A DNA stretch of 64,000 nucleotides from assembly GCA_947623965.1 (NCBI GenBank), contig CANQIF010000011.1, forward strand, positions 6,775-70,774. Direction: 5' to 3'. This document shows, piece by piece, positions 1-64,000 of the stretch. The notes beneath the pieces were generated by a model, which worked only from the letters and a program-made list of their open reading frames with translations, searched no databases and had not been told where the DNA came from. The first letter of the stretch is position 1. Every line of letters starts with the position of its first letter. The position numbers and the translations under genes were made by a program. Source of the DNA: an uncultured Alistipes sp. Lineage in GTDB: Bacteria > Bacteroidota > Bacteroidia > Bacteroidales > Rikenellaceae.

Positions 1-413
1 AGGGATTTTTCAACGCGGAGATTCTCGATGCCTCGATGAAGCGCTGCAACGTCCTCAAAATAAACGACGAAGAATTGGTCACCATCAGCCGGATCTTCGG
101 ATACCCGGGAATCGGACTGCAAGACAAATGCTGGCTGCTGCTGGGCAAATACAATCTGAAGATGTTGATCTTAACGTGCGGAATCAACGGCAGTTATGTC
201 TTTACGCCGGGGCATTTCTCGTTCCGCGAAACGCCGGTCGTGCAGGTCGCCGACACGGTGGGGGCCGGGGATTCGTTCACGGCGGCCTTCATCTCGTCCG
301 TCATCAAGGGCAAGCCGATAGCCGAGGCGCATCGCACGGCGGTCGAGGTCTCGGCATACGTCTGCACCCAGAACGGCGCCATGCCGCTTCTTCCCGCGGA
401 GTATACGCGATAG
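1..413 (+). CDS. PfkB-family carbohydrate kinase (fructokinase-like), C-terminal fragment; 5' end outside window
   Basis: Frame open from position 3 to TAG 411-413. Translation ...ILDASMKRCNVLKINDEEL...VADTVGAGDSFTAAF...YVCTQNGAMP carries the C-terminal PfkB DTxGAGD signature. Confidence 0.75.
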   Translation, partial: GFFNAEILDASMKRCNVLKINDEELVTISRIFGYPGIGLQDKCWLLLGKYNLKMLILTCGINGSYVFTPGHFSFRETPVVQVADTVGAGDSFTAAFISSVIKGKPIAEAHRTAVEVSAYVCTQNGAMPLLPAEYTR

Positions 414-440
414 GGCCGCCGGCCGGCGCCGCCGGCCGGC

Positions 441-580
441 GGCTGGGTTAGCCGGGGCTGGGTTAGCCGGGGCTGGGTTAGCCGGGGCTGGGTTAGCCGG
501 GGCTGGGTTAGCCGGGGCTGGGTTAGCTGGGTTAGCCGGGTTGGGCTGGTTGGCCGGGTTGGCCGGGTTGTCGGGTTGGC
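441..580. repeat. 15-bp tandem repeat GGCTGGGTTAGCCGG, 5 perfect copies then degenerating copies
   Basis: Perfect units at 441-455, 456-470, 471-485, 486-500 and 501-515, followed by decayed copies (GGCTGGGTTAGCTGG, GTTAGCCGGGTTGGG...). Lies between the kinase stop and its terminator. Confidence 0.9.
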
Positions 581-627
581 GAGGCCGGCCGGGCCGCAGG
601 CCGACGATTGGGATATTATATAGAAAG

Positions 628-671
628 TCGATTCCGTGTAGTCTGTCGATCTACACGGAATCGATTTTTTT
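628..671 (+). terminator. Rho-independent terminator of the kinase transcript
   Basis: 14-bp perfect stem TCGATTCCGTGTAG / CTACACGGAATCGA, 9-nt loop, then a T7 run. Confidence 0.8.
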
Positions 672-746
672 GCAGCCCAACGAAGAATTCGATCGGGTGG
701 GGCTCGGGGCGCAGCAGGAGCCGCTGCCCGCCCATCCCGAAAAGAC

Positions 747-777
747 AAAAAAAGACGGTTGCAAACAAGCAACCGTC
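747..777 (-). terminator. Rho-independent terminator downstream of tRNA-Thr
   Basis: Stem GACGGTTGC / GCAACCGTC with a 6-nt loop. The A7 run on the plus strand is a U-run on the minus strand. Confidence 0.75.
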
Positions 778-786
778 CGATCCGAG

Positions 787-858
<72 letters not shown>

Positions 859-973
859 AGTCTTTTGCTCTTTCGAGTGGTGCAAAAGTAAACAAGAAAA
901 ATGAAATGACCAAAAAAATATCCGACTTTTCGGATTATTTTCTATCTTTACTCGATTTTACAACCGAAAACCC

Positions 974-1921
974 ATGAAAAAAATTCTGATTGTTGGCGCA
1001 GGCGGCCAGATCGGTTCCGAACTGACGGTCTATCTGCGAAAGATTTACGGCGGCGCGAATGTCGTCGCGACCGATATGCGCGACTGTCGCGAGCTGGGCG
1101 AGGAGGGCCCCTTCGAGGTGCTCAACGCCCTCGATGCAACCGCGATGGCCTCGGTCGTGGCGCGCTACCACATCGATACGATCTTCAACCTGGTGGCACT
1201 GCTTTCGGCCGTCGGCGAGCGCAATCCCCAAATGGCCTGGAATGTGAATATGGGGGCGCTGAACAACTCCCTGGAGGTGGCGCGGCAGCACCATTGCGCG
1301 CTCTTCACCCCCTCGTCGATCGGTGCCTTCGGCCCCTCGTCGCCCAAGGACGGAACCCCGCAGGACACGATTATGCAGCCGACCACGATTTACGGCATCT
1401 GCAAATACACCGGTGAGATGCTGGGCAACTATTACCACCACAAATACGGGGTAGACACCCGTTCGGTGCGCTTCCCGGGCATCATTTCGAGCGTGACGCT
1501 GCCCGGAGGCGGCACGACCGACTACGCCGTCGAAATCTATTACGAAGCGGTCCGCTCGGGCCGTTTCACCTGCCCCGTTCCGCCCGACGTCTATATGGAT
1601 ATGATCTATATGCCCGACGCCCTGCGGGCCTGTGTCGAACTGATGGAGGCCGACCCCGCGCGGCTGAAGCACCGCAACAGCTTCAACCTCGCCTCGATGA
1701 GTTTCACGCCTGAGATCATCTGCGCCGAGATCCGGAAGCGGATGCCCGACTTTACGATGGATTACGACATCGATCCCGTCAAGCGCGACATCGCCGAGAG
1801 CTGGCCCAATTCGCTCGACGACACCTGCGCCCGCGAGGAGTGGGGGTGGAAACCCGAATGGGACCTTCCGCGGATGACCGACGATATGCTGCTGCATATC
1901 CATCGGAAACTGCACAAATAG
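974..1921 (+). CDS. NAD-dependent epimerase/dehydratase family protein, resembles SDR-type L-threonine 3-dehydrogenase
   Basis: N-terminal Rossmann motif MKKILIVGAGGQIGSEL and catalytic YxxxK (YGICKYTGE). Length 315 aa. Confidence 0.6.
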   Translation: MKKILIVGAGGQIGSELTVYLRKIYGGANVVATDMRDCRELGEEGPFEVLNALDATAMASVVARYHIDTIFNLVALLSAVGERNPQMAWNVNMGALNNSLEVARQHHCALFTPSSIGAFGPSSPKDGTPQDTIMQPTTIYGICKYTGEMLGNYYHHKYGVDTRSVRFPGIISSVTLPGGGTTDYAVEIYYEAVRSGRFTCPVPPDVYMDMIYMPDALRACVELMEADPARLKHRNSFNLASMSFTPEIICAEIRKRMPDFTMDYDIDPVKRDIAESWPNSLDDTCAREEWGWKPEWDLPRMTDDMLLHIHRKLHK

Positions 1922-1923
1922 CG

Positions 1924-2868
1924 ATGCGGCGTCTGGGAAGGTGGATCGTCGGAGGAGTGCTCGCGGCTGCGGCGCTGACGGTGGCGGGAGGCGGCTTCCT
2001 GCTCTCCGTGGCGCTGCGCCCTGCGGTGGAGCGCGATGCGGAGCACTGCTACCGCGATTTCTGCGGGGCTTATCCGGCGCTGCGTCCCTGGGCCGACTCG
2101 CTGCGGGCAGCCGGTGCGCTGCGCGATACGACGATCGCGGCCGGGGACGGCACCCGGTTGCAGGCCTTTTTCATCGGGGCCTCCGCTCCTGCGAAGCGGA
2201 CGGCGGTGCTCGTTCACGGCTATACGGATCACCCTTTCGGGATGCTGCAGCTCGGATACCTATATAATCGGGTGCTGGGGTGCAATGTCCTGCTGCCGGC
2301 GCTGCGATACCACGGAGCCAGTGGCGGACGGTCGATCGGGATGGGGTGGAGCGACCGCCTCGATGTGCTGCGCTGGATCGACGAGACGGAGCGGTTGTTC
2401 GGAGCGGGACAGCGGGTGGTCGTGCACGGCGTCTCGATGGGGGCCGCGACGACGATGATGCTCGCGGGCGAAGAGCGGCTGCCGGCGAGCGTGACGTGTC
2501 TGGTGGAGGATTGCGGCTACACGAGTGTCTGGGAGCAGTTCCGCAAGGAGTTGCGCGAAGATTACGGCCTGCCCGCCTTTCCGCTGCTCTACGCGGCCGA
2601 TGCGATTTGCCGGCTGCGCTTCGGCTGGGGGTTCCGGGAGGCTTCGGCGCTTCGGCAGGTGGCCCGCTGCGACCGCCCGATGCTCTTCATCCATGGCGAG
2701 CGGGACCGCTACGTGCTGACCGAAATGGTCTATCCGCTCTATGAGGCCAAGCCGGGTGTGAAGAGGCTTTGGATCGCTCCGGGCTCGGCCCATGCGGCTT
2801 CCTATGCCGATCATCCCGAGGCCTATACGGCCTGCGTCGCCGGGTTCGTCGAAGCTTATTTGCGGTGA
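1924..2868 (+). CDS. alpha/beta hydrolase with N-terminal membrane anchor
   Basis: ATG at 1924 follows the upstream stop. Features: TM-like WIVGGVLAAAALTVAGGGFLL, nucleophile elbow GVSMGA, later FIHGERD. The ORF-track start at 1840 overlaps the preceding gene and is less likely. Confidence 0.75.
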   Translation: MRRLGRWIVGGVLAAAALTVAGGGFLLSVALRPAVERDAEHCYRDFCGAYPALRPWADSLRAAGALRDTTIAAGDGTRLQAFFIGASAPAKRTAVLVHGYTDHPFGMLQLGYLYNRVLGCNVLLPALRYHGASGGRSIGMGWSDRLDVLRWIDETERLFGAGQRVVVHGVSMGAATTMMLAGEERLPASVTCLVEDCGYTSVWEQFRKELREDYGLPAFPLLYAADAICRLRFGWGFREASALRQVARCDRPMLFIHGERDRYVLTEMVYPLYEAKPGVKRLWIAPGSAHAASYADHPEAYTACVAGFVEAYLR

Positions 2869-2874
2869 CGGAGA

Positions 2875-3495
2875 GGGCTGCGGCTTTGTGAAAGCCGCAA
2901 ATTCAAAATTCAAAATTCAAGATTCAAAATTCAGAATTAAAATGGATTCCCCGAGCGAGCCTGGCTGTATGTTCCGGTTCGGGACGCAGCCTGCGGGGCA
3001 CACGCAGATTCGGAAACGAACCGAAGCTCGGGGCGCAGCTTGCGAAGGAACGCACAAGCGGACGCGAGTAGCGGGCCTTCGCGCGGCGAAGCTGCGGCCC
3101 GCTGCGCCCTTTCGGGCGCAATTCAAAATTCAATATTCAAAATTAAAAGAGGTTTTCGGGCACGCTTGGGCATGCATTTCAACTCGGGCTGCAGCCTGCG
3201 GAGGTCGCGCACGACTGCAAGGAGTTGCGGGCCTCCGCCGCTGGGAGGCTGCGGCCCGCCGATCCCTGCGGGATCGATTTTGCTTGCGGGCAGCACGTGG
3301 CATTGTTTCGGTTCGTCAGGACGGCAGCCCGCAGCTGCCGATTTTCGCCGAGATATTTTACAGCAAACTCGACTGCACAACAGTCGGCAGCCCTCCGCCC
3401 GGGGCGGCTGCGGGCTGCCGGTCGCTGCGCGACCGAGTTTTTCAGCTGTCACTTCCACTACAACCAGCGGCTGCGGTCCGCCGATCGCTCCATGA
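2875..3495. repeat. Mosaic GC-rich palindromic repeat cluster A
   Basis: Contains TTCGGGACGCAGCCTGCGG, GCGGGCCTCCGCCGCTGGGAGGCTGCGGCCCGC, GGCAGCCCTCCGCCCGGGGCGGCTGCGGGCTGCC, small hairpins (GCGCCC-TTTC-GGGCGC, GATCCC-TGC-GGGATC) and ATTCAA octamer tracts at about 2899-2945 and 3119-3160. Fills the gap between the convergent hydrolase and response regulator genes. Confidence 0.85.
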
Positions 3496-3499
3496 TTGA

Positions 3500-4186
3500 T
3501 TATTTTTCGTACATGTATCCCACCCCCTTGACCGTGAGGATGTGCCGTTCGCCGATCTTCTGCCGCAGTTTGCGGATGTGGACGTCGATCGTGCGGTCCC
3601 CGACGACCACTTCGCGGCCCCAGATCTTGGCGTAGATCTCTTCGCGCGGGATCAGCTCCCCGGGGCGTTCGCAGAGCAGTTCGAGCAGCGCGAACTCCTT
3701 GCGCGGCAGCTTGACCGCCTCGCCGCCGCGGATCACCGTGTGGCGGGCGCGGTCGATCATGATCGTGTCGCCCGACGTCCCGGTCTCCTCGCCGCCGGCC
3801 GCCGGTGCGGCGATCTCGATGCGCTTGAGCATCGCCTGCAAACGGCTGACAAGCAGCTTCATCTTGATTGGCTTGGTCAGGTAGTCGTCGGCGCCGGCAT
3901 CGAACCCCGTCAACTGCTGCTCCTCCTCGCCGAGGGCCGACAGAAAGACGATCATCGTATCCTTGAGCAGCGGATCGCGGCGAATGGCGCGGCAGGTCTG
4001 CTCACCGTCCATGACGGGCATCAAGCGGTCGAGCAGGATCAGGTGGGGGCGGAATTCGGCGGCAATACGCAGCGCCTCGGCGCCGTTCGGCGCCGTGCGG
4101 ACTTCGTACCCCTCGCGCACGAGGTTGTAGCGGATGAATTCCAGAATGTCGATCTCGTCATCGACCAGAAGAATGCGGTGATTCAT
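3500..4186 (-). CDS. OmpR/PhoB-type two-component response regulator
   Basis: Receiver domain MNHRILLVDDE...LLDRLMPVMDG...TKP plus a winged-helix C-terminus (LPRKEFALLELL...IDVHIRKLRQKI...TVKGVGY). Start CAT at 4184-4186. Confidence 0.85.
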   Translation of the reverse strand: MNHRILLVDDEIDILEFIRYNLVREGYEVRTAPNGAEALRIAAEFRPHLILLDRLMPVMDGEQTCRAIRRDPLLKDTMIVFLSALGEEEQQLTGFDAGADDYLTKPIKMKLLVSRLQAMLKRIEIAAPAAGGEETGTSGDTIMIDRARHTVIRGGEAVKLPRKEFALLELLCERPGELIPREEIYAKIWGREVVVGDRTIDVHIRKLRQKIGERHILTVKGVGYMYEK

Positions 4187-4295
4187 GGCAGCTGAAAAAG
4201 GGGGCGTGCGGGAGCCGTCGGGCTTTTCCTGCACGGAACTACGGCGAAGATAGCAAATTTTGGGTAAAAACCTTTCGCCGGCGTGGAAAAAACGT

Positions 4296-4303
4296 TATAT
4301 TTG
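4296..4303 (+). promoter_or_regulatory. Bacteroidota -7 box TATATTTG upstream of the DUF349 gene
   Basis: Exact TAnnTTTG match 48 nt upstream of ATG 4351. This argues against the ORF-track start at 4312. Confidence 0.5.
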
Positions 4304-4350
4304 CAAGAATTATGTGCCTCCGCGTGGGGGTACGCCAAAAAATCGTTGTG

Positions 4351-6540
4351 ATGGCTACTGAAAAACCAACCCTGTCTGCTCTGGATGAGCCCGTCAGCCC
4401 CGCTGTGGCTGAAGATGCGCAAACTACGACCGAGGCGCCCGTCGGGGTCGCCGAAACCGAACCCGTCGGAACCGAACCCGCAGCCGGAACGGTCGCGGCC
4501 GCCGTCGGGACCGTCGCACCCGGAGAGGGGACCGAACCCGCAGCGGAGCCTGCGGCCGGGAATGTAGAGCCGGGACCTGCTGCCGAACCTGCTGCCGAAT
4601 CGGCGGTCGAACCGGTCGCCGAAGCTGCCGCCGAGGTTTCCGAGGCTTCCGAGGCCGGGGCTGCCCCCGCATCCGCCGTTGAAACGGCCGTTCCGGTTGA
4701 GCCGGCGGTCACCGAGGGTGTCGAGGTCGATTTCGCCGAGGAGGATGCTGCGCTGGATGCGCAAAATGCCGGTCTGGAGTTGGGCGAGGAGCTGGCCGAG
4801 GAGGCCTCGTCGGGCGAAGCGCTCGCCGACGACGAGTTCGCCGGCAAGTCGAAGACGGAGCTGCTCGACCGCTTTGCCCGCGAGCTCGAGGAGAAGCCCG
4901 TGCCGACGCTGCGCCGTACGGTCGAGGCGCTGAAGGTCGCCTTCTACCGCATTCGCCGCGCGGAGGTCGAGGCGGCCCGCCGGGCCTGGATCGAGCAGGG
5001 TGGCGCCGAGGAGGCGTTCACGGCACCGGTCGATGAGGCCGAAGTGCGGCTCAAGGAGCTGTTCCGGGAGTACCGCCGCCGTCGCGACGCCTTCATCGCC
5101 GAGCTCGATGCCGAGAAGGAGGCCAATCTGAAGACGAAGCTGGCGATCATCGAGGAGCTCAAGGCGCTTGTCGATTCGGACGAGACGCTGAACCATACCT
5201 TCACGAAGTTCCGCGAGCTGCAGCAGCGCTGGAAGGAGACGGGGCTGGTGCCGCAGGCCAACGTGAAGGATCTGTGGGAGACCTACAATCTCCATGTGGA
5301 GAATTTCTACAACTTCATCAAGATCAACAAGGAGCTGCGCGATCTGGATCTGAAGAAGAACTATGAGCGCAAGGTGGCGCTTTGCGAGCAGGCTGAGGCG
5401 CTCGTGCTGGAGCCTTCGGTGGTCGAGGCCTTCCGCAAGCTGCAGAAGCTGCACGACGAGTGGCGCGAGACGGGCCCCGTGGCCAACGAGTTCAAGGAGA
5501 GCCTTTGGGAGCGTTTCAAGGCCGCGTCGAGCCGCATCAACAAGCAGCACCAGGAGCACTTCGAGGCGTTGAAGGCCGAGCAGCTGAAGAACCTCGAACT
5601 GAAAAACGAGCTGTGCGCCGCCGCCGAGGAGCTGGCCGCACGCCCGATGACGGCGCGCAAGGAGTGGAATCGGGCGAGCGACCGTCTGCTGGAGATTCAG
5701 AAGACTTGGAAGACGATCGGGTTCGCCCCGAAAAAGGACAATACGCGCATCTACGAGCGTTTCCGCGAGGCGTGCAACCGCTTCTTCGAGCTCAAGCGGG
5801 CCTATTATGCCGGCATGAAGGGCGAGATGGAGCAGAACCTGCAGCTCAAGAACGAGCTTTGCGAGCAGGCCGAGGCGCTCTCGCAGAGCGAGGAGTGGAA
5901 GCGGACGACCGACGAGTTGATCGCCCTGCAGGCTCGCTGGAAGGAGATCGGACCCGTGGCGCGCCGCCACTCGGATGCCGTGTGGAAGCGCTTCCGCGCT
6001 GCCTGCGACAGCTTCTTCGCACGCAAGTCGGCACACTTCGCCACGGTCGATGACGCCTACGCGCAGAACCTCGAGAAGAAACGCGCGCTGCTCGACGAGA
6101 TGGCGGCGGCCGATGTCTCCGAGGGCGGTTACGAGATGATCCGCGAGTTCCAGCGCCGCTGGGGCGAGATCGGATTCGTGCCCATCAAGCAGAAGGATGC
6201 GATCCAGAAACGTTACAAGGCGGAGGTCGACCGCCTCTTCGATACGCTGCGCGGCTCGGAGCGCGACCGCTCGATGGGCCGCTTCCGCGAGAAGCTTTCG
6301 GCGATGAAGGCGGGCGGCGAGCGGCGCATGCAGAGCGAGCGCGAACGCCTATATAATAAGGTGCGCCAGCTCGAGCAGGAGATCGCCCTGCTGGAAAACA
6401 ACATCGGCTTCTTCTCGCATTCGAAGAACGCCGAGGCGCTTGTGGCCGAGGTGCGTGCGAAGATCGATCGCGCCCGCGAACAGATGCAGGCGACGATCGA
6501 AAAGGTGAAACTGATCGATCGGCAGAACACGGAACAGTAG
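4351..6540 (+). CDS. DUF349 domain-containing protein with acidic Pro/Ala/Glu-rich N-terminus
   Basis: At least five repeats of the DUF349-type motif W(K/R)E(T/I)G.V......(L/V)W.RF..A...F, e.g. RWKETGLVPQANVKDLWETY, EWRETGPVANEFKESLWERF, RWKEIGPVARRHSDAVWKRF. Confidence 0.8.
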   Translation: MATEKPTLSALDEPVSPAVAEDAQTTTEAPVGVAETEPVGTEPAAGTVAAAVGTVAPGEGTEPAAEPAAGNVEPGPAAEPAAESAVEPVAEAAAEVSEASEAGAAPASAVETAVPVEPAVTEGVEVDFAEEDAALDAQNAGLELGEELAEEASSGEALADDEFAGKSKTELLDRFARELEEKPVPTLRRTVEALKVAFYRIRRAEVEAARRAWIEQGGAEEAFTAPVDEAEVRLKELFREYRRRRDAFIAELDAEKEANLKTKLAIIEELKALVDSDETLNHTFTKFRELQQRWKETGLVPQANVKDLWETYNLHVENFYNFIKINKELRDLDLKKNYERKVALCEQAEALVLEPSVVEAFRKLQKLHDEWRETGPVANEFKESLWERFKAASSRINKQHQEHFEALKAEQLKNLELKNELCAAAEELAARPMTARKEWNRASDRLLEIQKTWKTIGFAPKKDNTRIYERFREACNRFFELKRAYYAGMKGEMEQNLQLKNELCEQAEALSQSEEWKRTTDELIALQARWKEIGPVARRHSDAVWKRFRAACDSFFARKSAHFATVDDAYAQNLEKKRALLDEMAAADVSEGGYEMIREFQRRWGEIGFVPIKQKDAIQKRYKAEVDRLFDTLRGSERDRSMGRFREKLSAMKAGGERRMQSERERLYNKVRQLEQEIALLENNIGFFSHSKNAEALVAEVRAKIDRAREQMQATIEKVKLIDRQNTEQ

Positions 6541-6554
6541 CGGATTGCGGCGTT

Positions 6555-7555
6555 GTTTCGGTCCGGCAGGACCGGCAGTCCGCAGTTGCTGTTTTTGGTG
6601 GACGTGGTTGTTCGCAAATTCGACGTCGCAGACGTCGGCAGCCCGCAGCTGTTGTTTTTGGTGGACTTGATTGTCTGCAAATCCGACGTCGCAGACGTCG
6701 GCAGCCCGCAGCCGCCCCCTGGCGGAGGGTTGCTCTTTATGGTCGTAGGCCCGTCCGCTCGGCTGCGGGCTTGCCTTGCGGCTGGAATCGACCTCGCAAG
6801 AGGTCGGCGGGCCGCAGCTTGGGGCGGCGGAGGCCCGCAGTTCGTAGCCGAACTTGCACGCACTCCGCAGGCCGCGGCCCGAAACTATTGCAGGCAACGG
6901 GCAAGCTTTAATGATGAATTTAGAATTCTGAATTTGCGGCTCCGCTGGGAGCCGTCTGTAGCCGCCGGTTTTGGCGGAAATGGCTGCCTGCAAATTCGAC
7001 GTCGCAGACGTCGGCAGCCCGCAGCCGCCCCCCGGCAGAGGGCTGCTTCCTCGCGTTGCTCGAAAGCAGGCCCGTCCGCTCGGCTGCGGGCTTGCCTTGC
7101 AACTGGAATCGACCTCGCAAGAGGTCGGCGGGCCGCAGCCTCCCGGCGGCGAAGGCCCGTAACTCCTTACAGTCGAGCGGAACCTTCGCAGGCCGTGGCC
7201 CGAAGATGGAGGACAAATTTGATTTAGTTTGCCTTAGCGGTTCCGAATGGAACCGTAGCGGGCCGCAGCTTCGCCCCGCGAAGGCCCGCTCCTCGCGTCC
7301 GCAAGTCCGCTCGAGCGCTTCTTCGCAAGCTGCAGCCCGCCAGCTTCGGGATTTCCGGCCTTGAAAAGACCGTGCGGGCCGCAGCCTCCGCCGGGCGGAG
7401 GCCCGCAGCTCGTGTCCCGCGGGTCCGCTTCGAGCGTGTCCTCCGCAGGCTGCGTCTCGAGCGCGCCGGTTTTTCGCAAAGCGTCAGCGGCTGCAGCTTG
7501 TTGCCGGACCCGCGAACCCGCCGCTTGCAACCCCGCCACCCGCAGGTTGCATTCC
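6555..7555. repeat. Mosaic GC-rich palindromic repeat cluster B (largest, about 1 kb)
   Basis: Repeated units of a small hairpin (GACGTC-GCA-GACGTC three times, GACCTC-GCAA-GAGGTC twice, GGTTCC-GAAT-GGAACC), then GGCAGCCCGCAGCCGCCCCC.GGCGGAGGGCTGC or GGCGGGCCGCAGC(CTCC/TTCG)...GGCCCGC, then tails GCCCGTCCGCTCGGCTGCGGGC or CTCCGCAGGCTGCG. Mostly plus-oriented. Lies between DUF349 and pyrG. Confidence 0.9.
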
Positions 7556-7561
7556 GGCGTG

Positions 7562-7598
7562 GCCTCCGACGGCCCCGATAGCCCCGGTGGCCCCGATA
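7562..7598. repeat. 9-bp periodic G/C-rich tandem tract (GCCCCGATA / GCCCCGGTG / GCCCCGATA)
   Basis: Read directly, 58 nt upstream of the pyrG ATG. Confidence 0.6.
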
Positions 7599-7604
7599 GA
7601 ATAG

Positions 7605-9308
<1,704 letters not shown>

Positions 9309-9354
9309 CCACGTAAACGGGCGGGCGCTTCCCGCCCCGAATTAAACAAAGAGC

Positions 9355-11328
9355 ATGGACAAGAGAACAATTGCAGGAATCGTCTTCATCGCGGCGATTT
9401 TCCTCGGATTCGCCTACCTGAACGGCCGTGAGCAGAAACGCTACCAGGAGGAGATGGCGATCTACCAGGCATACCAGGATTCGGTCCGGCGAGCGCAACA
9501 GGAGTTGGCCCCCGTCGACAGTGCGGCATCGCCGGCCGCGGCGGCCGTAACGGCTGCTGCGGCGGTTGCCTCCCCGGAGGAGACTGAGGCGGCGGCCCGG
9601 TCGGCAGCCGAGACGGCGCGGCAGCGCCGGGCGGCGCTCTACGGCGAGACGCTGACGGCGGCAGCCGAGGCGGAGAGCGAGGAGCTGACGGTCGAGAACG
9701 ACCTGCTGCAGGTGCGCTTCTCGACGCGCGGCGGCCAGATCGCCGGCGTAACGCTCAAGGACTACACGAAGTATGCACCGCACGAGCGGAACGAACGCGT
9801 CGAGATGTTCGACCCCGCGGCCGAACGCTTCAACCTCTCGTTCTACCTGCGCAACGGGTTGAACGACGTGCAGCTCTCGACGGCCGACTACACCTTCGCG
9901 GCCGAGCCCGTGCGGCGGGAGGCCGACGGCACGCAGGTCGTGACGATGCGGCTTGCGGTGGCCGAGGGGGCGGCGCTCGAATACCGCTACCTGATTTACA
10001 ATACGGCCTCTCCGGCGCGCGACTATTTGATCGACTTCCAGGTGCGGCTGATCGACATGCAGCACTGCCTGTCGAACCAGACCTCGATCGGCATCGACTG
10101 GACGAGCCTCACCTACCAGAACGAGCGCGGCTTCACCAACGAGAACATGTACACGACGCTGGCCTACCGCTTCCCCGACGAGGAGGCGATCGAGGAGCTC
10201 GGCATGAGCAACGACACGAAGTCGAAGGAGGTCTCGACGAAGGTGAACTGGGTCGATTTCAAGCAGCAGTTCTTCTCGTCGGTGCTGATCGCACCCGGGA
10301 TGCTGAACGGCGCCCGGATGGGCTTCGAGACGATGCCCGACGGCTCGGGTTACATCAAGCGCTACACGATGCAGAGCTCGGTGGATTACGCGCCGGGGAC
10401 CGACCGGTACGATTTCGCCTTCTACTTCGGCCCGAACCGTTACTCGATCCTGCGCAAGGTCTCGGTCGATGATCAAAAACTCTACCTCGAACGGGTCATC
10501 CCGCTGGGGTGGGGGATCTTCGGCTGGGTCAACCGCTGGTTCGTCATTCCGGTCTTCGATCTGCTGCGCAACCACATCGCCTCGTTCGGCATCATCATCC
10601 TGATCCTGGCCGTGTTGATCCGCCTCATCATCTCGCCGATGACCTACAAGAGCTACGTTTCGATGGCCAAGATGCGCCTCATCAAACCCGAGGTGGATGC
10701 CCTGGCGCAGAAATATCCCAAGCAGGAGGATGCCATGAAGCGCCAGCAGGCGACCATGGAGCTCTACCGCAAGGCGGGGATCAACCCGATGGGCGGCTGC
10801 ATCCCGATGTTGATCCAGCTGCCGATCCTCATCGCCATGTTCCGCTTCTTCCCCGCATCGATCGAGCTGCGCGGCGAATCGTTCCTCTGGGCGTCTGACC
10901 TCTCGTCGTATGACAGTGTGCTGTCGCTGCCCTTCACGATCCCCTTCTACGGCGATCACGTGTCGCTTTTCGCGCTGCTGATGGCGATTTCGACCTTCGT
11001 GTTCTCCTACATCAACTACCAGCAGACCGCCTCGTCGCAGCCCCAGATGGCCGGCATGAAGTTCATGATGCTCTACCTCATGCCTCTGATGCTGCTTTGC
11101 TGGTTCAACAGCTATGCCAGCGGCTTGTGCTACTACTACCTGCTCTCGAACCTGCTGACGATCGGGCAGACCTACATCGTGCGGCGCATGGTCGATGACG
11201 ACAAGATCCGCCTGGCGATGGAGGCCAATGCCGCCAAGAAGTCGAAGGGCAAGAAGTCGCGGTTCCAGCAGCGCTACGAGGAGCTGCTGCGCCAGCAGGA
11301 GATGCAGCAGCGCAACCGGAAGCGGTAG
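9355..11328 (+). CDS. yidC: membrane protein insertase YidC
   Basis: N-terminal TM, large periplasmic domain, and a C-terminal 60-kDa-IMP-type core (INPMGGCIPMLIQLPILIAMF, MKFMMYLMPLM) with a basic tail. Confidence 0.9.
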   Translation: MDKRTIAGIVFIAAIFLGFAYLNGREQKRYQEEMAIYQAYQDSVRRAQQELAPVDSAASPAAAAVTAAAAVASPEETEAAARSAAETARQRRAALYGETLTAAAEAESEELTVENDLLQVRFSTRGGQIAGVTLKDYTKYAPHERNERVEMFDPAAERFNLSFYLRNGLNDVQLSTADYTFAAEPVRREADGTQVVTMRLAVAEGAALEYRYLIYNTASPARDYLIDFQVRLIDMQHCLSNQTSIGIDWTSLTYQNERGFTNENMYTTLAYRFPDEEAIEELGMSNDTKSKEVSTKVNWVDFKQQFFSSVLIAPGMLNGARMGFETMPDGSGYIKRYTMQSSVDYAPGTDRYDFAFYFGPNRYSILRKVSVDDQKLYLERVIPLGWGIFGWVNRWFVIPVFDLLRNHIASFGIIILILAVLIRLIISPMTYKSYVSMAKMRLIKPEVDALAQKYPKQEDAMKRQQATMELYRKAGINPMGGCIPMLIQLPILIAMFRFFPASIELRGESFLWASDLSSYDSVLSLPFTIPFYGDHVSLFALLMAISTFVFSYINYQQTASSQPQMAGMKFMMLYLMPLMLLCWFNSYASGLCYYYLLSNLLTIGQTYIVRRMVDDDKIRLAMEANAAKKSKGKKSRFQQRYEELLRQQEMQQRNRKR

Positions 11329-11434
11329 GCTGATGGGGGCCAGCGGGCAGCCGACAGGATGCGGAGTATAGCGATCGTCTGACGGGAGAGGCGCGGCAGC
11401 CGGTCAGTGGGCTGCGTGGCGCGATCGAAACGAA

Positions 11435-11469
11435 CCGGACACCCTTTGCGGGTGCCCGGTTTGTTGTTT
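11435..11469 (+). terminator. probable terminator of yidC
   Basis: Stem CCGGACACCC / GGGTGCCCGG (1 mismatch), loop TTTGC, then a T-rich tail TTTGTTGTTT. Confidence 0.55.
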
Positions 11470-11492
11470 CGGGAAGAGGAGGCGTTCAAAGG

Positions 11493-12160
11493 AAGCCCGC
11501 AACCGTCCCCTGGCTGCGGGCAGGTTTGGAGCTGGGGAACCAATCTGGCGGCGGTTCGGCTTCTTAAAGCGGTTGATATTTGCCGCAAGATCAGCCCGCA
11601 GCCGAGCGGAGTGGGCTGGTCTCGTGTTGGGGCTCGGTCCGATAGGACCGCGCGGGCGACGGTTCGGCCTCTAAAGCGGTTGATTTTTGCCGCAAGACCA
11701 GCCCGCAGCCGAGCGGATGGGCCTGCATGAGCGGACCTGCGGGACGCGAAAATGCAGCCCTCCGCCCGGGGGCGGCTGCGGGCTGCCGACTGCTGCGCAG
11801 TCGGGTTTGCTGCAAAATATCTCGGCGAAAATCGGCGGCTGCGGGCTGCCGTCCTGACGAACCGAAACAATGCCACGGGCTGCCCGCAAGCGAAATCGAT
11901 CCCGCAGGGATCGGCGGGCCGCAGCCTCCCGGCGGCGGAGGCCCGCAGCTCCTTATTGTCGCAGGCGTGCTCCGCAGGCTGCGACCCGAAACGGGATGTA
12001 TGTCTAAGTGTATCCGGTAGCCCTGCTTAATTCTGAATTTAGAATCTTGAATTTTGAATTTGCGCCCGAACGGGCGCCGTAGGCCACAGCCTGGGGCGGC
12101 GGAGGCCCGCAGTTCGTACCCGAACTTGCGCACCTCCGCAGGCTGCGTCCCGAAACGGGA
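11493..12160. repeat. Mosaic GC-rich palindromic repeat cluster C
   Basis: Same module set in both orientations (e.g. CAGCCCGCAGCCGAGCGGATGGGCCTGC, GCAGCCCTCCGCCCGGGGGCGGCTGCGGGCTGCC). TTGAAT tract at about 12028-12062 followed by GCGCCC-GAAC-GGGCGC. Confidence 0.85.
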
Positions 12161-12271
12161 TGTCTACCCAGGTGTTTAAAGCCGCGCCCCGGGTTCGTGT
12201 GGCTTTGCTGCTATTCTTCGCCGGTTGCATCCCGATCCCTCCCTCCAGCCGGCATCGCTATTATATACGGA

Positions 12272-12311
12272 GACGCCCCGCCTGCCGGAAGAAACGGCAA
12301 GGCGGGGCGTC
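12272..12311 (-). terminator. probable terminator of tpiA
   Basis: Long stem GACGCCCCGCCTGCCG / CGGCAAGGCGGGGCGTC (one bulge) 27 nt past the tpiA stop. The downstream tail is only moderately T/A-rich. Confidence 0.5.
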
Positions 12312-12337
12312 CCGCATTGTTTGCAGTGTGCGGACGG

Positions 12338-13096
12338 CTATGCGCCGAAACCCTGGCCGATGGCGATGAAGTCGTCGGCTTTGAGGGCGGCACCGCCGAT
12401 CAGACCGCCGTCTACATCCTCCTTGGCGAAGATCTCGGCGGCGTTCGACGGCTTGCACGAACCGCCGTAGAGAATCGGGCACTCGGCGGCTGCGGCGCCG
12501 AACTTGGCGGCCAGCACCTTCCGGATGTAGGCGTGGATCTCCTGCGCCTGCTCGGCCGTGGCGGTCTTGCCCGTGCCGATGGCCCATACGGGCTCGTAGG
12601 CGATTACGAGGTCAGCGAACTGCTCGGCCGTGAGGTTGTAGATCACCTCCTCGATCTGCACCTTCACCACCTCGAAGTGCTTCCCGGCCTCGCGCTCGGC
12701 GAGGTTCTCGCCCACGCAGTAAATCGGCGTCAGCTTGTTGGCGTAGGCCTGCTCCATCTTCCGGTTGAGCGTCGCGGAGGTTTCGCCGTAGTACTGGCGG
12801 CGCTCCGAGTGGCCGAGAATCACGTACTTGCAACCCAGTGCAGCGATCATCGAGGCAGCCACCTCGCCCGTATAGGCGCCTTTGGCCTCGGCGGCGCAGT
12901 TCTGAGCGCCCAATGCGATGGAGGACCCCTTCAGCGCCTCGGCGACCTGGGCCAGGTGCGTGAAAGGCGGGCAGACGATGAAGTTTACCTCGTTCGAGGC
13001 CAGCGCACGTTTTGCAACGACGCCTTTGGCCAGTTCGACACCTTCTGCCGGCAGGGTATTCATTTTCCAGTTGCCGGCAACGATTTTCTTTCTCAT
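12338..13096 (-). CDS. tpiA: triosephosphate isomerase
   Basis: [13 protein letters not shown] start, active-site region [16 protein letters not shown]. 252 aa from CAT 13094-13096. Confidence 0.9.
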
Positions 13097-13468
13097 GTTC
13101 GGTTTGTTTTTATAAATAAAACGGTATATCAATGCGATCCATATTCCGATCGTAATGGCGATCGTCAACTGCAGCGCGATCCGTTCGCCGGTTGCGATGT
13201 CCTCCCCGAAGCGGATGGGGAGAAGCGTCCCTCCCGAGAAGGAGGCTCCGTAGGAGATCACGCCGAACCGGGCGCGCGCTTTTTGCGTCAACTTCGGCCA
13301 CAGCGCCATGACTAAGCGCCCCCAGATCAAACCTCCGGCTACCAGCAGGACGGCATAGAAGACGATTGATTTGAGTGCCAGGTCGTTGAAATTCAATAAA
13401 AAGGCAACAAGGACCATCACGAAGCAGATGCGCAGCGCAAGGGCGCTTCCCGTCGTTCGTTTCTTCAT
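13097..13468 (-). CDS. 124-codon membrane-protein-like segment, in frame with tpiA and with no stop codon before it
   Basis: MKKRTTGS... followed by three hydrophobic stretches ([63 protein letters not shown]). Composition is Ile/Leu/Phe/Lys-rich, unlike the spurious ORFs of this GC-rich DNA. Confidence 0.35.
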
Positions 13469-13514
13469 GATCGGTCGTTTTTATTATCGTTCGTTTACAT
13501 TCCCGGCATCTTCG

Positions 13515-13710
13515 GGGGCGCAACCTGCGGGGCATGCGTGTTCAGTTATGAACTGCGGACCTCCGCTGCCGGGAGGCTGCGGCCCGCCGATGCCTGCGGC
13601 ATCGAGGTTGTTCGGGGCAGTCCCGCAGCCGAGCGGACGGGCCTGCGACGCAGAGGAGCAGCCCTCCGCCCGGGAGCGGCTGCGGGCTGCCGGTCGCTGC
13701 GCGACCGATT
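13515..13710. repeat. Mosaic GC-rich palindromic repeat cluster D
   Basis: GCGGACCTCCGCTGCCGGGAGGCTGCGGCCCGCC, GATGCC-TGC-GGCATC, CCCGCAGCCGAGCGGACGGGCCTGC, GCAGCCCTCCGCCCGGGAGCGGCTGCGGGCTGCC, GGTCGC-TGC-GCGACC. Confidence 0.85.
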
Positions 13711-13781
13711 TTGCCAGCAGGCTCTTCCACCAAAGCGGAGACTGCCGGCCTCAGCGTCGCCCTCCCCAACCGTGTGCGGCG

Positions 13782-15515
13782 CTAAAATTCGGGCCAACAC
13801 CAGTGCTTCACATCGTCCATCGAGGGGTTTTTTAGTCCGAGTTTGTTCTTCTTGTTGAACCCGCAAAGGTCGTTGAAGAACTTGCCCGGAGCGAGTTTGC
13901 GCAGCGATTCGACCGTGAGGTAGCCCATTCGCTGGATCGGCTCGACCCACTCGGCCGGAATGCCGGCGGCCTCGTACTGTTCGGGGGTGTCCACGGTGGG
14001 TTTCTTTTCGGGACGCATCGTCGGGAAGAAGAGCACATCCTGGATCGAGGTCTGGCCCGTCATGAACATCGTCAGGCGGTCGATACCCATGCCCATGCCC
14101 GAGCAGTTGGGCATACCGTATTCGAGGGCGCGGACGAAGTCCATATCGATGAACATCGCCTCGTCGTCGCCGCGCTCCGAGAGGCGCAGCTGCTCCTGGA
14201 ACCGTTCGTACTGGTCGATCGGGTCGTTCAGCTCCGAGTAGGCGTTGCAGAGCTCCTTGCCTGCCACGAACAATTCGAAACGTTCCGTGAGGTCGCGGTT
14301 GTCGCGGTGGCGTTTGCAGAGAGGCGACATTTCGATCGGGTAGTCGCAGACGAAGGTGGGCTGGATAAGGTCTCCTTCGCAGTATTGCCCGAAGATGGCG
14401 TCGATCAGTTTGCCCTTGCCCATCGTCTCGTCGATCTCGACGTCGAGCCGTTTGCAGGCCTCGCGCAGCTGTTCTTCGCTTTGCCCCGTAATATCGTAGC
14501 CCGTTTTCTCGCGGATCGCGTCGGTCATCGTGAGGCGGCGGAAAGGCGCCTTGAACGAAATCGTCCGGCCGTCGATCTCGACCTCCGTGCGGTCGTCGTT
14601 CACGGCGCGGCAGACGCGCTCCAGCAACTGCTCGGTGAACTCCATCATCCAGCGGTAGTCCTTGTAGGCGACGTAAATCTCCATGCAGGTGAACTCGGGG
14701 TTGTGCGTGCGGTCCATTCCCTCGTTGCGGAAGTTCTTGCCGAACTCGTAGACGCCGTTGAAGCCGCCCACGATCAGGCGTTTGAGGTAGAGCTCCGTGG
14801 CGATGCGCATGTAGAAGTCGATGTCGAGAGCGTTGTGGTGCGTGACGAAGGGACGCGCCGAGGCGCCTCCGGGGATCGGCTGCAGGATCGGCGTCTCGAC
14901 CTCCAGACACCCCTGCGCATTGAAGAAGTCGCGCATCGTGGCGATGATCTTCGCCCGCTTGACGAAGACTTCGCGCACCTTCGGATTCACGACTAAATCG
15001 ACGTAGCGCTGGCGGTAGCGGATCTCGGGGTCGGTCAGTGCATCGAACTGCTGGCCATCCTTTTCCTTGACGATCGGCAGCGGGCGGATCGACTTCGAGA
15101 GCAGGGTGAAGCGGCGGCAGTGGACCGACAGCTCGCCCGTGTTGGTGCGAAAGGCGAAGCCCTCGACGCCGATGAAGTCGCCGATGTCGAGCAGCTTTTT
15201 GAAGACGGTGTTGTAGAGCGTCGGATCGCCCTCGGGACAGATGTCGTCGTGGCGGATATAGACCTGGATGCGGCCCGTGTGGTCCTGCAGCTCGAAGAAC
15301 GAGGCGCTGCCCATGATGCGGCGCGAGAGCATGCGGCCGGCGATGCGCACCTCGGCGAAACGCTCGGGCTCCGCATCGAAGTGCTCGGCGATTTCGGCGG
15401 CCGAGGTCGTCACGTCGAAGCGCTCGGCGGGGTAGGGATCGATGCCCAGATCGCGCAGCGCCTGCAGCGACTTGCGGCGCAGCTGTTCCTGTTCACTCAA
15501 TTGTTCGAAAGCCAT
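13782..15515 (-). CDS. lysS: lysine--tRNA ligase (class II)
   Basis: 577 aa with an OB-fold N-terminal domain. Class II motifs: [38 protein letters not shown]-terminal GMGIDRL. Confidence 0.93.
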
Positions 15516-15604
15516 AGTTATGCTGTTTTCTTATGTGTCCGATTTTCGGGAACAAAAATAGCGAAAAAAACGGAAACGGGGAAATTGCAGCGGCGGGACG
15601 GGCG

Positions 15605-16242
15605 GAATTCATGATTTAAAATGAGCCGTGGTCGTTTCGCGCTTTCGGGGCGCAGCCTGAAAAGGGACCGTGCGAGCGGACCTTCGGAATGCGAATTGCG
15701 AGACTCCGCCGGGCGGAGGCTGCGGCCTGCACGGCCTTTACAGGGCCGAAATTCAAGATTCAATATTCAAAATTAAAAGAGGCTTCCGGGCACGCTTGGG
15801 CATACATTCCGGTCCGGGACGCAGCCTGCGGAGGGCACGCTCGATGCGGACCTGCGGGACGCGAGCTGCGGGCCTCCGCTGCGGGAGGCTGCGGCCCGCC
15901 GACCTCTGACGAGGTCGATTTTATCATTAGACAAGCCTGCAGCCGAGCGGATGGGCTTGCGACGGATAGGAGCAGCCCTCCGCCCGGGGCTGCAGCGCCC
16001 TGGCGGGCGCAAATTCAAAATTCAAGATTCAAAATTCAGAATTTTATTCAGGGCTACAGCCTGCGGGCTTCCGAGGAGGGCAAGTGGCTTGCTATGTCCA
16101 AGAACGGCGAATTTCGGGACGCAGCCTGCGGAGGGCTGAAATCTCGTGCTGCTCGAAAGCTGGTCCGTCTGCTCGGCAGCGGGCATTTGCAGTGGTTCAA
16201 TCGTGTAGTGATTGGCGGGGCTTTCCGCAAGCTGCGGCCCGA
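15605..16242. repeat. Mosaic GC-rich palindromic repeat cluster E
   Basis: TTCGGGGCGCAGCCTG, CTCCGCCGGGCGGAGGCTGCGGCC, and ATTCAA tracts at about 15745-15780 and 16010-16050. Units are mostly in reverse orientation. Confidence 0.85.
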
Positions 16243-16265
16243 TGATTACAAAGCCGGTAAAAATT

Positions 16266-16294
16266 AAAGAGCCGTCGTTGTGGACGGCTCTTTT
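16266..16294 (-). terminator. terminator of the lipocalin-like lipoprotein gene
   Basis: Perfect 11-bp stem AAAGAGCCGTC / GACGGCTCTTT with a 6-nt loop. A/T runs on both sides, so it could act bidirectionally. Confidence 0.7.
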
Positions 16295-16305
16295 CAGGCA
16301 ATATC

Positions 16306-16710
16306 TTAATTGCTTTTCCTGACTCTTACATCGAGTGTGTCGGATCCTTCTTCAATGGTTATTTCTGCGGTCGTATCGGTCATGGACTTAACCTTGTATG
16401 TAAGATACAACTCTCCGCTTACGTAGGTTTTGATCGTCATCCCATTTATAGTATAGGTCCCGTGGCCTGTACCAAAAGCACCTTGTCCGTAATAGCTCCC
16501 GTCGTTATAAAAAGTGATGGAAAAGCCGAACTCGGCACTATATGGATATTTGGTAATGTCGATCCAGGTTCCATTGGCATAAATCGCTGTCCCTTCCCAG
16601 GTGCCTGCGATCCGGTCTTTGGGGATGGATTCGCCGTCGTCTTTCGAGCAGGCTGTAAATAGAAATCCGACAGCTGCACAGAGCAACAAAAGATGAAATA
16701 ACTTTTTCAT
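16306..16710 (-). CDS. small lipocalin-like lipoprotein
   Basis: Signal peptide with lipobox MKKLFHLLLLCAAVGFLFTAC, then IAGTWEGT and a beta-rich Gly/Tyr/Thr composition. Sits in an AT-rich islet. Confidence 0.6.
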   Translation of the reverse strand: MKKLFHLLLLCAAVGFLFTACSKDDGESIPKDRIAGTWEGTAIYANGTWIDITKYPYSAEFGFSITFYNDGSYYGQGAFGTGHGTYTINGMTIKTYVSGELYLTYKVKSMTDTTAEITIEEGSDTLDVRVRKSN

Positions 16711-17119
16711 TTTGTTTGTGTTTTTTTTAGTTAAACTTATTTTGCTCCTCGTTGAGCCTTTGCCGACAGATGGCAACCGTTTAACAAAAAAAGAAACGTG
16801 GGTTATAGCTTACTGCAACGAGGTACGACCAAGCACCCACAAAAACATAAGCACAACCCACGCCATACGGCGCGGGCATTCAGTGTGCCTATTGGTGTTT
16901 TTGCTTCTAAAATTGGTCGTTTTCGTTGCAAGCCAATAGCCTAAATGCCATCAAAAATGTATCGCCTATTCGGCGATACGCTTACAAAAGTAGTAAAAAA
17001 GTTTGGTATTTTACCATATAAATATTCCTATTTTTGAAACAAGGAGCATGGGAGGCAGCGTATTTATACAAAAAAGGAGGTTGTGAAAATACGTAAGATC
17101 CTTTTGCCGATTAGGCAGC

Positions 17120-17915
17120 AAGGGGCGCAGTGTACGCCCGAAAGCGCGCATATTCAAAATAAGAATTATAACTCAGGCAGCAGCCTGCGGACCTCCGCTG
17201 CGGGAGCCTGCGGCCCGCTCGGCCCGGCCCAAACTTGAGACCAGTCCGCAGCCGAGCGGACGGGCTTGCGACGCAGAGGAGCAGCCCTCCGCCAGGGGGC
17301 GGCTGCGGGCGGCTGCGCCCATGAAGGCGCAATTAAAAATGAAGAATTAAAAATGATGCTTGGGCCGCGGCTTGCGAAGGCCCGCAACTCGCGTCCGCTT
17401 TTGCGTCCGCTCGTCCGTGTCCTACGCAAGCTGCAGCCCGATCAACCCGATATGCCATATTGAATTAGAATCTTGAATTTCGGCCTTGCAAAGGCCGTGC
17501 GGGCCGCAGCCTCCCGGCGGCGGAGGCCCGCAGCTCGCGTCCCGCAGGTACGCTTCGAGCAGGCCCTCCGCAGGCTGCGACCCGAAAATACTGGACAAAC
17601 CTCGCCAATTTTGAATGATGAATTTGCCCCCGAATGGGCACGGCAGTCCGCAGCCGCCCCCGGGCGGAGGGCTGCAATCTCGCGCTGCTCGAAAGCAGCC
17701 CAGTCCGCGTGGCTGCGGGCTTGTCAGTTAACGATACGGCCCATCGCGTGGTGGCGGGGCTGTCCGGACAACCTCGATACCGCAGGCATCGGCGGGCTGC
17801 CGCCTGGGGAACGGCGGAGGCCCGCATCTCGCGTCCCGCAGGTCCGCTTCGAACGTGCTCTCCGCAGGCTGCAGCCCGAATTCGCGGGTTGGGCGGATCG
17901 TGATCGCTGCCGCAG
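17120..17915. repeat. Mosaic GC-rich palindromic repeat cluster F
   Basis: Same modules in both orientations, with AT tracts at about 17150, 17330, 17461 and 17610. Confidence 0.85.
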
Positions 17916-18007
17916 GCAACAAAAAAACGCAGCCCCTCACCCTCTCTTCCGCTGTCACTCCTCCCCGGCGCCAGACACCTGGCCTCCCTCCCCGTTCGTC
18001 CGCTGGT

Positions 18008-18046
18008 ATATAAAATGACCGACCCTCCCGGATAGGAAGATCGGTC
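18008..18046 (-). terminator. probable terminator of araB
   Basis: On the minus strand, hairpin GACCGATCTTCC...GGGAGGGTCGGTC followed by ATTTTATAT, about 25 nt past the araB stop. Confidence 0.5.
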
Positions 18047-18070
18047 GTTCGTCAGAAATGCTCCGCCTGC

Positions 18071-19714
18071 CTATCGGCTCTCGCAGTAGCGCCCCAGTGC
18101 GAGGTACTCTTCGTAGAGCGCCTGGTACTTGGCGTGGTTCGTCGGATCGGGTTTGTACTCCTTGGCGCAGCCCGAGGCCATCGCCTGCTGGGCCGCTTCG
18201 ATCGTGGGGTAGAGCCCGGCTGCTACGGCGGCGAAGATCGAGGCGCCGAGGGCGCAGGCCTGGTCGCTCCGGCAGACCGAGATGGGTACGCCCAGCACGT
18301 CGCTCATCACCTGCATGACGAAAGGCGACTTGAGGGCGATCCCGCCGATGCCGATGCACTGATCGATGCGGACACCCTCGCGGCGCAGCCGCTCCATGAT
18401 CGCCTTCGAGCCGAAGGCCGTAGCCTCGACCAGCGCCCGGTAGAGCATCGGGGCCGTCGTGCCGAGCGTGATGCCGGCGATGGCGCCCTGCAGCATCTGG
18501 TTGGCGTCGGGCGTGCGGCGGCCGTTCATCCAGTCGACGGCGATCACGCCGCTCTCGCCCACTGGAATCTTCTCCGCTTCGGCCGTCAGGGCGGGCAGGA
18601 TGCGGTCGCAGGCCTTCTCCAACTCCTCGGGGGTGAGCTTGTCGCCCACGATCGCCTTGAGGGGGAATTCCAGCACGCGGCGCAGCCAGGCATAGATGTC
18701 GCCGAAGGCCGATTGCCCTGCTTCGAGACCGATGAGCCCCGGAATCACCGAGCCGTCGACCTGGCCGCAGATGCCCGGGATCAGCTTCTCGCCGATTACC
18801 TCGGGTTCGACGACCATGATGTCGCAGGTCGAGGTGCCGATGATGCGGACCCACGAGTAGGGTTTCACCCCGGCACCCACGGCGCCCATGTGGCAGTCGA
18901 AGGCGCCGCCCGCCACGACGACGTCGGTCGAGAGGCCGAGCCGCTTGGCCCATTCCTCCGTCAGGCGGCCGACCGGCTTCTCTGCGGTTTCGGTGGTCTC
19001 GAACATGCGGCCGCGCAGCCCCTTGAGCAGCGGATCGAGCGTCGAGAGGAACTCCTCCGACGGCAGGCCGCCCCATTTGGCGTGCCACATCGCCTTGTGC
19101 CCCTCGGCGCAGCGGCTGCGGACGATCTCCTGCGGAGCCGTCCGCCCCGTCAGCAGGGCCGGCATCCATTCGCAGTGTTCGACGATCGAGTAGGCCGCCC
19201 CGCGGACCGCCTCATCCGCACGCAGGACGTGCAGCGCCTTGGCCCACAGCCACTCCGAGGAGTAGATGCCGCCTTCGTAGGCCGAATAGTCGGTCTCCCA
19301 GCGCTGGCAGAGGGCGTTGATCTCGTCGGCCTCCCGGACGGCGGTGTGGTCCTTCCAAAGGACGAACATCGCATTGGGATTTTCGGCGAACTCTTCGCGC
19401 AGGGCCAGCGGAAGCCCCTTTTCGTCGATGAAACAGGGCGTCGAGCCTGTGGTGTCGAAGGCGATGCCGACGACGTTTGCGGCAACCTCCGACGACACGG
19501 CGCCCAGCACTTCGCGCACCGTCGCTTCGAGCACTTCGACGTAGTCTTTCGGGTGCTGGCGATACTGGTTGATCGCCGGGTTGCAGTATTTGCCCTCCTT
19601 CCAGCGGGGGTAGTAGCGTACGGCCGTGGCGAGCGTTTCGCCGTTGGCGGCATTCACGAGCACGGCTCGGGCCGAGTCGCTGCCGTAATCGAGGCCGATG
19701 ACGTATTTGTCCAT
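18071..19714 (-). CDS. araB: ribulokinase
   Basis: FGGY-family kinase, MDKYVIGLDYGSDSARAVLV start, 547 aa, in an operon with araA and araD. Confidence 0.88.
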   Translation of the reverse strand: MDKYVIGLDYGSDSARAVLVNAANGETLATAVRYYPRWKEGKYCNPAINQYRQHPKDYVEVLEATVREVLGAVSSEVAANVVGIAFDTTGSTPCFIDEKGLPLALREEFAENPNAMFVLWKDHTAVREADEINALCQRWETDYSAYEGGIYSSEWLWAKALHVLRADEAVRGAAYSIVEHCEWMPALLTGRTAPQEIVRSRCAEGHKAMWHAKWGGLPSEEFLSTLDPLLKGLRGRMFETTETAEKPVGRLTEEWAKRLGLSTDVVVAGGAFDCHMGAVGAGVKPYSWVRIIGTSTCDIMVVEPEVIGEKLIPGICGQVDGSVIPGLIGLEAGQSAFGDIYAWLRRVLEFPLKAIVGDKLTPEELEKACDRILPALTAEAEKIPVGESGVIAVDWMNGRRTPDANQMLQGAIAGITLGTTAPMLYRALVEATAFGSKAIMERLRREGVRIDQCIGIGGIALKSPFVMQVMSDVLGVPISVCRSDQACALGASIFAAVAAGLYPTIEAAQQAMASGCAKEYKPDPTNHAKYQALYEEYLALGRYCESR

Positions 19715-19784
19715 GGTTCGGTTCTTCTAATTGGGTTCTGCCGGTTGCGGAGCGGGAGCGGTTGCTTCGGTGATTTTCAGAATA

Positions 19785-19895
19785 CGCCTCGCCGCGAGGG
19801 GCGGTTCGCAGCCGCGCGAAGGGACGCATCGACCGCAGGAAGTTGCGGCCCTTCGCCCGGGGGGCGGCTGCGGGCCGCCGACGCTGCGCGTCGTT
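19785..19895. repeat. Mosaic GC-rich palindromic repeat cluster G (short, inside the ara operon)
   Basis: CGCCTCGCCGCGAGGGGCG, GCGGCCCTTCGCCCGGGGGGCGGCTGCGGGCCGCC, GACGC-TGC-GCGTC. Lies between the araA stop and the araB start. Confidence 0.75.
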
Positions 19896-19919
19896 TCGCT
19901 TCTCCACTCCGCCGTCGTT

Positions 19920-21431
19920 TTAGCAGAGCGCCTTGTTCAACATGTAATAAACTTCGTTCATGCGCAGCTCCTTTTTGAAGCCGGCGATGGTCGTCTCCTT
20001 GTCGATATGGATCATCTCGATCCCTGCGATCTCGGCGTAGTCTTCCCAGTATTCGGGCGTCAGGTCGTACGAGAAGCAGGAGTGGTGCGTGCCGCCGGCC
20101 AGGATCCAGGCGCCGGCGCCCACCTCGAAGTTGGGCATCGGGATCCACAGCGCCGAGGCGACGGGGAGTTTCGGCAGCGGTTTGGGCTCGATGCACTCCA
20201 CGTCGTTCACGATGAGGCGGAAGCGGTTGCCCATATCGACCACCGTAGCCGTGACGCCCTTGCCGACCTTCGACGTGAAGACGAGACGGGCCGTCAGGCT
20301 CTTGCGGACGCCGATTCCGAGGAAGTGGACCTCCAGGCGGGGACGCTGCGCAGCGATGAGCGGGCAGACCTCTAACATGTGCGATTGCAGGATGGCGCTC
20401 CGCTCGCCGGCGAAGTTGAGCGTGTAATCTTCGAGGAACGAGCACCCTTCGGGCAGCCCCTGCGACATGAACCAGATGGTGCGGTAGAGGGCGGCCGACT
20501 TCCAGTCGCCCTCGGCGCCGAAGCCGTATCCCTCGGCCATGAGGCGCTGCGAGGCGAGACCCGGGATCTGGTCGAACTCGCCCAGATCGTCGAAGTTCGT
20601 CGTGAAGCCCTTCGCCCCCTTGGCCTTCAGCACGGCGCGGAGCGTCAGTTCGGCCTTGGCGGCGTTCCACACCTTGCAGTAGGGTTCGCCGGCGCGATCC
20701 TCCAGGGAGGCGTCGTGGTCGTACTCCTTGAAGTAGGTCGCCACGAGGGCATCGACCTCGCTGTCGGCGATCTGGCGGAAGTACTCCATCATCTCGCTGA
20801 CGGGGCAGTAGTCTACATGGTAGCCCAGCCGCATCTCGGCCTCGACCTTGTCGCCGTCCGTGACGGCCACGTTGTTCATCTGGTCGCCGAAGCGCACGAT
20901 GAGCAGATCCTGCGAATCGGCCCAGGCTGCGGCTACGCGCTGCCATACGGCGATGTGCTCCAACGTCTTGCTGTCCTGCCAGTAGCCGACTACCACCTTG
21001 CGCGGCCGGCGCATGCGGGCCGTGATGTGGCCGAACTCGCGGTCGCCGTGGGCGCTCTGGTTCAGGTTCATGAAGTCCATGTCGATCTCGTTCCACGGAA
21101 TCTCGCGGTTGTATTGCGTGTGGAGGTGCAGCAACGGCTTCTTGAGCTCCTGCAACCCGTGAATCCACATCTTGGCGGGCGAGAAAGTGTGCATCCAGGT
21201 CATTACGCCGATGCACTTGTCATCGGCTTCGGCAGCCTTCATGATCGCCTTCACCTCCTTCGAGGAGTTGGCCGTGCCCTTGTAGACCACCTTCACGGGC
21301 AGCAGCCCCGAGGCGTTCATCCCCTTGACCATCTCCGTCGAATGGGCATCGACGGACTTGACGGCGTCGCCGCCGTATAAGAGCTGTGCTCCGGTTACGA
21401 ACCACACCTCGAAATTTTCGAATGCTTTCAT
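19920..21431 (-). CDS. araA: L-arabinose isomerase
   Basis: MKAFENFEVWFVTGAQLLYG start (CAT 21429-21431), 503 aa. The 18 upstream codons of the ORF-track model are probably not translated. Confidence 0.9.
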   Translation of the reverse strand: MKAFENFEVWFVTGAQLLYGGDAVKSVDAHSTEMVKGMNASGLLPVKVVYKGTANSSKEVKAIMKAAEADDKCIGVMTWMHTFSPAKMWIHGLQELKKPLLHLHTQYNREIPWNEIDMDFMNLNQSAHGDREFGHITARMRRPRKVVVGYWQDSKTLEHIAVWQRVAAAWADSQDLLIVRFGDQMNNVAVTDGDKVEAEMRLGYHVDYCPVSEMMEYFRQIADSEVDALVATYFKEYDHDASLEDRAGEPYCKVWNAAKAELTLRAVLKAKGAKGFTTNFDDLGEFDQIPGLASQRLMAEGYGFGAEGDWKSAALYRTIWFMSQGLPEGCSFLEDYTLNFAGERSAILQSHMLEVCPLIAAQRPRLEVHFLGIGVRKSLTARLVFTSKVGKGVTATVVDMGNRFRLIVNDVECIEPKPLPKLPVASALWIPMPNFEVGAGAWILAGGTHHSCFSYDLTPEYWEDYAEIAGIEMIHIDKETTIAGFKKELRMNEVYYMLNKALC

Positions 21432-21511
21432 ATCGAATCGTGTTTGTTTGTTGTTTGTCGTTTCAGTTTGTGTTGCGGCAGGCATTTGCCGGCTGCAGGT
21501 TTTTGCCCGAA

Positions 21512-22165
21512 TCCATCGCGTTGCGATTGGCGGGCCACAGTCGCAGGTCGGCGTCGAGGGTTTTGTGGCAAACTCGATTGCGGAGCAATCGGCAGCCCGC
21601 AGCCGCCCCCGGGCGGAGGGCTGCTCCTCTGCGTCGCAGGCCCATCCGCTCGGCTGCGGGCTGGTCCGGAGTTAAGATCGGTCCATTAGGCGCAGCCGCA
21701 CTTGGCGGAAGGTTGCATCCTCGCGCCGCTCGTGCAGGCCCGTCCGCTCGGCAGCGGGCAGGTCCGGGGTTAGGATCGGTCCGTCAGGACCGAGCGGGCC
21801 GCAGCTTCGCCCCGCGAAGGCCCGCTGCTCGCGTCTGCAAGTCCGCTCGCGCGTGCGCTTCGCAAGCTGCAGCCCGAGTGGATTTGTCGCACTTTATCGA
21901 TCGCGTCAGCGTCAGCGACGGCGGGTCGCAGCCGCTGGTCGGCGTCGAGGCGTTTTGCTGCGAACTCGATTGCGAAGCAATCGGCAGCCCGCAGCCGCTC
22001 CCGGGCGGAGGGCTGCTCCTCTGCGTCGCAGGCTCATCCGCTCGGCTGTGGGCTGGTCCGGAGTTAAGACCGGTCCGTCAGGACCGAGTGGTCCGCAGCT
22101 TCCGCCTGGCGGAGGCTTGCCGTCCGTACCCGAATCTCCGTGCCACCGCCCGGCTGCGCCCCGAT
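21512..22165. repeat. Mosaic GC-rich palindromic repeat cluster H (inside the ara operon)
   Basis: Same modules. Includes two roughly 139-bp near-identical direct copies (21547-21684 and 21938-22076) and GGTCC-GTCA-GGACC hairpins. Confidence 0.88.
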
Positions 22166-22180
22166 AGTCCGGCCCCTAAC

Positions 22181-22876
22181 CTACTTCTTGCTTTGCCCGT
22201 AGTAGGCGTTGGCGCCGTGCTTGCGCGAGTAGTGCTTCTCGATGAGCAGGTCGTTCATCGTGAGATTCGGGTTGATGAGGTAGGCGGCGAAGGCCATCTT
22301 GGCCACCTGCTCCATCACGACGGCGTTGTGCACCGCCTCGTGGCCGTCCTTGCCCCAGGCGAAGGGACCGTGGTTCTTGACCAGCACGCCCGGCGTGTGC
22401 ATCGGGTTCATCCCCGCCTCGACGAAGCGGCGGACGATCACCGTTCCCGTGTGCTTCTCGTATTCGCCCATCTGGTCGGCCGTCATGTCGGCCGTGCAGG
22501 GAATGGCGCGGTGGAAGTAGTCGGCGTGCGTCGTGCCGATGTTCGGAATGTCGCGCCCCGCCTGCGCCCACGCTACGGCGTAGGTCGAGTGGGTGTGGAC
22601 GATGCCCCCCACCTCCGGGAAGGCCTTGTAGATTTCGAGGTGCGTCGCCGTGTCGGACGATGGGCGCAGCGCCCCCTCGACGATGCGGCCTTCGAGATCG
22701 ACGACCACCATGTCCGACGGCTTCATCTCGTCGTAATCCACCCCGCTGGGCTTGATGACGACGAGCCCCCGCTCGCGGTCGATGGCCGAGACGTTGCCCC
22801 ACGTGAAGATCACCAATCCGTGTTTCACAAGGTCCAGATTCGCCTGGCAGACTTGTTCTTTGAGTGTTTCCAACAT
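22181..22876 (-). CDS. araD: L-ribulose-5-phosphate 4-epimerase
   Basis: Class II aldolase/adducin fold: [35 protein letters not shown]. 231 aa. Confidence 0.9.
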
Positions 22877-22910
22877 AACGTGTTTCTTTTGACTGTTTCT
22901 GTTCGTTCCC

Positions 22911-23038
22911 GGGCCGCCGCCGGCCGCTTCCGTTGACCGCTCTGCCGGTCGCTCCCGTTGGTCGCTTCCGCCGGCCGCCGCCGGCCACTCTGCCGATCGC
23001 TTTCACCGGCCGCTTCCGCCGCCGCATGCCTTTCTGCC
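22911..23038. repeat. 12-13-bp periodic C/G-rich tandem tract (consensus about GGYCGCTYYCSYY, about 10 units)
   Basis: Units read by hand: GGCCGCTTCCGTT, GACCGCTCTGCC, GGTCGCTCCCGTT, GGTCGCTTCCGCC, GGCCGCCGCC, GGCCACTCTGCC, GATCGCTTTCACC, GGCCGCTTCCGCC. Lies 35-160 nt upstream of the araD start. Confidence 0.7.
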
Positions 23039-23073
23039 GGCTATCGCAGCACCCAAGCACCGGCCGACCCGGA

Positions 23074-23116
23074 TGAAAAAGGCCGTCCGTTCGGCGGAGG
23101 AGCCGCCGAACGGACG
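23074..23116 (-). terminator. Rho-independent terminator after the SSS transporter gene
   Basis: Perfect 14-bp stem CGTCCGTTCGGCGG / CCGCCGAACGGACG with a 5-nt loop. On the minus strand it is followed by GCCTTTTTC. Confidence 0.7.
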
Positions 23117-23123
23117 CAGCCTG

Positions 23124-25058
23124 TTACCAAAGGGTATAATAGAGTATCACGAGGATCGCCACCACGCCGAGAGCGCCCCAGTTGAAGGCGGCGTCCGAGC
23201 GGAATACGGCAAGGTCGATCTTCACGGCCTTCGGATCCTGCACCGGATCCTTGGCGTTCGACCGGAGATAGATGGTGATCGTCACGAAGAGGGCGCAGAG
23301 GAAGAAGAAAGCCTCGAAGCCGTAGTTGCGCATCGTGGGTTCGATCACGCCGATGATGCCGCAAACCAAGCTGACGAGGGCGCCGACCGTCGTTACGCGG
23401 CTCCAGAAGAGCTGCGTCTTCACGGTGTGTTCGTCGAGGCGGTCGGCCGGGACGGTCTTGCGGCTGCGCAGCGACATCCAGATGAAGATCGTCGCCAGGG
23501 CGATGAAGACGTAGCCCATGCGGAGCAGGAAAGGCACATCGGGCAGCAGGAACTTGAAGAGGATCGAGAAGGCGAAGGTGCCGATGGCCGCCACAACGGC
23601 AGCGGCGCCCGAGGCGCGCTTCCAGAGCAGGCCGAGACCGAAGATCACCACGACGCCCGGATAGACGAAGCCCGAGTACTCCTGGATGATCTGGAAGGCC
23701 TGGTCGGCGGCTCCCATGATCGGGTAGACGGCGATGAGGGCCAGCAGCAGGGCGGCAACCGACGTGAGCCGGCCGACCTGCACGAGCTTCGTGTCCGAAG
23801 CCTCCTTGTTGATGAACTGCTTGTAGATATCCATCGTGAAGATCGTTGAGGTCGAGTTGAACATCGAGGCGAGCGACGAGATGACGGCGGCGGCCAGCGC
23901 GGCGAACGAAAGCCCCTTGACGACGACCGGCGTGAAGTTGCGGATCAGGAAGGGATAGGCGTCGTCCGAACGGGTGATCTCGCCGGCCAGCGAGGCGTAG
24001 AGGTCGGGCTGCTGCGTGTAGATGTAGTAGGCGCAGACGCCCGGAATGCAGACGATGAAGGGGATGAGGATCTTGAGGAAGGCGGCGAAGATCATGCCCC
24101 GCTTGGCCTCCTTGAGCGACTTGGCGGCCAGACCCTTCTGGATGATGTACTGATTGAAGCCCCAGTAGCCGAGGTTCGTGAGCCACAGCGCGCCGACGAT
24201 CACCACGATGCCCGGGATGTCGAAGTAGGGATCGGAGGTGACGGCGGGGTAGAGGTCGGCATTGCGCGCCACGACGAGGTTGAAGTGCGTGTCGCCGGGG
24301 ACTGTGCCGAGCTTCGAGACGATCTCGCTCAGGGCGCCGAGGGCGCCGCCGTCGATGTGGACCTCGCTGGCGATGAAGTCGAGGGCGAAGTAGGCCGTGA
24401 TGAGGCCGCCGCCCACGAGGAAGGTCACCTGCATCACGTCGGTCCAGGCCACCGAGGCCAGACCGCCGTAGATCGAGTAGAGACCGGCGACGATGAAGAG
24501 GATCAGGATGATCATCATGAGGGTCATATCGATCGACATGCCGAGAAACATCGCGGGTGCGGCCGGGATGCCGAGGATCTGCTTGATGGCCAGGGCGCCG
24601 AGCCAGGCTACGGAGGTGAGGTTGATGAAGACGTAGAGGAAAAGCCAGAAGATCGAGAAGGAGAGGCCCACGCCCCAGTTGTAGCGCTCGCGCAGGAACT
24701 GCGGGATGGTGAAGATCTTGCGTTCGATCATGACGGGCAGCAGGAACTTGCCCACGACGATCAGCGTGGCGGCGGCCATGAGCTCGTAGGCCGCGATGGC
24801 GATGCCCGAGGCGTAGGCCGATCCGGACATGCCGATGAACTGTTCGGCCGAGATGTTCGCGGCGATGAGCGAGGCGCCCACGGCCCACCAGGTCAGCGTG
24901 TTGCCGGCCAGGAAGTAGTCGGTCGAGGATTTTTCCTTGCCATCCTTGCTGCGCGAGAGGAAAAAGCCCAGGCCGATCAGCAGGATGATGTAGAGTACGA
25001 AAATCGCGTAGTCGATCATCGCGAATCCGTTGTTCTGCAAAGCTTCAATCAGGTTCAT
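23124..25058 (-). CDS. sodium:solute symporter (SSS family, Na+/sugar cotransporter-like)
   Basis: 644 aa with about 14 hydrophobic segments, an SSS-type N-terminus (YFLAGNTLTWWAVGASLIAANISAEQFIGMSG), in an arabinose operon context. Confidence 0.8.
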   Translation of the reverse strand: MNLIEALQNNGFAMIDYAIFVLYIILLIGLGFFLSRSKDGKEKSSTDYFLAGNTLTWWAVGASLIAANISAEQFIGMSGSAYASGIAIAAYELMAAATLIVVGKFLLPVMIERKIFTIPQFLRERYNWGVGLSFSIFWLFLYVFINLTSVAWLGALAIKQILGIPAAPAMFLGMSIDMTLMMIILILFIVAGLYSIYGGLASVAWTDVMQVTFLVGGGLITAYFALDFIASEVHIDGGALGALSEIVSKLGTVPGDTHFNLVVARNADLYPAVTSDPYFDIPGIVVIVGALWLTNLGYWGFNQYIIQKGLAAKSLKEAKRGMIFAAFLKILIPFIVCIPGVCAYYIYTQQPDLYASLAGEITRSDDAYPFLIRNFTPVVVKGLSFAALAAAVISSLASMFNSTSTIFTMDIYKQFINKEASDTKLVQVGRLTSVAALLLALIAVYPIMGAADQAFQIIQEYSGFVYPGVVVIFGLGLLWKRASGAAAVVAAIGTFAFSILFKFLLPDVPFLLRMGYVFIALATIFIWMSLRSRKTVPADRLDEHTVKTQLFWSRVTTVGALVSLVCGIIGVIEPTMRNYGFEAFFFLCALFVTITIYLRSNAKDPVQDPKAVKIDLAVFRSDAAFNWGALGVVAILVILYYTLW

Positions 25059-25117
25059 TGTTTTGGTAGGACTGTTTTAATAGGTAGGATAGGTTGTTAA
25101 AAGGTGAGAATCCGGAT

Positions 25118-26263
25118 TTATTGGCGCACGCCGAAACGGAAGACGCAGTGGCTCCTGTAGGTCTCGCCCGGACGCAGCACGGCCGAGGGCCAGGCGGGTT
25201 TGTTGGGCGTGTCGGGGTACTTCTGCGTTTCGAGGCAGATGCCCGTGCGCTGGCGGTAGGTGATGCCGCGCTTGCCCGTCACGGTGCCGTCGAGGAAGTT
25301 GCCCGTGTAGACCTGCACGCCCGGTTCGGAGGTGTAGACCGTCAGCTCGATGCCGCTCGCGGGCGAGTAGAGTACGGCGGCCGGCTTCGTGTCGTCGCCG
25401 GCGGTGTTCAGCACCCAGTTGTGGTCATAGCCGTTGCCGTTGCGGAGCTGCTCGAAGTCGAAGTCGGCGATCTCGGCGCCGAGCGTCTTCGGCACGCGGA
25501 AGTCCATCGGCGTCCCCTCGACGGGCAGGATCTCGCCCGTGGTCATGTAGGTCGAATCGACGGGGGTGTAGCTGTCGGCGTTGAGCTGCAGAACGTCGTT
25601 GAGGACCGTTTTCGTCGGGTCGCCGCCGAGGTTGAAATAGGAGTGGTTGGTCATGTTGATGATCGTCGGGGCGTCGGTCACGGCCTCATAGGCGATGTCG
25701 ATCGCGTTGTCGTCGGTCAGCGTGTAGGTGACCTTCGCCGTGACGGCTCCCGGGAACTGCGCGTCGCCGGCGGGCGAATGGAGCGTCAGCACCAGTACGT
25801 TGTCGGCCGTCTGCTCGGCTTCGTAGATGCGGTACTGCCAGCCGTCGGGACCGCCGTGCAGGCAGTGGCCGAAGTTGTTCTTCGGGAGGTCGTAGGTCAC
25901 GCTGTCGAGCGTGAAGCGGCCCTGGGCGATGCGGTTGGCGTAGCGGCCGATCGAGGCGCCGAAGTCGGAGGGAATGTTGCGGTAGTCCTCGATGTTGTCG
26001 AAGCCGAGGACGACATCCTGCAGGACGCCGTTGCGGTCTGGCACCATCACCGAGACGATGCGGCCGCCGAAGGAGGTGATGCAGACCTCCGTGCCGGCGG
26101 CGTTGACGAGGGTGTAGAGGTCGGTGGTGCGGTCGCCGACGACGGCCTGGAAGTCGGAGCGCAGCAGCCCCGAGCGGGTCGGCTGCTCTCCGTTGCAGCT
26201 GCAGAAGCCCGCAACGAACGCGCCTGCCGCCAGAACCGGCAGCGCGGAAAAGAGACGTTTCAT
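25118..26263 (-). CDS. galM: aldose 1-epimerase (mutarotase), secreted or lipoprotein form
   Basis: Signal peptide/lipobox (...VAGFCSC), then mutarotase motifs GGRIVSV, GFDN, NHSYFNL, CLETQ.YPD. Confidence 0.85.
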   Translation of the reverse strand: MKRLFSALPVLAAGAFVAGFCSCNGEQPTRSGLLRSDFQAVVGDRTTDLYTLVNAAGTEVCITSFGGRIVSVMVPDRNGVLQDVVLGFDNIEDYRNIPSDFGASIGRYANRIAQGRFTLDSVTYDLPKNNFGHCLHGGPDGWQYRIYEAEQTADNVLVLTLHSPAGDAQFPGAVTAKVTYTLTDDNAIDIAYEAVTDAPTIINMTNHSYFNLGGDPTKTVLNDVLQLNADSYTPVDSTYMTTGEILPVEGTPMDFRVPKTLGAEIADFDFEQLRNGNGYDHNWVLNTAGDDTKPAAVLYSPASGIELTVYTSEPGVQVYTGNFLDGTVTGKRGITYRQRTGICLETQKYPDTPNKPAWPSAVLRPGETYRSHCVFRFGVRQ

Positions 26264-26528
26264 GAGTATGGTTAGGTTTTGGTTTTCGGCTTTGTACGCG
26301 TTTCGTGCGCGTTCATTCGTTCAAATGTACGAAATTCCGGCCGAACGGCCAAATTTTTTTCGGATTTATTCCGCCCTCGGGCCTCACCGGCCCTCTTCCC
26401 GCCCTCTTTTGCGACCCCGATTTGCCTATGATGCCGGCGCGGGTTTCGGCATCGCCTGCCGGTCGCATCCGCTCCGGATGAAAAAATATTTTTTTTGGAG
26501 AAACAGTTGTAAAAATAGGATGATTGAT

Positions 26529-26536
26529 TATATTTG
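26529..26536 (+). promoter_or_regulatory. -7 box TATATTTG for the orphan two-gene operon
   Basis: Exact TAnnTTTG in the AT-rich divergent region, about 90 nt upstream of ATG 26627. Confidence 0.45.
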
Positions 26537-26559
26537 TGTTCAAAATGATTGCAAACAAT

Positions 26560-26600
26560 GCGGCCATCGTAGATAAATGCGATGCCGCCGGTCTTTTTTT
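26560..26600 (+). terminator. terminator-like hairpin plus T7 run inside the 5' leader of the orphan operon (possible attenuator)
   Basis: GCGGC(C)ATCG / CGATGCCGC stem with a 10-nt loop (TAGATAAATG) and one bulged C, then CGGTC and TTTTTTT (26594-26600). Located 27 nt before the ATG. Confidence 0.4.
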
Positions 26601-26626
26601 CGAACCAAACTTAACGATACTTTGCT

Positions 26627-28627
26627 ATGAATGCTCGTGATGTCAGAATCGATCCCTGCATTTCGGGGATGGCACAGCTGCTGTACGGCGGATTTACCTT
26701 TCCGCACGGCCGAACGACCGTGATCGCCGTGGCAGGCGGTCCGAATTGCGAAACATCCTTTTTCGGGCTGCAGCTGCTTTACCGGCTCGGCTTGCAGTTG
26801 GGCGTGACGCCGCAATACTGTTCGGCGATGCGCGACGTCTCCTTCTCGGAGGATTTGATCCTCGATATGACGATCTCTTCCTGCATCCGGCAGATGACGC
26901 AGCGGTACATCCAGAACGGCATGTCCGACGCGCTGCGGTTGGTGGATTTCTTTTTCGATGTCGATCATCTTTCGCCGCTGATCGACCTGCAGGCTCTCGG
27001 CATCGCCGATCTGAAACGGAATGCCGACGAGATGCTTTGCAAGGGGATCCTGCATTACAGCAATCGGACGAACGCCCTGCATATCCGAACGCTGAAAGGT
27101 ATCAGCGATGAGGAAAACCTGCTTTTCAGGCGGCGCTACGAAACGCTGAACGACTATTTTGCGTTCGGGGATCCCGCAGAGATCGAACGGATCAACCGAA
27201 GCCTCGACCGACAGTGCGGCCGGATCGATATCATTCCGTATACCTGTGCGGCCCAGGAACCGGACGCGTTCGGCCCGAAAGTCCTGTCGGCGGTCTCCGC
27301 CTTCGAGCCGGATCCGACGACACGGGACTACTACGGCCGGCTGCTGAAGTACATGAAGGCGCTTCGGGAGATGCCGGTCGGACGCAGCGACGCGCAGGTG
27401 GTCATTCTGGTGCTCGATGACCGGAAGCAGGTGCCGGAGCATTTGGCCGATATCGTGATCCGCATGGAGAATATCGTCTCATCGGACTATTCGATCCAGC
27501 AGCTGCGGATCGACAAGTGCGACATCCAGGGTGCCAAATTGGGCTGGCATCAATACAAGCGGCGCGATTACGGCATCGAGATCTATCCGAGCCTTCATAC
27601 TTATTTCGCCAAGCGCCGCTATCTGGAACGGGCGCTGGCCTACACCCATTCGAACGTCGTGACCGATACGTTCCAGGAATATCTGGAGCACAGCCGGAGA
27701 CATCACCACGCAACGATCCGTTACGACCACTACGATGCCCACGACCGCTATCTGGAGGCGATGTTCCCGGACGATTTCCTCGAATATACGCCTGAGGAGG
27801 TTTTCAACATGATTCTGCTCGACAGCGAACGGAACGAGGAGGTCGTGTCGGATCGGAATGCGGACGAACGCTCGTCTCGCGAGATCCGCTTCGGCGGCGG
27901 AACGGGCGAGGTGACGGGTATCATCGGCGAGCCCAATACCTTCAAACGGTTCCTTGCCTACGGCAGCATGTTCAGCACGGCGGTAAGGGACGAGCACACA
28001 ATGATCGTTACGCTGCACCAGGAGGTTCCCGTGATTTGCCGGCAGCTGCCCTGCCCGGCCTGCATCCGCAACCGCCGGAAGCGAAGCCGCTGCGAGAGCT
28101 GCCTTGAACACATCCATTTCATGAACTTCAATATCGGCTGCATCACGCCCAGCGAGTTCATCCACTATTTCGTGCAGCAGATCGACGTGCCGTTCCGGGA
28201 CGGGAAACGGGTCCGGCGGATTATTCTGGACAATCTGCAGGTCGTCGACTTCTGCTTCCCGCTGTTGAAGCAAAGCGAGCTCTTTCTTCCTGCGCTCATG
28301 ACCGTGTGCCGCGAACGCAACATTTCGCTCTATCTGTTGTGCGACAAGCACGGCGAACTGGTGGATGCCGTGCGGACGCTGGTGGACAACATCATCTGTA
28401 CGGAGCGGACCGGGGAGAAGGAATTGAAGCTCTACGTCGAACGTTTCGCGCGCTACAATCTTTCGCCCAGCAAAATCTATTGTGCCGAGATCGAACCTGT
28501 GAAAGAGCTGTTTTCGTGCCGCGAGATCTATCACCACGACGACCAGCGCACCATTCAATTCGAACTGGAGCCCGATGTGATCGAGGCGTGCCCGACGCAC
28601 ACGATGGGAGATTATTGGAACCGATAA
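26627..28627 (+). CDS. 666-aa protein with two KaiC/RecA-like domains, both with degenerate P-loops, and a Cys cluster in domain 2; family unknown
   Basis: Domain 1: RIDPCISGMAQLLYGGFTFPHGRTTVIAVAGGPNCETS (KaiC-type xGxxxLDxLLGGGxxxGxxxLIxGxPGxGKT pattern with GKT lost), Walker-B-like VVILVLDD, and distal LRIDKCDIQGAKLGWHQYKRRDYGIEIYP. Domain 2: GGGTGEVTGIIGEPNTFKR, RRIILDN, ISLYLLCDKHG, LKLYVERFARYNLSPSKIYCAEI. Cys cluster CRQLPCPACIRNRRKRSRCESC. Confidence 0.6.
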   Translation: MNARDVRIDPCISGMAQLLYGGFTFPHGRTTVIAVAGGPNCETSFFGLQLLYRLGLQLGVTPQYCSAMRDVSFSEDLILDMTISSCIRQMTQRYIQNGMSDALRLVDFFFDVDHLSPLIDLQALGIADLKRNADEMLCKGILHYSNRTNALHIRTLKGISDEENLLFRRRYETLNDYFAFGDPAEIERINRSLDRQCGRIDIIPYTCAAQEPDAFGPKVLSAVSAFEPDPTTRDYYGRLLKYMKALREMPVGRSDAQVVILVLDDRKQVPEHLADIVIRMENIVSSDYSIQQLRIDKCDIQGAKLGWHQYKRRDYGIEIYPSLHTYFAKRRYLERALAYTHSNVVTDTFQEYLEHSRRHHHATIRYDHYDAHDRYLEAMFPDDFLEYTPEEVFNMILLDSERNEEVVSDRNADERSSREIRFGGGTGEVTGIIGEPNTFKRFLAYGSMFSTAVRDEHTMIVTLHQEVPVICRQLPCPACIRNRRKRSRCESCLEHIHFMNFNIGCITPSEFIHYFVQQIDVPFRDGKRVRRIILDNLQVVDFCFPLLKQSELFLPALMTVCRERNISLYLLCDKHGELVDAVRTLVDNIICTERTGEKELKLYVERFARYNLSPSKIYCAEIEPVKELFSCREIYHHDDQRTIQFELEPDVIEACPTHTMGDYWNR

Positions 28628-28639
28628 AAGAGCAAAACG

Positions 28640-29728
28640 ATGAAAAACAAACGGAAAAATTGGTGGCAGGTGCATTGGGAAGACATCTTGGCCACGTCGG
28701 TGCCGGCGTTGATAACGCTTGCCGCCTCGATCGTGCAACTCTCGTTCGGGAGAGAGGGCGGCTCGTTCAAGTTAGACTGGACCTTGCTGAATTACGGAAT
28801 GCAGACGCTGTTCATCGTCATCACGCTCTTCGTTTTGATTCGCTGCTGGTCCAAAGTGCGGCGGGATGTGGAGCAGGAGGGGGCGATCAAACGCTACCTG
28901 CGGGTCTATTGCCTCCTGCCGGATGAGGGAGACCGCGCGCTGGCGCTCTCCTATTCGGTCGTTTCGGGAACGGTCCGGCAGTTCTTCTGGGCCTGGTCGG
29001 CCATTTGGGTGCTTTGGCTGGCCTATTATTGCGGATCGCTGATCGAGTATTCCTATTCGCTGTCTCTTTCGGAAGAGTGTCGGAAAGGGTTCTGTTATTG
29101 TTTCGGCATGCGGAACATGGCGACCTATCAGAATACCCTCAATTTCCTGAGCAGCGCCTTTCTGTATGCGATTTACCTGATTCTGAACGAGGCGACCGTA
29201 AAACCCGAGGAGCGTCACCAGACGAAGAACATCCTGCTGCACGGCTTGATTATCATAGCGGTGCTGGCGCTGTTGTTCTTCGTGCCGACCATGATCGCGC
29301 AGACGGCCTGCCCTGCGCGGTACAACGGCATCATGCTCTACGTATCGCTGTTGCTGAGCATCTTTTCGACTGTGACGTTTACGTTGATTCTGGGAAAGCT
29401 GAACAGCCCCTATCTCCAGTTCCCAGGCTGGATGATTTCGGGCCTGTACATCTATGCGGTCGTACAAGCCTATGAACCGCTCACGACGATCTATGCGTCG
29501 TATTTCGATCTCTTAATAGAAAATGATAAATTGTGCGGGTTGTCTTGTATGGCGGATTTGGTACAGAAAGTCCTGCCTTGGATCACGCTTGCCGGAAAGA
29601 TGCTGCTGATGCTGGCCCTGCTCTGGATCTCGGACGGACGCAGGCTGGTTTTCTACATCATCCACCAGAGCCTCTCGCTGACCGAAGCACCGCGCATGCA
29701 GAAACGGCTGGATCAACATCTGTCGTAA
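28640..29728 (+). CDS. 362-aa integral membrane protein (about 8 hydrophobic segments), family unknown
   Basis: Starts 12 nt after the upstream stop. Hydrophobic stretches include LATSVPALITLAASIVQLSF, MQTLFIVITLFVLIRCW, FFWAWSAIWVLWLAYYCGSL, FLSSAFLYAIYLIL, LLHGLIIIAVLALLFFVPTMI, IMLYVSLLLSIFSTVTFTLIL, WMISGLYIYAVVQAY, LPWITLAGKMLLMLALLWI. Confidence 0.6.
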   Translation: MKNKRKNWWQVHWEDILATSVPALITLAASIVQLSFGREGGSFKLDWTLLNYGMQTLFIVITLFVLIRCWSKVRRDVEQEGAIKRYLRVYCLLPDEGDRALALSYSVVSGTVRQFFWAWSAIWVLWLAYYCGSLIEYSYSLSLSEECRKGFCYCFGMRNMATYQNTLNFLSSAFLYAIYLILNEATVKPEERHQTKNILLHGLIIIAVLALLFFVPTMIAQTACPARYNGIMLYVSLLLSIFSTVTFTLILGKLNSPYLQFPGWMISGLYIYAVVQAYEPLTTIYASYFDLLIENDKLCGLSCMADLVQKVLPWITLAGKMLLMLALLWISDGRRLVFYIIHQSLSLTEAPRMQKRLDQHLS

Positions 29729-29762
29729 CTGGTGCGAATCATCCGGTTTGGTTTTATGCACT

Positions 29763-29813
29763 GCCGCCTGCCGTCGATCGTAGACGGCAGGCGGCGGGCT
29801 TTTCGGATTTTTT
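29763..29813 (+). terminator. Rho-independent terminator of the orphan operon
   Basis: 13-bp perfect stem GCCGCCTGCCGTC / GACGGCAGGCGGC with a 7-nt loop, followed by GGGCTTTTCGGATTTTTT. Sits between the operon and the convergent uvrB stop. Confidence 0.75.
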
Positions 29814-29818
29814 CCGGA

Positions 29819-32002
<2,184 letters not shown>

Positions 32003-32007
32003 GAGTG

Positions 32008-32055
32008 CAAAAGTAGCGCTTTCTCTGCAAAGGCCGCGCATCGTTTGCAAAGGTA
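32008..32055 (-). promoter_or_regulatory. two copies of AGCGCTAC(C/T)TTTGCA carrying -7 boxes (TACTTTTG, TACCTTTG) upstream of uvrB
   Basis: On the plus strand, CAAAAGTA at 32008-32015 and CAAAGGTA at 32048-32055. The proximal box ends 6 nt from the ATG, so that transcript would be near-leaderless. Confidence 0.4.
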
Positions 32056-32114
32056 GCGCTTCGTGCCCGAAAAACGAAACGTTCGAAATGAAAAAACGGG
32101 AGCGGGGACGATTC

Positions 32115-32169
32115 GGGGCTTTTGGGGTTATCGGGGTTATCGGGGTTATCGGGGCTTTTCGGGGCGGTG
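32115..32169. repeat. 9-bp tandem repeat GGGGTTATC x3 flanked by GGGGCTTTT-type units
   Basis: GGGGCTTTT GGGGTTATC GGGGTTATC GGGGTTATC GGGGCTTTTC GGGGCGGTG, read directly. Lies 113-167 nt upstream of uvrB. Confidence 0.8.
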
Positions 32170-32239
32170 CGAGAGGAAGGACGGCGGATAGAGGGTGGCG
32201 AGGTGTAGTGGAGAGTTGCAGGCGATGGAGGGGGTCGCC

Positions 32240-32836
32240 TGGAGGTGGCGGAGGACCTGCGGGACGCGAGTTGCAGGGCCTCCGCAGGCTGCGCCCCGAA
32301 TTTTGTGTGATTTTGAATCTTGAATTTTGAATTCTGAATTGCGCCCAAAGGGCGCTGCAGCCCGCAGCCGCCCCCGGGCGGAGGGCTGCTCCTCTACGTC
32401 GCAGGCCCCTCCGCTCGGCTGCAGGCTTGACTCGAGTTTGGATCGCTCCGTGGGGCCGTGCGGGTCGCAGCCTCCCGGCGGCGGAGGCCCGCAGTTCATG
32501 ACTGAACATGCGTGCGCTCCGCAGGCTGCGTCCCGAACTGGAATATAAGTCCAAGCGCATCCGAATGCAATTTTGAATCTTGAATTCTGAATCATGAATT
32601 TGCGGTTCCGGCAAGGAACCGCAGCGGGCCGCAGCCTCCGCCCGGCGGAGGCCCGCAGTTCGTATCCGAACTTGCGAGCACTCCGCAGGCTGCAGCCCGA
32701 GCATAATTTTGAATTTTGAATTTTGAATTTGCAGCTTCGCCCGGCGAAGGCCCGCTTTTCGCGTCCCGCAGGTCCGCTCGAGCGTGTCCTTCGAAAGCTG
32801 CAGCCCGAATGGGCGCTGCAGCCCGCAGACTTCGCC
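32240..32836. repeat. Mosaic GC-rich palindromic repeat cluster I
   Basis: Same modules, with TTGAAT tracts at about 32300-32345, 32565-32600 and 32700-32740, each followed by a hairpin (GCGCCC-AAA-GGGCGC, GCGGTTCC-GGCAA-GGAACCGC, GCAGCTTCGCC-CG-GCGAAGGC). Confidence 0.88.
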
Positions 32837-33054
32837 GAAGATACTTCGTCTCGGCAATGCTCAAATAAATTTGGCATTGCGCTCGACTTATTATTATCTT
32901 TGGCTTCGCCTTAGATACTCCGTCTCGGCAGAATCAAGCTGACGCTTGTTTCTGCTCTCGACTTTTCGTATCTTTGACTTCGTCGAAGATACGCCGCCTC
33001 GGCAAAATGCAAATAAATTTGCTTTTGCCCTCGGCTTATTCGTATCTTTGTAGC
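32837..33054 (+). repeat. 74-bp unit repeated three times in tandem, each copy carrying an exact TATCTTTG -7 box
   Basis: Units are about 32837-32910, 32911-32984 and 32985-33054. All start (G/T)(A/T)AGATAC...CGTCTCGGCA and end ...CTCG(A/G)CTT(A/T)T..TATCTTTG. Boxes at 32895-32902, 32969-32976 and 33043-33050 are exactly 74 bp apart, and the last is 25 nt from ATG 33076. Confidence 0.8.
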
Positions 33055-33075
33055 ATCCATTTTGCTTGTTCATTT

Positions 33076-35100
33076 ATGAAAAATCTGTTGCGTATGGCAT
33101 CCGTGCCTTTCCTTGCAATCGCCTGCAGCGCCTGCTCGGAGCAGAGCTTCGGCGAGCGGCCGTGGATCGTCGATCGGTTCGACGACATCAAAGTGATCCG
33201 TTACGAAGTCCCCGGCTTCGAAGCGCTCCCGCTCGAGCAGAAAGAGCTCGTCTACTACCTCTCCGAGGCGGCCAAGTGCGGCCGCGACATCCTCTTCGAC
33301 CAGAATTGCGCCATGAACCTTCCTGTGCGCCGCACGCTCGAAACGATCTATGCCGAGTACAAGGGCGACCGGACGACGGACGACTGGAAGGCGCTCGAAA
33401 AGTATCTGAAGAAGGTCTGGTTCGCCAACGGCATCCATCACCATTATTCGAACGACAAGTTCGTGCCTGAATTTACGGAGTCCTATTTCCTGCAGCTCTG
33501 CGAATCGATTCCCGCGGAGAAGTTCGGCGAGCTGTGCGGCATGATCGGGGAGGTGTGCCGCGCGATCTTCGATCCGGCGCTCTATCCGACGAAACTCAAC
33601 CAGCGGGCGGGCGACGACCTGCTGCTCACCTCGTCGAGCAACTATTACCGCGGCGTGACGCAGGCCGAGGCCGAGCGCTTCTACGACGCGATGGCTGCCG
33701 CCGATGCAGGCAATCCCGAGCCGGTGAGCTACGGGCTCAATTCGCAGCTGACGAAGAACGAGCGCGGCGAGCTCGTCGAGCGGACCTGGCGGCTGGACGG
33801 CATGTACGGCCCGGCGATCGAGCGGATCGTCTACTGGCTCGAGAAGGCCGAATCGGTCGCTGCCGAACCCCAGCGGTCGAACATCGCAGCGCTCGTGAAC
33901 TACTACCGCACGGGCGATCTGAAGGAGTTCGACCGGTACAACATCGGCTGGGTGCGCGATACGGTGTCGCACGTCGATTTCGTGAACGGCTTCATCGAGG
34001 ATTACGGCGATCCGCTGGGGCGCAAGGCTTCGTGGGAGGCCAACGTGAACTTCCGCGATTCGGTCGCCTGCCACCGTACGGAGGTCATCTCGGCCAACGC
34101 ACAGTGGTTCGAGGATCATTCGCCCGTCGATCCCGCTTTCCGCAAACCCGTCGTGAAAGGCGTCTCGGCGAAGGTCATCACGGTGGCGATGCTGGGCGGC
34201 GACTGCTATCCCGCCACGCCGATCGGCATCAACCTGCCGAATGCCGACTGGATCCGCAAAGAGTACGGTTCGAAGTCGGTGACGATCGACAACATCACCT
34301 ACGCCTACGACCAGGCGGCCAAGGGCAACGGCTTCAAGGAGGAGTTCGTGCTGCGGGCCGAAGACCGCGACCGCATCGAGCGTTACGGCAAGCTGGCCGA
34401 CGACCTGCATACCGACCTGCACGAGTGCCTGGGCCACGGCTCGGGACAGCTGGCGCCCGGGGTTTCGGCCGGGGCGCTGCGCAACTACTCCTCGACGCTC
34501 GAAGAGGCGCGCGCCGATCTTTTCGGTTTGTATTATATAGGTGATCCGAAGCTCGTCGAGCTGGGGCTTGTTCCCTCGTTCGAGGTGGCGAAGGCGGGGT
34601 ATGCCGATTACATTCTCAACGGCATGATGACCCAGCTGGCGCGTATCGAGCCGGGCAAGGATGTCGAGGAGGCTCACATGCGCAACCGCAAGCTGATCGC
34701 CGAGTGGTGCTATGAGCACGGCAAGGCGGAGAAGGTGATCGAATGGGTCGAGCAGGAGGGCAAACGGTATGTCGTGGTGAACGACTTCGAGCGGTTGCGC
34801 GCGCTTTTCGGGGAGATGTTGCGTGAGGTGCAGCGGATCAAGTCCGAGGGCGACTACGAGGCGGGCAAGGCGCTCGTCGAACGGTATGCCGTGAAGGTCG
34901 ATCCCGAGCTGCACCGCGAGGTGCTCGACCGCTATGCGGCGCTGCATATCGAACCTTACGGCGGCTTCGTCAATCCCGAATACGAGCCGGTGATCGCGGA
35001 CGGACGCATCGTGGATGTGAAGATCTCCTATCCGGCGGACTTCGCTGCGCAGATGATGTGCTACTCGACGGATTATTCGTTCCTGCCGAATCGGAATTGA
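33076..35100 (+). CDS. peptidase family M49 (dipeptidyl-peptidase III-like) lipoprotein
   Basis: Lipobox MKNLLRMASVPFLAIAC. Zinc motifs HECLGH and EEARAD match the M49 HExxGH / EExRAE pattern. Confidence 0.85.
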   Translation: MKNLLRMASVPFLAIACSACSEQSFGERPWIVDRFDDIKVIRYEVPGFEALPLEQKELVYYLSEAAKCGRDILFDQNCAMNLPVRRTLETIYAEYKGDRTTDDWKALEKYLKKVWFANGIHHHYSNDKFVPEFTESYFLQLCESIPAEKFGELCGMIGEVCRAIFDPALYPTKLNQRAGDDLLLTSSSNYYRGVTQAEAERFYDAMAAADAGNPEPVSYGLNSQLTKNERGELVERTWRLDGMYGPAIERIVYWLEKAESVAAEPQRSNIAALVNYYRTGDLKEFDRYNIGWVRDTVSHVDFVNGFIEDYGDPLGRKASWEANVNFRDSVACHRTEVISANAQWFEDHSPVDPAFRKPVVKGVSAKVITVAMLGGDCYPATPIGINLPNADWIRKEYGSKSVTIDNITYAYDQAAKGNGFKEEFVLRAEDRDRIERYGKLADDLHTDLHECLGHGSGQLAPGVSAGALRNYSSTLEEARADLFGLYYIGDPKLVELGLVPSFEVAKAGYADYILNGMMTQLARIEPGKDVEEAHMRNRKLIAEWCYEHGKAEKVIEWVEQEGKRYVVVNDFERLRALFGEMLREVQRIKSEGDYEAGKALVERYAVKVDPELHREVLDRYAALHIEPYGGFVNPEYEPVIADGRIVDVKISYPADFAAQMMCYSTDYSFLPNRN

Positions 35101-35177
35101 TCGGTTCGCAGCTTTGCGGGTGACGGTCCCGGGGGACTCCCCGGGGCCGTCGCTCGTTTGTTGAGGCGGGGTTTACA

Positions 35178-35930
35178 GCTGGCTGCGGCCGCTGATTGAT
35201 GCCGAGGCGATCATGTGTAAATTCGGTCGCGCAGCGACCGGCAGCCCGCAGCCGCTGGTTTGGTGGAAGGGGTTTTGCTGTAAGCTCGACGTTGCAGACG
35301 GCGGCAGCCCGCAACCGTCCCCGGGCGGAGGACTGCTCCTTTGTGCAGCAGGCCTGTCCGCTCGGCTGCGGTTTTTTTGCAAGGAATCAATCGCATAGCG
35401 ATTGGCGGGCCGCAACCTGGGGGCGGCGGAGGCCCGCAACTCCTTATAGTCGTGCGCGCCTCCGCAGGCTGCGTCCCGAATCCGATTAGTTAAGCACATT
35501 TAATTTTGAATCTTGAATTTTGAATTCTGAATTTGCGCCCGAATGGGCGCGGCAGCCCGCAGCCGCCCCCGGGCGGAGGGCTGCTCCTTTACGTCGCCAC
35601 GCCCATCCGCTCGGCTGCGGGCTTCTTCCGCATTTGGGAACGGTCCGATAGGACCGTGCGGGCCGCAGCTTCGCCGCGCGAAGGCCCGCATCTCGCGTCC
35701 GCATGTCCGCTCGTGCGTGCGCTTCGCAAGCTGCGTCCCGAACCCATAGGAAACGCGCCTAATTTTGAATCTTGAATTTTGAATGATGAATTTGCGCCAG
35801 AATGGGCGCCGCAGCCCGCAGCCGCCCCCTGGCGGAGGGCTGCTCCTTTATGTCGCAAGCCCGTCCGCTCGGCTGCGAGCTGGTCCCGTGTTTGGGAACG
35901 GTCCGATAGGACCGTGCGGGCCGCAGCCCT
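35178..35930. repeat. Mosaic GC-rich palindromic repeat cluster J
   Basis: GGTCGC-GCA-GCGACC+GGCAGCCCGCAGCC..., TTGAAT tracts at about 35490-35535 and 35758-35795 followed by GCGCCC-GAAT-GGGCGC, and GGTCC-GATA-GGACC hairpins. Confidence 0.88.
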
Positions 35931-35937
35931 CTCCCGA

Positions 35938-37332
35938 TCAATACCCGAGAATCCGGAGCATCGACCGGTAGGACTGCTCCTTGGCGAAGAGGCGCGTATA
36001 GTATTCGTTGTCCGACTTGTCGCGGTCGATGATGACGTGCTTCGGCGCGGGGATCAGGCAGTGCTGGATGCCGCCGAACCCGCCGAGCGACTCCTGGTAG
36101 GCCCCCGTGTGGAAGAAGCCGATGTACTGCGTGTTCCCCTGTTCGAGCTTCGGCAGGAAGATGGCGTTCGTGTGGAGCTCGGCGTTGTAGAAATCCTCCG
36201 AGTCGCACGTGAGGCCGCCCAGGAAGACCCGCTGGTACTCCTTGTTCCAGTTGTTGATCGGCAGCATGATGAAGCGCTGGTTGATGCCCCACGTGTCGGG
36301 CAGGGTGGTGATGAACGACGAGTCGATCATGTACCAGTTCTCGCGGTCGTTCTGCTGCTTCTGGTTGACGATCGAGTAGAGGGCCGCGCCGCTTTCGCCC
36401 ACGGTGAAAGAGCCGAACTCGGTGAAGATGTTCGGTTCGTCGATGCCGTTGCGCTGGCAGATGTTCTTGATTTGCGCCACGATCTCCTCCGTCAGGTATT
36501 CGTAGTCGTAGTTGAAGTCGAGCGAGTTTTTCACCGGGAAGCCGCCGCCGATGTTCAGGCTGTCCAGTTCGGGGCAGATCTGCTTGAGCTCGCAGTAGAC
36601 GTTCATGCACTTCGAGAGCTCGTTCCAGTAGTAGGCCGTGTCGCGGATGCCCGTGTTGATGAAGAAGTGCAGCATCTTAAGCTGAAACTTCTTGTTTTTT
36701 CGGATCTTGGTTTTGTAGAAATCGACGATGTCGTTGTAGCGGATGCCGAGCCGCGAGGTGTAGAAGTCGAACTTGGGCTCCTCCTCGCAGGCGATGCGGA
36801 TGCCCACCTTGCACTTTTTCTCCACCGCGGCGTCGAAGAGGTCGATCTCCTCCTTGTTGTCGATTACGGGGATCGTGTTTTCGAAGCCGTCGCGCAGCAG
36901 CTGGGCGATGTTCTCGACGTATTGCGGACGCTTGAAGCCGTTGCAGATGATGTAGCGGTCCTTGTCGAGAATGCCGCTGTCGTAGAGGGCGTTGATGATG
37001 TGGATGTCGTAGGCCGACGAGGTCTCGAGGTGGATGTCGTTTTTCATCGCCTCCTCGAGGACGAACGAGAAGTGGCTCGACTTGGTGCAATAGCAGTAGT
37101 TGTACGAGCCGCGGTAGTCGACCTTGGCCATCGCCACGTTGAACATGCGCTTGGCGCGGTTGATCTGCTGCGAGATCTTGGGCAGGTAGGTGATCTTGAG
37201 CGGCGTGCCGTACTGCTTGATGAGTTCCATGAGGGGAATGTCGTAGTACTGCAGCTCGCCGTCCTCCACCGAGAACTCGTCCTGCGGAAAATCGAAGGTC
37301 TGTTCGATCAGGTCGATGTACTTGTCTTTCAT
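35938..37332 (-). CDS. type III PLP-dependent decarboxylase (Orn/DAP/Arg family), arginine decarboxylase-like
   Basis: 464 aa from MKDKYIDLIEQTF (CAT 37330-37332). Motifs LNIGGGFPV, EFGSFTVGESGA, GGLTCDSEDFY. Confidence 0.65.
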   Translation of the reverse strand: MKDKYIDLIEQTFDFPQDEFSVEDGELQYYDIPLMELIKQYGTPLKITYLPKISQQINRAKRMFNVAMAKVDYRGSYNYCYCTKSSHFSFVLEEAMKNDIHLETSSAYDIHIINALYDSGILDKDRYIICNGFKRPQYVENIAQLLRDGFENTIPVIDNKEEIDLFDAAVEKKCKVGIRIACEEEPKFDFYTSRLGIRYNDIVDFYKTKIRKNKKFQLKMLHFFINTGIRDTAYYWNELSKCMNVYCELKQICPELDSLNIGGGFPVKNSLDFNYDYEYLTEEIVAQIKNICQRNGIDEPNIFTEFGSFTVGESGAALYSIVNQKQQNDRENWYMIDSSFITTLPDTWGINQRFIMLPINNWNKEYQRVFLGGLTCDSEDFYNAELHTNAIFLPKLEQGNTQYIGFFHTGAYQESLGGFGGIQHCLIPAPKHVIIDRDKSDNEYYTRLFAKEQSYRSMLRILGY

Positions 37333-37565
37333 GGTTCGCGTTCGGTAAATGGTTCCTCTTTTTCCGATCCGGCTCCGCCGCATCGCTGTTTTTCGGGCGA
37401 AGTAGCTCGGTCGGATGCCTCCCGGCAAATGCGATGCAAAATAGGCGATTATTTTCGAGATACGCAATACTTCATCCCGTTATTTCGAAATTCGCCGCCG
37501 TTTTTTGTTTTTTCCGGTGAAAAAAGGTAATTTTGAAGCCGTAAACCAACGAAAAAAAGGCTATC

Positions 37566-38384
37566 GTGTTGATTCGCATCCTATCGCAATACCTGCGCTC
37601 GCACAAGCGGCTGGTGATTCCCCAGCTGGGGGTCTTTCTGGTGAAGGATCCCGGGCGTACGGTGCTCTTCTCGGAGCTGGTGCGCCGCGACGACGGCGTG
37701 CTGCACGGCCTGCTCGTCGAGGCGGGCCAGAGCGACCTGGCGGCTGCGGGGGAGATCGACCGCTTCGTCTTCGAGGTGCGCCACGCCGTCGAGCGGGGCG
37801 AGAGCTGCTCCATGCCCGGACTGGGGGTGTGGCGGCCGGGACCGCATGGAACCATCGCGTTCGAATACCGTCCCGCTCCGGAGCCCGGCGAACCGGCGCA
37901 TCCTGCCGCATCGCACGGCGGCCGGGAGCTGCGCACGGAGGGCCGCACCGCCCGCTCGGAGGAGCACAGCGCCGAAGAGCGGCGTTCCGGGGAGCGTCGT
38001 TTCGGGGAACGTCCTGCCGGAATGCGGAGTGCGGCCGGAACGGATGCGCCGGCGGAGCCCGCGACCCTGGCGTCGGACGAAGCGGACGAGCAGCACCTTT
38101 CGGTTTCGGCCAAGCGGAATCCGGCGCCCTACGTCAAGGGGCTCAACTACGGCCGTCCGCCCCGGAACACCGATGCCTTTACCTATGTCGACAAGCCCGT
38201 GCGCCGTTCGCCCGACCGCTTCGTGCTGGCGGCGATCGCGGCGCTGGTGATCGCGATCTGCGCGATCGCCTACGGCTACTACCACGATCTGGAGGAGCGC
38301 CGGGCGGCCGACCGGATGGTCGAGATGCTGGAGCAGGCGGCCCAGACCGACGGCGAAATGCCGGATGCGGAGGAGGCGCATTGA
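37566..38384 (+). CDS. hypothetical membrane-anchored protein with an N-terminal HU/IHF-like (HU-CCDC81-type) motif
   Basis: GTG start. LIRILSQYLRSHKRLVIPQLGVFLVK...CSMPGLGVWR resembles bacterial HU-CCDC81 domains. Arg/Glu-rich middle region and a C-terminal TM FVLAAIAALVIAICAIAYGYY. Confidence 0.45.
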   Translation: MLIRILSQYLRSHKRLVIPQLGVFLVKDPGRTVLFSELVRRDDGVLHGLLVEAGQSDLAAAGEIDRFVFEVRHAVERGESCSMPGLGVWRPGPHGTIAFEYRPAPEPGEPAHPAASHGGRELRTEGRTARSEEHSAEERRSGERRFGERPAGMRSAAGTDAPAEPATLASDEADEQHLSVSAKRNPAPYVKGLNYGRPPRNTDAFTYVDKPVRRSPDRFVLAAIAALVIAICAIAYGYYHDLEERRAADRMVEMLEQAAQTDGEMPDAEEAH

Positions 38385-38391
38385 GCGGAAC

Positions 38392-38510
38392 GGAGCGATC
38401 CGGACGGCCCGGACGGTCCGGACAACGCTGGACGATCCGTACGAAGCCGGAGGACCTCGGATGGTTCGAAGGGCTTGGATGGCTTGGACGACCCCGGGCG
38501 ACCCCGGTGA
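38392..38510. repeat. cryptic 9-10-bp periodic G-rich tract (GGACGGCCC GGACGGTCC GGACAACGCT GGACGATCC ... GGCTTGGAT GGCTTGGAC GACCCCGGG CGACCCCGG)
   Basis: Read directly. Fills the spacer between the HU-like gene stop and the sigma-54 activator start. Confidence 0.55.
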
Positions 38511-38529
38511 AGCCGGCGGATCGAAATGA

Positions 38530-39789
38530 ATGGAGAGACTACGAAACATGGCGACGACAGACATAACGACGGTTAAACAGCGTTTCGGCATCATCGGGAC
38601 TTCCGAGTTGCTCGACCGGGCGCTCGAAGTGGCCCTGCGGGTCGCGCCGACCGACCTGACGGTGCTCGTTACGGGCGAGAGCGGCGTGGGCAAGGAGTTT
38701 TTTCCGCAGGTGATCCACGCCTATTCGGCGCGCAAACACAATAAATACATCGCTGTCAACTGTGCGGCGATTCCCGAGGGAACGATCGATTCGGAGCTCT
38801 TCGGCCACGAGAAGGGGGCCTTCACGGGTGCCTTCGAGGCGCGCAAGGGCTACTTCGAGGAGGCCGACGGCGGCACGATCTTCCTCGACGAGGTGGCCGA
38901 GCTGCCGCACTCGACGCAGGCGCGTCTGCTGCGCGTGCTGCAGTCGGGCGAGTTCATCCGGGTCGGCTCGTCGAAGGTCCAGAAGACCGACGTTCGGGTC
39001 GTGGCGGCGACGAATGTCCACCTGCAGGAAGCGATTCTGCAGGGGCGTTTTCGCGAGGACCTCTACTACCGTTTAGCGACGGTGCCGATCGTCGTGCCGG
39101 CCCTGCGCGAACGGCGGCGCGATATTCCGCTGCTGTTCCGCAAGTTCGCCGCCGACGTGGCGGCGCAGTACCGCATGCCGGCCGTGACGCTCGACGATGC
39201 GGCCCGCGAAATGCTCATGAACTACTACTGGCGGGGCAACATCCGCCAGCTCAAGAACGTGGCCGAACAGATCTCGGCGATCGAGTCCTCGCGCCTCATC
39301 ACGGCCGAGGTGCTCTCCCGCTACCTCCCGGAGGTGGGACACGATGCGGCGCCGATGGCTGCCCCGGCGGCGCGGAGCGAGGGGGAGGGCTTCGCCAGCG
39401 AACGCGAGCTGCTCTACAAGCTGCTCTTCGATATGCGGGCCGAGATCGGCGACCTGAAACGCATGGTGGCCGAGCTGCTGCAGCGCGCGGGCGGCGGACG
39501 CCCGGAGCCGTCGTACGACGTGAAGGGGCTGCTGCCCTCGTCCACGGTCCGGACGGCGCCGGCGGAGACGGGGCGGAACGACGCCATCGAGACGACGCCC
39601 GTCTATGCCGAGACGGAGGAGGTCGAAGTCGAGGAGCCGCGCGAACGGACCAAGGCCGACGTGCTGCGCGAGCAGATCGTGCGGGCGCTGCGGCACAACA
39701 ACGGCCGGCGCCGCGAAGCCGCCGCCGAGCTCTTCATGTCCGAGCGGACCCTTTATCGCAAGATCAAGGAGCTGGGCATCGAGGAGTAG
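38530..39789 (+). CDS. sigma-54-dependent transcriptional activator (AAA+ plus Fis-type HTH, no receiver domain)
   Basis: Walker A GESGVGKE, the sigma-54 contact motif GAFTGA, Walker B IFLDEV, and a C-terminal HTH MSERTLYRKIKELGI. An alternative start exists at 38548. Confidence 0.88.
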   Translation: MERLRNMATTDITTVKQRFGIIGTSELLDRALEVALRVAPTDLTVLVTGESGVGKEFFPQVIHAYSARKHNKYIAVNCAAIPEGTIDSELFGHEKGAFTGAFEARKGYFEEADGGTIFLDEVAELPHSTQARLLRVLQSGEFIRVGSSKVQKTDVRVVAATNVHLQEAILQGRFREDLYYRLATVPIVVPALRERRRDIPLLFRKFAADVAAQYRMPAVTLDDAAREMLMNYYWRGNIRQLKNVAEQISAIESSRLITAEVLSRYLPEVGHDAAPMAAPAARSEGEGFASERELLYKLLFDMRAEIGDLKRMVAELLQRAGGGRPEPSYDVKGLLPSSTVRTAPAETGRNDAIETTPVYAETEEVEVEEPRERTKADVLREQIVRALRHNNGRRREAAAELFMSERTLYRKIKELGIEE

Positions 39790-39804
39790 CGATGCGGGAT
39801 GAGG

Positions 39805-40295
39805 CCGGGCCGGGTCCGAGTTCGGGAACGGTCCGTCAGGATCGAGCGGGCCGGAGCTTCGCCCCGCGAAGGCCCGCTGCTTGCGTCTGCATTTGCGTCC
39901 GCTCGTGCGGTCGCTTCGCAAGCCGCGGCCCGAGTGCGGATTTTGCAGGTGGTAAGTGGGTTTGTAGATGAATTCGATCGCGCAGCGATCGGCAGCCCGC
40001 AGCCGCCCCCGGGCGGAGGGCTGCAATTCGCGTCCCGCAGGTCCGCTTGTGCAAGCCCGTCCGCTCGGCTGCGGGCTTGGCTCGGGTGGAATTCGGCCTT
40101 GAAAAAGGCCGGGCGGGCCGCAGCCGCCCCCTTGGCGGAGGGCTGCTCCTCCACGTCGCAAGCCCATCCGCTCGGCTGCGGGCTTGGCTCGGGGAAAACT
40201 CGGCCTTGAAAAAGGCCGGGCGGGCCGCAGCCTCCGGCGGCGAAGGCCCGCAGCTCCTTGCAGTCGAGCGGAACCTTCGCAGGCTGCGACCCGAA
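39805..40295. repeat. Mosaic GC-rich palindromic repeat cluster K
   Basis: GGTCC-GTCA-GGATC, GGGCCGGAGCTTCGCCCCGCGAAGGCCCGC, GATCGC-GCA-GCGATC+GGCAGCCCGCAGCCGCCCCCGGGCGGAGGGCTGC, and GGCCTT-GAAAA-AGGCC hairpins twice. Confidence 0.85.
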
Positions 40296-40397
40296 AGCGC
40301 TGAAAAAAAATGCTTGGGAACGCCCCTTTTCGATCAGCCGAGAGCAGGCCGAGCTTACTCGGACTATGCGAGGCGAGAAAAGGTGCAAAAAAATAGA

Positions 40398-40910
40398 ATG
40401 AACATGAAACGTATCCTCCTTCTGTCGATCGCCGCCCTTCTGCTTTGCGGCTGCGGCGTATCGATCAAATATTCGCTCTCGGGCGCTTCGATTCCGCCCG
40501 ATGCCAAGACCTTCTCGGTGGCCTACTTCCCGAACAACGCCACGATGGTCTCGCCGATCCTCTCCTCGACGCTGACCGAGGCGCTGGTCGATATCTTCTC
40601 GCGCCGGACGCGTCTGCAGCAGGTCGATGAGGGGGGCGATTTCGCCTTCGAAGGTGAAATCACGAACTACACCTCGGTGACCTCGTCGGTGTCGAGCGAC
40701 GACTATGCCCTCCTGAACCGCCTGACGATCACGGTCAAGGTGCGTTTCACGAATGCCATCGACGAGACGATGTCCTTCAACAAGACCTTCTCGGCCTACG
40801 AGGATTACGAATCGACGCAGTTGCTGACCGAGGTCGAGGGGACGCTGATCCCCCAGATCGTCGACAAGCTCGTCACCGACATTTTCATGGCTGCGGCCTC
40901 GAACTGGTAA
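40398..40910 (+). CDS. lptE: LptE-family lipoprotein
   Basis: Lipobox MNMKRILLLSIAALLLCGC, about 170 aa. The sigma-54 activator / LptE / small TPR-like protein / SecG context is typical of Bacteroidota. Confidence 0.65.
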   Translation: MNMKRILLLSIAALLLCGCGVSIKYSLSGASIPPDAKTFSVAYFPNNATMVSPILSSTLTEALVDIFSRRTRLQQVDEGGDFAFEGEITNYTSVTSSVSSDDYALLNRLTITVKVRFTNAIDETMSFNKTFSAYEDYESTQLLTEVEGTLIPQIVDKLVTDIFMAAASNW

Positions 40911-40914
40911 CCGT

Positions 40915-41394
40915 ATGGCTTCGGAAACACCCTTTTACGTCGATCCCGCGCAGCTCTCCGACAAGCGGCGGCAGCAGTTGATGTTTGCCTATCCGTGGCT
41001 GCGCCCCCTGCAGCAGCTCGCGCTCCGGCGGGGCGAGGAGGTGCCGCCGCTGGCTTCGCTCGTCGATCCGTGGCGGACCGAGACGCCGTTCGCAGCACGC
41101 CCTGTCGATCGCGAAGCTCTGCTGCACCTCACGTCGGACGACCTGATCGACCGCTTCCTGCAGGAGGAGGAGCTTCGCATCGTGGCCGAGGAGGGCGAGC
41201 CGGCCGAAGAGGTGCGCACCGAAGCCGAGTTGAGCGACGAGGATTGTCTGGTGAGCGAGCCGCTGGCCGAAATTTATGCAGCCCAGGGACTTCGCCGCGA
41301 GGCGATCGCAATTTATCGCAAATTAAGTTTGTTAAATCCCGAAAAAAGTGTTTACTTTGCCGAGTTGATCGAGCGTTTGGAAAACAATAATTAA
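40915..41394 (+). CDS. hypothetical protein with a C-terminal TPR-like helix pair
   Basis: LAEIYAAQGLRREAIAIYRKLSLLNPEKSVYFAELIE. Starts 4 nt after lptE and ends 12 nt before secG. Confidence 0.5.
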   Translation: MASETPFYVDPAQLSDKRRQQLMFAYPWLRPLQQLALRRGEEVPPLASLVDPWRTETPFAARPVDREALLHLTSDDLIDRFLQEEELRIVAEEGEPAEEVRTEAELSDEDCLVSEPLAEIYAAQGLRREAIAIYRKLSLLNPEKSVYFAELIERLENNN

Positions 41395-41406
41395 AATTCA
41401 ACGAAT

Positions 41407-41790
41407 ATGTTATACACGATTTGCATTGTTCTGATCCTGATTGCCAGCGTGTTGGTAATTCTCGCGGTGCTGGTTCAGAGCCCCAAGAGCGGTATGGCCG
41501 CCAATTTCGGCGCATCGAATCAGGTGATGGGCGTGCGCGAGACGACCAATTTCCTCGAGAAGTTCACGTGGACGATGGCCGCTGCGATTCTCGTGTTGAG
41601 CCTGGTAGCCACGACGGCCATGGACGGCAGCCGTGTCGCTGAGAGCAACGCTTCGCTGTCGAAGGATGCCAAGGCCCTGCAGGAGCGTATCATCGAGAGC
41701 GAGAGCACGATTCCCCAGGCCGAGATTCCGGCTGCCGGCATCGAGACGCCTGCCGAGGCACCTGCCGAAACACCCGCCGAGGCCGAGTAA
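41407..41790 (+). CDS. secG: preprotein translocase subunit SecG
   Basis: MLYTICIVLILIASVLVILAVLVQSPKSGMAANFG plus a second TM WTMAAAILVLSLVATTA. Pro/Ala/Glu-rich tail. Confidence 0.85.
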   Translation: MLYTICIVLILIASVLVILAVLVQSPKSGMAANFGASNQVMGVRETTNFLEKFTWTMAAAILVLSLVATTAMDGSRVAESNASLSKDAKALQERIIESESTIPQAEIPAAGIETPAEAPAETPAEAE

Positions 41791-41939
41791 CCCAGGGGGG
41801 GGAGGGGACGAGACGTCGCCGGCTGCGATCGGTCACGGTCGGCCGCGCAAGAACAACCCCAAGCTGCAACCGACCGCGCGCAAGAACGAAGACGGTCGGA
41901 AGAACAAACCCAAGGAGGAGCGAGAATTCGCTCGATCCG

Positions 41940-41973
41940 GAGACATTCGCTGTAAGCGAGTGTCTCTTTTTTT
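41940..41973 (+). terminator. Rho-independent terminator of the secG operon
   Basis: Stem GAGACATTCGCT / AGCGAGTGTCTC (1 mismatch), short loop, T7 run. Confidence 0.75.
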
Positions 41974-42019
41974 GTCCCTGCGCCCACCGGGTCACCCCCC
42001 CCTCCGAACCGAACGGCAC

Positions 42020-42057
42020 AAAAAAAGAGCGATTCTGTCATCGGGACAGAATCGCTC
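42020..42057 (-). terminator. Rho-independent terminator of tRNA-Ala
   Basis: 13-bp stem GAGCGATTCTGTC / GACAGAATCGCTC. The A7 run on the plus strand is a U-run on the minus strand. Confidence 0.8.
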
Positions 42058-42064
42058 CTGCTTG

Positions 42065-42138
42065 TGGAGAATACGAGAGTCGAACTCGTGACCTCTTGCA
42101 TGCCATGCAAACGCTCTAGCCAACTGAGCTAATCCCCC
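42065..42138 (-). tRNA. tRNA-Ala (anticodon GGC)
   Basis: Reverse complement GGGGGATTAGCTCAGTTGGCTAGAGCGTTTGCATGGCATGCAAGAGGTCACGAGTTCGACTCTCGTATTCTCCA. It has the G3:U70 alanine identity pair, anticodon loop ATGGCAT and T loop TTCGACT. Confidence 0.9.
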
Positions 42139-42534
42139 ATTGCGACTGCAAATGTAGGATAAAAAATCGGATTTCCAAACTTTTCGCCGAAAAAAGATCG
42201 CCCGCGCCTGCAAAAATCGGACGCGCACCGTTTCGAACGCCTCCATTCGCCCCGAGCAAAGCTGCTTCTGCACCTGTCCTGAACCGCGGTCTGCCCGATG
42301 CCCGCCCCGTGTCGTCTGCCTCGCGTCGTCCCCAACACCTGCTCCGTGCTGGTCCTGCTGCCATGCCGCACGCCTCGTGAATCCCGGCATTCCCCGCCCG
42401 TGCCGCTCGTATTCGCACTGTCCGCCCGACACATCCTCTGTTTTGCCCGCCCGACGCTCCTTCCGGGCTCTCCGTCCAATGCCCTCTCCGTGCCGCCCGC
42501 CCGACGTCTCCGAAGCCCGCACCGTCCGCTCCGT

Positions 42535-43293
42535 TCAGCGCCGGATGCGGAAGAAGCCGCCGGAGGTGTCGAAACGGACCGTGTCGCTGCCGAAGAGCCG
42601 TTCGATGCGGCCGCTGCGGATCATCTCGTCCGGCGGCAGCAGATGCAGCTGCGGCGGATCGATGAGAGCTACGGCGTCGCAGAGCGAGAGGGCGATATCG
42701 AGCTCGTGGGTCGAGAAGAGGATGCACTTGCGCTCTTCGTGCGCCAGCCGGGCCAGCAGCGTGCAGAGCTCGTAGCGGTTCGGCAGGTCGAGGAACGAGG
42801 TGGGCTCGTCCAACAGGATGATCGGCGTCTGCTGCGCCAGCGCCCGGGCGATCATCACCCGCTGGCTCTCGCCGTCGGACATGCGGTCCAGGGTCCGGTC
42901 GGCGTAGTCCGCCATCCCCACCCGGTCGAGGGCGTGCGCTACGACGGCGCTGTCTTCTGCCTGCATGCGGCCGATCCAGTTCGTGTAGGGGGCGCGGCCG
43001 AGGGCCACCAGGTCGCGGCAGCGGAGGTCGGCGATGCGCACGCGCTCGGTCGTGACGAAGGCGACGGTGCGGGCCAGCTCCTGCGGCGGCGTCGCGTCGA
43101 GGGGGCGGCCGTCGAGCAGCACGCGGCCGCCGCGGACCGGTCCCAGCCCGGCCAGCGCCCGCAGCAGGGTCGATTTGCCTGTGCCGTTGCGGCCGATGAG
43201 TGCCGTCAGCGTACCGGCCGGCAGCTCGGCCGAGACCGCATCGAGCAGCGTGCGGGGGCCGTATCCGAGGGTGAGTGCTTCGAGACGGATCAT
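42535..43293 (-). CDS. ABC transporter ATP-binding protein (BtuD/FecE type)
   Basis: Walker A GRNGTGKST, signature MSDGESQR, Walker B IILLDEPTS. Confidence 0.88.
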   Translation of the reverse strand: MIRLEALTLGYGPRTLLDAVSAELPAGTLTALIGRNGTGKSTLLRALAGLGPVRGGRVLLDGRPLDATPPQELARTVAFVTTERVRIADLRCRDLVALGRAPYTNWIGRMQAEDSAVVAHALDRVGMADYADRTLDRMSDGESQRVMIARALAQQTPIILLDEPTSFLDLPNRYELCTLLARLAHEERKCILFSTHELDIALSLCDAVALIDPPQLHLLPPDEMIRSGRIERLFGSDTVRFDTSGGFFRIRR

Positions 43294-43299
43294 GGCGTT

Positions 43300-44304
43300 T
43301 CAGCAGATGGATTTGTTGCGGACGACGACCCACACGACGATCGGGATGCCTAACAGGGCCGTAATCGTATTGACGGGAAGCGTGAGCCATTTCGAGACGA
43401 TGTCGCAGCCGAGCAGCACGACCGCCCCCGCAAGGGCCGCCCCGGGCAGCAGCACGCGGTGGTCGGCATTGCGAAAGAGCATGCGCGCCACGTGCGGCAC
43501 GGCGAGGCCGAGGAAGCCGATCGGGCCGCAGAAAGCCGTGACGGTGCCCGCGAGCAGGGTGGTGGAGAGGAAGACGAGCTGCCGGGTGCGGCGGATGTCG
43601 AGCCCCATCGTGCGGGCATACTGCTCGCCTAAAAGAAGCAGGTTGAGGGGTTTCACGGCCGCCACGGCGAGCGCGAGCCCCAGCGCCACAGCCGGCAGCA
43701 GCAGGGCCAGCCGGGCGGCCGTGACGTCGCCGAGCGACCCCATCGTCCAGATGACGAAGGCCTTCAGCGCCTCCTCGCGGCTCAGGTACTGGAGGATCTG
43801 CACGACGGCCCCGACGCCCGACGAGAACATCATGCCGAGGATGAGGATCACTAAAATGTCCTTGATGCGGCGGCTCACGGCGGCGATGACGGCGAGGATC
43901 GCCGCGGCGCCGAGCCACGCGGCGCCGGCAATGCCGAGCGAGGCGAGAGCGCCGTGGCCGGCAAGGCCGAGCAGCGGGGCGCCGAGGATGAAGAAGGCGA
44001 CGCCGAGGCTGGCGCCCGAGCTGATGCCGAGCACGTAGGGGCCGGCCAGCGGGTTGCGGAAGAGGGTCTGCATCTGCAGGCCGCTGACGGCGAGGGCGGC
44101 TCCGGCGGCAACGGCGACGACAGCCTTCAGCAGGCGGATGTCGCGGACGATCTTGACGGTCGCGGCGGCTGCTTCGCCCCCCCTGAGGGCAGCCCACACC
44201 TCCCGCAGGGGAATGGCGACGGCCCCCACCGTCAGGTCGATGAGGAAGAGCGCGACGGCCGCGAGCGTCAGCGCGGCGAAGAGCAGGGCGGTGCGGGATC
44301 TCAT
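43300..44304 (-). CDS. FecCD-family ABC permease (BtuC type)
   Basis: 334 aa, about 9-10 TM, FecCD-like GPIGFLGLAVPH motif. Confidence 0.85.
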   Translation of the reverse strand: MRSRTALLFAALTLAAVALFLIDLTVGAVAIPLREVWAALRGGEAAAATVKIVRDIRLLKAVVAVAAGAALAVSGLQMQTLFRNPLAGPYVLGISSGASLGVAFFILGAPLLGLAGHGALASLGIAGAAWLGAAAILAVIAAVSRRIKDILVILILGMMFSSGVGAVVQILQYLSREEALKAFVIWTMGSLGDVTAARLALLLPAVALGLALAVAAVKPLNLLLLGEQYARTMGLDIRRTRQLVFLSTTLLAGTVTAFCGPIGFLGLAVPHVARMLFRNADHRVLLPGAALAGAVVLLGCDIVSKWLTLPVNTITALLGIPIVVWVVVRNKSIC

Positions 44305-44333
44305 GGGCGGCGGATCGTTTCGTGCGAAGCTGC

Positions 44334-44423
44334 GGGTACCCGCGGATCGGTGGGCACCCGCGGATCTGTGGGTACTCGCAGAACGGCGGGCACCCGCAGA
44401 ATGGTGGATTCCCGCTGGCGGCG
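44334..44423. repeat. 18-bp tandem repeat, about 4.5 units (GGGYACYCGCRGAWCKGY)
   Basis: GGGTACCCGCGGATCGGT 44334-44351, GGGCACCCGCGGATCTGT 44352-44369, GGGTACTCGCAGAACGGC 44370-44387, GGGCACCCGCAGAATGGT 44388-44405, then a decayed unit. Located in the 166-bp spacer between the binding-protein and permease genes. Confidence 0.85.
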
Positions 44424-44470
44424 GCCCGCCGCCAGAACGGGGCCGGCGAGCGGCAGGGGGTTGTTCACGG

Positions 44471-45631
44471 TCATTCGATTTTTCGGTAGTAGACGAGCGT
44501 GTCGCCCTCCTCGGAGAGGGCGGCCAGCTCGGGGTGGAAGATGAGGATGAGGTCGCGCAGCACTAAATCGGGGTGTACGATGCCCGACTCCCAGTAGTCG
44601 TTGCCCCCCGCGGCATTCGTGCGACGGTCGCAGTTCCAGACGCTGCCCGTGCGCACGCACCGGACGTCGGCCAGCTTCGGCAGCCGCGCCCGGAGCTCGT
44701 CGAGCGTCGCGAAGCTGCCGGCATGGATCCAGACGTCGGCCTCGGAGAGGAGCAGCGCCGCCTCCTCGAGGTCGATCGGAAGCGACGTGTCGCCCGTGTT
44801 GCGGCGGTAGAGGTAGTCGCCTCCGGCGTCGGCGATCAGCCGCGCCACGTAGCTGCCGGTCGAGGCCATGAACCACGTGTCGCCGTAGGGGGCGTTGAGC
44901 ATCACGCGGGGGGCTTTCAGCCCCTTCCCGGCCACGCGCTCCCGCCAGACATTGTAGCGCTCGGGAATCCCGGCGAAGAGCGCCTCGGCCTCCTCGCGCC
45001 GGCCGATCGCCTCGCCGACGGCCACCATCCACTCGGCCTTCCCGAGCGGCGACTCTTCGAGGTATTCGCCCACGTAGAGGAACGGGACGCCCAACTCGCG
45101 CAGCTTCGGCTCGAGGCTGCTGGCGCCCCCGATGCCGAAGAGCAGCACCAGATCGGGTTCGAGCGAGAGGAGGCGTTCGTAGTCGATGTTGCCCTCGTAG
45201 CCCACGTCGCCGATCCGGTCGCGGTTGGCGGCGACATAGGGGTTCGAGAGGTAGTCGATGCCCGAGACCCCGACGATCGTGCTGTCGGCCCCCAGAGCGT
45301 CGAGCATCGCCACGTGGGTCGAGGAGAGGCAGACGATGCGGCGGGCGTCGCCCCGCAGCACCTGCCCGTCGAAGCCCTCGGGCGCCTCCTCGCCGTCGCG
45401 GGCGATGTAGAGGGCCGTCTCGACTCCCTCGGCGCCCTGCCAGGGGCTGCGGACCCGGATGATCGTGCTCGCCCTCCCGGCGGCCCCGGCGATCTCGAAG
45501 CCCGAGGCGTACCCCGGGGTGTAGACCGCCCGGTCGAAATCCGCAAGGAGGGTCGTGCGGCGCCCTCCGCAGGCGGCGGCCAGCAGAAGAACGGCGGGAA
45601 GCAGCGTGCGCTGCAGAATTCGTTTCAACAT
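44471..45631 (-). CDS. ABC transporter periplasmic substrate-binding lipoprotein (BtuF/iron-siderophore class)
   Basis: Lipobox LLLAAAC, 386 aa, positioned between the TonB-dependent receptor and the FecCD permease. Confidence 0.75.
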   Translation of the reverse strand: MLKRILQRTLLPAVLLLAAACGGRRTTLLADFDRAVYTPGYASGFEIAGAAGRASTIIRVRSPWQGAEGVETALYIARDGEEAPEGFDGQVLRGDARRIVCLSSTHVAMLDALGADSTIVGVSGIDYLSNPYVAANRDRIGDVGYEGNIDYERLLSLEPDLVLLFGIGGASSLEPKLRELGVPFLYVGEYLEESPLGKAEWMVAVGEAIGRREEAEALFAGIPERYNVWRERVAGKGLKAPRVMLNAPYGDTWFMASTGSYVARLIADAGGDYLYRRNTGDTSLPIDLEEAALLLSEADVWIHAGSFATLDELRARLPKLADVRCVRTGSVWNCDRRTNAAGGNDYWESGIVHPDLVLRDLILIFHPELAALSEEGDTLVYYRKIE

Positions 45632-45677
45632 CGTACAGTAGTCTTGTTTCTTTTTTGGGGCCGGACAGCCCGGCCCT

Positions 45678-47891
45678 TTATCGCTTCTTCCCCCACTTGG
45701 GGCGGATGCCGATGAACACCTCGAAGTTGATGCGCGGCATCGGACGCGACAGCACCGAGATATACTCCTCGTTGAGGAGGTTGTTCACGCTTCCCTTCAG
45801 CGACAGGTCGGCCCAGCGGAGCGCGAACTCCTTGCCGAGGGTCAGGTTGCTCATGTAGTAAGGCATCAGCTGGCCGCCGGTCAGCGTCTTGGCGTTGCTC
45901 GTCAGCGTGTAGCGCCTGCTGTAATAACACCACTTGTAGAGCAGCGACCAGCTGCGCCAGGCGAGCTGCGCCGTGAGGGTCGCCGAGTGCTCGGGAATGT
46001 AGGGCAGCTGCTTGCCGATCGAGCGGTCGCCCTCCGTGAGGGGCTCGCCGACGTTGATCGAGGGGGTCCACGAGTAGGTGGCGTCGAGGTCGAGCTTCCA
46101 CTGTTCGGAGAGCGCCGCCGAGAGGTCGGCGTGCAGCTCGACGCCGTAGGCGTGGACATCCTTGATGTTCACCGGCGAGAGGAACCCCTTGACGGTCCAG
46201 AGCCAGAGGATCCAGTCGTCGATGTGCGAGTCGAACCAGGTCGCCGATCCCGTCAGCCGGTATTTGCCCGCTTCGCCCACGGCGAACGAGAGCCCCGCAT
46301 CGTAGGTCCAGCCGCTCTCCTTCTTCAGGTCGGGATTGCCGCCCGGCAGGAAGTAGAGGTCGTTGAGGGTCGGGAAGCGGTAGTTGCGCGACACGGAGGC
46401 CTTGGCCACGAGGTTGCCCCGCTTCGAGAGAACCCCGTCGAGGAAGAGGGCCGGAATCACGGGCGACCAGACCGTGCCGTAGAGCTCCTCGCGCAGCACG
46501 AGCGAGAGGCCGAAGCGCTCCACGGGGCGCCACTTGGCCGACAGGGCTCCCGAGAGCTCGATGCGCCCCTTGTCGTAGCCCACCACCGCGGTGTGACCGT
46601 CCTGGCGGATGATGTTCTTGTCGGCGCTCTCGACCAGATGCTGGTGCGCCGTGAGGCTCGCCGTGAAGAGCCACCGGCTGCTGATGCTGTATTCGCCCTC
46701 CGCCTGCCCGTAGAAGGTGTCGATGCGGCTGCGCGAACGGGTCATGGGGGCCATCGTTCCGTTGCCCAGGTCGTTCTTGTAGTCGTAGCCCATCCAGGTG
46801 TGGATGTAGCCCGCCCGGGCGCCGATCTTCCAGTCGCTGCGCAGGTGGTCCCACGTGAGGACGCTGCGGAAGGTCCGCTCGCGCTGCGTGTTCTCGAAGA
46901 GCTGCTCGTCGGCATAGCTCGTCGTCAGCATCGGCAGGTCGCGGTCCGAATCGACGTACCAGGCGTTCAGCCCGAAGCGGTCGCCGCGCCCCGTGTTGTA
47001 GTAGACCTCCTGCAGCAGATGCAGATCGCGGTAGGAGGCGTTGCGGTTGCGCTCGGTGGGATAGTACTGGCCGATGATGTGCTTCTCCTCGTCGTAGATG
47101 TTCTCCTTCTTGTCGCGGTTGCGGTATTTGTAGTCATTTGGCGATGCGGAGAGCACCGCGCGCGTCGAGAGCTGCCAGCGGTCGTCGCCGTAGGTGAGGC
47201 GCAGGAACTCGTCGAAGGTCCCGAACGACCCGATGCCCTGGATGTACTGCAGCCCGAAGCCGCGGGCGTCGGCGGGCTTCGTCGCGAGCTTCACGCTGCC
47301 GCCCAGGCCGCCCCCCGTCTCGTTCACGGAGGAGGTGCCGTGCAGCAGCGAGGCGTCGTCGATGAAGTAGGAGGGGATCATCGAGAAGTCGGTCATGCCG
47401 AGCATCGGGTTGTTGATCCGCATGCCGTTCCACGTCACCTGCGTGTGCGAGGGCGAGGTGCCGCGGAAGGCCACCGTCGAGAGGGTCGCGCGGCCGTAGC
47501 TCTTGACGAAGATCGAGGAGTTGAACGCGAGCACGTCGGCCATCGAGAGGGCGATGTTCTCCTTGAGCGCCACCGAGTCGAATTTCGTCTGCTGGATGCC
47601 GATCTCCTTGATCGGCCGCCGGCCGACGATCGTCACCTCCGGAATCGGGTGGACACGCTTCGTCCAGTCCTTCGGCAGGCGGCCGGATTTGGGCTGGCCG
47701 TCGCTACCCGGCTGGCCGTCGGTTCCCGGTTCCCCTTCGGTTTTCTGCATCCTGTCGCTTTCCGGCAGGGCGCCCCCCGGCATCCCGTCAGCCCCCGTCA
47801 GCGCTTCGGCTTCCGGCTGTGCGGCGGCTGGGCCCGTCCCTGCCAGCAGAAGCAGCAGGACTGCGAATAGTGCGAATAGCGCTCTTTTCAT
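45678..47891 (-). CDS. btuB: TonB-dependent outer-membrane receptor, probable corrinoid transporter
   Basis: Signal peptide MKRALFALFAVLLLLLAGTGPAAAQ (start CAT 47889-47891), plug region IPEVTIVGRRP...VAFRGTSPSHTQVTWNGMRINNP, and a long beta-barrel. It lies in an operon headed by a cobalamin riboswitch. Confidence 0.7.
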   Translation of the reverse strand: MKRALFALFAVLLLLLAGTGPAAAQPEAEALTGADGMPGGALPESDRMQKTEGEPGTDGQPGSDGQPKSGRLPKDWTKRVHPIPEVTIVGRRPIKEIGIQQTKFDSVALKENIALSMADVLAFNSSIFVKSYGRATLSTVAFRGTSPSHTQVTWNGMRINNPMLGMTDFSMIPSYFIDDASLLHGTSSVNETGGGLGGSVKLATKPADARGFGLQYIQGIGSFGTFDEFLRLTYGDDRWQLSTRAVLSASPNDYKYRNRDKKENIYDEEKHIIGQYYPTERNRNASYRDLHLLQEVYYNTGRGDRFGLNAWYVDSDRDLPMLTTSYADEQLFENTQRERTFRSVLTWDHLRSDWKIGARAGYIHTWMGYDYKNDLGNGTMAPMTRSRSRIDTFYGQAEGEYSISSRWLFTASLTAHQHLVESADKNIIRQDGHTAVVGYDKGRIELSGALSAKWRPVERFGLSLVLREELYGTVWSPVIPALFLDGVLSKRGNLVAKASVSRNYRFPTLNDLYFLPGGNPDLKKESGWTYDAGLSFAVGEAGKYRLTGSATWFDSHIDDWILWLWTVKGFLSPVNIKDVHAYGVELHADLSAALSEQWKLDLDATYSWTPSINVGEPLTEGDRSIGKQLPYIPEHSATLTAQLAWRSWSLLYKWCYYSRRYTLTSNAKTLTGGQLMPYYMSNLTLGKEFALRWADLSLKGSVNNLLNEEYISVLSRPMPRINFEVFIGIRPKWGKKR

Positions 47892-47904
47892 GGTTCGTCG
47901 TTCG

Positions 47905-48972
47905 TTATTTCCAGCAGAAGGCCCCCGGGATGATCCCGACATAGAAGCGGTCGAGCAGCTCGCCCTGCTTCGAATAGCGGTAGACGAGCCCCTGCTGCTG
48001 GTAGTCGATGGCATCGGCCACGTAGAGGTCGCCCCGCACGGGATCGACCGTCAGCCCGTAGTAGATCGTCCCCGTGTCGGGGATGAAGGGGCGCACCGGC
48101 ACGCGGTCGGCCGTGACATCCATCGCCCAGACGCCGCCGTTGATCCAGTAGAGCGTGTCGCCCGCACCGTTGAGCTGCACCTCCGAGCCGCGGTCGCCCT
48201 TCCGGAAGCGGAACTCCTTCTCGACGGTGAAGCTCTCGGCGTCGATGCGGTAGAGCGTTGGCGCCTCGAAGCCGTAGGGGCTCCCCTCGTAGCCGCCGTC
48301 GGTGATCGTCCACAGCTTGCCGTTGCAGTCCAGGACGAGCGACGTGGGCTGGATGCCGATCGTCAGCTCGCCGACCACCGTGTCGCTCTCCGTGTCGATC
48401 TTCAGGATGCGGTCCTGGTAGGACCAGCAGTTGACATAGACATACTTGCCGTACTGCACCATCTGCTCCGTCGAGCCGCTCTCCATCATCATCCGCGGAC
48501 ACGCGATGTGGCCCGTGACCTCGAACCGCGATGGATCGACGATGAAGATGCGGTTGTCCCAGAGCTGCGTCACGTAGGCCTTTTTGTCGGAGAGGAAGTG
48601 GATGTAGCGCGGCGAGGTGAGGTTCGTGATGCGGCCGACCTCGCGGAAGGTCTCCGGGTCGATCGCGAAGATCACGTGCGAATTGTTCACCACGACCCAT
48701 CCCAACCCGTTGTGCAGGGTCATCGACTGCGCCACGTCGCCCAACTTCATGCCGTTCGCGCGGTAGAAAACTTCGTTTTCGACCTGTTTCGTCTCGGGAT
48801 CGTAGTACGAGAGGGTGGCGTTCCCGTACTGGAAATTCCCCTCGTTGGTGATGAAGAGCCCGGCTCCCGAGGAGGTGAAATCCTCCGTCTCGCCGTAGTC
48901 CCACTCCATGCACCCGGCGAGCAGCAGGGCGGCGAGCGCCGCACAGCTCCTATATCGTAACAATCGTTTCAT
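47905..48972 (-). CDS. YncE-like beta-propeller surface lipoprotein (BtuG-like by context)
   Basis: Lipobox ALLLAGC. Repeated LFITNEGNF / VVVNNSH / YVNCW / WTITDGGY beta-propeller-type blades. Immediately upstream of the receptor gene. Confidence 0.5.
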   Translation of the reverse strand: MKRLLRYRSCAALAALLLAGCMEWDYGETEDFTSSGAGLFITNEGNFQYGNATLSYYDPETKQVENEVFYRANGMKLGDVAQSMTLHNGLGWVVVNNSHVIFAIDPETFREVGRITNLTSPRYIHFLSDKKAYVTQLWDNRIFIVDPSRFEVTGHIACPRMMMESGSTEQMVQYGKYVYVNCWSYQDRILKIDTESDTVVGELTIGIQPTSLVLDCNGKLWTITDGGYEGSPYGFEAPTLYRIDAESFTVEKEFRFRKGDRGSEVQLNGAGDTLYWINGGVWAMDVTADRVPVRPFIPDTGTIYYGLTVDPVRGDLYVADAIDYQQQGLVYRYSKQGELLDRFYVGIIPGAFCWK

Positions 48973-49072
48973 CCTCGTTGCTTGCGGGAAAGGCGCCCCC
49001 GGGCTTTTCCCTTGGTTTGAATTCGTTCGCTGCGGCGCGAAAAACCGCCGCAGCCGCCTCGCCGGCCCCTTC

Positions 49073-50950
49073 CTACATGGAGAGATCGCGGAACGAGAAG
49101 ACCTCGGTCGAGACCTCGCCCAGCGGACCGCTCTTGGCGTTCACGCCGACCTGCACCTTGACGAAGTCGATGTACTGCAGCTCGATTGGCGTTCCGTCCG
49201 GACGGATGGCGTTGGCGATCCGGAAGCCGCAGCACTGCCCGTCGCCCGTCGCCGCATCGGCTCCGCCGAGGTCGTCCGAACCGACGTTGTCCGCATAGCC
49301 CCACCCGTAGGGGTCGTTCGCCCAGTAGCCGGTCGCCGGATCCAGCCGGTTTTGCGCCGGCAGCCGGGTGCCGCGCAGCGTGTAGCTCTCGGCCTCGATC
49401 CAGGCGGGGTAGTAGAAGTCCTGGTCATGGAAGGTCTTCAGATAATCGATCGATCCCTTTCCGCCCTCCGAGTCGGTCCACGGAACATCCATGCGGGCGC
49501 CGGCGGGACGGTAGTAGGTGACGGCATACTCCTGCAGGGTCCCCTCCCGGCCGGTTTCGGAGCCTTTCAGCTCGTACCACTCGTCGTCGGGCAGGCCGTT
49601 GCCGTTCGTGTCCTGCATCACCCAGACGATGCCCGCTTCGTTCGAGCCGCCCTTGGTGCTGAGAAAGGCGTTGCCCTGCACGGCAAAGTCGTACCCGGCG
49701 CCGCCGCGGTTCACGATGCTGTGGTCGAAGCCGACGATGAGATAGCCGCCGAAGCCCCCGAGCGAGACGAACTGCTGCCCGGCCAACCGCTGCAGGGCCC
49801 ACTCGACGGCCCGCGCATGGGTCGTCTCGGCCCCCGTGAAGCCGCCCGTGCGGGTCTCGCCGATGAACTGTCCCGGGGCGGGGACGTATTCATACACCTT
49901 GTTCTGCACCTTCGAGCTGCCGGCCTCCTTCGCGCGGAGCAGCTCCGCCTCGCTCTTCGCGGCGGCGCGGACGACCACTTTGGCCGTCAGCGCCTCCGCT
50001 CCCCGCGTGAGGTGCTTCGTCAGCGCCTGCGGGGCGGAGGCCCCCTCCGTGACCGTGACGGCCACGCGGTAGGAGCCCGGCGCGGCCGGGGTGAAGCGGA
50101 AGGTGCGGTCGGTGCACGATACGGGGGCGCCGTCGACCGTCCAGCTGTATTGCGGACGGTCGAAACCGGTCGTGAAAGGCTTCAGGTCGATGCCGCGGCC
50201 GACGAGGGTCGAACGGTCGGTCGAGGGCTGGAAGTAGGAGAGGGCGGGGAACCCGACGGTGCGGGGCATCGCCTCGACCACCTCGACGGGCACTTCGCGC
50301 TCCGCGGTGCCGTCGATGTTCGAGGCGCGGATCGTGAGAAGGCAGCGGCCCGGGGTCGACTCGCGGAACACATAGGTGCGTTCGGTGCCGACCACCTTGC
50401 CGTCGCGCAGCCATTCGACGCGGAACCCCTCCACGTCGTCGTGCGCGAAGTCCGGGGCGAAGGTGTACTCCGTGCCGGCCTCCACCTTGAGCCCCTCCGG
50501 CGGCAGGACGAGCGAGATGACGGGCGGGGTGAGCGCCAGCACTTCGACCTTCAGCTCCTCTTCCGCGAAGCCGTTCTTGTTCTCCACGCGCAGCAGGAGG
50601 TAGACGTCGCCCGGCGTCTCCCAGGTGTAGCGGAGGGTGGGCTGGTCGGAGAGGAGCACGCCGCCGGCGGTCCAGGAGAACGCGGCCTCCTCCGCATACC
50701 GGTAGGCGGGGGCGATGGTCACCTCGCGGCCGACCTTGGCGGTGTAGACGCCCGTCTCGCTGTCGAGCTCGATGATGGGGGTTTCGGGGATCTCCTCCGT
50801 GATTTCGCCGTCCTTGTTGCAGGCTGCGAGGAGCAGGAGCAGCGCCGCCGGAAGCGCGCGGAACAGCCGGAACTTCCGGGAGGAAAACGCGGGGGCCGCG
50901 GCAGCGAACGCGGCTGCAAGCCATTGCGGGCGGAAAGAAGTGTGCATCAT
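49073..50950 (-). CDS. cell-surface lipoprotein with Ig/PKD-like repeats plus a C-terminal globular domain (BtuH-like architecture)
   Basis: Start MMHTSF at 50950, lipobox LLLLAAC. Three roughly 90-aa repeats (YTWETPGDVYLLLRVENKNG, TYVFRESTPGRCLLTIRASN, FRFTPAAPGSYRVAVTV), then a Gly/Tyr/Trp-rich domain. The longer ORF-track start overlaps the riboswitch. Confidence 0.5.
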   Translation of the reverse strand: MMHTSFRPQWLAAAFAAAAPAFSSRKFRLFRALPAALLLLLAACNKDGEITEEIPETPIIELDSETGVYTAKVGREVTIAPAYRYAEEAAFSWTAGGVLLSDQPTLRYTWETPGDVYLLLRVENKNGFAEEELKVEVLALTPPVISLVLPPEGLKVEAGTEYTFAPDFAHDDVEGFRVEWLRDGKVVGTERTYVFRESTPGRCLLTIRASNIDGTAEREVPVEVVEAMPRTVGFPALSYFQPSTDRSTLVGRGIDLKPFTTGFDRPQYSWTVDGAPVSCTDRTFRFTPAAPGSYRVAVTVTEGASAPQALTKHLTRGAEALTAKVVVRAAAKSEAELLRAKEAGSSKVQNKVYEYVPAPGQFIGETRTGGFTGAETTHARAVEWALQRLAGQQFVSLGGFGGYLIVGFDHSIVNRGGAGYDFAVQGNAFLSTKGGSNEAGIVWVMQDTNGNGLPDDEWYELKGSETGREGTLQEYAVTYYRPAGARMDVPWTDSEGGKGSIDYLKTFHDQDFYYPAWIEAESYTLRGTRLPAQNRLDPATGYWANDPYGWGYADNVGSDDLGGADAATGDGQCCGFRIANAIRPDGTPIELQYIDFVKVQVGVNAKSGPLGEVSTEVFSFRDLSM

Positions 50951-50967
50951 TTTAATAGGTGTTCTCG

Positions 50968-51004
50968 AAAAAAATCCGTTCGACGGAGAAGACGCGCCGA
51001 ACGG
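50968..51004 (-). terminator. riboswitch expression-platform terminator (attenuator)
   Basis: On the minus strand: CCGTTCG...CGAACGG stem followed by ATTTTTTT, 17 nt upstream of the first operon ATG. Confidence 0.6.
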
Positions 51005-51097
51005 GGAACTTTTTCGATCGAGAACGGGGGACGGGATGCAGGAGCCGGCGACCGCTCGTTTCGATAAACGCCGACACCCGCGGTCGTTATCTTTTCC

Positions 51098-51265
51098 GTC
51101 AAGGCAGGTCTTCTGACTCGTCCCGTTTGCCGCGCCTTCCCGATCGGGCGGATCAGTGGCAGTGCCGGCGGCAAACACTTCGGGGACTTACAGCAGCAGG
51201 TACTGTTCCGGATTCGCACCGGATTCCCTTTTCATTCCGTCGGCAGGCCGCTTTGCGCCTGCGCC
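51098..51265 (-). promoter_or_regulatory. cobalamin (B12) riboswitch aptamer
   Basis: The minus strand reads ...AAAAGGGAATCCGGTGCGAATCCGGAACAGTACCTGCTGCTGTAAG...GCCACTG...GGGAAGGC...AGTCAGAAGACCTGCC. This gives the conserved AGGGAA / GGTGnnAAnCC core, the GCCACTG motif and a B12 box. Confidence 0.85.
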
Positions 51266-51281
51266 GGAAACCGTAACACCG

Positions 51282-51289
51282 CAAAGATA
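51282..51289 (-). promoter_or_regulatory. -7 box TATCTTTG driving the riboswitch and B12 uptake operon
   Basis: CAAAGATA on the plus strand, i.e. an exact TAnnTTTG on the minus strand just upstream of the aptamer. Confidence 0.55.
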
Positions 51290-51411
51290 CACTCTTTTTC
51301 CGAAAAGGCCGATTTTATTTTTAGAAAAATTTCCGGACCCGGCCCAGCTTCGGCTGGCCCGGCCGGTTGAGGACGGCTGAAATCCCGCAGCCGTGGCTGC
51401 CTCCCTGCCCG

Positions 51412-52131
51412 CTACCGCTTCGGACGGATGCGGCGCAGGCGCAGCCCGAGCACGCCGAAGAGGGCCTCGCGGACGATGCCGCCCGACATTTTCGAGGCGC
51501 CCTCGCGGCGCTCGGTGAAGATGATCGGCACCTCCACGACGCGCAGCCCCAGCCGCCAGGCCGTGTACTTCATTTCGATTTGGAACCCGTACCCCTTCAT
51601 GCGGATGCGGTCGAGGTCGATCCGTTCGAGCGCCCCGCGGCGGTAGCAGACGAAGCCGGCCGTCGTGTCGCGCACGGGCATCCCCGTCGCGCACTGCACG
51701 TAGCGCGAGCCGAAGTAGGAGACGAGCAGCCGCGACATGGGCCAGTTCACGACGTTGACCCCCCGCACGTAGCGCGAACCGACCGCCACGTCGGCCCCCG
51801 CCCCGACGGCGCCGAAGAGGCGCGGCAGGTCGTCGGGGTCGTGCGAGAAGTCGCAGTCCATTTCGCACAGGGCGTCGTAGCCCCGCTCCAGCCCCCAGCG
51901 GAACCCCGCGAGGTAGGCCGTGCCGAGCCCGAGCTTGCCGCTGCGCTCCAGCAGGTGGAGCCGGCCGGGCCAGGCGGCCTGCCGTTCGCGGACGATGGCC
52001 GCCGTGCCGTCGGGCGAGCCGTCGTCGATGACGAGCAGATCGAAGCCTTCGGGCGCGGCGAGCACCCGCTCGATCATGGCCGCGATGTTTTCGCGTTCGT
52101 TGTAGGTGGGGATGATGACCAGTTTGCGCAT
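51412..52131 (-). CDS. GT2 polyprenol-phosphate mannosyltransferase (dolichol-P-mannose synthase-like)
   Basis: IIPTYNEREN, LLVIDDGSPDGT, and DCDFSHDP (the DxD region). 239 aa. Confidence 0.85.
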   Translation of the reverse strand: MRKLVIIPTYNERENIAAMIERVLAAPEGFDLLVIDDGSPDGTAAIVRERQAAWPGRLHLLERSGKLGLGTAYLAGFRWGLERGYDALCEMDCDFSHDPDDLPRLFGAVGAGADVAVGSRYVRGVNVVNWPMSRLLVSYFGSRYVQCATGMPVRDTTAGFVCYRRGALERIDLDRIRMKGYGFQIEMKYTAWRLGLRVVEVPIIFTERREGASKMSGGIVREALFGVLGLRLRRIRPKR

Positions 52132-52213
52132 CTTCAGTGTCGGTTCTTCGGTTCTACGACGGACAAAGTTACTCTTTTTCGGCTTCGGTCGGTTCGTTTT
52201 GGCGGAAAAACGT

Positions 52214-52221
52214 TATCTTTG
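52214..52221 (+). promoter_or_regulatory. -7 box TATCTTTG upstream of the AsmA-family gene
   Basis: Exact TAnnTTTG 25 nt before ATG 52246. Confidence 0.55.
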
Positions 52222-52245
52222 TGGCAAAACAAATCGTTTCCGATC

Positions 52246-54936
52246 ATGAAAAAATCCGTGAAAATACCGTTGACCGTCCTGCTCGTCGTGCTGGCGGTCG
52301 TCTGGATCGGCCCGCTCGCTTTCCGCGGCCGGATCGAACAGATCGTCAAGCGCGAGGCCAATGCCCTGCTGCAGGCCGAGCTCGATTTCGAATCGTTGAA
52401 TATCAGCCTGCTGCGCCACTTCCCGAATGCCTCGCTCGAACTGCGCGGCCTGACGCTCGCCGGGGCCGGCCGCTTCGCCGGCGACACGATCGTCGCCGCC
52501 CGCCGCATCTCGGTCGTGGTCAATCCCTTCTCGCTGCTCGGCGACGGGGGCTTCGTCGTGAAGAAAGTCCTGCTCGCCGCCCCGCGGATCCATGCCTGCA
52601 AGCTGGCCGACGGCGCCGTGAACTGGGATGTGATGAAACCCTCCGACGAGGCCGGGGAGCCGGCCGAAGAGGAGACGGGCGCCTCGTCGTTCAAACTCGC
52701 CGTGCGCGACTTCCGCATCTCGGACGCCGTGGTCCGCTACGAGGACGATTCGACCCGCATGGCCTTCTCGACCGATCCGCTCGATCTGCGGCTGCGCGGC
52801 GATCTCTCGGCCGCCCGCAGCGACCTCGACCTGCTGCTGAAGCTGCAGCGGCTGAACTTCCGCTCGGGCGTCGTGAAGCTCCTGAGCGATGCGACGGTCG
52901 AACTGAAGGCCTCGATCGATGCCGATCTGGAGAACAAACGTTTCGTCTTCTCGAAAAACTCGTTGAGCCTGAATGCCATTACGCTGACGCTCGACGGCTG
53001 GGCCCAGCTGCTCGAGGGCGATGCCGTGGCGATGGATCTCAAGGCCGGGACCGAGAACGTCCACTTCAAGGAGGTGCTCTCGCTCGTGCCGGCCTTCTAC
53101 ACGCGCGACTTCCGCCAGCTGACGGCGGCGGGCGAACTCGACCTCTCGCTCTGGGTGCGCGGCGAGCTGCGCAGCGGACAGTTGCCCGCCTTCGAGCTCC
53201 GGACCGGCGTGCGCGACGGCCGCTTCCAGTACGCCTCGCTCCCGAAGGCGGTGAGCGACATCCAGCTGGCGCTGCGCGTCGCCAACCCGGGCGGACCGAT
53301 GGACCGGACGGAGGTCGACCTCTCGAAGTTCGGCCTTCGGATGGCGAACAACGCGGTCGCCGCGACCTTCTACGGCACGAACCTCGTCAGCGATCCCGAG
53401 CTGAAGGCCTCGCTGCAGGGACGGGTCGATCTGGGCGATATCCGCGCGGTTTACCCGTTGGAGGACATGACGCTCGCCGGGCAGATCACGGCCGATCTGA
53501 AGGCGGCCGGCCGCCTCTCGTCGCTCGAAAAGCAGCAGTACGACCGCTTCTCGGCCTCGGGAACCTTCGTGGCTGAAAACCTGGGGCTCAACATGCCGTC
53601 GCTGCCGCCCGTCGAGCTGCACCGCGCTGCGGCGACGATCACGCCGGCGGCCATGACGCTCGGCGAGCTCGACCTGGCGATCGCCGACAGCGATCTGTCG
53701 GCAACGGGCCAGCTGAGCAACTACCTCGGCTACCTGCTTCGCGGCGACAAGCTGTCCGGCCGGCTCTACGTGAAGTCGAACCTGCTGAACCTGAACCGGC
53801 TGATGCCGGCCGACGACGCGGCGGAGAAGCCCGCGCAGCCGGCCGCTTCCGAACCGGCGGCCGAGGCTGCGCCCGTCGCACTGAAGGCGGTGGCTGTTCC
53901 CGAGAACCTCGATCTGTCGCTCTCGACTTCGCTGAAAAAGATCCTCTTCCAGCAGATGACCATCACGGACCTCGCGGGCGGCATGCGCGTGGCGAACGGC
54001 GCCCTGACGCTCGACAACCTCTCGATGGGGCTCTTCGGGGGGCAGGCCTCCGCATCGGGCAGTTACTCGACGGCGGCCGATCCCGCACGTCCGCAGGTGG
54101 CGATGAAGCTGGGGTTGAAAGAGGCCTCGTTCCAGCAGACCTTCAAAGAACTGGAGTTGGTGCGCCGGTTGGTGCCGCTCTTCGCCAAGACGGGCGGCGA
54201 CTATTCGCTTGCGCTCGACTTGCAGACAGCGCTCGACGACACGATGTCGCCTGACCTGCAGTCGGTTCACGCGACGGGCGAACTGCGGTCGGCCAACATC
54301 CATCTGCAGAACATCGAGGCTTTCAGCGCCCTGGCCAAGGCCCTCAAGAACGATAAGCTGCGTACGATCGAGGCCAAGGATGTGACGATCCGTTTCACGA
54401 TCGACGAGGGGCGCATCACGACGCAGCCGTTCGATCTGAAGATGGGCTCGACGAAGATGACCTTAGCCGGATCGACGGGGCTCGATACGACGATCGACTA
54501 CACGGCGACGGTCGAGCTGCCCGAGGGGGCGGCCGGCAGCCTGCTCTCGACGGTCGATGTCGGGATCGGCGGCACGTTCACCTCGCCCAAGATCACGCTC
54601 GGCGTGAAGAAGGCGGCCGAGCAGGCGCTTAAGAATGCCCTTGACGGGCAGGTGCAGAAGCTGACGGGCAGCGAGTCGCTCTCGGCGGAGGTCGAGAAGC
54701 AGGCGGAGAAGCTGCGTGCGGAGGCGGCAGCGGCGGGCGCCAAGCTCGTGTCTGCGGCCGAGGCGCAGCGCGACAAGCTTGTCGAGGAGGCCTCGAAGAA
54801 GGGGGCGTTGGCGAAGATCGCCGCCAAGAAGGCGGGCGATAAACTGGTCGAGGAGGCCGAAAAGAAGTCTGTCCAGCTGCAGCAGACGGCCGAGGAGCAG
54901 ATCGCCAAGCTGACGGAACAGAAGAAAAACGAGTAG
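52246..54936 (+). CDS. AsmA-family outer-membrane biogenesis protein
   Basis: Start MKKSVKIPLTVLLVVLAVVWIG (single N-terminal TM), followed by about 850 aa of beta-rich sequence and a Lys/Ala/Glu-rich coiled tail. The ORF-track start at 51367 is antisense to the GT2 gene and is rejected. Confidence 0.6.
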   Translation: MKKSVKIPLTVLLVVLAVVWIGPLAFRGRIEQIVKREANALLQAELDFESLNISLLRHFPNASLELRGLTLAGAGRFAGDTIVAARRISVVVNPFSLLGDGGFVVKKVLLAAPRIHACKLADGAVNWDVMKPSDEAGEPAEEETGASSFKLAVRDFRISDAVVRYEDDSTRMAFSTDPLDLRLRGDLSAARSDLDLLLKLQRLNFRSGVVKLLSDATVELKASIDADLENKRFVFSKNSLSLNAITLTLDGWAQLLEGDAVAMDLKAGTENVHFKEVLSLVPAFYTRDFRQLTAAGELDLSLWVRGELRSGQLPAFELRTGVRDGRFQYASLPKAVSDIQLALRVANPGGPMDRTEVDLSKFGLRMANNAVAATFYGTNLVSDPELKASLQGRVDLGDIRAVYPLEDMTLAGQITADLKAAGRLSSLEKQQYDRFSASGTFVAENLGLNMPSLPPVELHRAAATITPAAMTLGELDLAIADSDLSATGQLSNYLGYLLRGDKLSGRLYVKSNLLNLNRLMPADDAAEKPAQPAASEPAAEAAPVALKAVAVPENLDLSLSTSLKKILFQQMTITDLAGGMRVANGALTLDNLSMGLFGGQASASGSYSTAADPARPQVAMKLGLKEASFQQTFKELELVRRLVPLFAKTGGDYSLALDLQTALDDTMSPDLQSVHATGELRSANIHLQNIEAFSALAKALKNDKLRTIEAKDVTIRFTIDEGRITTQPFDLKMGSTKMTLAGSTGLDTTIDYTATVELPEGAAGSLLSTVDVGIGGTFTSPKITLGVKKAAEQALKNALDGQVQKLTGSESLSAEVEKQAEKLRAEAAAAGAKLVSAAEAQRDKLVEEASKKGALAKIAAKKAGDKLVEEAEKKSVQLQQTAEEQIAKLTEQKKNE

Positions 54937-54962
54937 GGGAGCGGGTTCTGCTCGGAGATGTG

Positions 54963-54995
54963 CGACGGCCGCCGGATCAGTTCCGGCGGCCGTCG
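54963..54995 (+). terminator. strong hairpin after the AsmA gene (weak U tract)
   Basis: Perfect 14-bp stem CGACGGCCGCCGGA / TCCGGCGGCCGTCG with a 5-nt loop, followed only by GGCGTTTGCG. Confidence 0.45.
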
Positions 54996-55024
54996 GGCGT
55001 TTGCGGGAGGGAAGTTGGCGCATT

Positions 55025-55650
55025 CGATTGCGCAGATCGGCGGACTACGGCTGCAATTGCGATCAAAATGTTTGCTGACAAAATCGGTCCGTCAGGACCG
55101 GCAGTCCGCAGCCGCCCCCGGGCGGAGGGTTGCTCTTTTGCGTCGCAGGCTCATCCGCTCGGTTGCAGGCTCGTCCCGAGTGTAATTGATGCCGTAGGCA
55201 TCGGCGGGCCGCAGCCTGGGGCGGCGGAGGCCCGCAGTTTGTTGCCGAACCTGCGTATCTCCGCAGGCTGCAGCCCGAGGGCGAATTGTATTGGGTGTAG
55301 TAGTTCTTTTTTAATTCTTCATTTTTTCATTTTTTTAATTTGCGTCCGAACGGGCGCCGTAGCCCGCAGCCGCCCCCGGGCGGAGGGCTGCTCCTTTGCG
55401 TCGCAGGCTCATCCGCTCGGTTGCAGGCTCGTCGGAAGATTCGCTGCTGCAGCCAATGTTGAATATTGAATGATGAATTGCGCCCGCAGGGCGCAGCGGG
55501 CCGCAGCTTCGCACGGCGAAGGCCCGCCACTCGCGTCCGCAAGTCCGCTCGTATGCGATTCCTTCGCAAGCTGCGTCCCGATTGGCAATTTTGAATTTTG
55601 AATGCTGAATTTGCGGCTCCGGCAAGGAACCGCAGCGGGCTGCAGCCCGC
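55025..55650. repeat. Mosaic GC-rich palindromic repeat cluster L
   Basis: GGTCC-GTCA-GGACC+GGCAGTCCGCAGCCGCCCCCGGGCGGAGGGTTGC, GATGCC-GTAG-GCATC+GGCGGGCCGCAGCC, and AT tracts at about 55305-55345, 55455-55480 and 55585-55615. Confidence 0.88.
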
Positions 55651-55683
55651 GCATATCCGCCGCAACCCTCGGTCCCAACGCGA

Positions 55684-57210
55684 TTAAACCGCTCCGACGA
55701 CCACCGTCACCAACTTTTCGCGCGCCAGATAGCGCTGTGCGAGCCGCTGCACCTCGGAGGAGGTGATGCGGCGGATGCGCTCGACGTTCTCGCCGATGAC
55801 GCGGTTCGTCCGGCCGCAGAGGATGTTTTCGATCGTGACGTCCGCCACGCCGAACGGACCGTCGAGGATGCGCATCATTTCGCCCGTCATGATGTTCTTG
55901 ACCAACTGCAGCTCCTCGTCGGAGATCGGCTCCTCGCGCAGCCGCTCGATCTCGGCGTAGATCTCCGCGAGCGCCGCCTCGGTGACCTCCGCGCCGACCT
56001 GGGCCCCGATGGCGAAGTAGCCCTCGCGCTCGAAGTTGACCATCGCGGCCATCACGCCGTAGGTGTAGCCGTTTCGTTCGCGCAGATTCTGCATCAGCCG
56101 CGAGCCGAAGTAGCCGCCCAGCGCCGCCGCCACGACCTGCATTCCCAGAAAATCGGGATGTTCGCGCGGAAAGAGGAGCCGCCCGATGCGGATCGCCGAC
56201 TGGACCGCCCCCGCATGCGGGATTCGCCGTTCGCGGGTCTGGCGGGGTTCCGGGAAGGGAACCCGTGCGGGCGGTTCGGCGGCGGGCAGCTGTTCGAGCA
56301 GGGCGATGACCGCTGCCCGCTCCGTCTCGCCGACGCGGCCGCTGCAGACGGCAAAGCCGTTCGCGGCGGTGTAGCGCCGCCGGTAGAAGTCGCGCAGATC
56401 CTCGCGGCGGAGCCGGTCGTAGGCGCTTTCGTCGAAGCATTCGCCGTAGGGGTGACGCTCGCCGAAGATCGCCTCGGCGAAGGCCTCGCGGGCGCGGACA
56501 TCGACCTTCGTGCGGTCGATCCGCAGCCGCTGCCGGCGTTTGGCGCAGTAGGTCGCCACCGCCTCCTCGGGAAAGGCGGGGCGCAGCAGAATTTCGGCTG
56601 CCACGTCGAGCGTCGGCACGACGAACTTCGAGAGCATCGCGAAGTTGATGTAGGTGTCGTCGCGGTCGGTGTTGACATCGAAGTAGGAACCGTGGTAGTC
56701 GAGCCGTTCGGCTATTTCGTGGGCACTCATCCGCTCGCTCCCCTCGGCGAGCAGGTTGGCCGTCGCCGAAGCCGAGAAGGGAACCCGCTGCGTGGACGAA
56801 CCGGCATGGAAGACGATCGAAAGGCGCAAAATCTCGAAATCGTCGCTCGCTAACAGGTAGAGCTTTATGCCGTTGCCGAGAACGACGGATTCCGCCTCGG
56901 CGATCCCGATCGCCTCCTGCACGATTGGACGCGGCGCCCGCCGCGGTGCGGAGGCTGCGGCCGGGGCGGATTTGCCGGATTCGCCGGCCGGTGCTGCAGT
57001 TTGCGTTGCAGTCCGGTTTTCGGCGGGAGCTGTGACCGGTGCCGCAGTCTGTGTTGCGGAGCGGTCCTCGGCGGGAGTTGCGGCGGAAGCTGCGGCCTGA
57101 TTTTCGGCGGAAGTTGCGACCGGTGTTGCAGTCCGGCCCGTATTGCGTGTTGCGGCTTGCGGAGCGGTTGCCGCCGGTGTGGCGGCGGAAGCGTGCGTGG
57201 ATCGTTTCAT
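55684..57210 (-). CDS. M16-family peptidase-like protein lacking the HxxEH motif (non-catalytic partner) with a repetitive Ala/Thr/Pro N-terminus
   Basis: Start MKRSTHAS at 57210 overlaps the upstream stop (ATGA). The M16 fold region VFHAGSSTQR has no HxxEH. Confidence 0.75.
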   Translation of the reverse strand: MKRSTHASAATPAATAPQAATRNTGRTATPVATSAENQAAASAATPAEDRSATQTAAPVTAPAENRTATQTAAPAGESGKSAPAAASAPRRAPRPIVQEAIGIAEAESVVLGNGIKLYLLASDDFEILRLSIVFHAGSSTQRVPFSASATANLLAEGSERMSAHEIAERLDYHGSYFDVNTDRDDTYINFAMLSKFVVPTLDVAAEILLRPAFPEEAVATYCAKRRQRLRIDRTKVDVRAREAFAEAIFGERHPYGECFDESAYDRLRREDLRDFYRRRYTAANGFAVCSGRVGETERAAVIALLEQLPAAEPPARVPFPEPRQTRERRIPHAGAVQSAIRIGRLLFPREHPDFLGMQVVAAALGGYFGSRLMQNLRERNGYTYGVMAAMVNFEREGYFAIGAQVGAEVTEAALAEIYAEIERLREEPISDEELQLVKNIMTGEMMRILDGPFGVADVTIENILCGRTNRVIGENVERIRRITSSEVQRLAQRYLAREKLVTVVVGAV

Positions 57211-58445
57211 CGGCGTGCGCGGTAGATGAGGGTGGAACCGTTTTCGGGGCGGAAGGTGCGGCGGCAGAAGTCGAAGATGCGGTCGGCGTCGATCGAACGG
57301 TATTCGGCCACTTCGCGGTTTACGAGCTCCGTATCGCCCAGAAAATCGTAATAACCGAGGTTCATCGCCTTGTTCATGACGTTGATCTCGCCGAAAAGGG
57401 TGTTCGCCTCGAACTTGTTCTTGACCTTTTCGAGCTCGTAGCCGCTCGCCGCCTCGTGCTGCAGCGTCCCGATCTCGCGGCGGAAGGCGTCGGCGGCCTG
57501 CTCCTCGGTGGTGTCGGGCAGCAGCTGGCCCGTCAGGATGAAGAGACCCGGATCGACATCGCCCGTGATGTAGGCATTGACCGACGAGAAGAGCCGCTCC
57601 TTCATCACCAAACGGCGGTAGAGCCGCGACGAGTCGCCGCCCGCCAGCAGGTCCGAGACCAAGTCGCCCGTGTAGAAGTCGGCCGAGCAGCGGGCGCCCA
57701 TGTGCCAGGCGACCGAGAGGGTGGTGGCGGGGACGTCGCGCTCGACGATCCGGAGCAGGGCTTCGGTCTGGAGCGGCTCGGCGGGCAGGGGCGCCGCGGT
57801 GAAGGGGGTGTCGGCGAGGGGGCCGAACCACTGCTCGGCCAGATCCAGCATCCGCTCCTCCTCCAGATCGGCCGAGATCGAGAGCACGGCGTTCGAGGGG
57901 CGGTAGAAGGTGCGGTAGAAGCGCTCGACGTCGGCGATCGTCGCCGATTCGATGTGCTCCGGCGAGCGGCCGATCGTTGCCCAGCGGTAGGGGTGCCGGC
58001 GGTAGGCCAGCTCGCGCAGCAGCATCGTCTGGTCGCCGTAGGGCTGGTTCAGGTAACGCTGGCGGAACTCCTCGATCACCACGCGCTGTTCGGCGCGGAG
58101 CTTCTCGGGGGTGATCTGCAGCCCCTGCATGCGGTCGCTTTCGAGCCAGAGGGCCGTCTCGAGATTCGCCGTCGGGAGCGTCAGGTAGAAATCCGTGTAG
58201 TCGTTGTTCGTGAAAGCGTTGTCCTCGCCAGAGGCCATCTGCACATGCAGGTCGTAGACGGGAACGTCGCGTGTGCCGCGGAACATGAGATGCTCGAAGA
58301 GATGGGCGAAGCCCGTGCGGTCGGGATCTTCGTTGCGGGCGCCCACCCGGTAGAGCAGGTTGACGGCTGCGAGCTTCGAGACGCGGTCGCGATTGACCAC
58401 CACGTGCAGCCCGTTGTCCAATATGCGTGTTCGGTAGGGAATCAT
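57207..58445 (-). CDS. M16-family zinc peptidase (pitrilysin-like), catalytic subunit
   Basis: Start MIPYRTRILDNGLHV (CAT 58443-58445) and inverted zinc motif HLFEH in GFAHLFEHLMFRG. Confidence 0.85.
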   Translation of the reverse strand: MIPYRTRILDNGLHVVVNRDRVSKLAAVNLLYRVGARNEDPDRTGFAHLFEHLMFRGTRDVPVYDLHVQMASGEDNAFTNNDYTDFYLTLPTANLETALWLESDRMQGLQITPEKLRAEQRVVIEEFRQRYLNQPYGDQTMLLRELAYRRHPYRWATIGRSPEHIESATIADVERFYRTFYRPSNAVLSISADLEEERMLDLAEQWFGPLADTPFTAAPLPAEPLQTEALLRIVERDVPATTLSVAWHMGARCSADFYTGDLVSDLLAGGDSSRLYRRLVMKERLFSSVNAYITGDVDPGLFILTGQLLPDTTEEQAADAFRREIGTLQHEAASGYELEKVKNKFEANTLFGEINVMNKAMNLGYYDFLGDTELVNREVAEYRSIDADRIFDFCRRTFRPENGSTLIYRARR

Positions 58446-58619
58446 GAGCGACAAAAATACATCATCGGACGAAATTTCGGAAATGAATCCCGGAAAATCG
58501 GGATGCAAAAAGGCTTTCGATGCAAAAAAGATACCCAAGGCCAGAGGGTTGACGGCAGAATTTCGGGCGGCGGACGGTGCGGCGTTTCGGCGGGTTGTAG
58601 CCGCCGGTTGTGGTTGAAA

Positions 58620-59285
58620 TGCCTGCCGGCAGAATCGGTCACATAACGACCGGCAGCCCGCAGCCGCCCCCGGACCGCGGGCTTGTCTCGAGTTTGGGGC
58701 GGTCCGCCAGGACCGTGCGGGCCGTAGCCTCCGCCGGGCGGAGGCCCGCAGTTCGTTGCCGAACTTGGCGTGCGCTCCGCAGGCTGCGACCCGAGTGTCA
58801 TGCTGAATCTTGAATTTTGAATGCTGAATTTGCGGCTTCGCTGAAGCCGCAGCCGCCCCCGGGCGGAGGGCTGCTCCTCCACGTCGCACGCCCGTCCGCT
58901 CGGCTGCGGGCTTGTCTCGAGTTTGGGGCTGTCCGTCAGGACTGTGCAGGCCGCAGCCTCCCGGCGGCGGAGGCCCGCAGTTCGTCGAACTTGGCGTGCG
59001 CTCCGCAGGCTGCAGCCCGAGTGTAATTTTGAATTTTGAATTTTGAATCTTGAATTCTGAATTCTAAATTTGCGCCCGAACGGGCGCAGCGGGCCGGAGC
59101 TTCGCCCCCGCGAAGGCCCGCATTTCGCGTCCGCTTCTGCGTCCGCTCGAGCGGTTTCTTCGCAAGCTCCGACCCGAATTCAGAATTATTTTTATATCTT
59201 CCTTCTTCACAGTTCCGGCAGGGTCCCAAAGCAGCCTGCAGCTCGCACCCGAACCTGCGCGCCCTCCGCAGATTGCAGCCCGAAA
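58620..59285. repeat. Mosaic GC-rich palindromic repeat cluster M
   Basis: Two consecutive roughly 240-bp composite units: TTGAAT tract, hairpin, CCGCAGCCGCCCCCGGGCGGAGGGCTGC ... GCCCGTCCGCTCGGCTGCGGGC ... GTCC-GTCA-GGAC ... GGCCGCAGCCTCCCGGCGGCGGAGGCCCGCAG ... CTCCGCAGGCTGCAGCCCGAG. These are followed by a GCGCCC-GAAC-GGGCGC + GGGCCGGAGCTTCGCCCCCGCGAAGGCCCGC unit. Confidence 0.9.
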
Positions 59286-59416
59286 ATTCTTCCTTTTTAA
59301 TTGCCGCCTCACCCGTTGTCTCGTCCGTCGCCCCCGCCTTTTTCGCCCGGAATCCCCGGCCGTGCCGAAAGTCGAAAATTGTTCGCCCGGGGGTTGTTTT
59401 TTCCGCCTCTTTTCGT

Positions 59417-59424
59417 TATCTTTG
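59417..59424 (+). promoter_or_regulatory. -7 box TATCTTTG upstream of PFOR
   Basis: Exact TAnnTTTG 64 nt before ATG 59488. Confidence 0.5.
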
Positions 59425-59487
59425 TGTCGCCGTATCGAATACGAACGAAAAAACACACATAATAACATCTCAAATTTTCTCAAAAAA

Positions 59488-62400
59488 ATGGCAGAAAAGA
59501 AATTTATCACTTGTGATGGTAACTATGCAGCAGCTCACGTGGCTTACATGTTCTCGGAGGTTGCCGCCATCTATCCCATCACCCCGTCCTCGACCATGGC
59601 CGAGTATGTGGACGAGTGGGCCGCACAGGGTCGCAAGAACATCTTCGGCGAGACCGTCCGCGTCGTCGAAATGCAGTCGGAGGCCGGTGCCGCAGGCGCC
59701 GTGCACGGTTCGCTGCAGTCGGGTGCGCTCACCACGACCTTCACCGCATCGCAGGGTCTGCTGCTGATGATCCCCAACATGTACAAGATCGCCGGCGAGC
59801 TCCTCCCGGGCGTCTTCCACGTTTCGGCCCGCGCCCTGGCTTCGCACGCGCTGTCGATCTTCGGCGACCACCAGGATGTGATGGCTACCCGCCAGACCGG
59901 TTTCGCCATGCTGGCCACCTCGTCGGTTCAGGAGGTTATGGACCTCGCCGGCGTGGCCCACATCGTGGCCCTCAAGGCCCGCGTGCCCTTCCTGCACTTC
60001 TTCGACGGGTTTCGCACCTCGCACGAGATCCAGAAGATCGAGCTGATCGACGAGGCCCGTCTGACGGCCCTGTTCGATCGCGAGGCCCTGAAGCGCTTCC
60101 GCGCTGCAGCGCTGAACCCCGAGCACCCCGTAACGCGCGGTACGGCCCAGAACCCCGATATCTACTTCCAGGCTCGCGAGGCTTGCAACAAGTTCTACGA
60201 CGCCGTACCCGACATGGTAGCCGAGACGATGAAGCAGATCTCCGACATCACCGGCCGCGAGTACAAGCCGTTCGTCTACTACGGCGACCCCGAGGCCGAG
60301 GAGATCGTCGTTGCCATGGGTTCGGTGACCGAGACCCTCAAGGAGACGATCGACTACCTGCGCAAGCAGGGCCGGAAGGTGGGCCTCATCACGGTGCACC
60401 TCTACCGCCCCTTCTCGGAGAAGTACTTCTTCGACGTCGTTCCCGCTACGGTGAAGCGCGTCTGCGTGCTCGACCGCACGAAGGAGCCCGGCGCCGACGG
60501 CGAACCGCTCTACCTCGACGTCCGTTCGATGTTCTACGGCAAGAAACTCCAGCCGATGATCATCGGCGGCCGCTACGGCCTCTCGTCGAAGGACACGACG
60601 CCCGCCCAGATGCTGGCCGTCTTCGAGAACCTGGCCGCTGCACAGCCCAAGAACCACTTCACGGTGGGTATCGTCGATGACGTGACGAACCTCTCGCTGC
60701 CCGTCGGCGAGGAGATCTCGCTGGCCAAGCCCGGCACGTTCGAGGCTCTTTTCTTCGGTCTGGGCGCCGACGGTACGGTGGGTGCCAACAAGAACTCGAT
60801 CAAGATCATCGGCGGTTCGACGAACAAGTACTGCCAGGCCTACTTCTCCTACGACTCGAAGAAGTCGGGCGGTTACACCTCGTCGCACCTCCGTTTCGGC
60901 GACCTGCCGATCACTTCGCCCTACCTCGTGACGACGCCCGACTTCGTCGCCTGCCACGTGCCTTCCTACGTGGACAAGTACGACGTGCTGAAGGGTCTCA
61001 AGCCGGGCGGCTCGTTCCTGCTCAACTCGACGCACGACGCCGAGACGACCTGCCGCACGCTGCCCGACCACATGAAGGTCTACTTGGCGAAGAACAAGAT
61101 CAACTTCTACATCATCAACGCCACGAAGATCGCCGCCGAGCTGGGTCTCGGTTCGCGTACGAACACGATCATGCAGTCGGCTTTCTTCAAGATCGCCGCT
61201 GTGATTCCCTTCGAGAAGGCGGTCGAGGAGATGAAGCACGCCATCCTGAAGTCCTACGGCAAGAAGGGCGAGGATATCGTGAACATGAACTATGCGGCCG
61301 TCGATGCCGGCGGCAACGCCGTCGAAAAGGTCGAGGTGCCGGCCGAGTGGGCTTCGATCGAGGTCAAGGCCGCTGCCGCTCCGGTGGACAGCAGCCGTCC
61401 CGAGTTCGTGCAGAAGATCGTCGATCCGATCAACGCGCTGAAAGGCGACCAGCTGCCCGTTTCGACCTTCGCCGGCCGTGAGGACGGCACGTGGGAGAAC
61501 GGCACGGCCGCCTGGGAGAAGCGCGGCATCGCCGTGAACGTTCCCGAGTGGAAGATCGAGAACTGTATCCAGTGCAACCAGTGCGCCTACGTCTGCCCCC
61601 ACGCCGCCATCCGTCCTTTCCTCGCAACGGAGGAGGAGGCTGCCGCTTCGGGCATGGAGTGGAAGCAGGGTCTTGGTGAGACGAAGGCCTACAAGTTCCG
61701 CATTCAGGTGTCGCCGCTCGACTGCACGGGCTGCAACAACTGCGTGGATGTCTGCCCGGCCAAGGAGAAGGCCCTCGTGATGAAGCCGCTCGAATCGCAG
61801 ATGGCACAGGCTGCCAATTGGGAGTATGCGACGAAGAAGGTCGGCTACAAGGAGGTCGTGGACAAGACGAAGAACGTGAAGAATCTGCAGTTCGCACAGC
61901 CGCTCTTCGAGTTCTCGGGCGCCTGCGCCGGTTGCGGCGAGACCCCCTACATCAAGGCTATTTCGCAGCTCTTCGGCGACAAGATGATGGTTGCCAACGC
62001 AACGGGCTGCACCTCGATCTACTCGGGTTCGGCACCCTCGACGCCCTACTGCACCAACGCCAAGGGACAGGGTCCCGCCTGGTCGAACTCGCTCTTCGAG
62101 GACAATGCCGAGTACGGTTTAGGTATGCACGTCGGCATCGAGAAGCTGCGCGACCGCGTACAGGGCTACATGGAGGAGGCGATCGCTTCGTGCACGAAGT
62201 GCTCGGACGAGCTGAAGGCCGCCATGAAGAACTGGATCGAGTGCCGTTACTCGTCGACCCGTTCGGCCGAGGCTACCGCCAAGCTGCTTCCGCTCATGGA
62301 GGCCTGCGGCTGCGACTACTGCAAGAAGATCCTCGAAATGAAAGATTGGCTCGTCAAGAAGTCGCAGTGGATCATCGGCGGTGACGGCTGGGGCTACGAC

Positions 62401-63015
62401 ATCGGCTACGGCGGTGTAGACCACGTGCTGGCATCGGGTATGGATGTGAACATCCTGGTGATCGACACGGAGGTTTACTCGAACACGGGCGGTCAGTCGT
62501 CGAAGGCTACGCCGGTCGGCGCCGTCGCCAAGTTCGCGTCGAGCGGCAAGCGCATCCGCAAGAAGGATCTCGGCGCCATGGCCATGACCTACGGATACGT
62601 CTATGTGGCACAGGTTTCGATCGGCGCTTCGCAGCAGCAGCTCTTCAACGTGCTGAAAGAAGCCGAGGCTTACCAGGGGCCGTCGCTCGTGATTGCCTAC
62701 GCTCCGTGTATCAACCACGGCATCAAGGGCGGCATGACGCGCACGCAGCAGGTCGGCAAGGATGCCGTCGCCTGCGGCTACTGGCATCTGTGGCACTACA
62801 ACCCGGATCTTGAGGCCCAGGGCAAGAATCCGTTCGTGCTCGATTCGAAGGAGCCCGACTGGTCGAAGTTCCAGGACTTCCTGATGCGCGAGGTACGCTA
62901 CACGTCGCTCAAGAAGGCTTTCCCGACGGAGGCTCAGGAGCTCTTCGAGGCTGCCGAGGAGAATGCCAAGTGGCGTTACAACAGCTACGTGCGCCGTTCG
63001 AAGATGGAGTTCTAA
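59488..63015 (+). CDS. nifJ: pyruvate:ferredoxin (flavodoxin) oxidoreductase
   Basis: 1175 aa from MAEKKFITCDGN. Two 4Fe-4S motifs (CIQCNQCAYVCP, CTGCNNCVDVCP) and the TPP-binding region GGDGWGYDIGYGG. Confidence 0.93.
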   Translation: MAEKKFITCDGNYAAAHVAYMFSEVAAIYPITPSSTMAEYVDEWAAQGRKNIFGETVRVVEMQSEAGAAGAVHGSLQSGALTTTFTASQGLLLMIPNMYKIAGELLPGVFHVSARALASHALSIFGDHQDVMATRQTGFAMLATSSVQEVMDLAGVAHIVALKARVPFLHFFDGFRTSHEIQKIELIDEARLTALFDREALKRFRAAALNPEHPVTRGTAQNPDIYFQAREACNKFYDAVPDMVAETMKQISDITGREYKPFVYYGDPEAEEIVVAMGSVTETLKETIDYLRKQGRKVGLITVHLYRPFSEKYFFDVVPATVKRVCVLDRTKEPGADGEPLYLDVRSMFYGKKLQPMIIGGRYGLSSKDTTPAQMLAVFENLAAAQPKNHFTVGIVDDVTNLSLPVGEEISLAKPGTFEALFFGLGADGTVGANKNSIKIIGGSTNKYCQAYFSYDSKKSGGYTSSHLRFGDLPITSPYLVTTPDFVACHVPSYVDKYDVLKGLKPGGSFLLNSTHDAETTCRTLPDHMKVYLAKNKINFYIINATKIAAELGLGSRTNTIMQSAFFKIAAVIPFEKAVEEMKHAILKSYGKKGEDIVNMNYAAVDAGGNAVEKVEVPAEWASIEVKAAAAPVDSSRPEFVQKIVDPINALKGDQLPVSTFAGREDGTWENGTAAWEKRGIAVNVPEWKIENCIQCNQCAYVCPHAAIRPFLATEEEAAASGMEWKQGLGETKAYKFRIQVSPLDCTGCNNCVDVCPAKEKALVMKPLESQMAQAANWEYATKKVGYKEVVDKTKNVKNLQFAQPLFEFSGACAGCGETPYIKAISQLFGDKMMVANATGCTSIYSGSAPSTPYCTNAKGQGPAWSNSLFEDNAEYGLGMHVGIEKLRDRVQGYMEEAIASCTKCSDELKAAMKNWIECRYSSTRSAEATAKLLPLMEACGCDYCKKILEMKDWLVKKSQWIIGGDGWGYDIGYGGVDHVLASGMDVNILVIDTEVYSNTGGQSSKATPVGAVAKFASSGKRIRKKDLGAMAMTYGYVYVAQVSIGASQQQLFNVLKEAEAYQGPSLVIAYAPCINHGIKGGMTRTQQVGKDAVACGYWHLWHYNPDLEAQGKNPFVLDSKEPDWSKFQDFLMREVRYTSLKKAFPTEAQELFEAAEENAKWRYNSYVRRSKMEF

Positions 63016-63043
63016 CAACATCCCGATTCGATCTTGATGAAAA

Positions 63044-63074
63044 GGCCGGCGAGTTTGCTCGCCGGCCTTTTTTT
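63044..63074 (+). terminator. Rho-independent terminator of PFOR
   Basis: Stem GGCCGGCGAG / CTCGCCGGCC, loop TTTG, T7 run. Confidence 0.85.
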
Positions 63075-63124
63075 CGAAGAGCGGAGTTGGACGGCGGAGA
63101 GAGGGCGCTTTTTGAGCGGATGGA

Positions 63125-63640
63125 ATCGGTCGCGCAGCGACCGGCGGGCCGCAGCCGCTGGCTTTGGTGGAAATGTCTGCCTGCTGGATCGGTCCGTCAG
63201 GACCGGCAGCCCGCAGCCGCCCCCTGGCGGAGGGCTGCATTCCCGTGTCCCGCAGGTCCGCTCGTGCTGGCCCGTCCGCTCGGCTGCGGGCTGGTCTCGC
63301 GTTTGGGCCGGTCCGTCAGGACCGAGCGGGCCGCAGCTTCGCCCTGCGAAGGCCCGCTGCTCGCGTCCGCAAGTCCGCTCGTATGCGGTCCCTTCGCAAG
63401 CCGCGGCCCGAACCGAGAATAGACTCAATCGTGCCACAGCGATCTTATTTAATTTTGAATGCTGAATTTGCGGTTCCGAAAGGAACCGCAGCGGGCCGCA
63501 GCCTCCGCCCGGCGGAGGCCCGCAGTTCGTACCCGAACGTGCGAGCGCTCCGCAGGCTGCGTCCCGAATACACTGGGCAGCCGCACTCCATTTTGAATTG
63601 GGCCCGAACGGGCGCAGCGGGCCACCCGCAGCCCGAACCT
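63125..63640. repeat. Mosaic GC-rich palindromic repeat cluster N
   Basis: GGTCGC-GCA-GCGACC+GGCGGGCCGCAGCC, GGTCC-GTCA-GGACC+GGCAGCCCGCAGCCGCCCCCTGGCGGAGGGCTGC, a TTGAAT tract at about 63440-63475, then GCGGTTCC-GAAA-GGAACCGC. Confidence 0.88.
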
Positions 63641-63695
63641 GTAACACTATATGGATGTAGAAAAATAAACCGCAACCCCTTTCCGTTTTCTTTCC

Positions 63696-64000
63696 GATGT
63701 ACGGCCTTTGCGATTGCAACAACTTTTTCGTCTCGTGCGAGCGTCTCTTCCGACCCGATCTGGTCGGCCGCCCCGTTGTGGTCCTTTCGAACAACGACGG
63801 CTGCATCATCGCCCGTTCGAACGAGGCCAAGGCGCTCGGTATCGCCATGGGGCAGCCGCTCTACCAGGTGAAAGCCCTGATCGAGCGGCACGGCGTGGCC
63901 CTTTTTTCGGCCAACCACACCCTCTACGGCGATCTGTCGCACCGCGTGATGACGACGTTGCGGTCGCTCGTGCCGTCGCTCGAGATCTATTCGGTCGACG
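63696..64000 (+). CDS. umuC: Y-family DNA polymerase (UmuC-like), N-terminal fragment running off the window
   Basis: Hand translation from ATG 63696: MYGLCDCNNFFVSCERLFRPDLVGRPVVVLSNNDGCIIARSNEAKALGIAMGQP..., which closely follows the UmuC N-terminal pattern. The frame is open to the window end and is absent from the ORF track because it has no stop. Confidence 0.8.

Follow-up and report, generated by a model that had tools for sequence, protein, structure and literature searches.

What occupies the long gaps between the housekeeping genes of this locus, and how did it come to be there? The window analysed here is a stretch of 64,000 nt from an uncultured gut Alistipes (GCA_947623965.1, contig CANQIF010000011.1, positions 6,775-70,774, forward strand). 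An earlier note on this DNA had described 14 clusters of modular palindromic repeats, about 8 kb by hand estimate, and had suggested that they form a dispersed family comparable to REP/BIME or BOX elements. The clusters sum to 8,334 nt, ~13% (about an eighth) of this window of housekeeping genes, and occupy most of its larger intergenic gaps. The core read by eye as (A/G)GC(A/G)G(C/G)CCGCAGC is indeed repeated: exact copies of RGCRGSCCGCAGC number 33 across the window compared with 0.09 expected (100 dinucleotide shuffles), and all 33 lie within the listed clusters. Using nhmmer profiles built from seeds taken in the window, we counted 56 non-overlapping units (23 of type A and 33 of type B/C), all of which are intergenic and inside the listed clusters; none was found elsewhere in the window. 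These core units amount to 4.3 kb, or 6.7% of the window, and a repeat search of the window returned at least 60 direct-repeat families made of cluster sequences. Because the same arrays recur in independent metagenome assemblies, one of which is 100% identical to the window across 20.7 kb, the clusters are not assembly artefacts. As the earlier note proposed, the arrays lengthen the spacers and generate pseudo-ORFs: the cluster ORFs fail the codon-position GC (GC3) test that real genes pass, and we rejected them as coding regions. Gene callers do call such ORFs in public assemblies, e.g. as products of 243 and 263 aa with no Pfam match. In short, the units are dispersed, multi-copy and strictly intergenic, and they follow one another head to tail, interspersed with linkers and TTGAATN heptad tracts.

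Architecture and folding of the units

The basic unit is GC-rich, ~100 nt long and consists of two parts, a small perfect hairpin and, after it, an imperfect hairpin of 70-85 nt. Small hairpins of 15-21 nt stand ahead of 90 of 110 units, the criterion being a perfectly paired stem of 5 bp or more that abuts the core (found in 34 of 2,200 shuffles). Their stems vary freely while pairing is kept, with 37 different 5' arms, and are followed by an unpaired tag, which is GCAG in 61 and GCGG in 46 of the 110 units. The ends of the long hairpin are inverted repeats of 11-13 nt, CCGCAGC being common to both; they read AGCCCGCAGCCG / CGGCTGCGGGCT in type A and, covarying, CGGGCCGCAGCYT / ARGCTGCGNCCCG in types B and C. 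Tail and core are complementary, and their pairing gives the long hairpins, with z-scores mostly between -2.8 and -8.7 (no better than -1.7 for a type C example). Covariation across subfamilies and species is seen at three pairs of the outer stem (CG/UA 14, GC/AU 15, CG/AU 5), type C differs from type B in that TTCGC...GCGAA replaces CTCCGC...GCGGAG with the tail altered to match, and the 33-nt core of type A is invariant in 45 copies from three species. The short hairpin, core and complementary tail were all found as claimed; in addition, there are a 63-nt type D unit and conserved linkers. The TTGAAT tracts, taken for octamers by the earlier note, have a period of 7 (TRF). Both orientations were claimed for the modules and both occur, but inside a cluster the units are co-oriented head to tail; three mixed clusters have one head-to-head switch each, and arrays run in either direction relative to genes.

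Cluster 2 (6555-7555) lies between a DUF349 gene, which ends at 6540, and pyrG, which starts at 7656, and all its units are on the + strand. With H denoting a small hairpin, the order is H-D, H-D, H-A, H-B, a degenerate heptad tract, H-D', H-A, H-B, an AT tract, H-C, H-B/C and a degenerate tail. The first two type D units (6575-6681; individually 6575-6618 and 6638-6681) have a small hairpin between them, and each has the core GCAGYCCGCAG followed by a T-rich segment; with their hairpins they give the 63-nt period (TRF, 6573-6712). The small variable hairpin at 6621-6637, CGACGTC-GCA-GACGTCG, has the GCAG tag of the core directly after it, and its stem recurs in another Alistipes species. The type A unit at 6701-6771 consists of the 33-nt core hairpin GCAGCCCGCAGCCGCCCCCNGGCGGAGGGCTGC, a variable centre and the core-complementary tail CCGCTCGGCTGCGGGCT, and the type B unit at 6807-6881, GCGGGCCGCAGC(C/T)T ... 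CTCCGCAGGC(T/C)GCGNCCCGA, forms one long imperfect hairpin. Further profile matches on the + strand are a type A unit (7014-7092), a type B unit (7128-7202), a type C unit with TTCGC...GCGAA (7258-7339) and a type B/C unit (7374-7460).

Of note, all 16 heptad tracts share the polarity of the units that come after them. Most begin with TAATTTTG, a match to the -7 box TAnnTTTG; the tracts finish with TGAATTTG, TTTG lying 19 nt upstream; one tract of 6.7 heptads in cluster 13 (59025-59071) contains the exact promoter consensus TTTG-N19-TAAATTTG, and real promoters in the window (tRNA-Thr, tRNA-Ala, galM) fit the same TTTG / -7 box consensus. These features could suggest that the arrays are small structured RNA genes in which the TTGAATN tract would act as a Bacteroidetes-type promoter for an RNA comprising the small hairpin and at least one long hairpin, with the variable small hairpin as a specificity module, and the strong folds, the covarying stems, the invariant 33-nt core and an array orientation independent of neighbouring genes would agree with this. 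We nevertheless consider such genes quite unlikely. At the position nearest the hairpin, the A that is conserved in -7 boxes is missing from most tracts and, because the related genome Alistipes MGBC125940 carries units but 0 heptad tracts in 26 loci, the tracts as promoters would be dispensable. Moreover, the number and order of units vary among near-identical strains, unlike conserved RNA genes. Comparing sense and antisense stability and counting wobble pairs gave no coherent strand, and a strand-specific RNA signal was rejected: the stems are almost wholly Watson-Crick, wobble pairs are not enriched (G.T in 5, A.C in 3 and other mismatches in 8 of 16 one-mismatch stems), and the co-oriented types A and B prefer opposite strands, fold strength being equal on both strands for type A and better on the opposite strand for type B. 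We read the Watson-Crick stems, the lack of a coherent strand in the folds and the existence of sense and antisense arrays as pointing to a DNA-level element rather than to one RNA strand. A known RNA family was also rejected: at gathering thresholds, Rfam 15 identifies only a cobalamin riboswitch and two tRNAs in the window and, at E up to 5, only chance-level Histone3 and IRES_mnt matches in the clusters.

Placement among the genes

Four clusters lie between convergent genes: cluster 1 (2875-3495, - strand) with three B units, one truncated A unit and heptad tracts at 2899-2943 and 3120-3148; cluster 3 (11493-12160, mixed) between yidC and tpiA, where an A unit on the - strand is followed head to head by two B units on the + strand, with a heptad tract at 12029-12061; cluster 10 (35178-35930, + strand) with the order D D A B, heptad tract, A C, heptad tract, A; and cluster 12 (55025-55650, + strand) with A B A C, heptad tracts and one tract of 8-nt period. 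Two more on the + strand lie between divergent genes, namely cluster 9 (32240-32836) between uvrB and an M49 peptidase gene, composed of A B B C and three heptad tracts, and cluster 13 (58590-59285) between the M16 peptidase and PFOR genes, composed of D, a truncated A and B A B C B. Cluster 14 (63125-63640, + strand; D A C B) is downstream of PFOR, while cluster 4 (13515-13710, - strand; B, A) is between lysS and tpiA. Cluster 5 (15605-16242, - strand) has C, C and A on that strand, one partial A on the + strand and heptad tracts at 15749-15778 and 16011-16043; in cluster 6 (17120-17915, mixed), B A on the - strand and C C A C on the + strand meet at a head-to-head junction over an AT-rich tract. 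Cluster 7 (19785-19895, - strand) between araA and araB is a solitary hairpin with an A/C hybrid unit, cluster 8 (21512-22165, + strand; D A A' C, then D A B) lies in the araD-araA spacer antisense to both genes, and cluster 11 (39805-40295, + strand) reads C A A C.

At 8 of the 13 gene 3' ends that border clusters, the cluster begins 7-30 nt past the stop codon (71-165 nt at the others), and clusters keep 70-100 nt from start codons. This placement is typical of tolerated selfish DNA. It would also suit host regulatory elements under selection that, in a Bacteroidota genome of high GC, would terminate transcription, stabilise 3' ends or insulate transcription units from one another, as would the very stable hairpins in either orientation and a solitary copy directly after a stop codon in a genus-level relative; in E. 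coli, it is established that REPs stabilise upstream mRNA (summarised in PMC3733652). We regard this as very unlikely. Because a T run (TTTT within 15 nt downstream) follows only 6/52 units, the units do not show the GC-rich hairpin directly followed by a T run of canonical intrinsic (Rho-independent) terminators, which we rejected. A single hairpin would be enough, yet arrays reach ~10 units including type D (cluster 2), their copy number differs freely between strains, and they are also found inside apparent operons (araD-araA, DUF349-pyrG) with no strict promoter consensus after them.

Turnover between strains and spread among genomes

The arrays turn over very fast between conspecific strains. 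In a strain that is 99.4% identical, genes differ by 0.52% mismatches with 0 indels in 14.7 kb, whereas clusters differ by 2.75% mismatches with 13 gap events in 2.9 kb. Cluster 2 of a sister strain at 99.4% identity has three D units instead of two, and ~690 nt are missing, corresponding roughly to window positions 6880-7570. The cluster 4 indel between strains is 98 nt, i.e. one hairpin+D unit, flanked by a 26-nt direct repeat, and in the same cluster a linker plus hairpin is swapped as a ~45 nt patch. Cluster 5 differs by a deletion between shared CCCTCCGC sequences and by two heptads in one tract, and cluster 8 by replacement of a unit. The comparison of intergenic regions between strains, proposed in the earlier note, reveals gain, loss and swap of units between near-identical strains, and the events comprise whole-unit gain or loss between short direct repeats, patch replacement of linker and hairpin, heptad slippage and microhomology deletion. 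On a larger scale, cluster positions match synteny breaks and the places where mobile elements have inserted: cluster 1 is a synteny breakpoint in other strains, the site of cluster 9 in other strains has a single B unit only, adjoining a PDDEXK_4 gene, and that of cluster 13 has an integrative mobilisable element.

That the family is dispersed, as claimed, is supported by its presence on at least nine contigs of MGBC125940 and by a further cluster 6-8 kb beyond the window; it extends to at least two more species of the genus. With copies spread over many contigs outside the source species, we reject local duplication as the sole origin. Different small-hairpin variants have been amplified in different species, which suggests active copying. 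A human-gut Rikenellaceae genome, a genus-level relative, has a solitary hairpin with an A core just after a stop codon, and this could be the ancestral state. Loci compared between species have too little shared synteny for an orthologous empty-site comparison. None of the five non-Alistipes pattern matches listed has a profile match, two pattern scans of viral contigs gave 0 matches and cluster 10 has no blastn match in PLSDB and INPHARED; we rejected a phage- or plasmid-carried element given the lack of matches in these phage, plasmid and viral collections. A scan of JGI metagenomes gave three short contigs only and is uninformative on habitat.

All strain differences that we examined either have repeated sequence at their borders or are patch replacements. 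In the strain comparisons, no unit was seen to have entered an empty site cleanly and no target-site duplication was seen, nor is one evident for the solitary unit of cluster 7 or the strain indels. All strain differences can be explained by recombination between existing copies. This raises the question of whether transposition is needed at all: the arrays might be satellite-like DNA for whose spread and homogenisation host recombination, replication slippage and gene conversion among hairpin-forming repeats would suffice, the starting point being a small number of ancestral intergenic hairpins. The solitary Rikenellaceae copy, the coincidence of clusters with synteny breaks and mobile-element insertion sites and the lack of a transposase in the Alistipes DNA searched or in the flanks of the window are in line with such an origin, which we hold to be unlikely. 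It does not easily explain the seeding of dozens of unrelated intergenic regions on many contigs, the existence of solitary units with intact ends such as that of cluster 7, the species-specific amplification of hairpin variants or inverted ends that covary like transposon ends.

Proposed origin and relation to known systems

The explanation that we favour, with a little better than even confidence, is that the units are lineage-specific, non-coding palindromic DNA repeats of a REP/BIME-, REPIN- or MITE-like kind that are copied non-autonomously and reshuffled by recombination. We propose that an enzyme encoded elsewhere in the genome would copy the units as non-autonomous DNA; the most likely candidate would be a RAYT-type Y1/HUH transposase that recognises the tag and hairpin on single-stranded DNA, and the mosaic arrays would afterwards be assembled and rearranged by homologous recombination and gene conversion between copies. 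Any host effects would be secondary and not the reason for the existence of the family; mRNA 3'-end hairpins, recombination hot spots, spurious ORFs and heptad tracts resembling promoters could be among them.

Several observations argue against this working hypothesis. No mobilising enzyme was found in the Alistipes DNA searched, and no clean empty-site insertion was seen. Consistent with the earlier note, which saw no transposase or RAYT-like gene in the window, there is no transposase, integrase or HUH protein among the window ORFs tested, and the 10 kb flanks on each side of the window contain no Y1 transposase. ORFs of at least 80 aa in ~0.46 Mb of Alistipes DNA, which is a small part of any one genome and weak evidence either way, contain neither an HUH...Y motif (regex) nor a homologue of E. 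coli RayT (phmmer), and no insertion sequence with the ends of these units was seen in the Alistipes DNA searched. A RayT protein homology search gave only Enterobacteriaceae among the 120 matches listed, and RayT is represented in the PDB by the E. coli protein only. In addition, BIMEs are not arranged head to tail as these arrays are, and the units lack the GT[AG]G tag. Finally, the invariant 33-nt core of type A and the promoter-like heptad tracts would also fit a selected function. We also considered a functional system in which heptad promoters drive two-hairpin RNAs, or in which tagged hairpins are cassette-exchange sites for a dedicated enzyme. We think this very unlikely but, if it were true, the housekeeping genes of these strains would be interspersed with hypervariable, programmable arrays of structured elements.

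Irrespective of their origin, the arrays yield false protein calls in public annotations and mark synteny breaks and mobile-element insertion sites. Since even strains with 99.4% gene identity can be told apart by their arrays, metagenome studies could use these as very fine strain markers; Alistipes is a common gut genus. The tagged hairpin and the long hairpin with covarying ends provide a concrete substrate for finding poorly known RAYT-like enzymes of Bacteroidetes, and the family can be used to ask whether arrays become transcriptionally active through their promoter-like heptad tracts.

REP/BIME-type families are textbook features of Proteobacteria. Like the REPs and BIMEs of Enterobacteria and Pseudomonas, the Alistipes family consists of high-copy, intergenic, GC-rich imperfect palindromes and fits the description of a REP as a short (20-40 nt) palindrome of this kind; it has an unpaired conserved tetranucleotide at the foot of a hairpin whose stem differs by subfamily with pairing kept, and it forms mosaic clusters with defined linkers near gene 3' ends. 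By contrast, the tag reads GC[AG]G and stands at the 3' foot, whereas REPs have GT[AG]G at the 5' foot (GT[AG]G is near the hairpin foot in only 4/110 units), each small hairpin is joined to a second hairpin of 70-85 nt, units are head to tail whereas BIME REPs regularly alternate in orientation, the linkers include heptad tracts, the host is a member of the Bacteroidota and no RAYT was found in the DNA searched. The classification as REP/BIME- or BOX-type modular palindromic repeats is supported, the likeness to REP/BIME being architectural only. E. coli REPs are usually cited at roughly 1% or less, far below the 13% that the family reaches locally in this window. The modules, which the earlier note did not recognise, match no curated covariance model of Rfam 15, and the literature that we searched, a limited collection, holds no description of the family or of any REP/BIME-type family in Alistipes or Rikenellaceae.

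With BOX (S. pneumoniae, PMC3049150) and the Correia, ERIC and RUP MITEs, the family shares a modular build from a few boxes whose order is fixed and whose copy number varies, a strong predicted fold, terminal inverted repeats, an intergenic location and a length of ~100-300 nt; it agrees with the general definition of MITEs as non-coding elements of less than about 500 nt with terminal inverted repeats. Differences are the lack of sequence relation, another phylum and base composition, the A-Bn-C layout of BOX and that the Alistipes units examined show neither a target-site duplication nor, in the DNA searched, a parent insertion sequence. Within the Bacteroidota, BrickBuilt resembles the family as a composite, strain-variable, non-coding element with a short tandem-repeat tract; it has no tagged-hairpin array and no sequence similarity to the Alistipes units. 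BrickBuilt elements were reportedly described by Klein et al. in 2015 as ~1 kb long and low in copy number, with long terminal repeats. These composite MITEs of Porphyromonas gingivalis are mentioned in PMC5771137.

REPINs, which are mobilised by RAYTs (Bertels and Rainey 2011, PMC3116915), resemble the Alistipes units in being long hairpins of two inverted arms with conserved ends, in lineage-specific amplification and in having master sequences surrounded by populations of near-identical copies. The Alistipes family is set apart by its additional small hairpin and its tandem arrays, as well as by a partner transposase not found in the DNA searched. Bacteroidetes have their own RAYT subclass 2.6; the supplements of the paper describing it do not mention Alistipes, but the atypical structures that flank these RAYTs are reported without GT[AG]G, as here (PMC6006769).

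The repeat family and the design of its units

Read directly, region 6555-7555, between a DUF349 gene and pyrG, is a chain of GC-rich hairpins made from a few recurring sequences. The earlier note had proposed a palindromic repeat family occupying 14 intergenic clusters, and this proposal holds: the window contains 33 copies of the core motif RGCRGSCCGCAGC, where dinucleotide shuffles predict 0.09, a repeat search of the window returned at least 60 direct-repeat families composed of these pieces, and nhmmer profiles seeded from window sequences identified 56 non-overlapping units (23 of type A and 33 of type B/C), all within the 14 clusters and none outside. Of the window, 6.7% (4.3 kb) is core-unit sequence, and the clusters together make up 13% (8,334 nt). 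A 63-nt type D unit and conserved linkers, both absent from the module list of that note, are also present.

Units begin with a small hairpin. Among 110 units drawn from three species, 90 have a perfectly paired stem of 5 bp or more, most often 7 bp, that abuts the core; shuffled controls have such a stem in 34 of 2,200 cases. These small hairpins comprise 37 distinct 5' arms, with GCA as the commonest loop, and the tetranucleotide on their 3' side is GCAG in 61 and GCGG in 46 of the 110 units. Next comes a second, imperfect hairpin, 70-85 nt long, with folding z-scores mostly between -2.8 and -8.7 (-1.7 in a type C example). The 33-nt type A core, GCAGCCCGCAGCCGCCCCCNGGCGGAGGGCTGC, is essentially invariant across 45 copies from three species and is followed by a variable centre and the core-complementary tail CCGCTCGGCTGCGGGCT. 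Types B and C end in CGGGCCGCAGCYT / ARGCTGCGNCCCG, and three pairs in these ends covary from one subfamily or species to another: 14 sequences have CG/UA, 15 have GC/AU, and 5 have CG/AU. With H denoting the small hairpin, the usual composites are H-D, H-A, H-B/C, or a heptad tract followed by H-A and H-B/C, repeated two to three times per cluster. The modules do occur in both orientations, as had been noted, but within a cluster they are co-oriented head to tail, except in three mixed clusters with one head-to-head switch in each. The tracts previously described as TTGAAT octamers have a period of 7 nt by TRF (TTGAATN; hence heptad tracts), apart from one tract with an 8-nt period at 55307-55335.

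Distribution and genomic setting

When one genome of each species was scanned for the pattern, a search whose listed matches give a lower bound on species range, nearly all of these matches lay in Alistipes and Rikenellaceae assemblies; five matches in other phyla were discarded as chance, none of them having a profile match. In MGBC125940, a related Alistipes species with a uvrB 90% identical in DNA to that of the window, the 203 kb sampled contained 39 type A and about 60 type B/C matches on at least nine contigs. Because units are also present in a second species, CAZVGH01, and beyond the window, where a further 2-kb cluster of seven units lies upstream of a cas9 gene, the family is not confined to this region. 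A human-gut Rikenellaceae genome carries one solitary hairpin and A core directly 3' of a stop codon. Some hairpin stems are common to several species and others are amplified in single species. Neither Rfam 15, with the threshold relaxed to E = 5, nor the searched literature on Alistipes and Rikenellaceae contained such repeats, which argues against an already catalogued family. The repeats were not found in viral contigs, plasmids, or phages, and the JGI metagenome collection yielded three short contigs only. The cas9 gene is of type II (HNH, RuvC_III) and lies at 22001-23528 of the loci L055 and L056, about 8.5 kb past the right end of the window.

The genes of the window are ordinary chromosomal ones (pyrG, yidC, tpiA, lysS, araB, araA, araD, uvrB, PFOR, a B12-uptake operon, and others); the LysS cluster representative carries the name 'MAG: Alistipes sp.', and a public metagenome contig matches the window at 100% identity across 20.7 kb. 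In agreement with the earlier note, no transposase, integrase, or HUH protein was detected among the ORFs tested. That clusters generate pseudo-ORFs was likewise borne out: public gene callers annotate proteins of 176-263 aa there (window 32146-32877, minus strand; L040 10746-11537; L055 19658-21882), none has a Pfam match, and the repeats themselves very probably gave rise to these spurious calls.

At 8 of 13 cluster-bordering gene 3' ends the cluster starts 7-30 nt past the stop codon, and at the other five 71-165 nt past it; 70-100 nt are left free before start codons. The settings of arrays include sense, antisense, convergent, and divergent ones; cluster 8 (21512-22165) is antisense between araA and araD. 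Units are not canonical terminators because only 6 of 52 precede a T run. That units were selected for a role at the 3' ends of mRNAs, to which the short distances from stop codons might point, is less supported than the copying model and its transposase-free rival, both set out below.

Other features of the window include a cobalamin riboswitch (51086-51290, minus strand; 105.7 bits) ahead of an apparent B12-uptake operon (42535-51178, minus strand) for a PKD-domain protein, DUF5074, a TonB-dependent receptor, a periplasmic binding protein, a FecCD permease, and an ABC ATPase. The spacer from the end of a pfkB-family kinase gene to tRNA-Thr contains a G-rich 15-nt tandem repeat, GCCGGGGCTGGGTTA, in 6-8 copies (414-580), and two short tandem repeats (20 nt x3 and TCGGGGTTA x5.7) lie in the uvrB 5' region at 32006-32164. 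A low-GC island at 16000-17000 (46% versus about 63% elsewhere), flanked by clusters 5 (15605-16242) and 6 (17120-17915) and containing a small lipocalin-like gene (16306-16776, minus strand), may be a foreign insert. Two neighbouring genes of 666 and 362 aa (26627-29728, plus strand) also have a lower GC content, 55-58%, and match nothing in NCBIfam or PADLOC; in Pfam they have only a sub-threshold KaiC-like match.

Turnover and rearrangement between strains

We compared public assemblies of conspecific strains. Against a 99.4%-identical sister strain, genes differed by 0.52% mismatch with no indels in 14.7 kb, whereas clusters differed by 2.75% mismatch and, over 2.9 kb, 13 gap events. For a second strain, about 98% identical, gene mismatch was 0.93%, versus 16% and 43 gap events in clusters; the 16% takes in the region upstream of uvrB, whose array is replaced in that strain, which makes part of the alignment forced. 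Unit content was unequal in five of six shared clusters. At 6555-7555, the sister strain has three D units versus two in the window and lacks about 690 nt, equal to six or seven units. A 98-nt indel corresponded exactly to one hairpin+D unit, with a 26-nt direct repeat at its bounds; a linker and hairpin were swapped as a patch of about 45 nt with both arms altered together; unit type was exchanged once, between identical small hairpins; one deletion was flanked by shared CCCTCCGC sequences; and in one tract the difference was two heptads.

Larger changes also coincide with clusters. Cluster 1 (2875-3495) is a synteny break: downstream of the hydrolase gene ending at 2868, other strains carry genes for a TPR protein, a deaminase, and AspRS (L050, L053). 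Upstream of uvrB, some strains carry a gene of the PDDEXK_4 nuclease family where cluster 9 (32240-32836) is down to one unit (L040, L043, L045 1-900). Also in some strains, an integrative mobilisable element encoding tyrosine integrases, a relaxase, MobC, Toprim, and DUF5906 occupies the site of cluster 13 (58590-59285), upstream of PFOR (L057 1-9427, L058 484-6335), and a single B unit remains there. A phage- or island-like block (L050 1375-6056) is present in one strain beside an epimerase gene, near the tRNA-Thr position, with a DnaB helicase, DUF6291, HTH_39, an Arm-DNA-bind_5 integrase fragment, and four repeat units inside. Because recombination alone can explain every strain difference seen, a transposase-free, satellite-like model stays a serious rival to enzyme-mediated copying.

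Possible transcription, proposed copying, and relation to known repeats

No feature singles out one transcribed strand, and the heptad tracts are the sole hint of transcription. Small-hairpin stems are nearly all Watson-Crick, the 16 one-mismatch stems having G.T in five, A.C in three, and other mismatches in eight. Both strands of type A fold equally stably, and 73 of 84 type B copies fold better on the strand opposite to the assigned orientation, even though the two types point the same way. All 16 heptad tracts have the polarity of the units that come next; most begin with TAATTTTG, a -7 box, and tracts end in TGAATTTG with TTTG 19 nt upstream. Real-gene promoters in the window match the Bacteroidetes consensus TTTG-N19-21-TAnnTTTG, and one heptad tract contains an exact consensus promoter. 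Heptad tracts recur in the second species, but none was found in 26 MGBC125940 loci, although units are there. RNA genes driven by heptad-tract promoters have less support than copied DNA units or the transposase-free model. Separately, a 74-nt unit in three tandem copies at the edge of cluster 9 (32828-33050) looks like a multiplied promoter ahead of an M49 peptidase gene; at least two copies have a full Bacteroidetes-type promoter, TTTG-N21-TATCTTTG (32870, 33018), with a third TATCTTTG at 32969.

Y1/HUH transposases of the RAYT type recognise a tag-plus-hairpin design. Because the units have this design and Bacteroidetes own a RAYT subclass with atypical associated structures lacking GT[AG]G (PMC6006769), we favour a model in which units would be copied by a RAYT-type Y1/HUH enzyme encoded elsewhere and arrays would be built through recombination and gene conversion. 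No RAYT was found in the window, its flanks, or about 0.46 Mb of Alistipes DNA, nor was a parent element with these ends seen in the DNA searched; no target-site duplication was evident at the solitary unit of cluster 7 (19785-19895) or at the strain indels examined.

The family combines a variable hairpin carrying a tag, inverted ends that covary, strictly intergenic placement, lineage-specific amplification, and rapid turnover, as REP/BIME, REPIN, or MITE-like non-autonomous DNA does. The likeness to REP/BIME drawn earlier is one of architecture and fails for two defining traits, the GT[AG]G tag, missing here, and alternating orientation, replaced here by head-to-tail order; terminal inverted repeats are shared with MITEs. 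We conclude that the family belongs among interspersed palindromic repeats and is distinguished by units of two hairpins, mosaic arrays in head-to-tail order, heptad tracts as linkers, a Bacteroidota host, and a local density that is very high.

Follow-up and report, generated by a model that had tools for sequence, protein, structure and literature searches.

What would a relative of the clock protein KaiC do beside a polytopic membrane protein? The question is raised by two genes of an uncultured Alistipes sp., which lie in the same orientation with 12 nt between them according to ORF calling, encode proteins of 666 and 362 aa and are flanked by galM (25118-26263, minus strand) and uvrB (29819-32002, minus strand) in the window, i.e. 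the whole stretch of 64,000 nucleotides that was analysed. Comparative sequence evidence makes it probable that they form an undescribed conflict or anti-phage module, in which a KaiC-like oligomeric switch would be combined with swappable effectors, the one in the window being a membrane protein.

Organization of the operon

A first-pass annotation made from the sequence alone had described a self-contained transcription unit, and its -7 box, leader hairpin, 12-nt gap and terminator are all present (Table 1). The -33 element upstream of the -7 box is partial only (TTG at 26507-26509) and the strict pattern TTTG-N17-23-TAnnTTTG has no match at this promoter, while a sigma-70-like promoter scan reports TTGTAA-16-TATATT at 26507-26534. 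The 82-nt leader folds at -20.4 kcal/mol (z = -2.24), a modest gain over shuffled sequence since 6 of 200 shuffles fold equally well. This weak hairpin was not called by the terminator scan, has no match in Rfam and may be an attenuator or without function. The terminator sits where gene 2 and uvrB converge, and its stem is strong and longer than the 13 bp first given. It folds at -42.9 kcal/mol on the plus strand (z = -4.40 against shuffles), and a hairpin forms on the minus strand too (z = -5.6), there without a U-tract.

Table 1. Positions in the window of the genes, protein motifs and regulatory elements of the operon.
Feature	Position	Strand	Basis or description
-7 promoter box, Bacteroidetes type, TATATTTG	26529-26536	+	Fits consensus TAnnTTTG
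Leader hairpin, then U7	26560-26588; U7 26594-26600	+	11-bp stem (5+6 bp) with one bulge; U7 5 nt after
Gene 1, 666-aa tandem KaiC-like (RecA-fold) protein	26627-28627	+	ORF, fold, profile
N-domain P-loop position, aa 37-44, GGPNCETS	26735-26758	+	Alignments; profile pairs it with GTSGTGKT of KaiC CI
C-domain deviant P-loop, aa 434-441, GEPNTFKR	27926-27949	+	Alignments
Cys/His cluster C476...C489-x2-C492...H497	28052-28117	+	Invariant alignment columns
C-domain Walker B-like strand, aa 531-538	28217-28240	+	RRIILDNLQ in window; family consensus RIIIDDLQ
Gene 2, 362-aa polytopic membrane protein	28640-29728	+	ORF; eight predicted TM helices
TM-module signature loop GKLNS, aa 252-256	29393-29407	+	Invariant in family
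Intrinsic terminator	29758-29815 (stem 29761-29797)	+	15 perfect pairs, G+C-rich, plus U-rich tail

The impression that the operon is less GC-rich than its flanks was borne out by computation, the values for genes 1 and 2 (0.576 and 0.541, against 0.644 +/- 0.035 for 32 other ORFs) being the lowest among credible genes of the window. GC3 is 0.77 and 0.75, against 0.85 in the window, and since this is just ~1.2 SD under the window mean, any acquisition of the operon would be old. Both proteins are Cys-rich, as annotated (3.2% and 2.5%, against 1.4%), but the aromatic richness ascribed to both applies to protein 2 only, where 13.8% is ordinary for a membrane protein and the same as in the neighbouring SGLT membrane protein. 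No palindromic repeat cluster was reported at the operon, again as annotated: an inverted-repeat search (arms of at least 14 nt, spacing of at most 60 nt) returned a single palindrome, inside galM, between 26000 and 33200, although it also missed the terminator stem that folding reveals. Tandem-repeat arrays are absent from the operon's own flanks, and several are found in nearby intergenic regions (32.0-33.05 kb and 35.5-35.8 kb).

A KaiC-like protein with one decayed and one invariant site

Protein 1 comprises an N-domain (~aa 1-324), a helical linker (~aa 325-425) and a C-domain (~aa 426-666). The two KaiC-style domains first read from its sequence are supported by its AlphaFold model (pLDDT 85.2, pTM 0.85), which Foldseek matches to full-length two-domain KaiC with an E of 5e-19 and a probability of 1.0 over ~670 aligned columns, the top 50 matches being all full-length KaiC. 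In sequence, the N-terminus of KaiC CI gives a profile match (E 2e-4), the Pfam KaiC family PF06745 is under its gathering threshold (22.1 bits vs a cutoff of 26.6; aa 266-322 only), with a match precomputed for some homologues, and no PDB entry matches the C-domain. Like KaiC, which is the cyanobacterial clock protein with archaeal and bacterial relatives, protein 1 thus joins two RecA-fold domains in tandem in a single chain, and its N-terminal 'KIxTxIxGLDxLLxGG...G-P-loop...Q' block and the 'GxHxY...GIEVYP' hairpin motif at the domain end align to CI and to the C-terminus of CI, respectively. Unlike KaiC, it has a non-canonical Walker A in both domains (GGPNCETS and GxxNxxKR), a helical linker of ~100 aa, a Cys3His cluster, variable Cys-rich insertions and an obligatory membrane or SIR2 partner. 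No kaiA or kaiB was seen in the flanks of annotated loci, in which the 8-TM gene or SIR2 are the only constant partners.

Whether this is a 'double-dead' ATPase, as initially annotated, has a different answer for each domain. The description fits the N-domain, which in the window protein has Thr in place of the Walker A lysine; the P-loop reads GxxxT[ED][KR]T in membrane-linked relatives and GxxGxxK in SIR2-linked ones. It does not fit the C-domain, in which G434, N437 and K440 never vary, and R441 hardly does, in either family branch. There the Gly and Ser/Thr of Walker A are substituted and the lysine is retained, K440 aligning weakly with the N-domain Walker A lysine in hhalign (E 0.08). 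Because it is invariant and keeps its lysine, the C-domain site is more likely to be non-canonical but functional. Nevertheless, ATP-driven switching in the window protein is uncertain because the lysine of the N-tier is lost and Walker B reads DN. The invariant Cys/His cluster, at which the Cys-rich insertions of relatives fall, is presumed to be a Zn-binding knuckle.

An eight-TM protein and the relatives of its TM module

Protein 2, the N- and C-termini of which are predicted to be cytoplasmic by the positive-inside rule, is all-helical in its AlphaFold model (pLDDT 81.4, pTM 0.82). It matches nothing in Pfam, NCBIfam or PADLOC, and its fold has no match in the PDB (best E 0.07, TM <=0.35), where no transporter or channel fold resembles it, all of which agrees with the initial description of a protein with about eight TM helices and no known family. 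Beside the GKLNS loop, it has the motifs LYxYAxxQ (aa 269-276) and GRRLxFY (aa 333-339). An exhaustive profile search found 258 remote relatives of the TM core at E < 1e-10, and 68 of these were scanned for fused domains: three carry TIR, three EAD11 (both N-terminal) and one HNH. The fused relatives keep the three motifs as G[KR]L[ND]S, LYxYAxIQ and GRLxFY. Where it is fused to TIR, the TM module could serve as a sensor or anchor instead of an effector.

Strict coupling and partner exchange

The family comprises 103 loci, and every one with a named organism belongs to the Bacteroidales. An 8-TM gene lies directly downstream of the KaiC-like gene in 67 of them, separated by -17 to +27 nt except in L093, where the called start is 157 nt off. 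In 34 others, a SIR2_2 gene lies directly upstream, mostly overlapping by 4-16 nt (with gaps of up to +28 nt in a few), and three of these 34 have a second SIR2 gene downstream. The remaining two loci are cut by contig ends. Apart from these two, the KaiC-like gene is accompanied by an 8-TM or a SIR2 partner without exception. The two proteins of the membrane-linked pair have co-diverged (Mantel r = 0.745 on pairwise distances, reached by 0 of 2000 permutations).

The SIR2-linked KaiC-like proteins form a single clade, sister to one membrane-linked subclade, and have the invariant motifs of the C-domain in common with the rest of the family. The SIR2 partner is limited to this sister clade and is absent from the window. 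These partners retain the GAG, TYN[YF]D and HxHG catalytic motifs, and one of them matches the SIR2 models of ThsA, LmuA and Dsr1. At two loci, the membrane gene has been inactivated while the KaiC-like gene is intact, by a frameshift in L012 and by a transposase in L130.

The distribution is that of an accessory, horizontally moving module: 185,579 species-representative genomes yielded 19 loci, all in Bacteroidales, and the neighbourhood differs at every locus. The family was not found in IMG/VR or among PLSDB plasmids. The first-pass annotation had placed the pair between two conserved housekeeping blocks; however, the 3' flank of uvrB differs among all close relatives examined, so there is no conserved junction, and none of the 4 nearest Alistipes relatives has the pair beside its uvrB.

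A candidate anti-phage module and its alternatives

An anti-phage or abortive role, one of the two functions initially suggested, has comparative support in the strict linkage, the exchange with SIR2, the fusion of TM-module relatives to TIR, EAD11 or HNH, and the prophage and defence-gene neighbours. Immune-type partner or effector domains are found (SIR2_2 in 34 loci, and the fusions), together with a patchy accessory distribution (19 of 185,579 species, variable neighbourhoods, low GC). One copy (L128) lies in a prophage-like element, between terminase/portal/capsid and PcfJ/YopX/VRR_NUC genes; three (L129-131) adjoin a PtuA-like AAA_15/AAA_21 ATPase, the TM gene of one strain being the one split by a transposase; and another (L018) adjoins a TIR-NLR gene (PADLOC E 8e-152). 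Other neighbours include a DDE transposase, a Fic/Bro-N protein and a PLD nuclease, and PADLOC detected PtuA, AbiU, a CBASS-type phospholipase, STK_OB and several PDC candidates among 140 flanking genes. Any enrichment in defence genes appears modest, the raw count being ~10 strong matches among these 140 genes, which lie within +/-2 genes of the module. That no characterised system matches the pair, as first annotated, is consistent with the empty Pfam, NCBIfam and PADLOC searches: in PADLOC-DB v2.0.0, protein 2 and four SIR2-linked KaiC-like proteins have no match, and protein 1 has only CARF3 (E 0.038). We found no description in the literature of a KaiC-like/8-TM pair or of phage protection by it.

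In the model that we favour, the operon would be a two-component conflict module, most likely anti-phage and of the abortive-infection type. The product of gene 1 would be a KaiC-like two-tier RecA-fold sensor or switch, probably ring-forming, with a decayed N-tier acting as a structural pseudo-NTPase and a C-tier offering an invariant non-canonical nucleotide or phosphate site (GxxNxxKR + hhhhDD) together with the Cys3His knuckle. It would activate the product of gene 2, an 8-TM inner-membrane effector, presumably by contacting its conserved cytoplasmic loops GKLNS and GRRLxFY, and membrane integrity or energisation would be compromised as a result. In the sister clade, the same KaiC-like core would drive a SIR2 NADase. 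The fold and motifs, the strict coupling with its change of partner, the fusions of the TM module and the accessory, mobile distribution are observed, whereas oligomerisation, the trigger, the association of the two gene products, damage to the membrane and phage protection are the parts of this model that we infer.

The genomic contexts also invite a quite different reading, since the commonest neighbours are genes for capsule or polysaccharide biosynthesis (GT1, RmlA-like, epimerases, flippases, GlmS, UGDH, ManC), present at least once in 23, at least twice in 13 and on both sides in 7 of 43 dereplicated loci. The pair could then be an accessory part or regulator of capsular polysaccharide (CPS) production or export, a checkpoint or membrane platform carried in CPS operons by virtue of working there. 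This would account for a module that directly follows UpxY/UpxZ in two loci, with UpxY and UpxZ before the pair in B. timonensis and a UpxY-like gene before the SIR2 version in X. rodentium, and for the mostly shared orientation of module and CPS genes. We nevertheless consider a capsule function unlikely. About 30-50% of the relatives' loci are within CPS operons, but the window copy, with no CPS gene in the 24 kb examined around galM-uvrB, and many others (L001, L002, L010, L036, L128, L129) are outside; within CPS loci, the module may stand at the head, in the middle, at the end or divergently; polysaccharide synthesis offers no rationale for a SIR2 NADase or for TIR, EAD11 or HNH fusions; and a family found in 19 of 185,579 species is far too rare for a general CPS component. 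CPS loci are variable regions that are frequently exchanged, and could therefore simply collect cargo.

A KaiC fold whose catalytic motifs have decayed, as is typical of regulatory pseudo-enzymes, the tightly coupled polytopic protein, a conserved C-domain site that might bind a ligand and the absence from the window pair of a nuclease or other overtly toxic domain could alternatively point to a non-immune switch, in which the KaiC-like scaffold gates a membrane channel or transporter according to metabolic or envelope state, as proposed for archaeal KaiC-like hubs. This was the other function initially suggested, to which the comparative evidence adds no support. Sensor and output domains, transcription factors and kinases are not regular neighbours of the pair; its distribution is patchy, with a new neighbourhood at each locus and carriage by a prophage; SIR2 replaces the membrane partner, and relatives of the TM module are fused to TIR, EAD11 or HNH; and no transporter or channel of the PDB has a fold like that of the 8-TM protein. 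Such a switch thus appears quite improbable. Most improbable is a selfish addiction module acting by post-segregational killing with no dedicated defence role, the membrane protein being the toxin and the KaiC-like protein its inhibitor. Two tightly coupled genes that move among unrelated loci and occur in a prophage would suit it, and the loss of the membrane gene beside an intact KaiC-like gene is what would be expected of a toxic TM protein. A 666-aa 'antitoxin' with invariant, enzymatic-looking sites would however be very large, and no member of the family was found on plasmids. This reading also overlaps heavily with the defence reading because the line between toxin-antitoxin and abortive-infection systems is blurred.

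Returning to the anti-phage module, a more specific version, which is possible but doubtful, is that of a hitherto unrecognised Bacteroidales immune system in which a KaiC-like double-tier ring (decayed N-tier, non-canonical C-tier) senses infection and switches on interchangeable effectors, either an 8-TM membrane disrupter or a SIR2 NADase, the module being carried inside phase-variable, UpxY-controlled capsule operons in many gut species. If true, immunity would be expressed jointly with a given type of capsule, joining receptor-level and intracellular phage defence.

Parallels with known systems

In SIR2-HerA and DUF4297-HerA (Nezha), a ring-forming RecA-fold NTPase is coupled to a swappable effector, a SIR2 NADase being one option, and the family described here may follow the same logic. 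However, its NTPase is KaiC-like rather than HerA (with no PADLOC model match at E up to 0.01), its alternative effector is an 8-TM protein rather than a nuclease, and it is apparently restricted to Bacteroidales. SIR2-HerA type defence was rejected as an identity for the pair, the ATPase matching KaiC and the window copy having no SIR2 partner.

Membrane effectors take the place of the SIR2 or TIR NADases of sister systems in CBASS (Cap15-type), Pycsar (PycTM) and CRISPR type III (CARF/SAVED-TM). By analogy, protein 2 would be a membrane-spanning protein in an effector slot, with presumed membrane failure and abortive infection, although it has no sequence or fold similarity to these effectors, spans the membrane eight times and has signature motifs of its own. 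The pair also differs in having no linked second-messenger synthase or sensor domain, and for this reason protein 2 would be controlled through direct contact with its KaiC-like partner.

A precedent for a KaiC-like protein at a membrane platform may be found in the archaellum, where ArlH (FlaH), a KaiC-like protein with a single domain and an atypical nucleotide site, works at the polytopic membrane protein ArlJ. Unlike the pair, this system is archaeal, its KaiC-like component is single-domain and it is encoded with ArlI in a large motility operon; ArlJ has no known homology to protein 2, and there are no archaellum genes here.

The last parallel concerns EADs, the adaptors through which effectors are recruited to NTPase conflict systems (Kaur, Burroughs, Iyer and Aravind 2020, PMC7159879). 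No EAD is present in the window protein, and that study, in whose text neither 'KaiC' nor 'RecA' appears, describes no KaiC-like core NTPase. Relatives of the TM module nevertheless carry an N-terminal EAD11 or TIR, which places this module within the effector repertoire of the EAD conflict systems.

An obligatory partner for a rare KaiC-like protein

The KaiC-like gene in the window, which encodes a 666-aa product (protein 1), belongs to a small family; in a set of 5.8 billion proteins it makes up 44 clusters at 90% identity, all of them annotated as 'hypothetical' or left without a name. The family is found in 19 of 185,579 species-representative genomes, in Bacteroidales only, the carriers being Prevotella, Xylanibacter, Paraprevotella, Bacteroides, Paludibacter, Rikenellaceae and Odoribacter. 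Among the 103 loci that were classified, 80 of them metagenomic, a gene for an eight-TM membrane protein (the 362-aa protein 2 in the window) lies directly downstream of the KaiC-like gene in 67, and a SIR2_2 gene lies directly upstream in 34, usually with an overlap of 4-16 nt and, in 3 of the 34, with a second SIR2 gene downstream. The other two loci are truncated by contig ends and there is no exception to the partner rule: when checked for co-occurrence, every uncut locus had an 8-TM or a SIR2 partner. Dereplication at 90% identity leaves 34 membrane-type and 9 SIR2-type lineages, the latter forming a single clade whose sister is a subclade of the membrane type (neighbour-joining, midpoint rooting, without bootstrap support). 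Proteins 1 and 2 co-diverge (Mantel r = 0.745, 0 of 2000 permutations), and the SIR2 partners keep the GAG, TYN[YF]D and HxHG motifs.

Several loci depart from the simple layout. SIR2 genes stand on both sides of the KaiC-like gene in L013:3-4542, L015:3-3664 and L064, and the downstream SIR2 paralogue (L013:3178-4542) is far closer to the SIR2 domains of ThsA, LmuA and Dsr1 than the upstream one. Natural inactivation was also seen: Transposase_mut interrupts the membrane gene in one strain (L130:12065-14664) but not in its sibling contigs, L129 and L131, and a frameshift affects this gene in a B. timonensis isolate (L012:11967-13125), its metagenomic relatives L071, L074 and L075 having it intact. 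The KaiC-like gene itself is split in L008:126-2178.

Two KaiC-like tiers and a multi-TM module

Among the Pfam, NCBIfam and PADLOC models, only the KaiC model of Pfam picks up protein 1, at 22.1 bits against its cutoff of 26.6, and with a family profile the N-terminal block aligns to KaiC CI at E 2e-4. AlphaFold models the chain with confidence (pLDDT 85, pTM 0.85); in Foldseek, the whole chain matches two-domain KaiC structures at E 5e-19 (probability 1.0), and the best 50 matches are KaiC throughout. A profile of the C-domain has no meaningful match among PDB sequences, and in hhalign the two domains align to each other weakly and without significance, over the P-loop only (E 0.08), so that it is the predicted fold, rather than sequence comparison, that argues for an internal duplication and for the term 'tandem KaiC-like'. 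The two KaiC-style domains proposed in the first-pass annotation are thus borne out by the predicted fold, whereas its description of the protein as 'double-dead' is not established and fits one of the two RecA-fold tiers better than the other. As their N-domain P-loop, membrane-linked relatives carry GxxxT[ED][KR]T and SIR2-linked ones GxxGxxK; the window protein, with GGPNCETS, has lost the lysine, and this tier looks decayed. In the C-domain P-loop (G434-x-x-N437-x-x-K440-R441), by contrast, G434, N437 and K440 are invariant family-wide and R441 nearly so; a conserved hhhhDD strand follows (DN in the window protein), and from its sequence this tier resembles a binding site that is non-canonical yet conserved. 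Protein 1 also has an invariant cluster, C476...C489-x2-C492...H497, at which relatives have Cys-rich insertions.

Protein 2 is all-helical in its AlphaFold model (pLDDT 81), with eight helices of TM length. It has no match in Pfam, NCBIfam or PADLOC and no meaningful fold match in the PDB by Foldseek, in line with the earlier observation of about eight hydrophobic segments and no recognised motif. A GPCR-like reading was rejected, the matches to GPCRs and TTYH having E values no better than 0.07 and a TM no higher than 0.35. By the positive-inside rule, both termini and the conserved GKLNS and GRRLxFY segments are predicted to be cytoplasmic. When 1.84 billion representatives were searched exhaustively with a profile, the close family of protein 2 numbers 68 members at E < 1e-30, and a larger tail that matches in the TM core only comprises 258 representative clusters at E < 1e-10 and 838 at E < 1e-3. 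This tail keeps, in order, the motifs QFxxxWxxxWxxW..Y, G[KR]L[ND]S, LYxYAxIQ and GRLxFY, and among 68 tail members scanned an N-terminal TIR is present in three, EAD11 in three and HNH in one. EADs have been described as adaptors through which effectors are recruited to conflict systems centred on NTPases (PMC7159879). The remote matches of the module (P0145-P0223) are mostly standalone proteins of 300-450 aa, with some fusions to TIR, EAD11, HNH or PDZ, and the module is not represented in Pfam.

Neighbourhoods of the modules

Apart from the partner gene, no neighbour is conserved around the module. At L128:1-21983, a prophage-like element carries as cargo a copy of the pair with 39-41% identity, with genes for the small and large terminase subunits, portal and capsid on one side and a PcfJ/YopX/PcfK/VRR_NUC/ParB module on the other; an RmlD-like epimerase gene lies beside the copy. 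In a Rikenellaceae MAG (L018), the gene immediately upstream of the SIR2/KaiC-like pair encodes a TIR-NLR composed of TIR and TPR (L018:6130-8610; PADLOC TIR-NLR, E 8e-152), RmlA and RmlB genes lie downstream, and in L129-131 a PtuA-like AAA_15/AAA_21 ATPase is encoded beside the module. Further neighbours are a DDE transposase, a Fic/Bro-N protein, DUF3825 and a PLD nuclease; the L039 module lies in a CTn-like region, and PADLOC matches among 140 flanking proteins include AbiU, a CBASS-type phospholipase, STK_OB, LmuA and several PDC candidates. The KaiC-like family was not found in IMG/VR viral contigs or in PLSDB plasmids.

A GenBank entry labelled 'UNVERIFIED: Bacteriophage sp.' (MT835535.1, L127) was rejected as evidence of phage carriage. 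For 14 kb or more it matches bacterial contigs from the human gut, some as long as 423 kb, at 100% identity, and it contains a polysaccharide-biosynthesis operon with the SIR2/KaiC-like pair after it; the entry almost certainly represents a mis-binned piece of bacterial capsular polysaccharide (CPS) DNA.

Polysaccharide-biosynthesis genes are the commonest neighbours, with at least one in 23 of the 43 dereplicated loci and at least two in 13. In B. timonensis (L012:8609-13125) UpxY and UpxZ are directly followed by the pair, and in X. rodentium (L016:7620-12106) the SIR2 version comes after a UpxY-like gene. Both module types often lie within or abut CPS operons, as also seen in the flanks of L003, L007, L014, L034, L039, L082 and L127; same-strand genes before or after the modules encode a flippase, a glycosyltransferase, RmlA/B, UGDH, ManC and GlmS. 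These arrangements suggest that the KaiC-like modules are co-expressed with phase-variable capsules.

A probable role in conflict with phages

On balance, the modules probably constitute a conflict or anti-phage system in which an NTPase-like core stays constant and the effectors are swappable. This reading draws on the obligatory two-gene unit, on the exchange of partner between a membrane protein and a SIR2 that is catalytically intact by its motifs, on the place of the TM module in a superfamily with TIR, EAD11 and HNH fusions, on the occurrence in a prophage and the known defence genes alongside, and on the rare, patchy distribution. The KaiC-like protein would assemble into a two-tier ring that senses a cue of infection and acts through a swappable effector: the 8-TM partner in the window may, on contact with the ring, cause membrane failure and abortive infection, and in the sister clade the SIR2 partner may deplete NAD+. 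The main rival, an envelope or capsule role, would account for the association of the modules with CPS genes, but it seems unlikely in view of the SIR2, TIR, EAD11 and HNH links, the many contexts devoid of CPS genes and the rarity of the family. A non-immune signalling switch, which the first-pass annotation had offered beside an anti-phage role, appears slightly less likely still, and a pure addiction module improbable.

KaiC has so far been associated with clocks and archaeal signalling. No description of a KaiC-like protein with a SIR2 or TM effector was found in the literature searched, nor was any such system described there for KaiC with anti-phage, defence island or capsule; likewise, no PADLOC-DB v2 model matches protein 1, protein 2 or four SIR2-linked KaiC-like proteins. 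A ring NTPase combined with a swappable effector is a known general architecture, seen in SIR2-HerA and DUF4297-HerA; new here are a chassis of the KaiC-like kind and an 8-TM module. If the anti-phage role is confirmed, a KaiC-type protein would join the short list of NTPase chassis in prokaryotic immunity, and a widespread multi-TM effector module would be defined by the signature G[KR]L[ND]S...LYxYAxIQ...GRLxFY. This would be relevant for gut Bacteroidales, including Alistipes, Bacteroides and Prevotella, in which phage-host dynamics shape the microbiome and, to our knowledge, few defence systems have been validated natively. The many copies inside capsule operons would then suggest a testable tie between phase-variable capsule expression and intracellular defence.

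The operon in the window and its presumed acquisition

The pair is bounded by galM, the last gene of a minus-strand arabinose-utilisation block (araA, araD, SSF transporter, galM), and by a convergent uvrB. The self-contained unit originally described, with its -7 box, leader hairpin and terminator, stands with minor corrections. A known riboswitch or attenuator identity for the leader hairpin is unsupported, Rfam having no match in the leader or the operon.

Features of the KaiC-like operon and of neighbouring intergenic regions (window coordinates)
Feature	Position	Strand	Remarks
galM/arabinose-block promoter	26322-26353	-	full Bacteroidetes -33/-7 consensus match
-7 box TATATTTG	26529-26536	+	matches Bacteroidetes -7 consensus; -33 element partial only
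Leader hairpin, then U7	26560-26588	+	z = -2.2, modest gain over shuffled sequence
Gene 1 ORF, 666 aa	26627-28627	+	ORF call
Gene 2 ORF, 362 aa	28640-29728	+	ORF call; 12 nt past gene 1
Terminator, 15-bp perfect stem (U-rich tail follows)	29761-29797	+	strong; z = -4.4
Heptamer arrays / 14-mers	32705-32730, 35502-35534, 32569-32600, 35761-35793		window intergenic regions
74-bp unit, three copies	32828-33050		upstream of M49 peptidase gene
M49 peptidase gene	33007-35100

The GC content of the two genes (0.576 and 0.541 against 0.644 ± 0.035) is the lowest among credible genes in the window, their GC3 is lowered (0.77 and 0.75 against 0.85 for window genes) and Cys is elevated in their products (3.2% and 2.5% against 1.4%). 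The lower GC noted by eye was thus confirmed, together with a reduced GC3, whereas the aromatic content of protein 2, singled out as unusual, is that of a membrane protein. The low GC and partly ameliorated GC3 suggest an old acquisition, presumably from a lower-GC Bacteroidales donor. The host is Alistipes-like, its UvrB being 82-87% identical to Alistipes sp. MAG proteins. In a presence/absence check, the pair is at the same place in every contig of this species examined (18 of 18 contigs with identical galM), and in the four nearest Alistipes relatives it is not beside uvrB, the galM-uvrB junction is absent and no clean empty site was found. A differing gene lies 3' of uvrB in each relative, and the junction is therefore not conserved.

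The galM promoter is divergent from that of the KaiC-like operon across a 363-nt intergenic region. Short AATTTTG heptamer arrays and the 14-mers AATTTTGAATCATG / AATTCTGAATCATG, shared among several window intergenic regions, are probably the 'repeat clusters' of the first-pass annotation, and the KaiC-like operon has none in its flanks, as it had stated. Since at least two of the three 74-bp copies contain the full Bacteroidetes promoter consensus TTTG-N-TAnnTTTG (at 32870 and 33018), the promoter region upstream of the M49 peptidase gene is tandemly duplicated.
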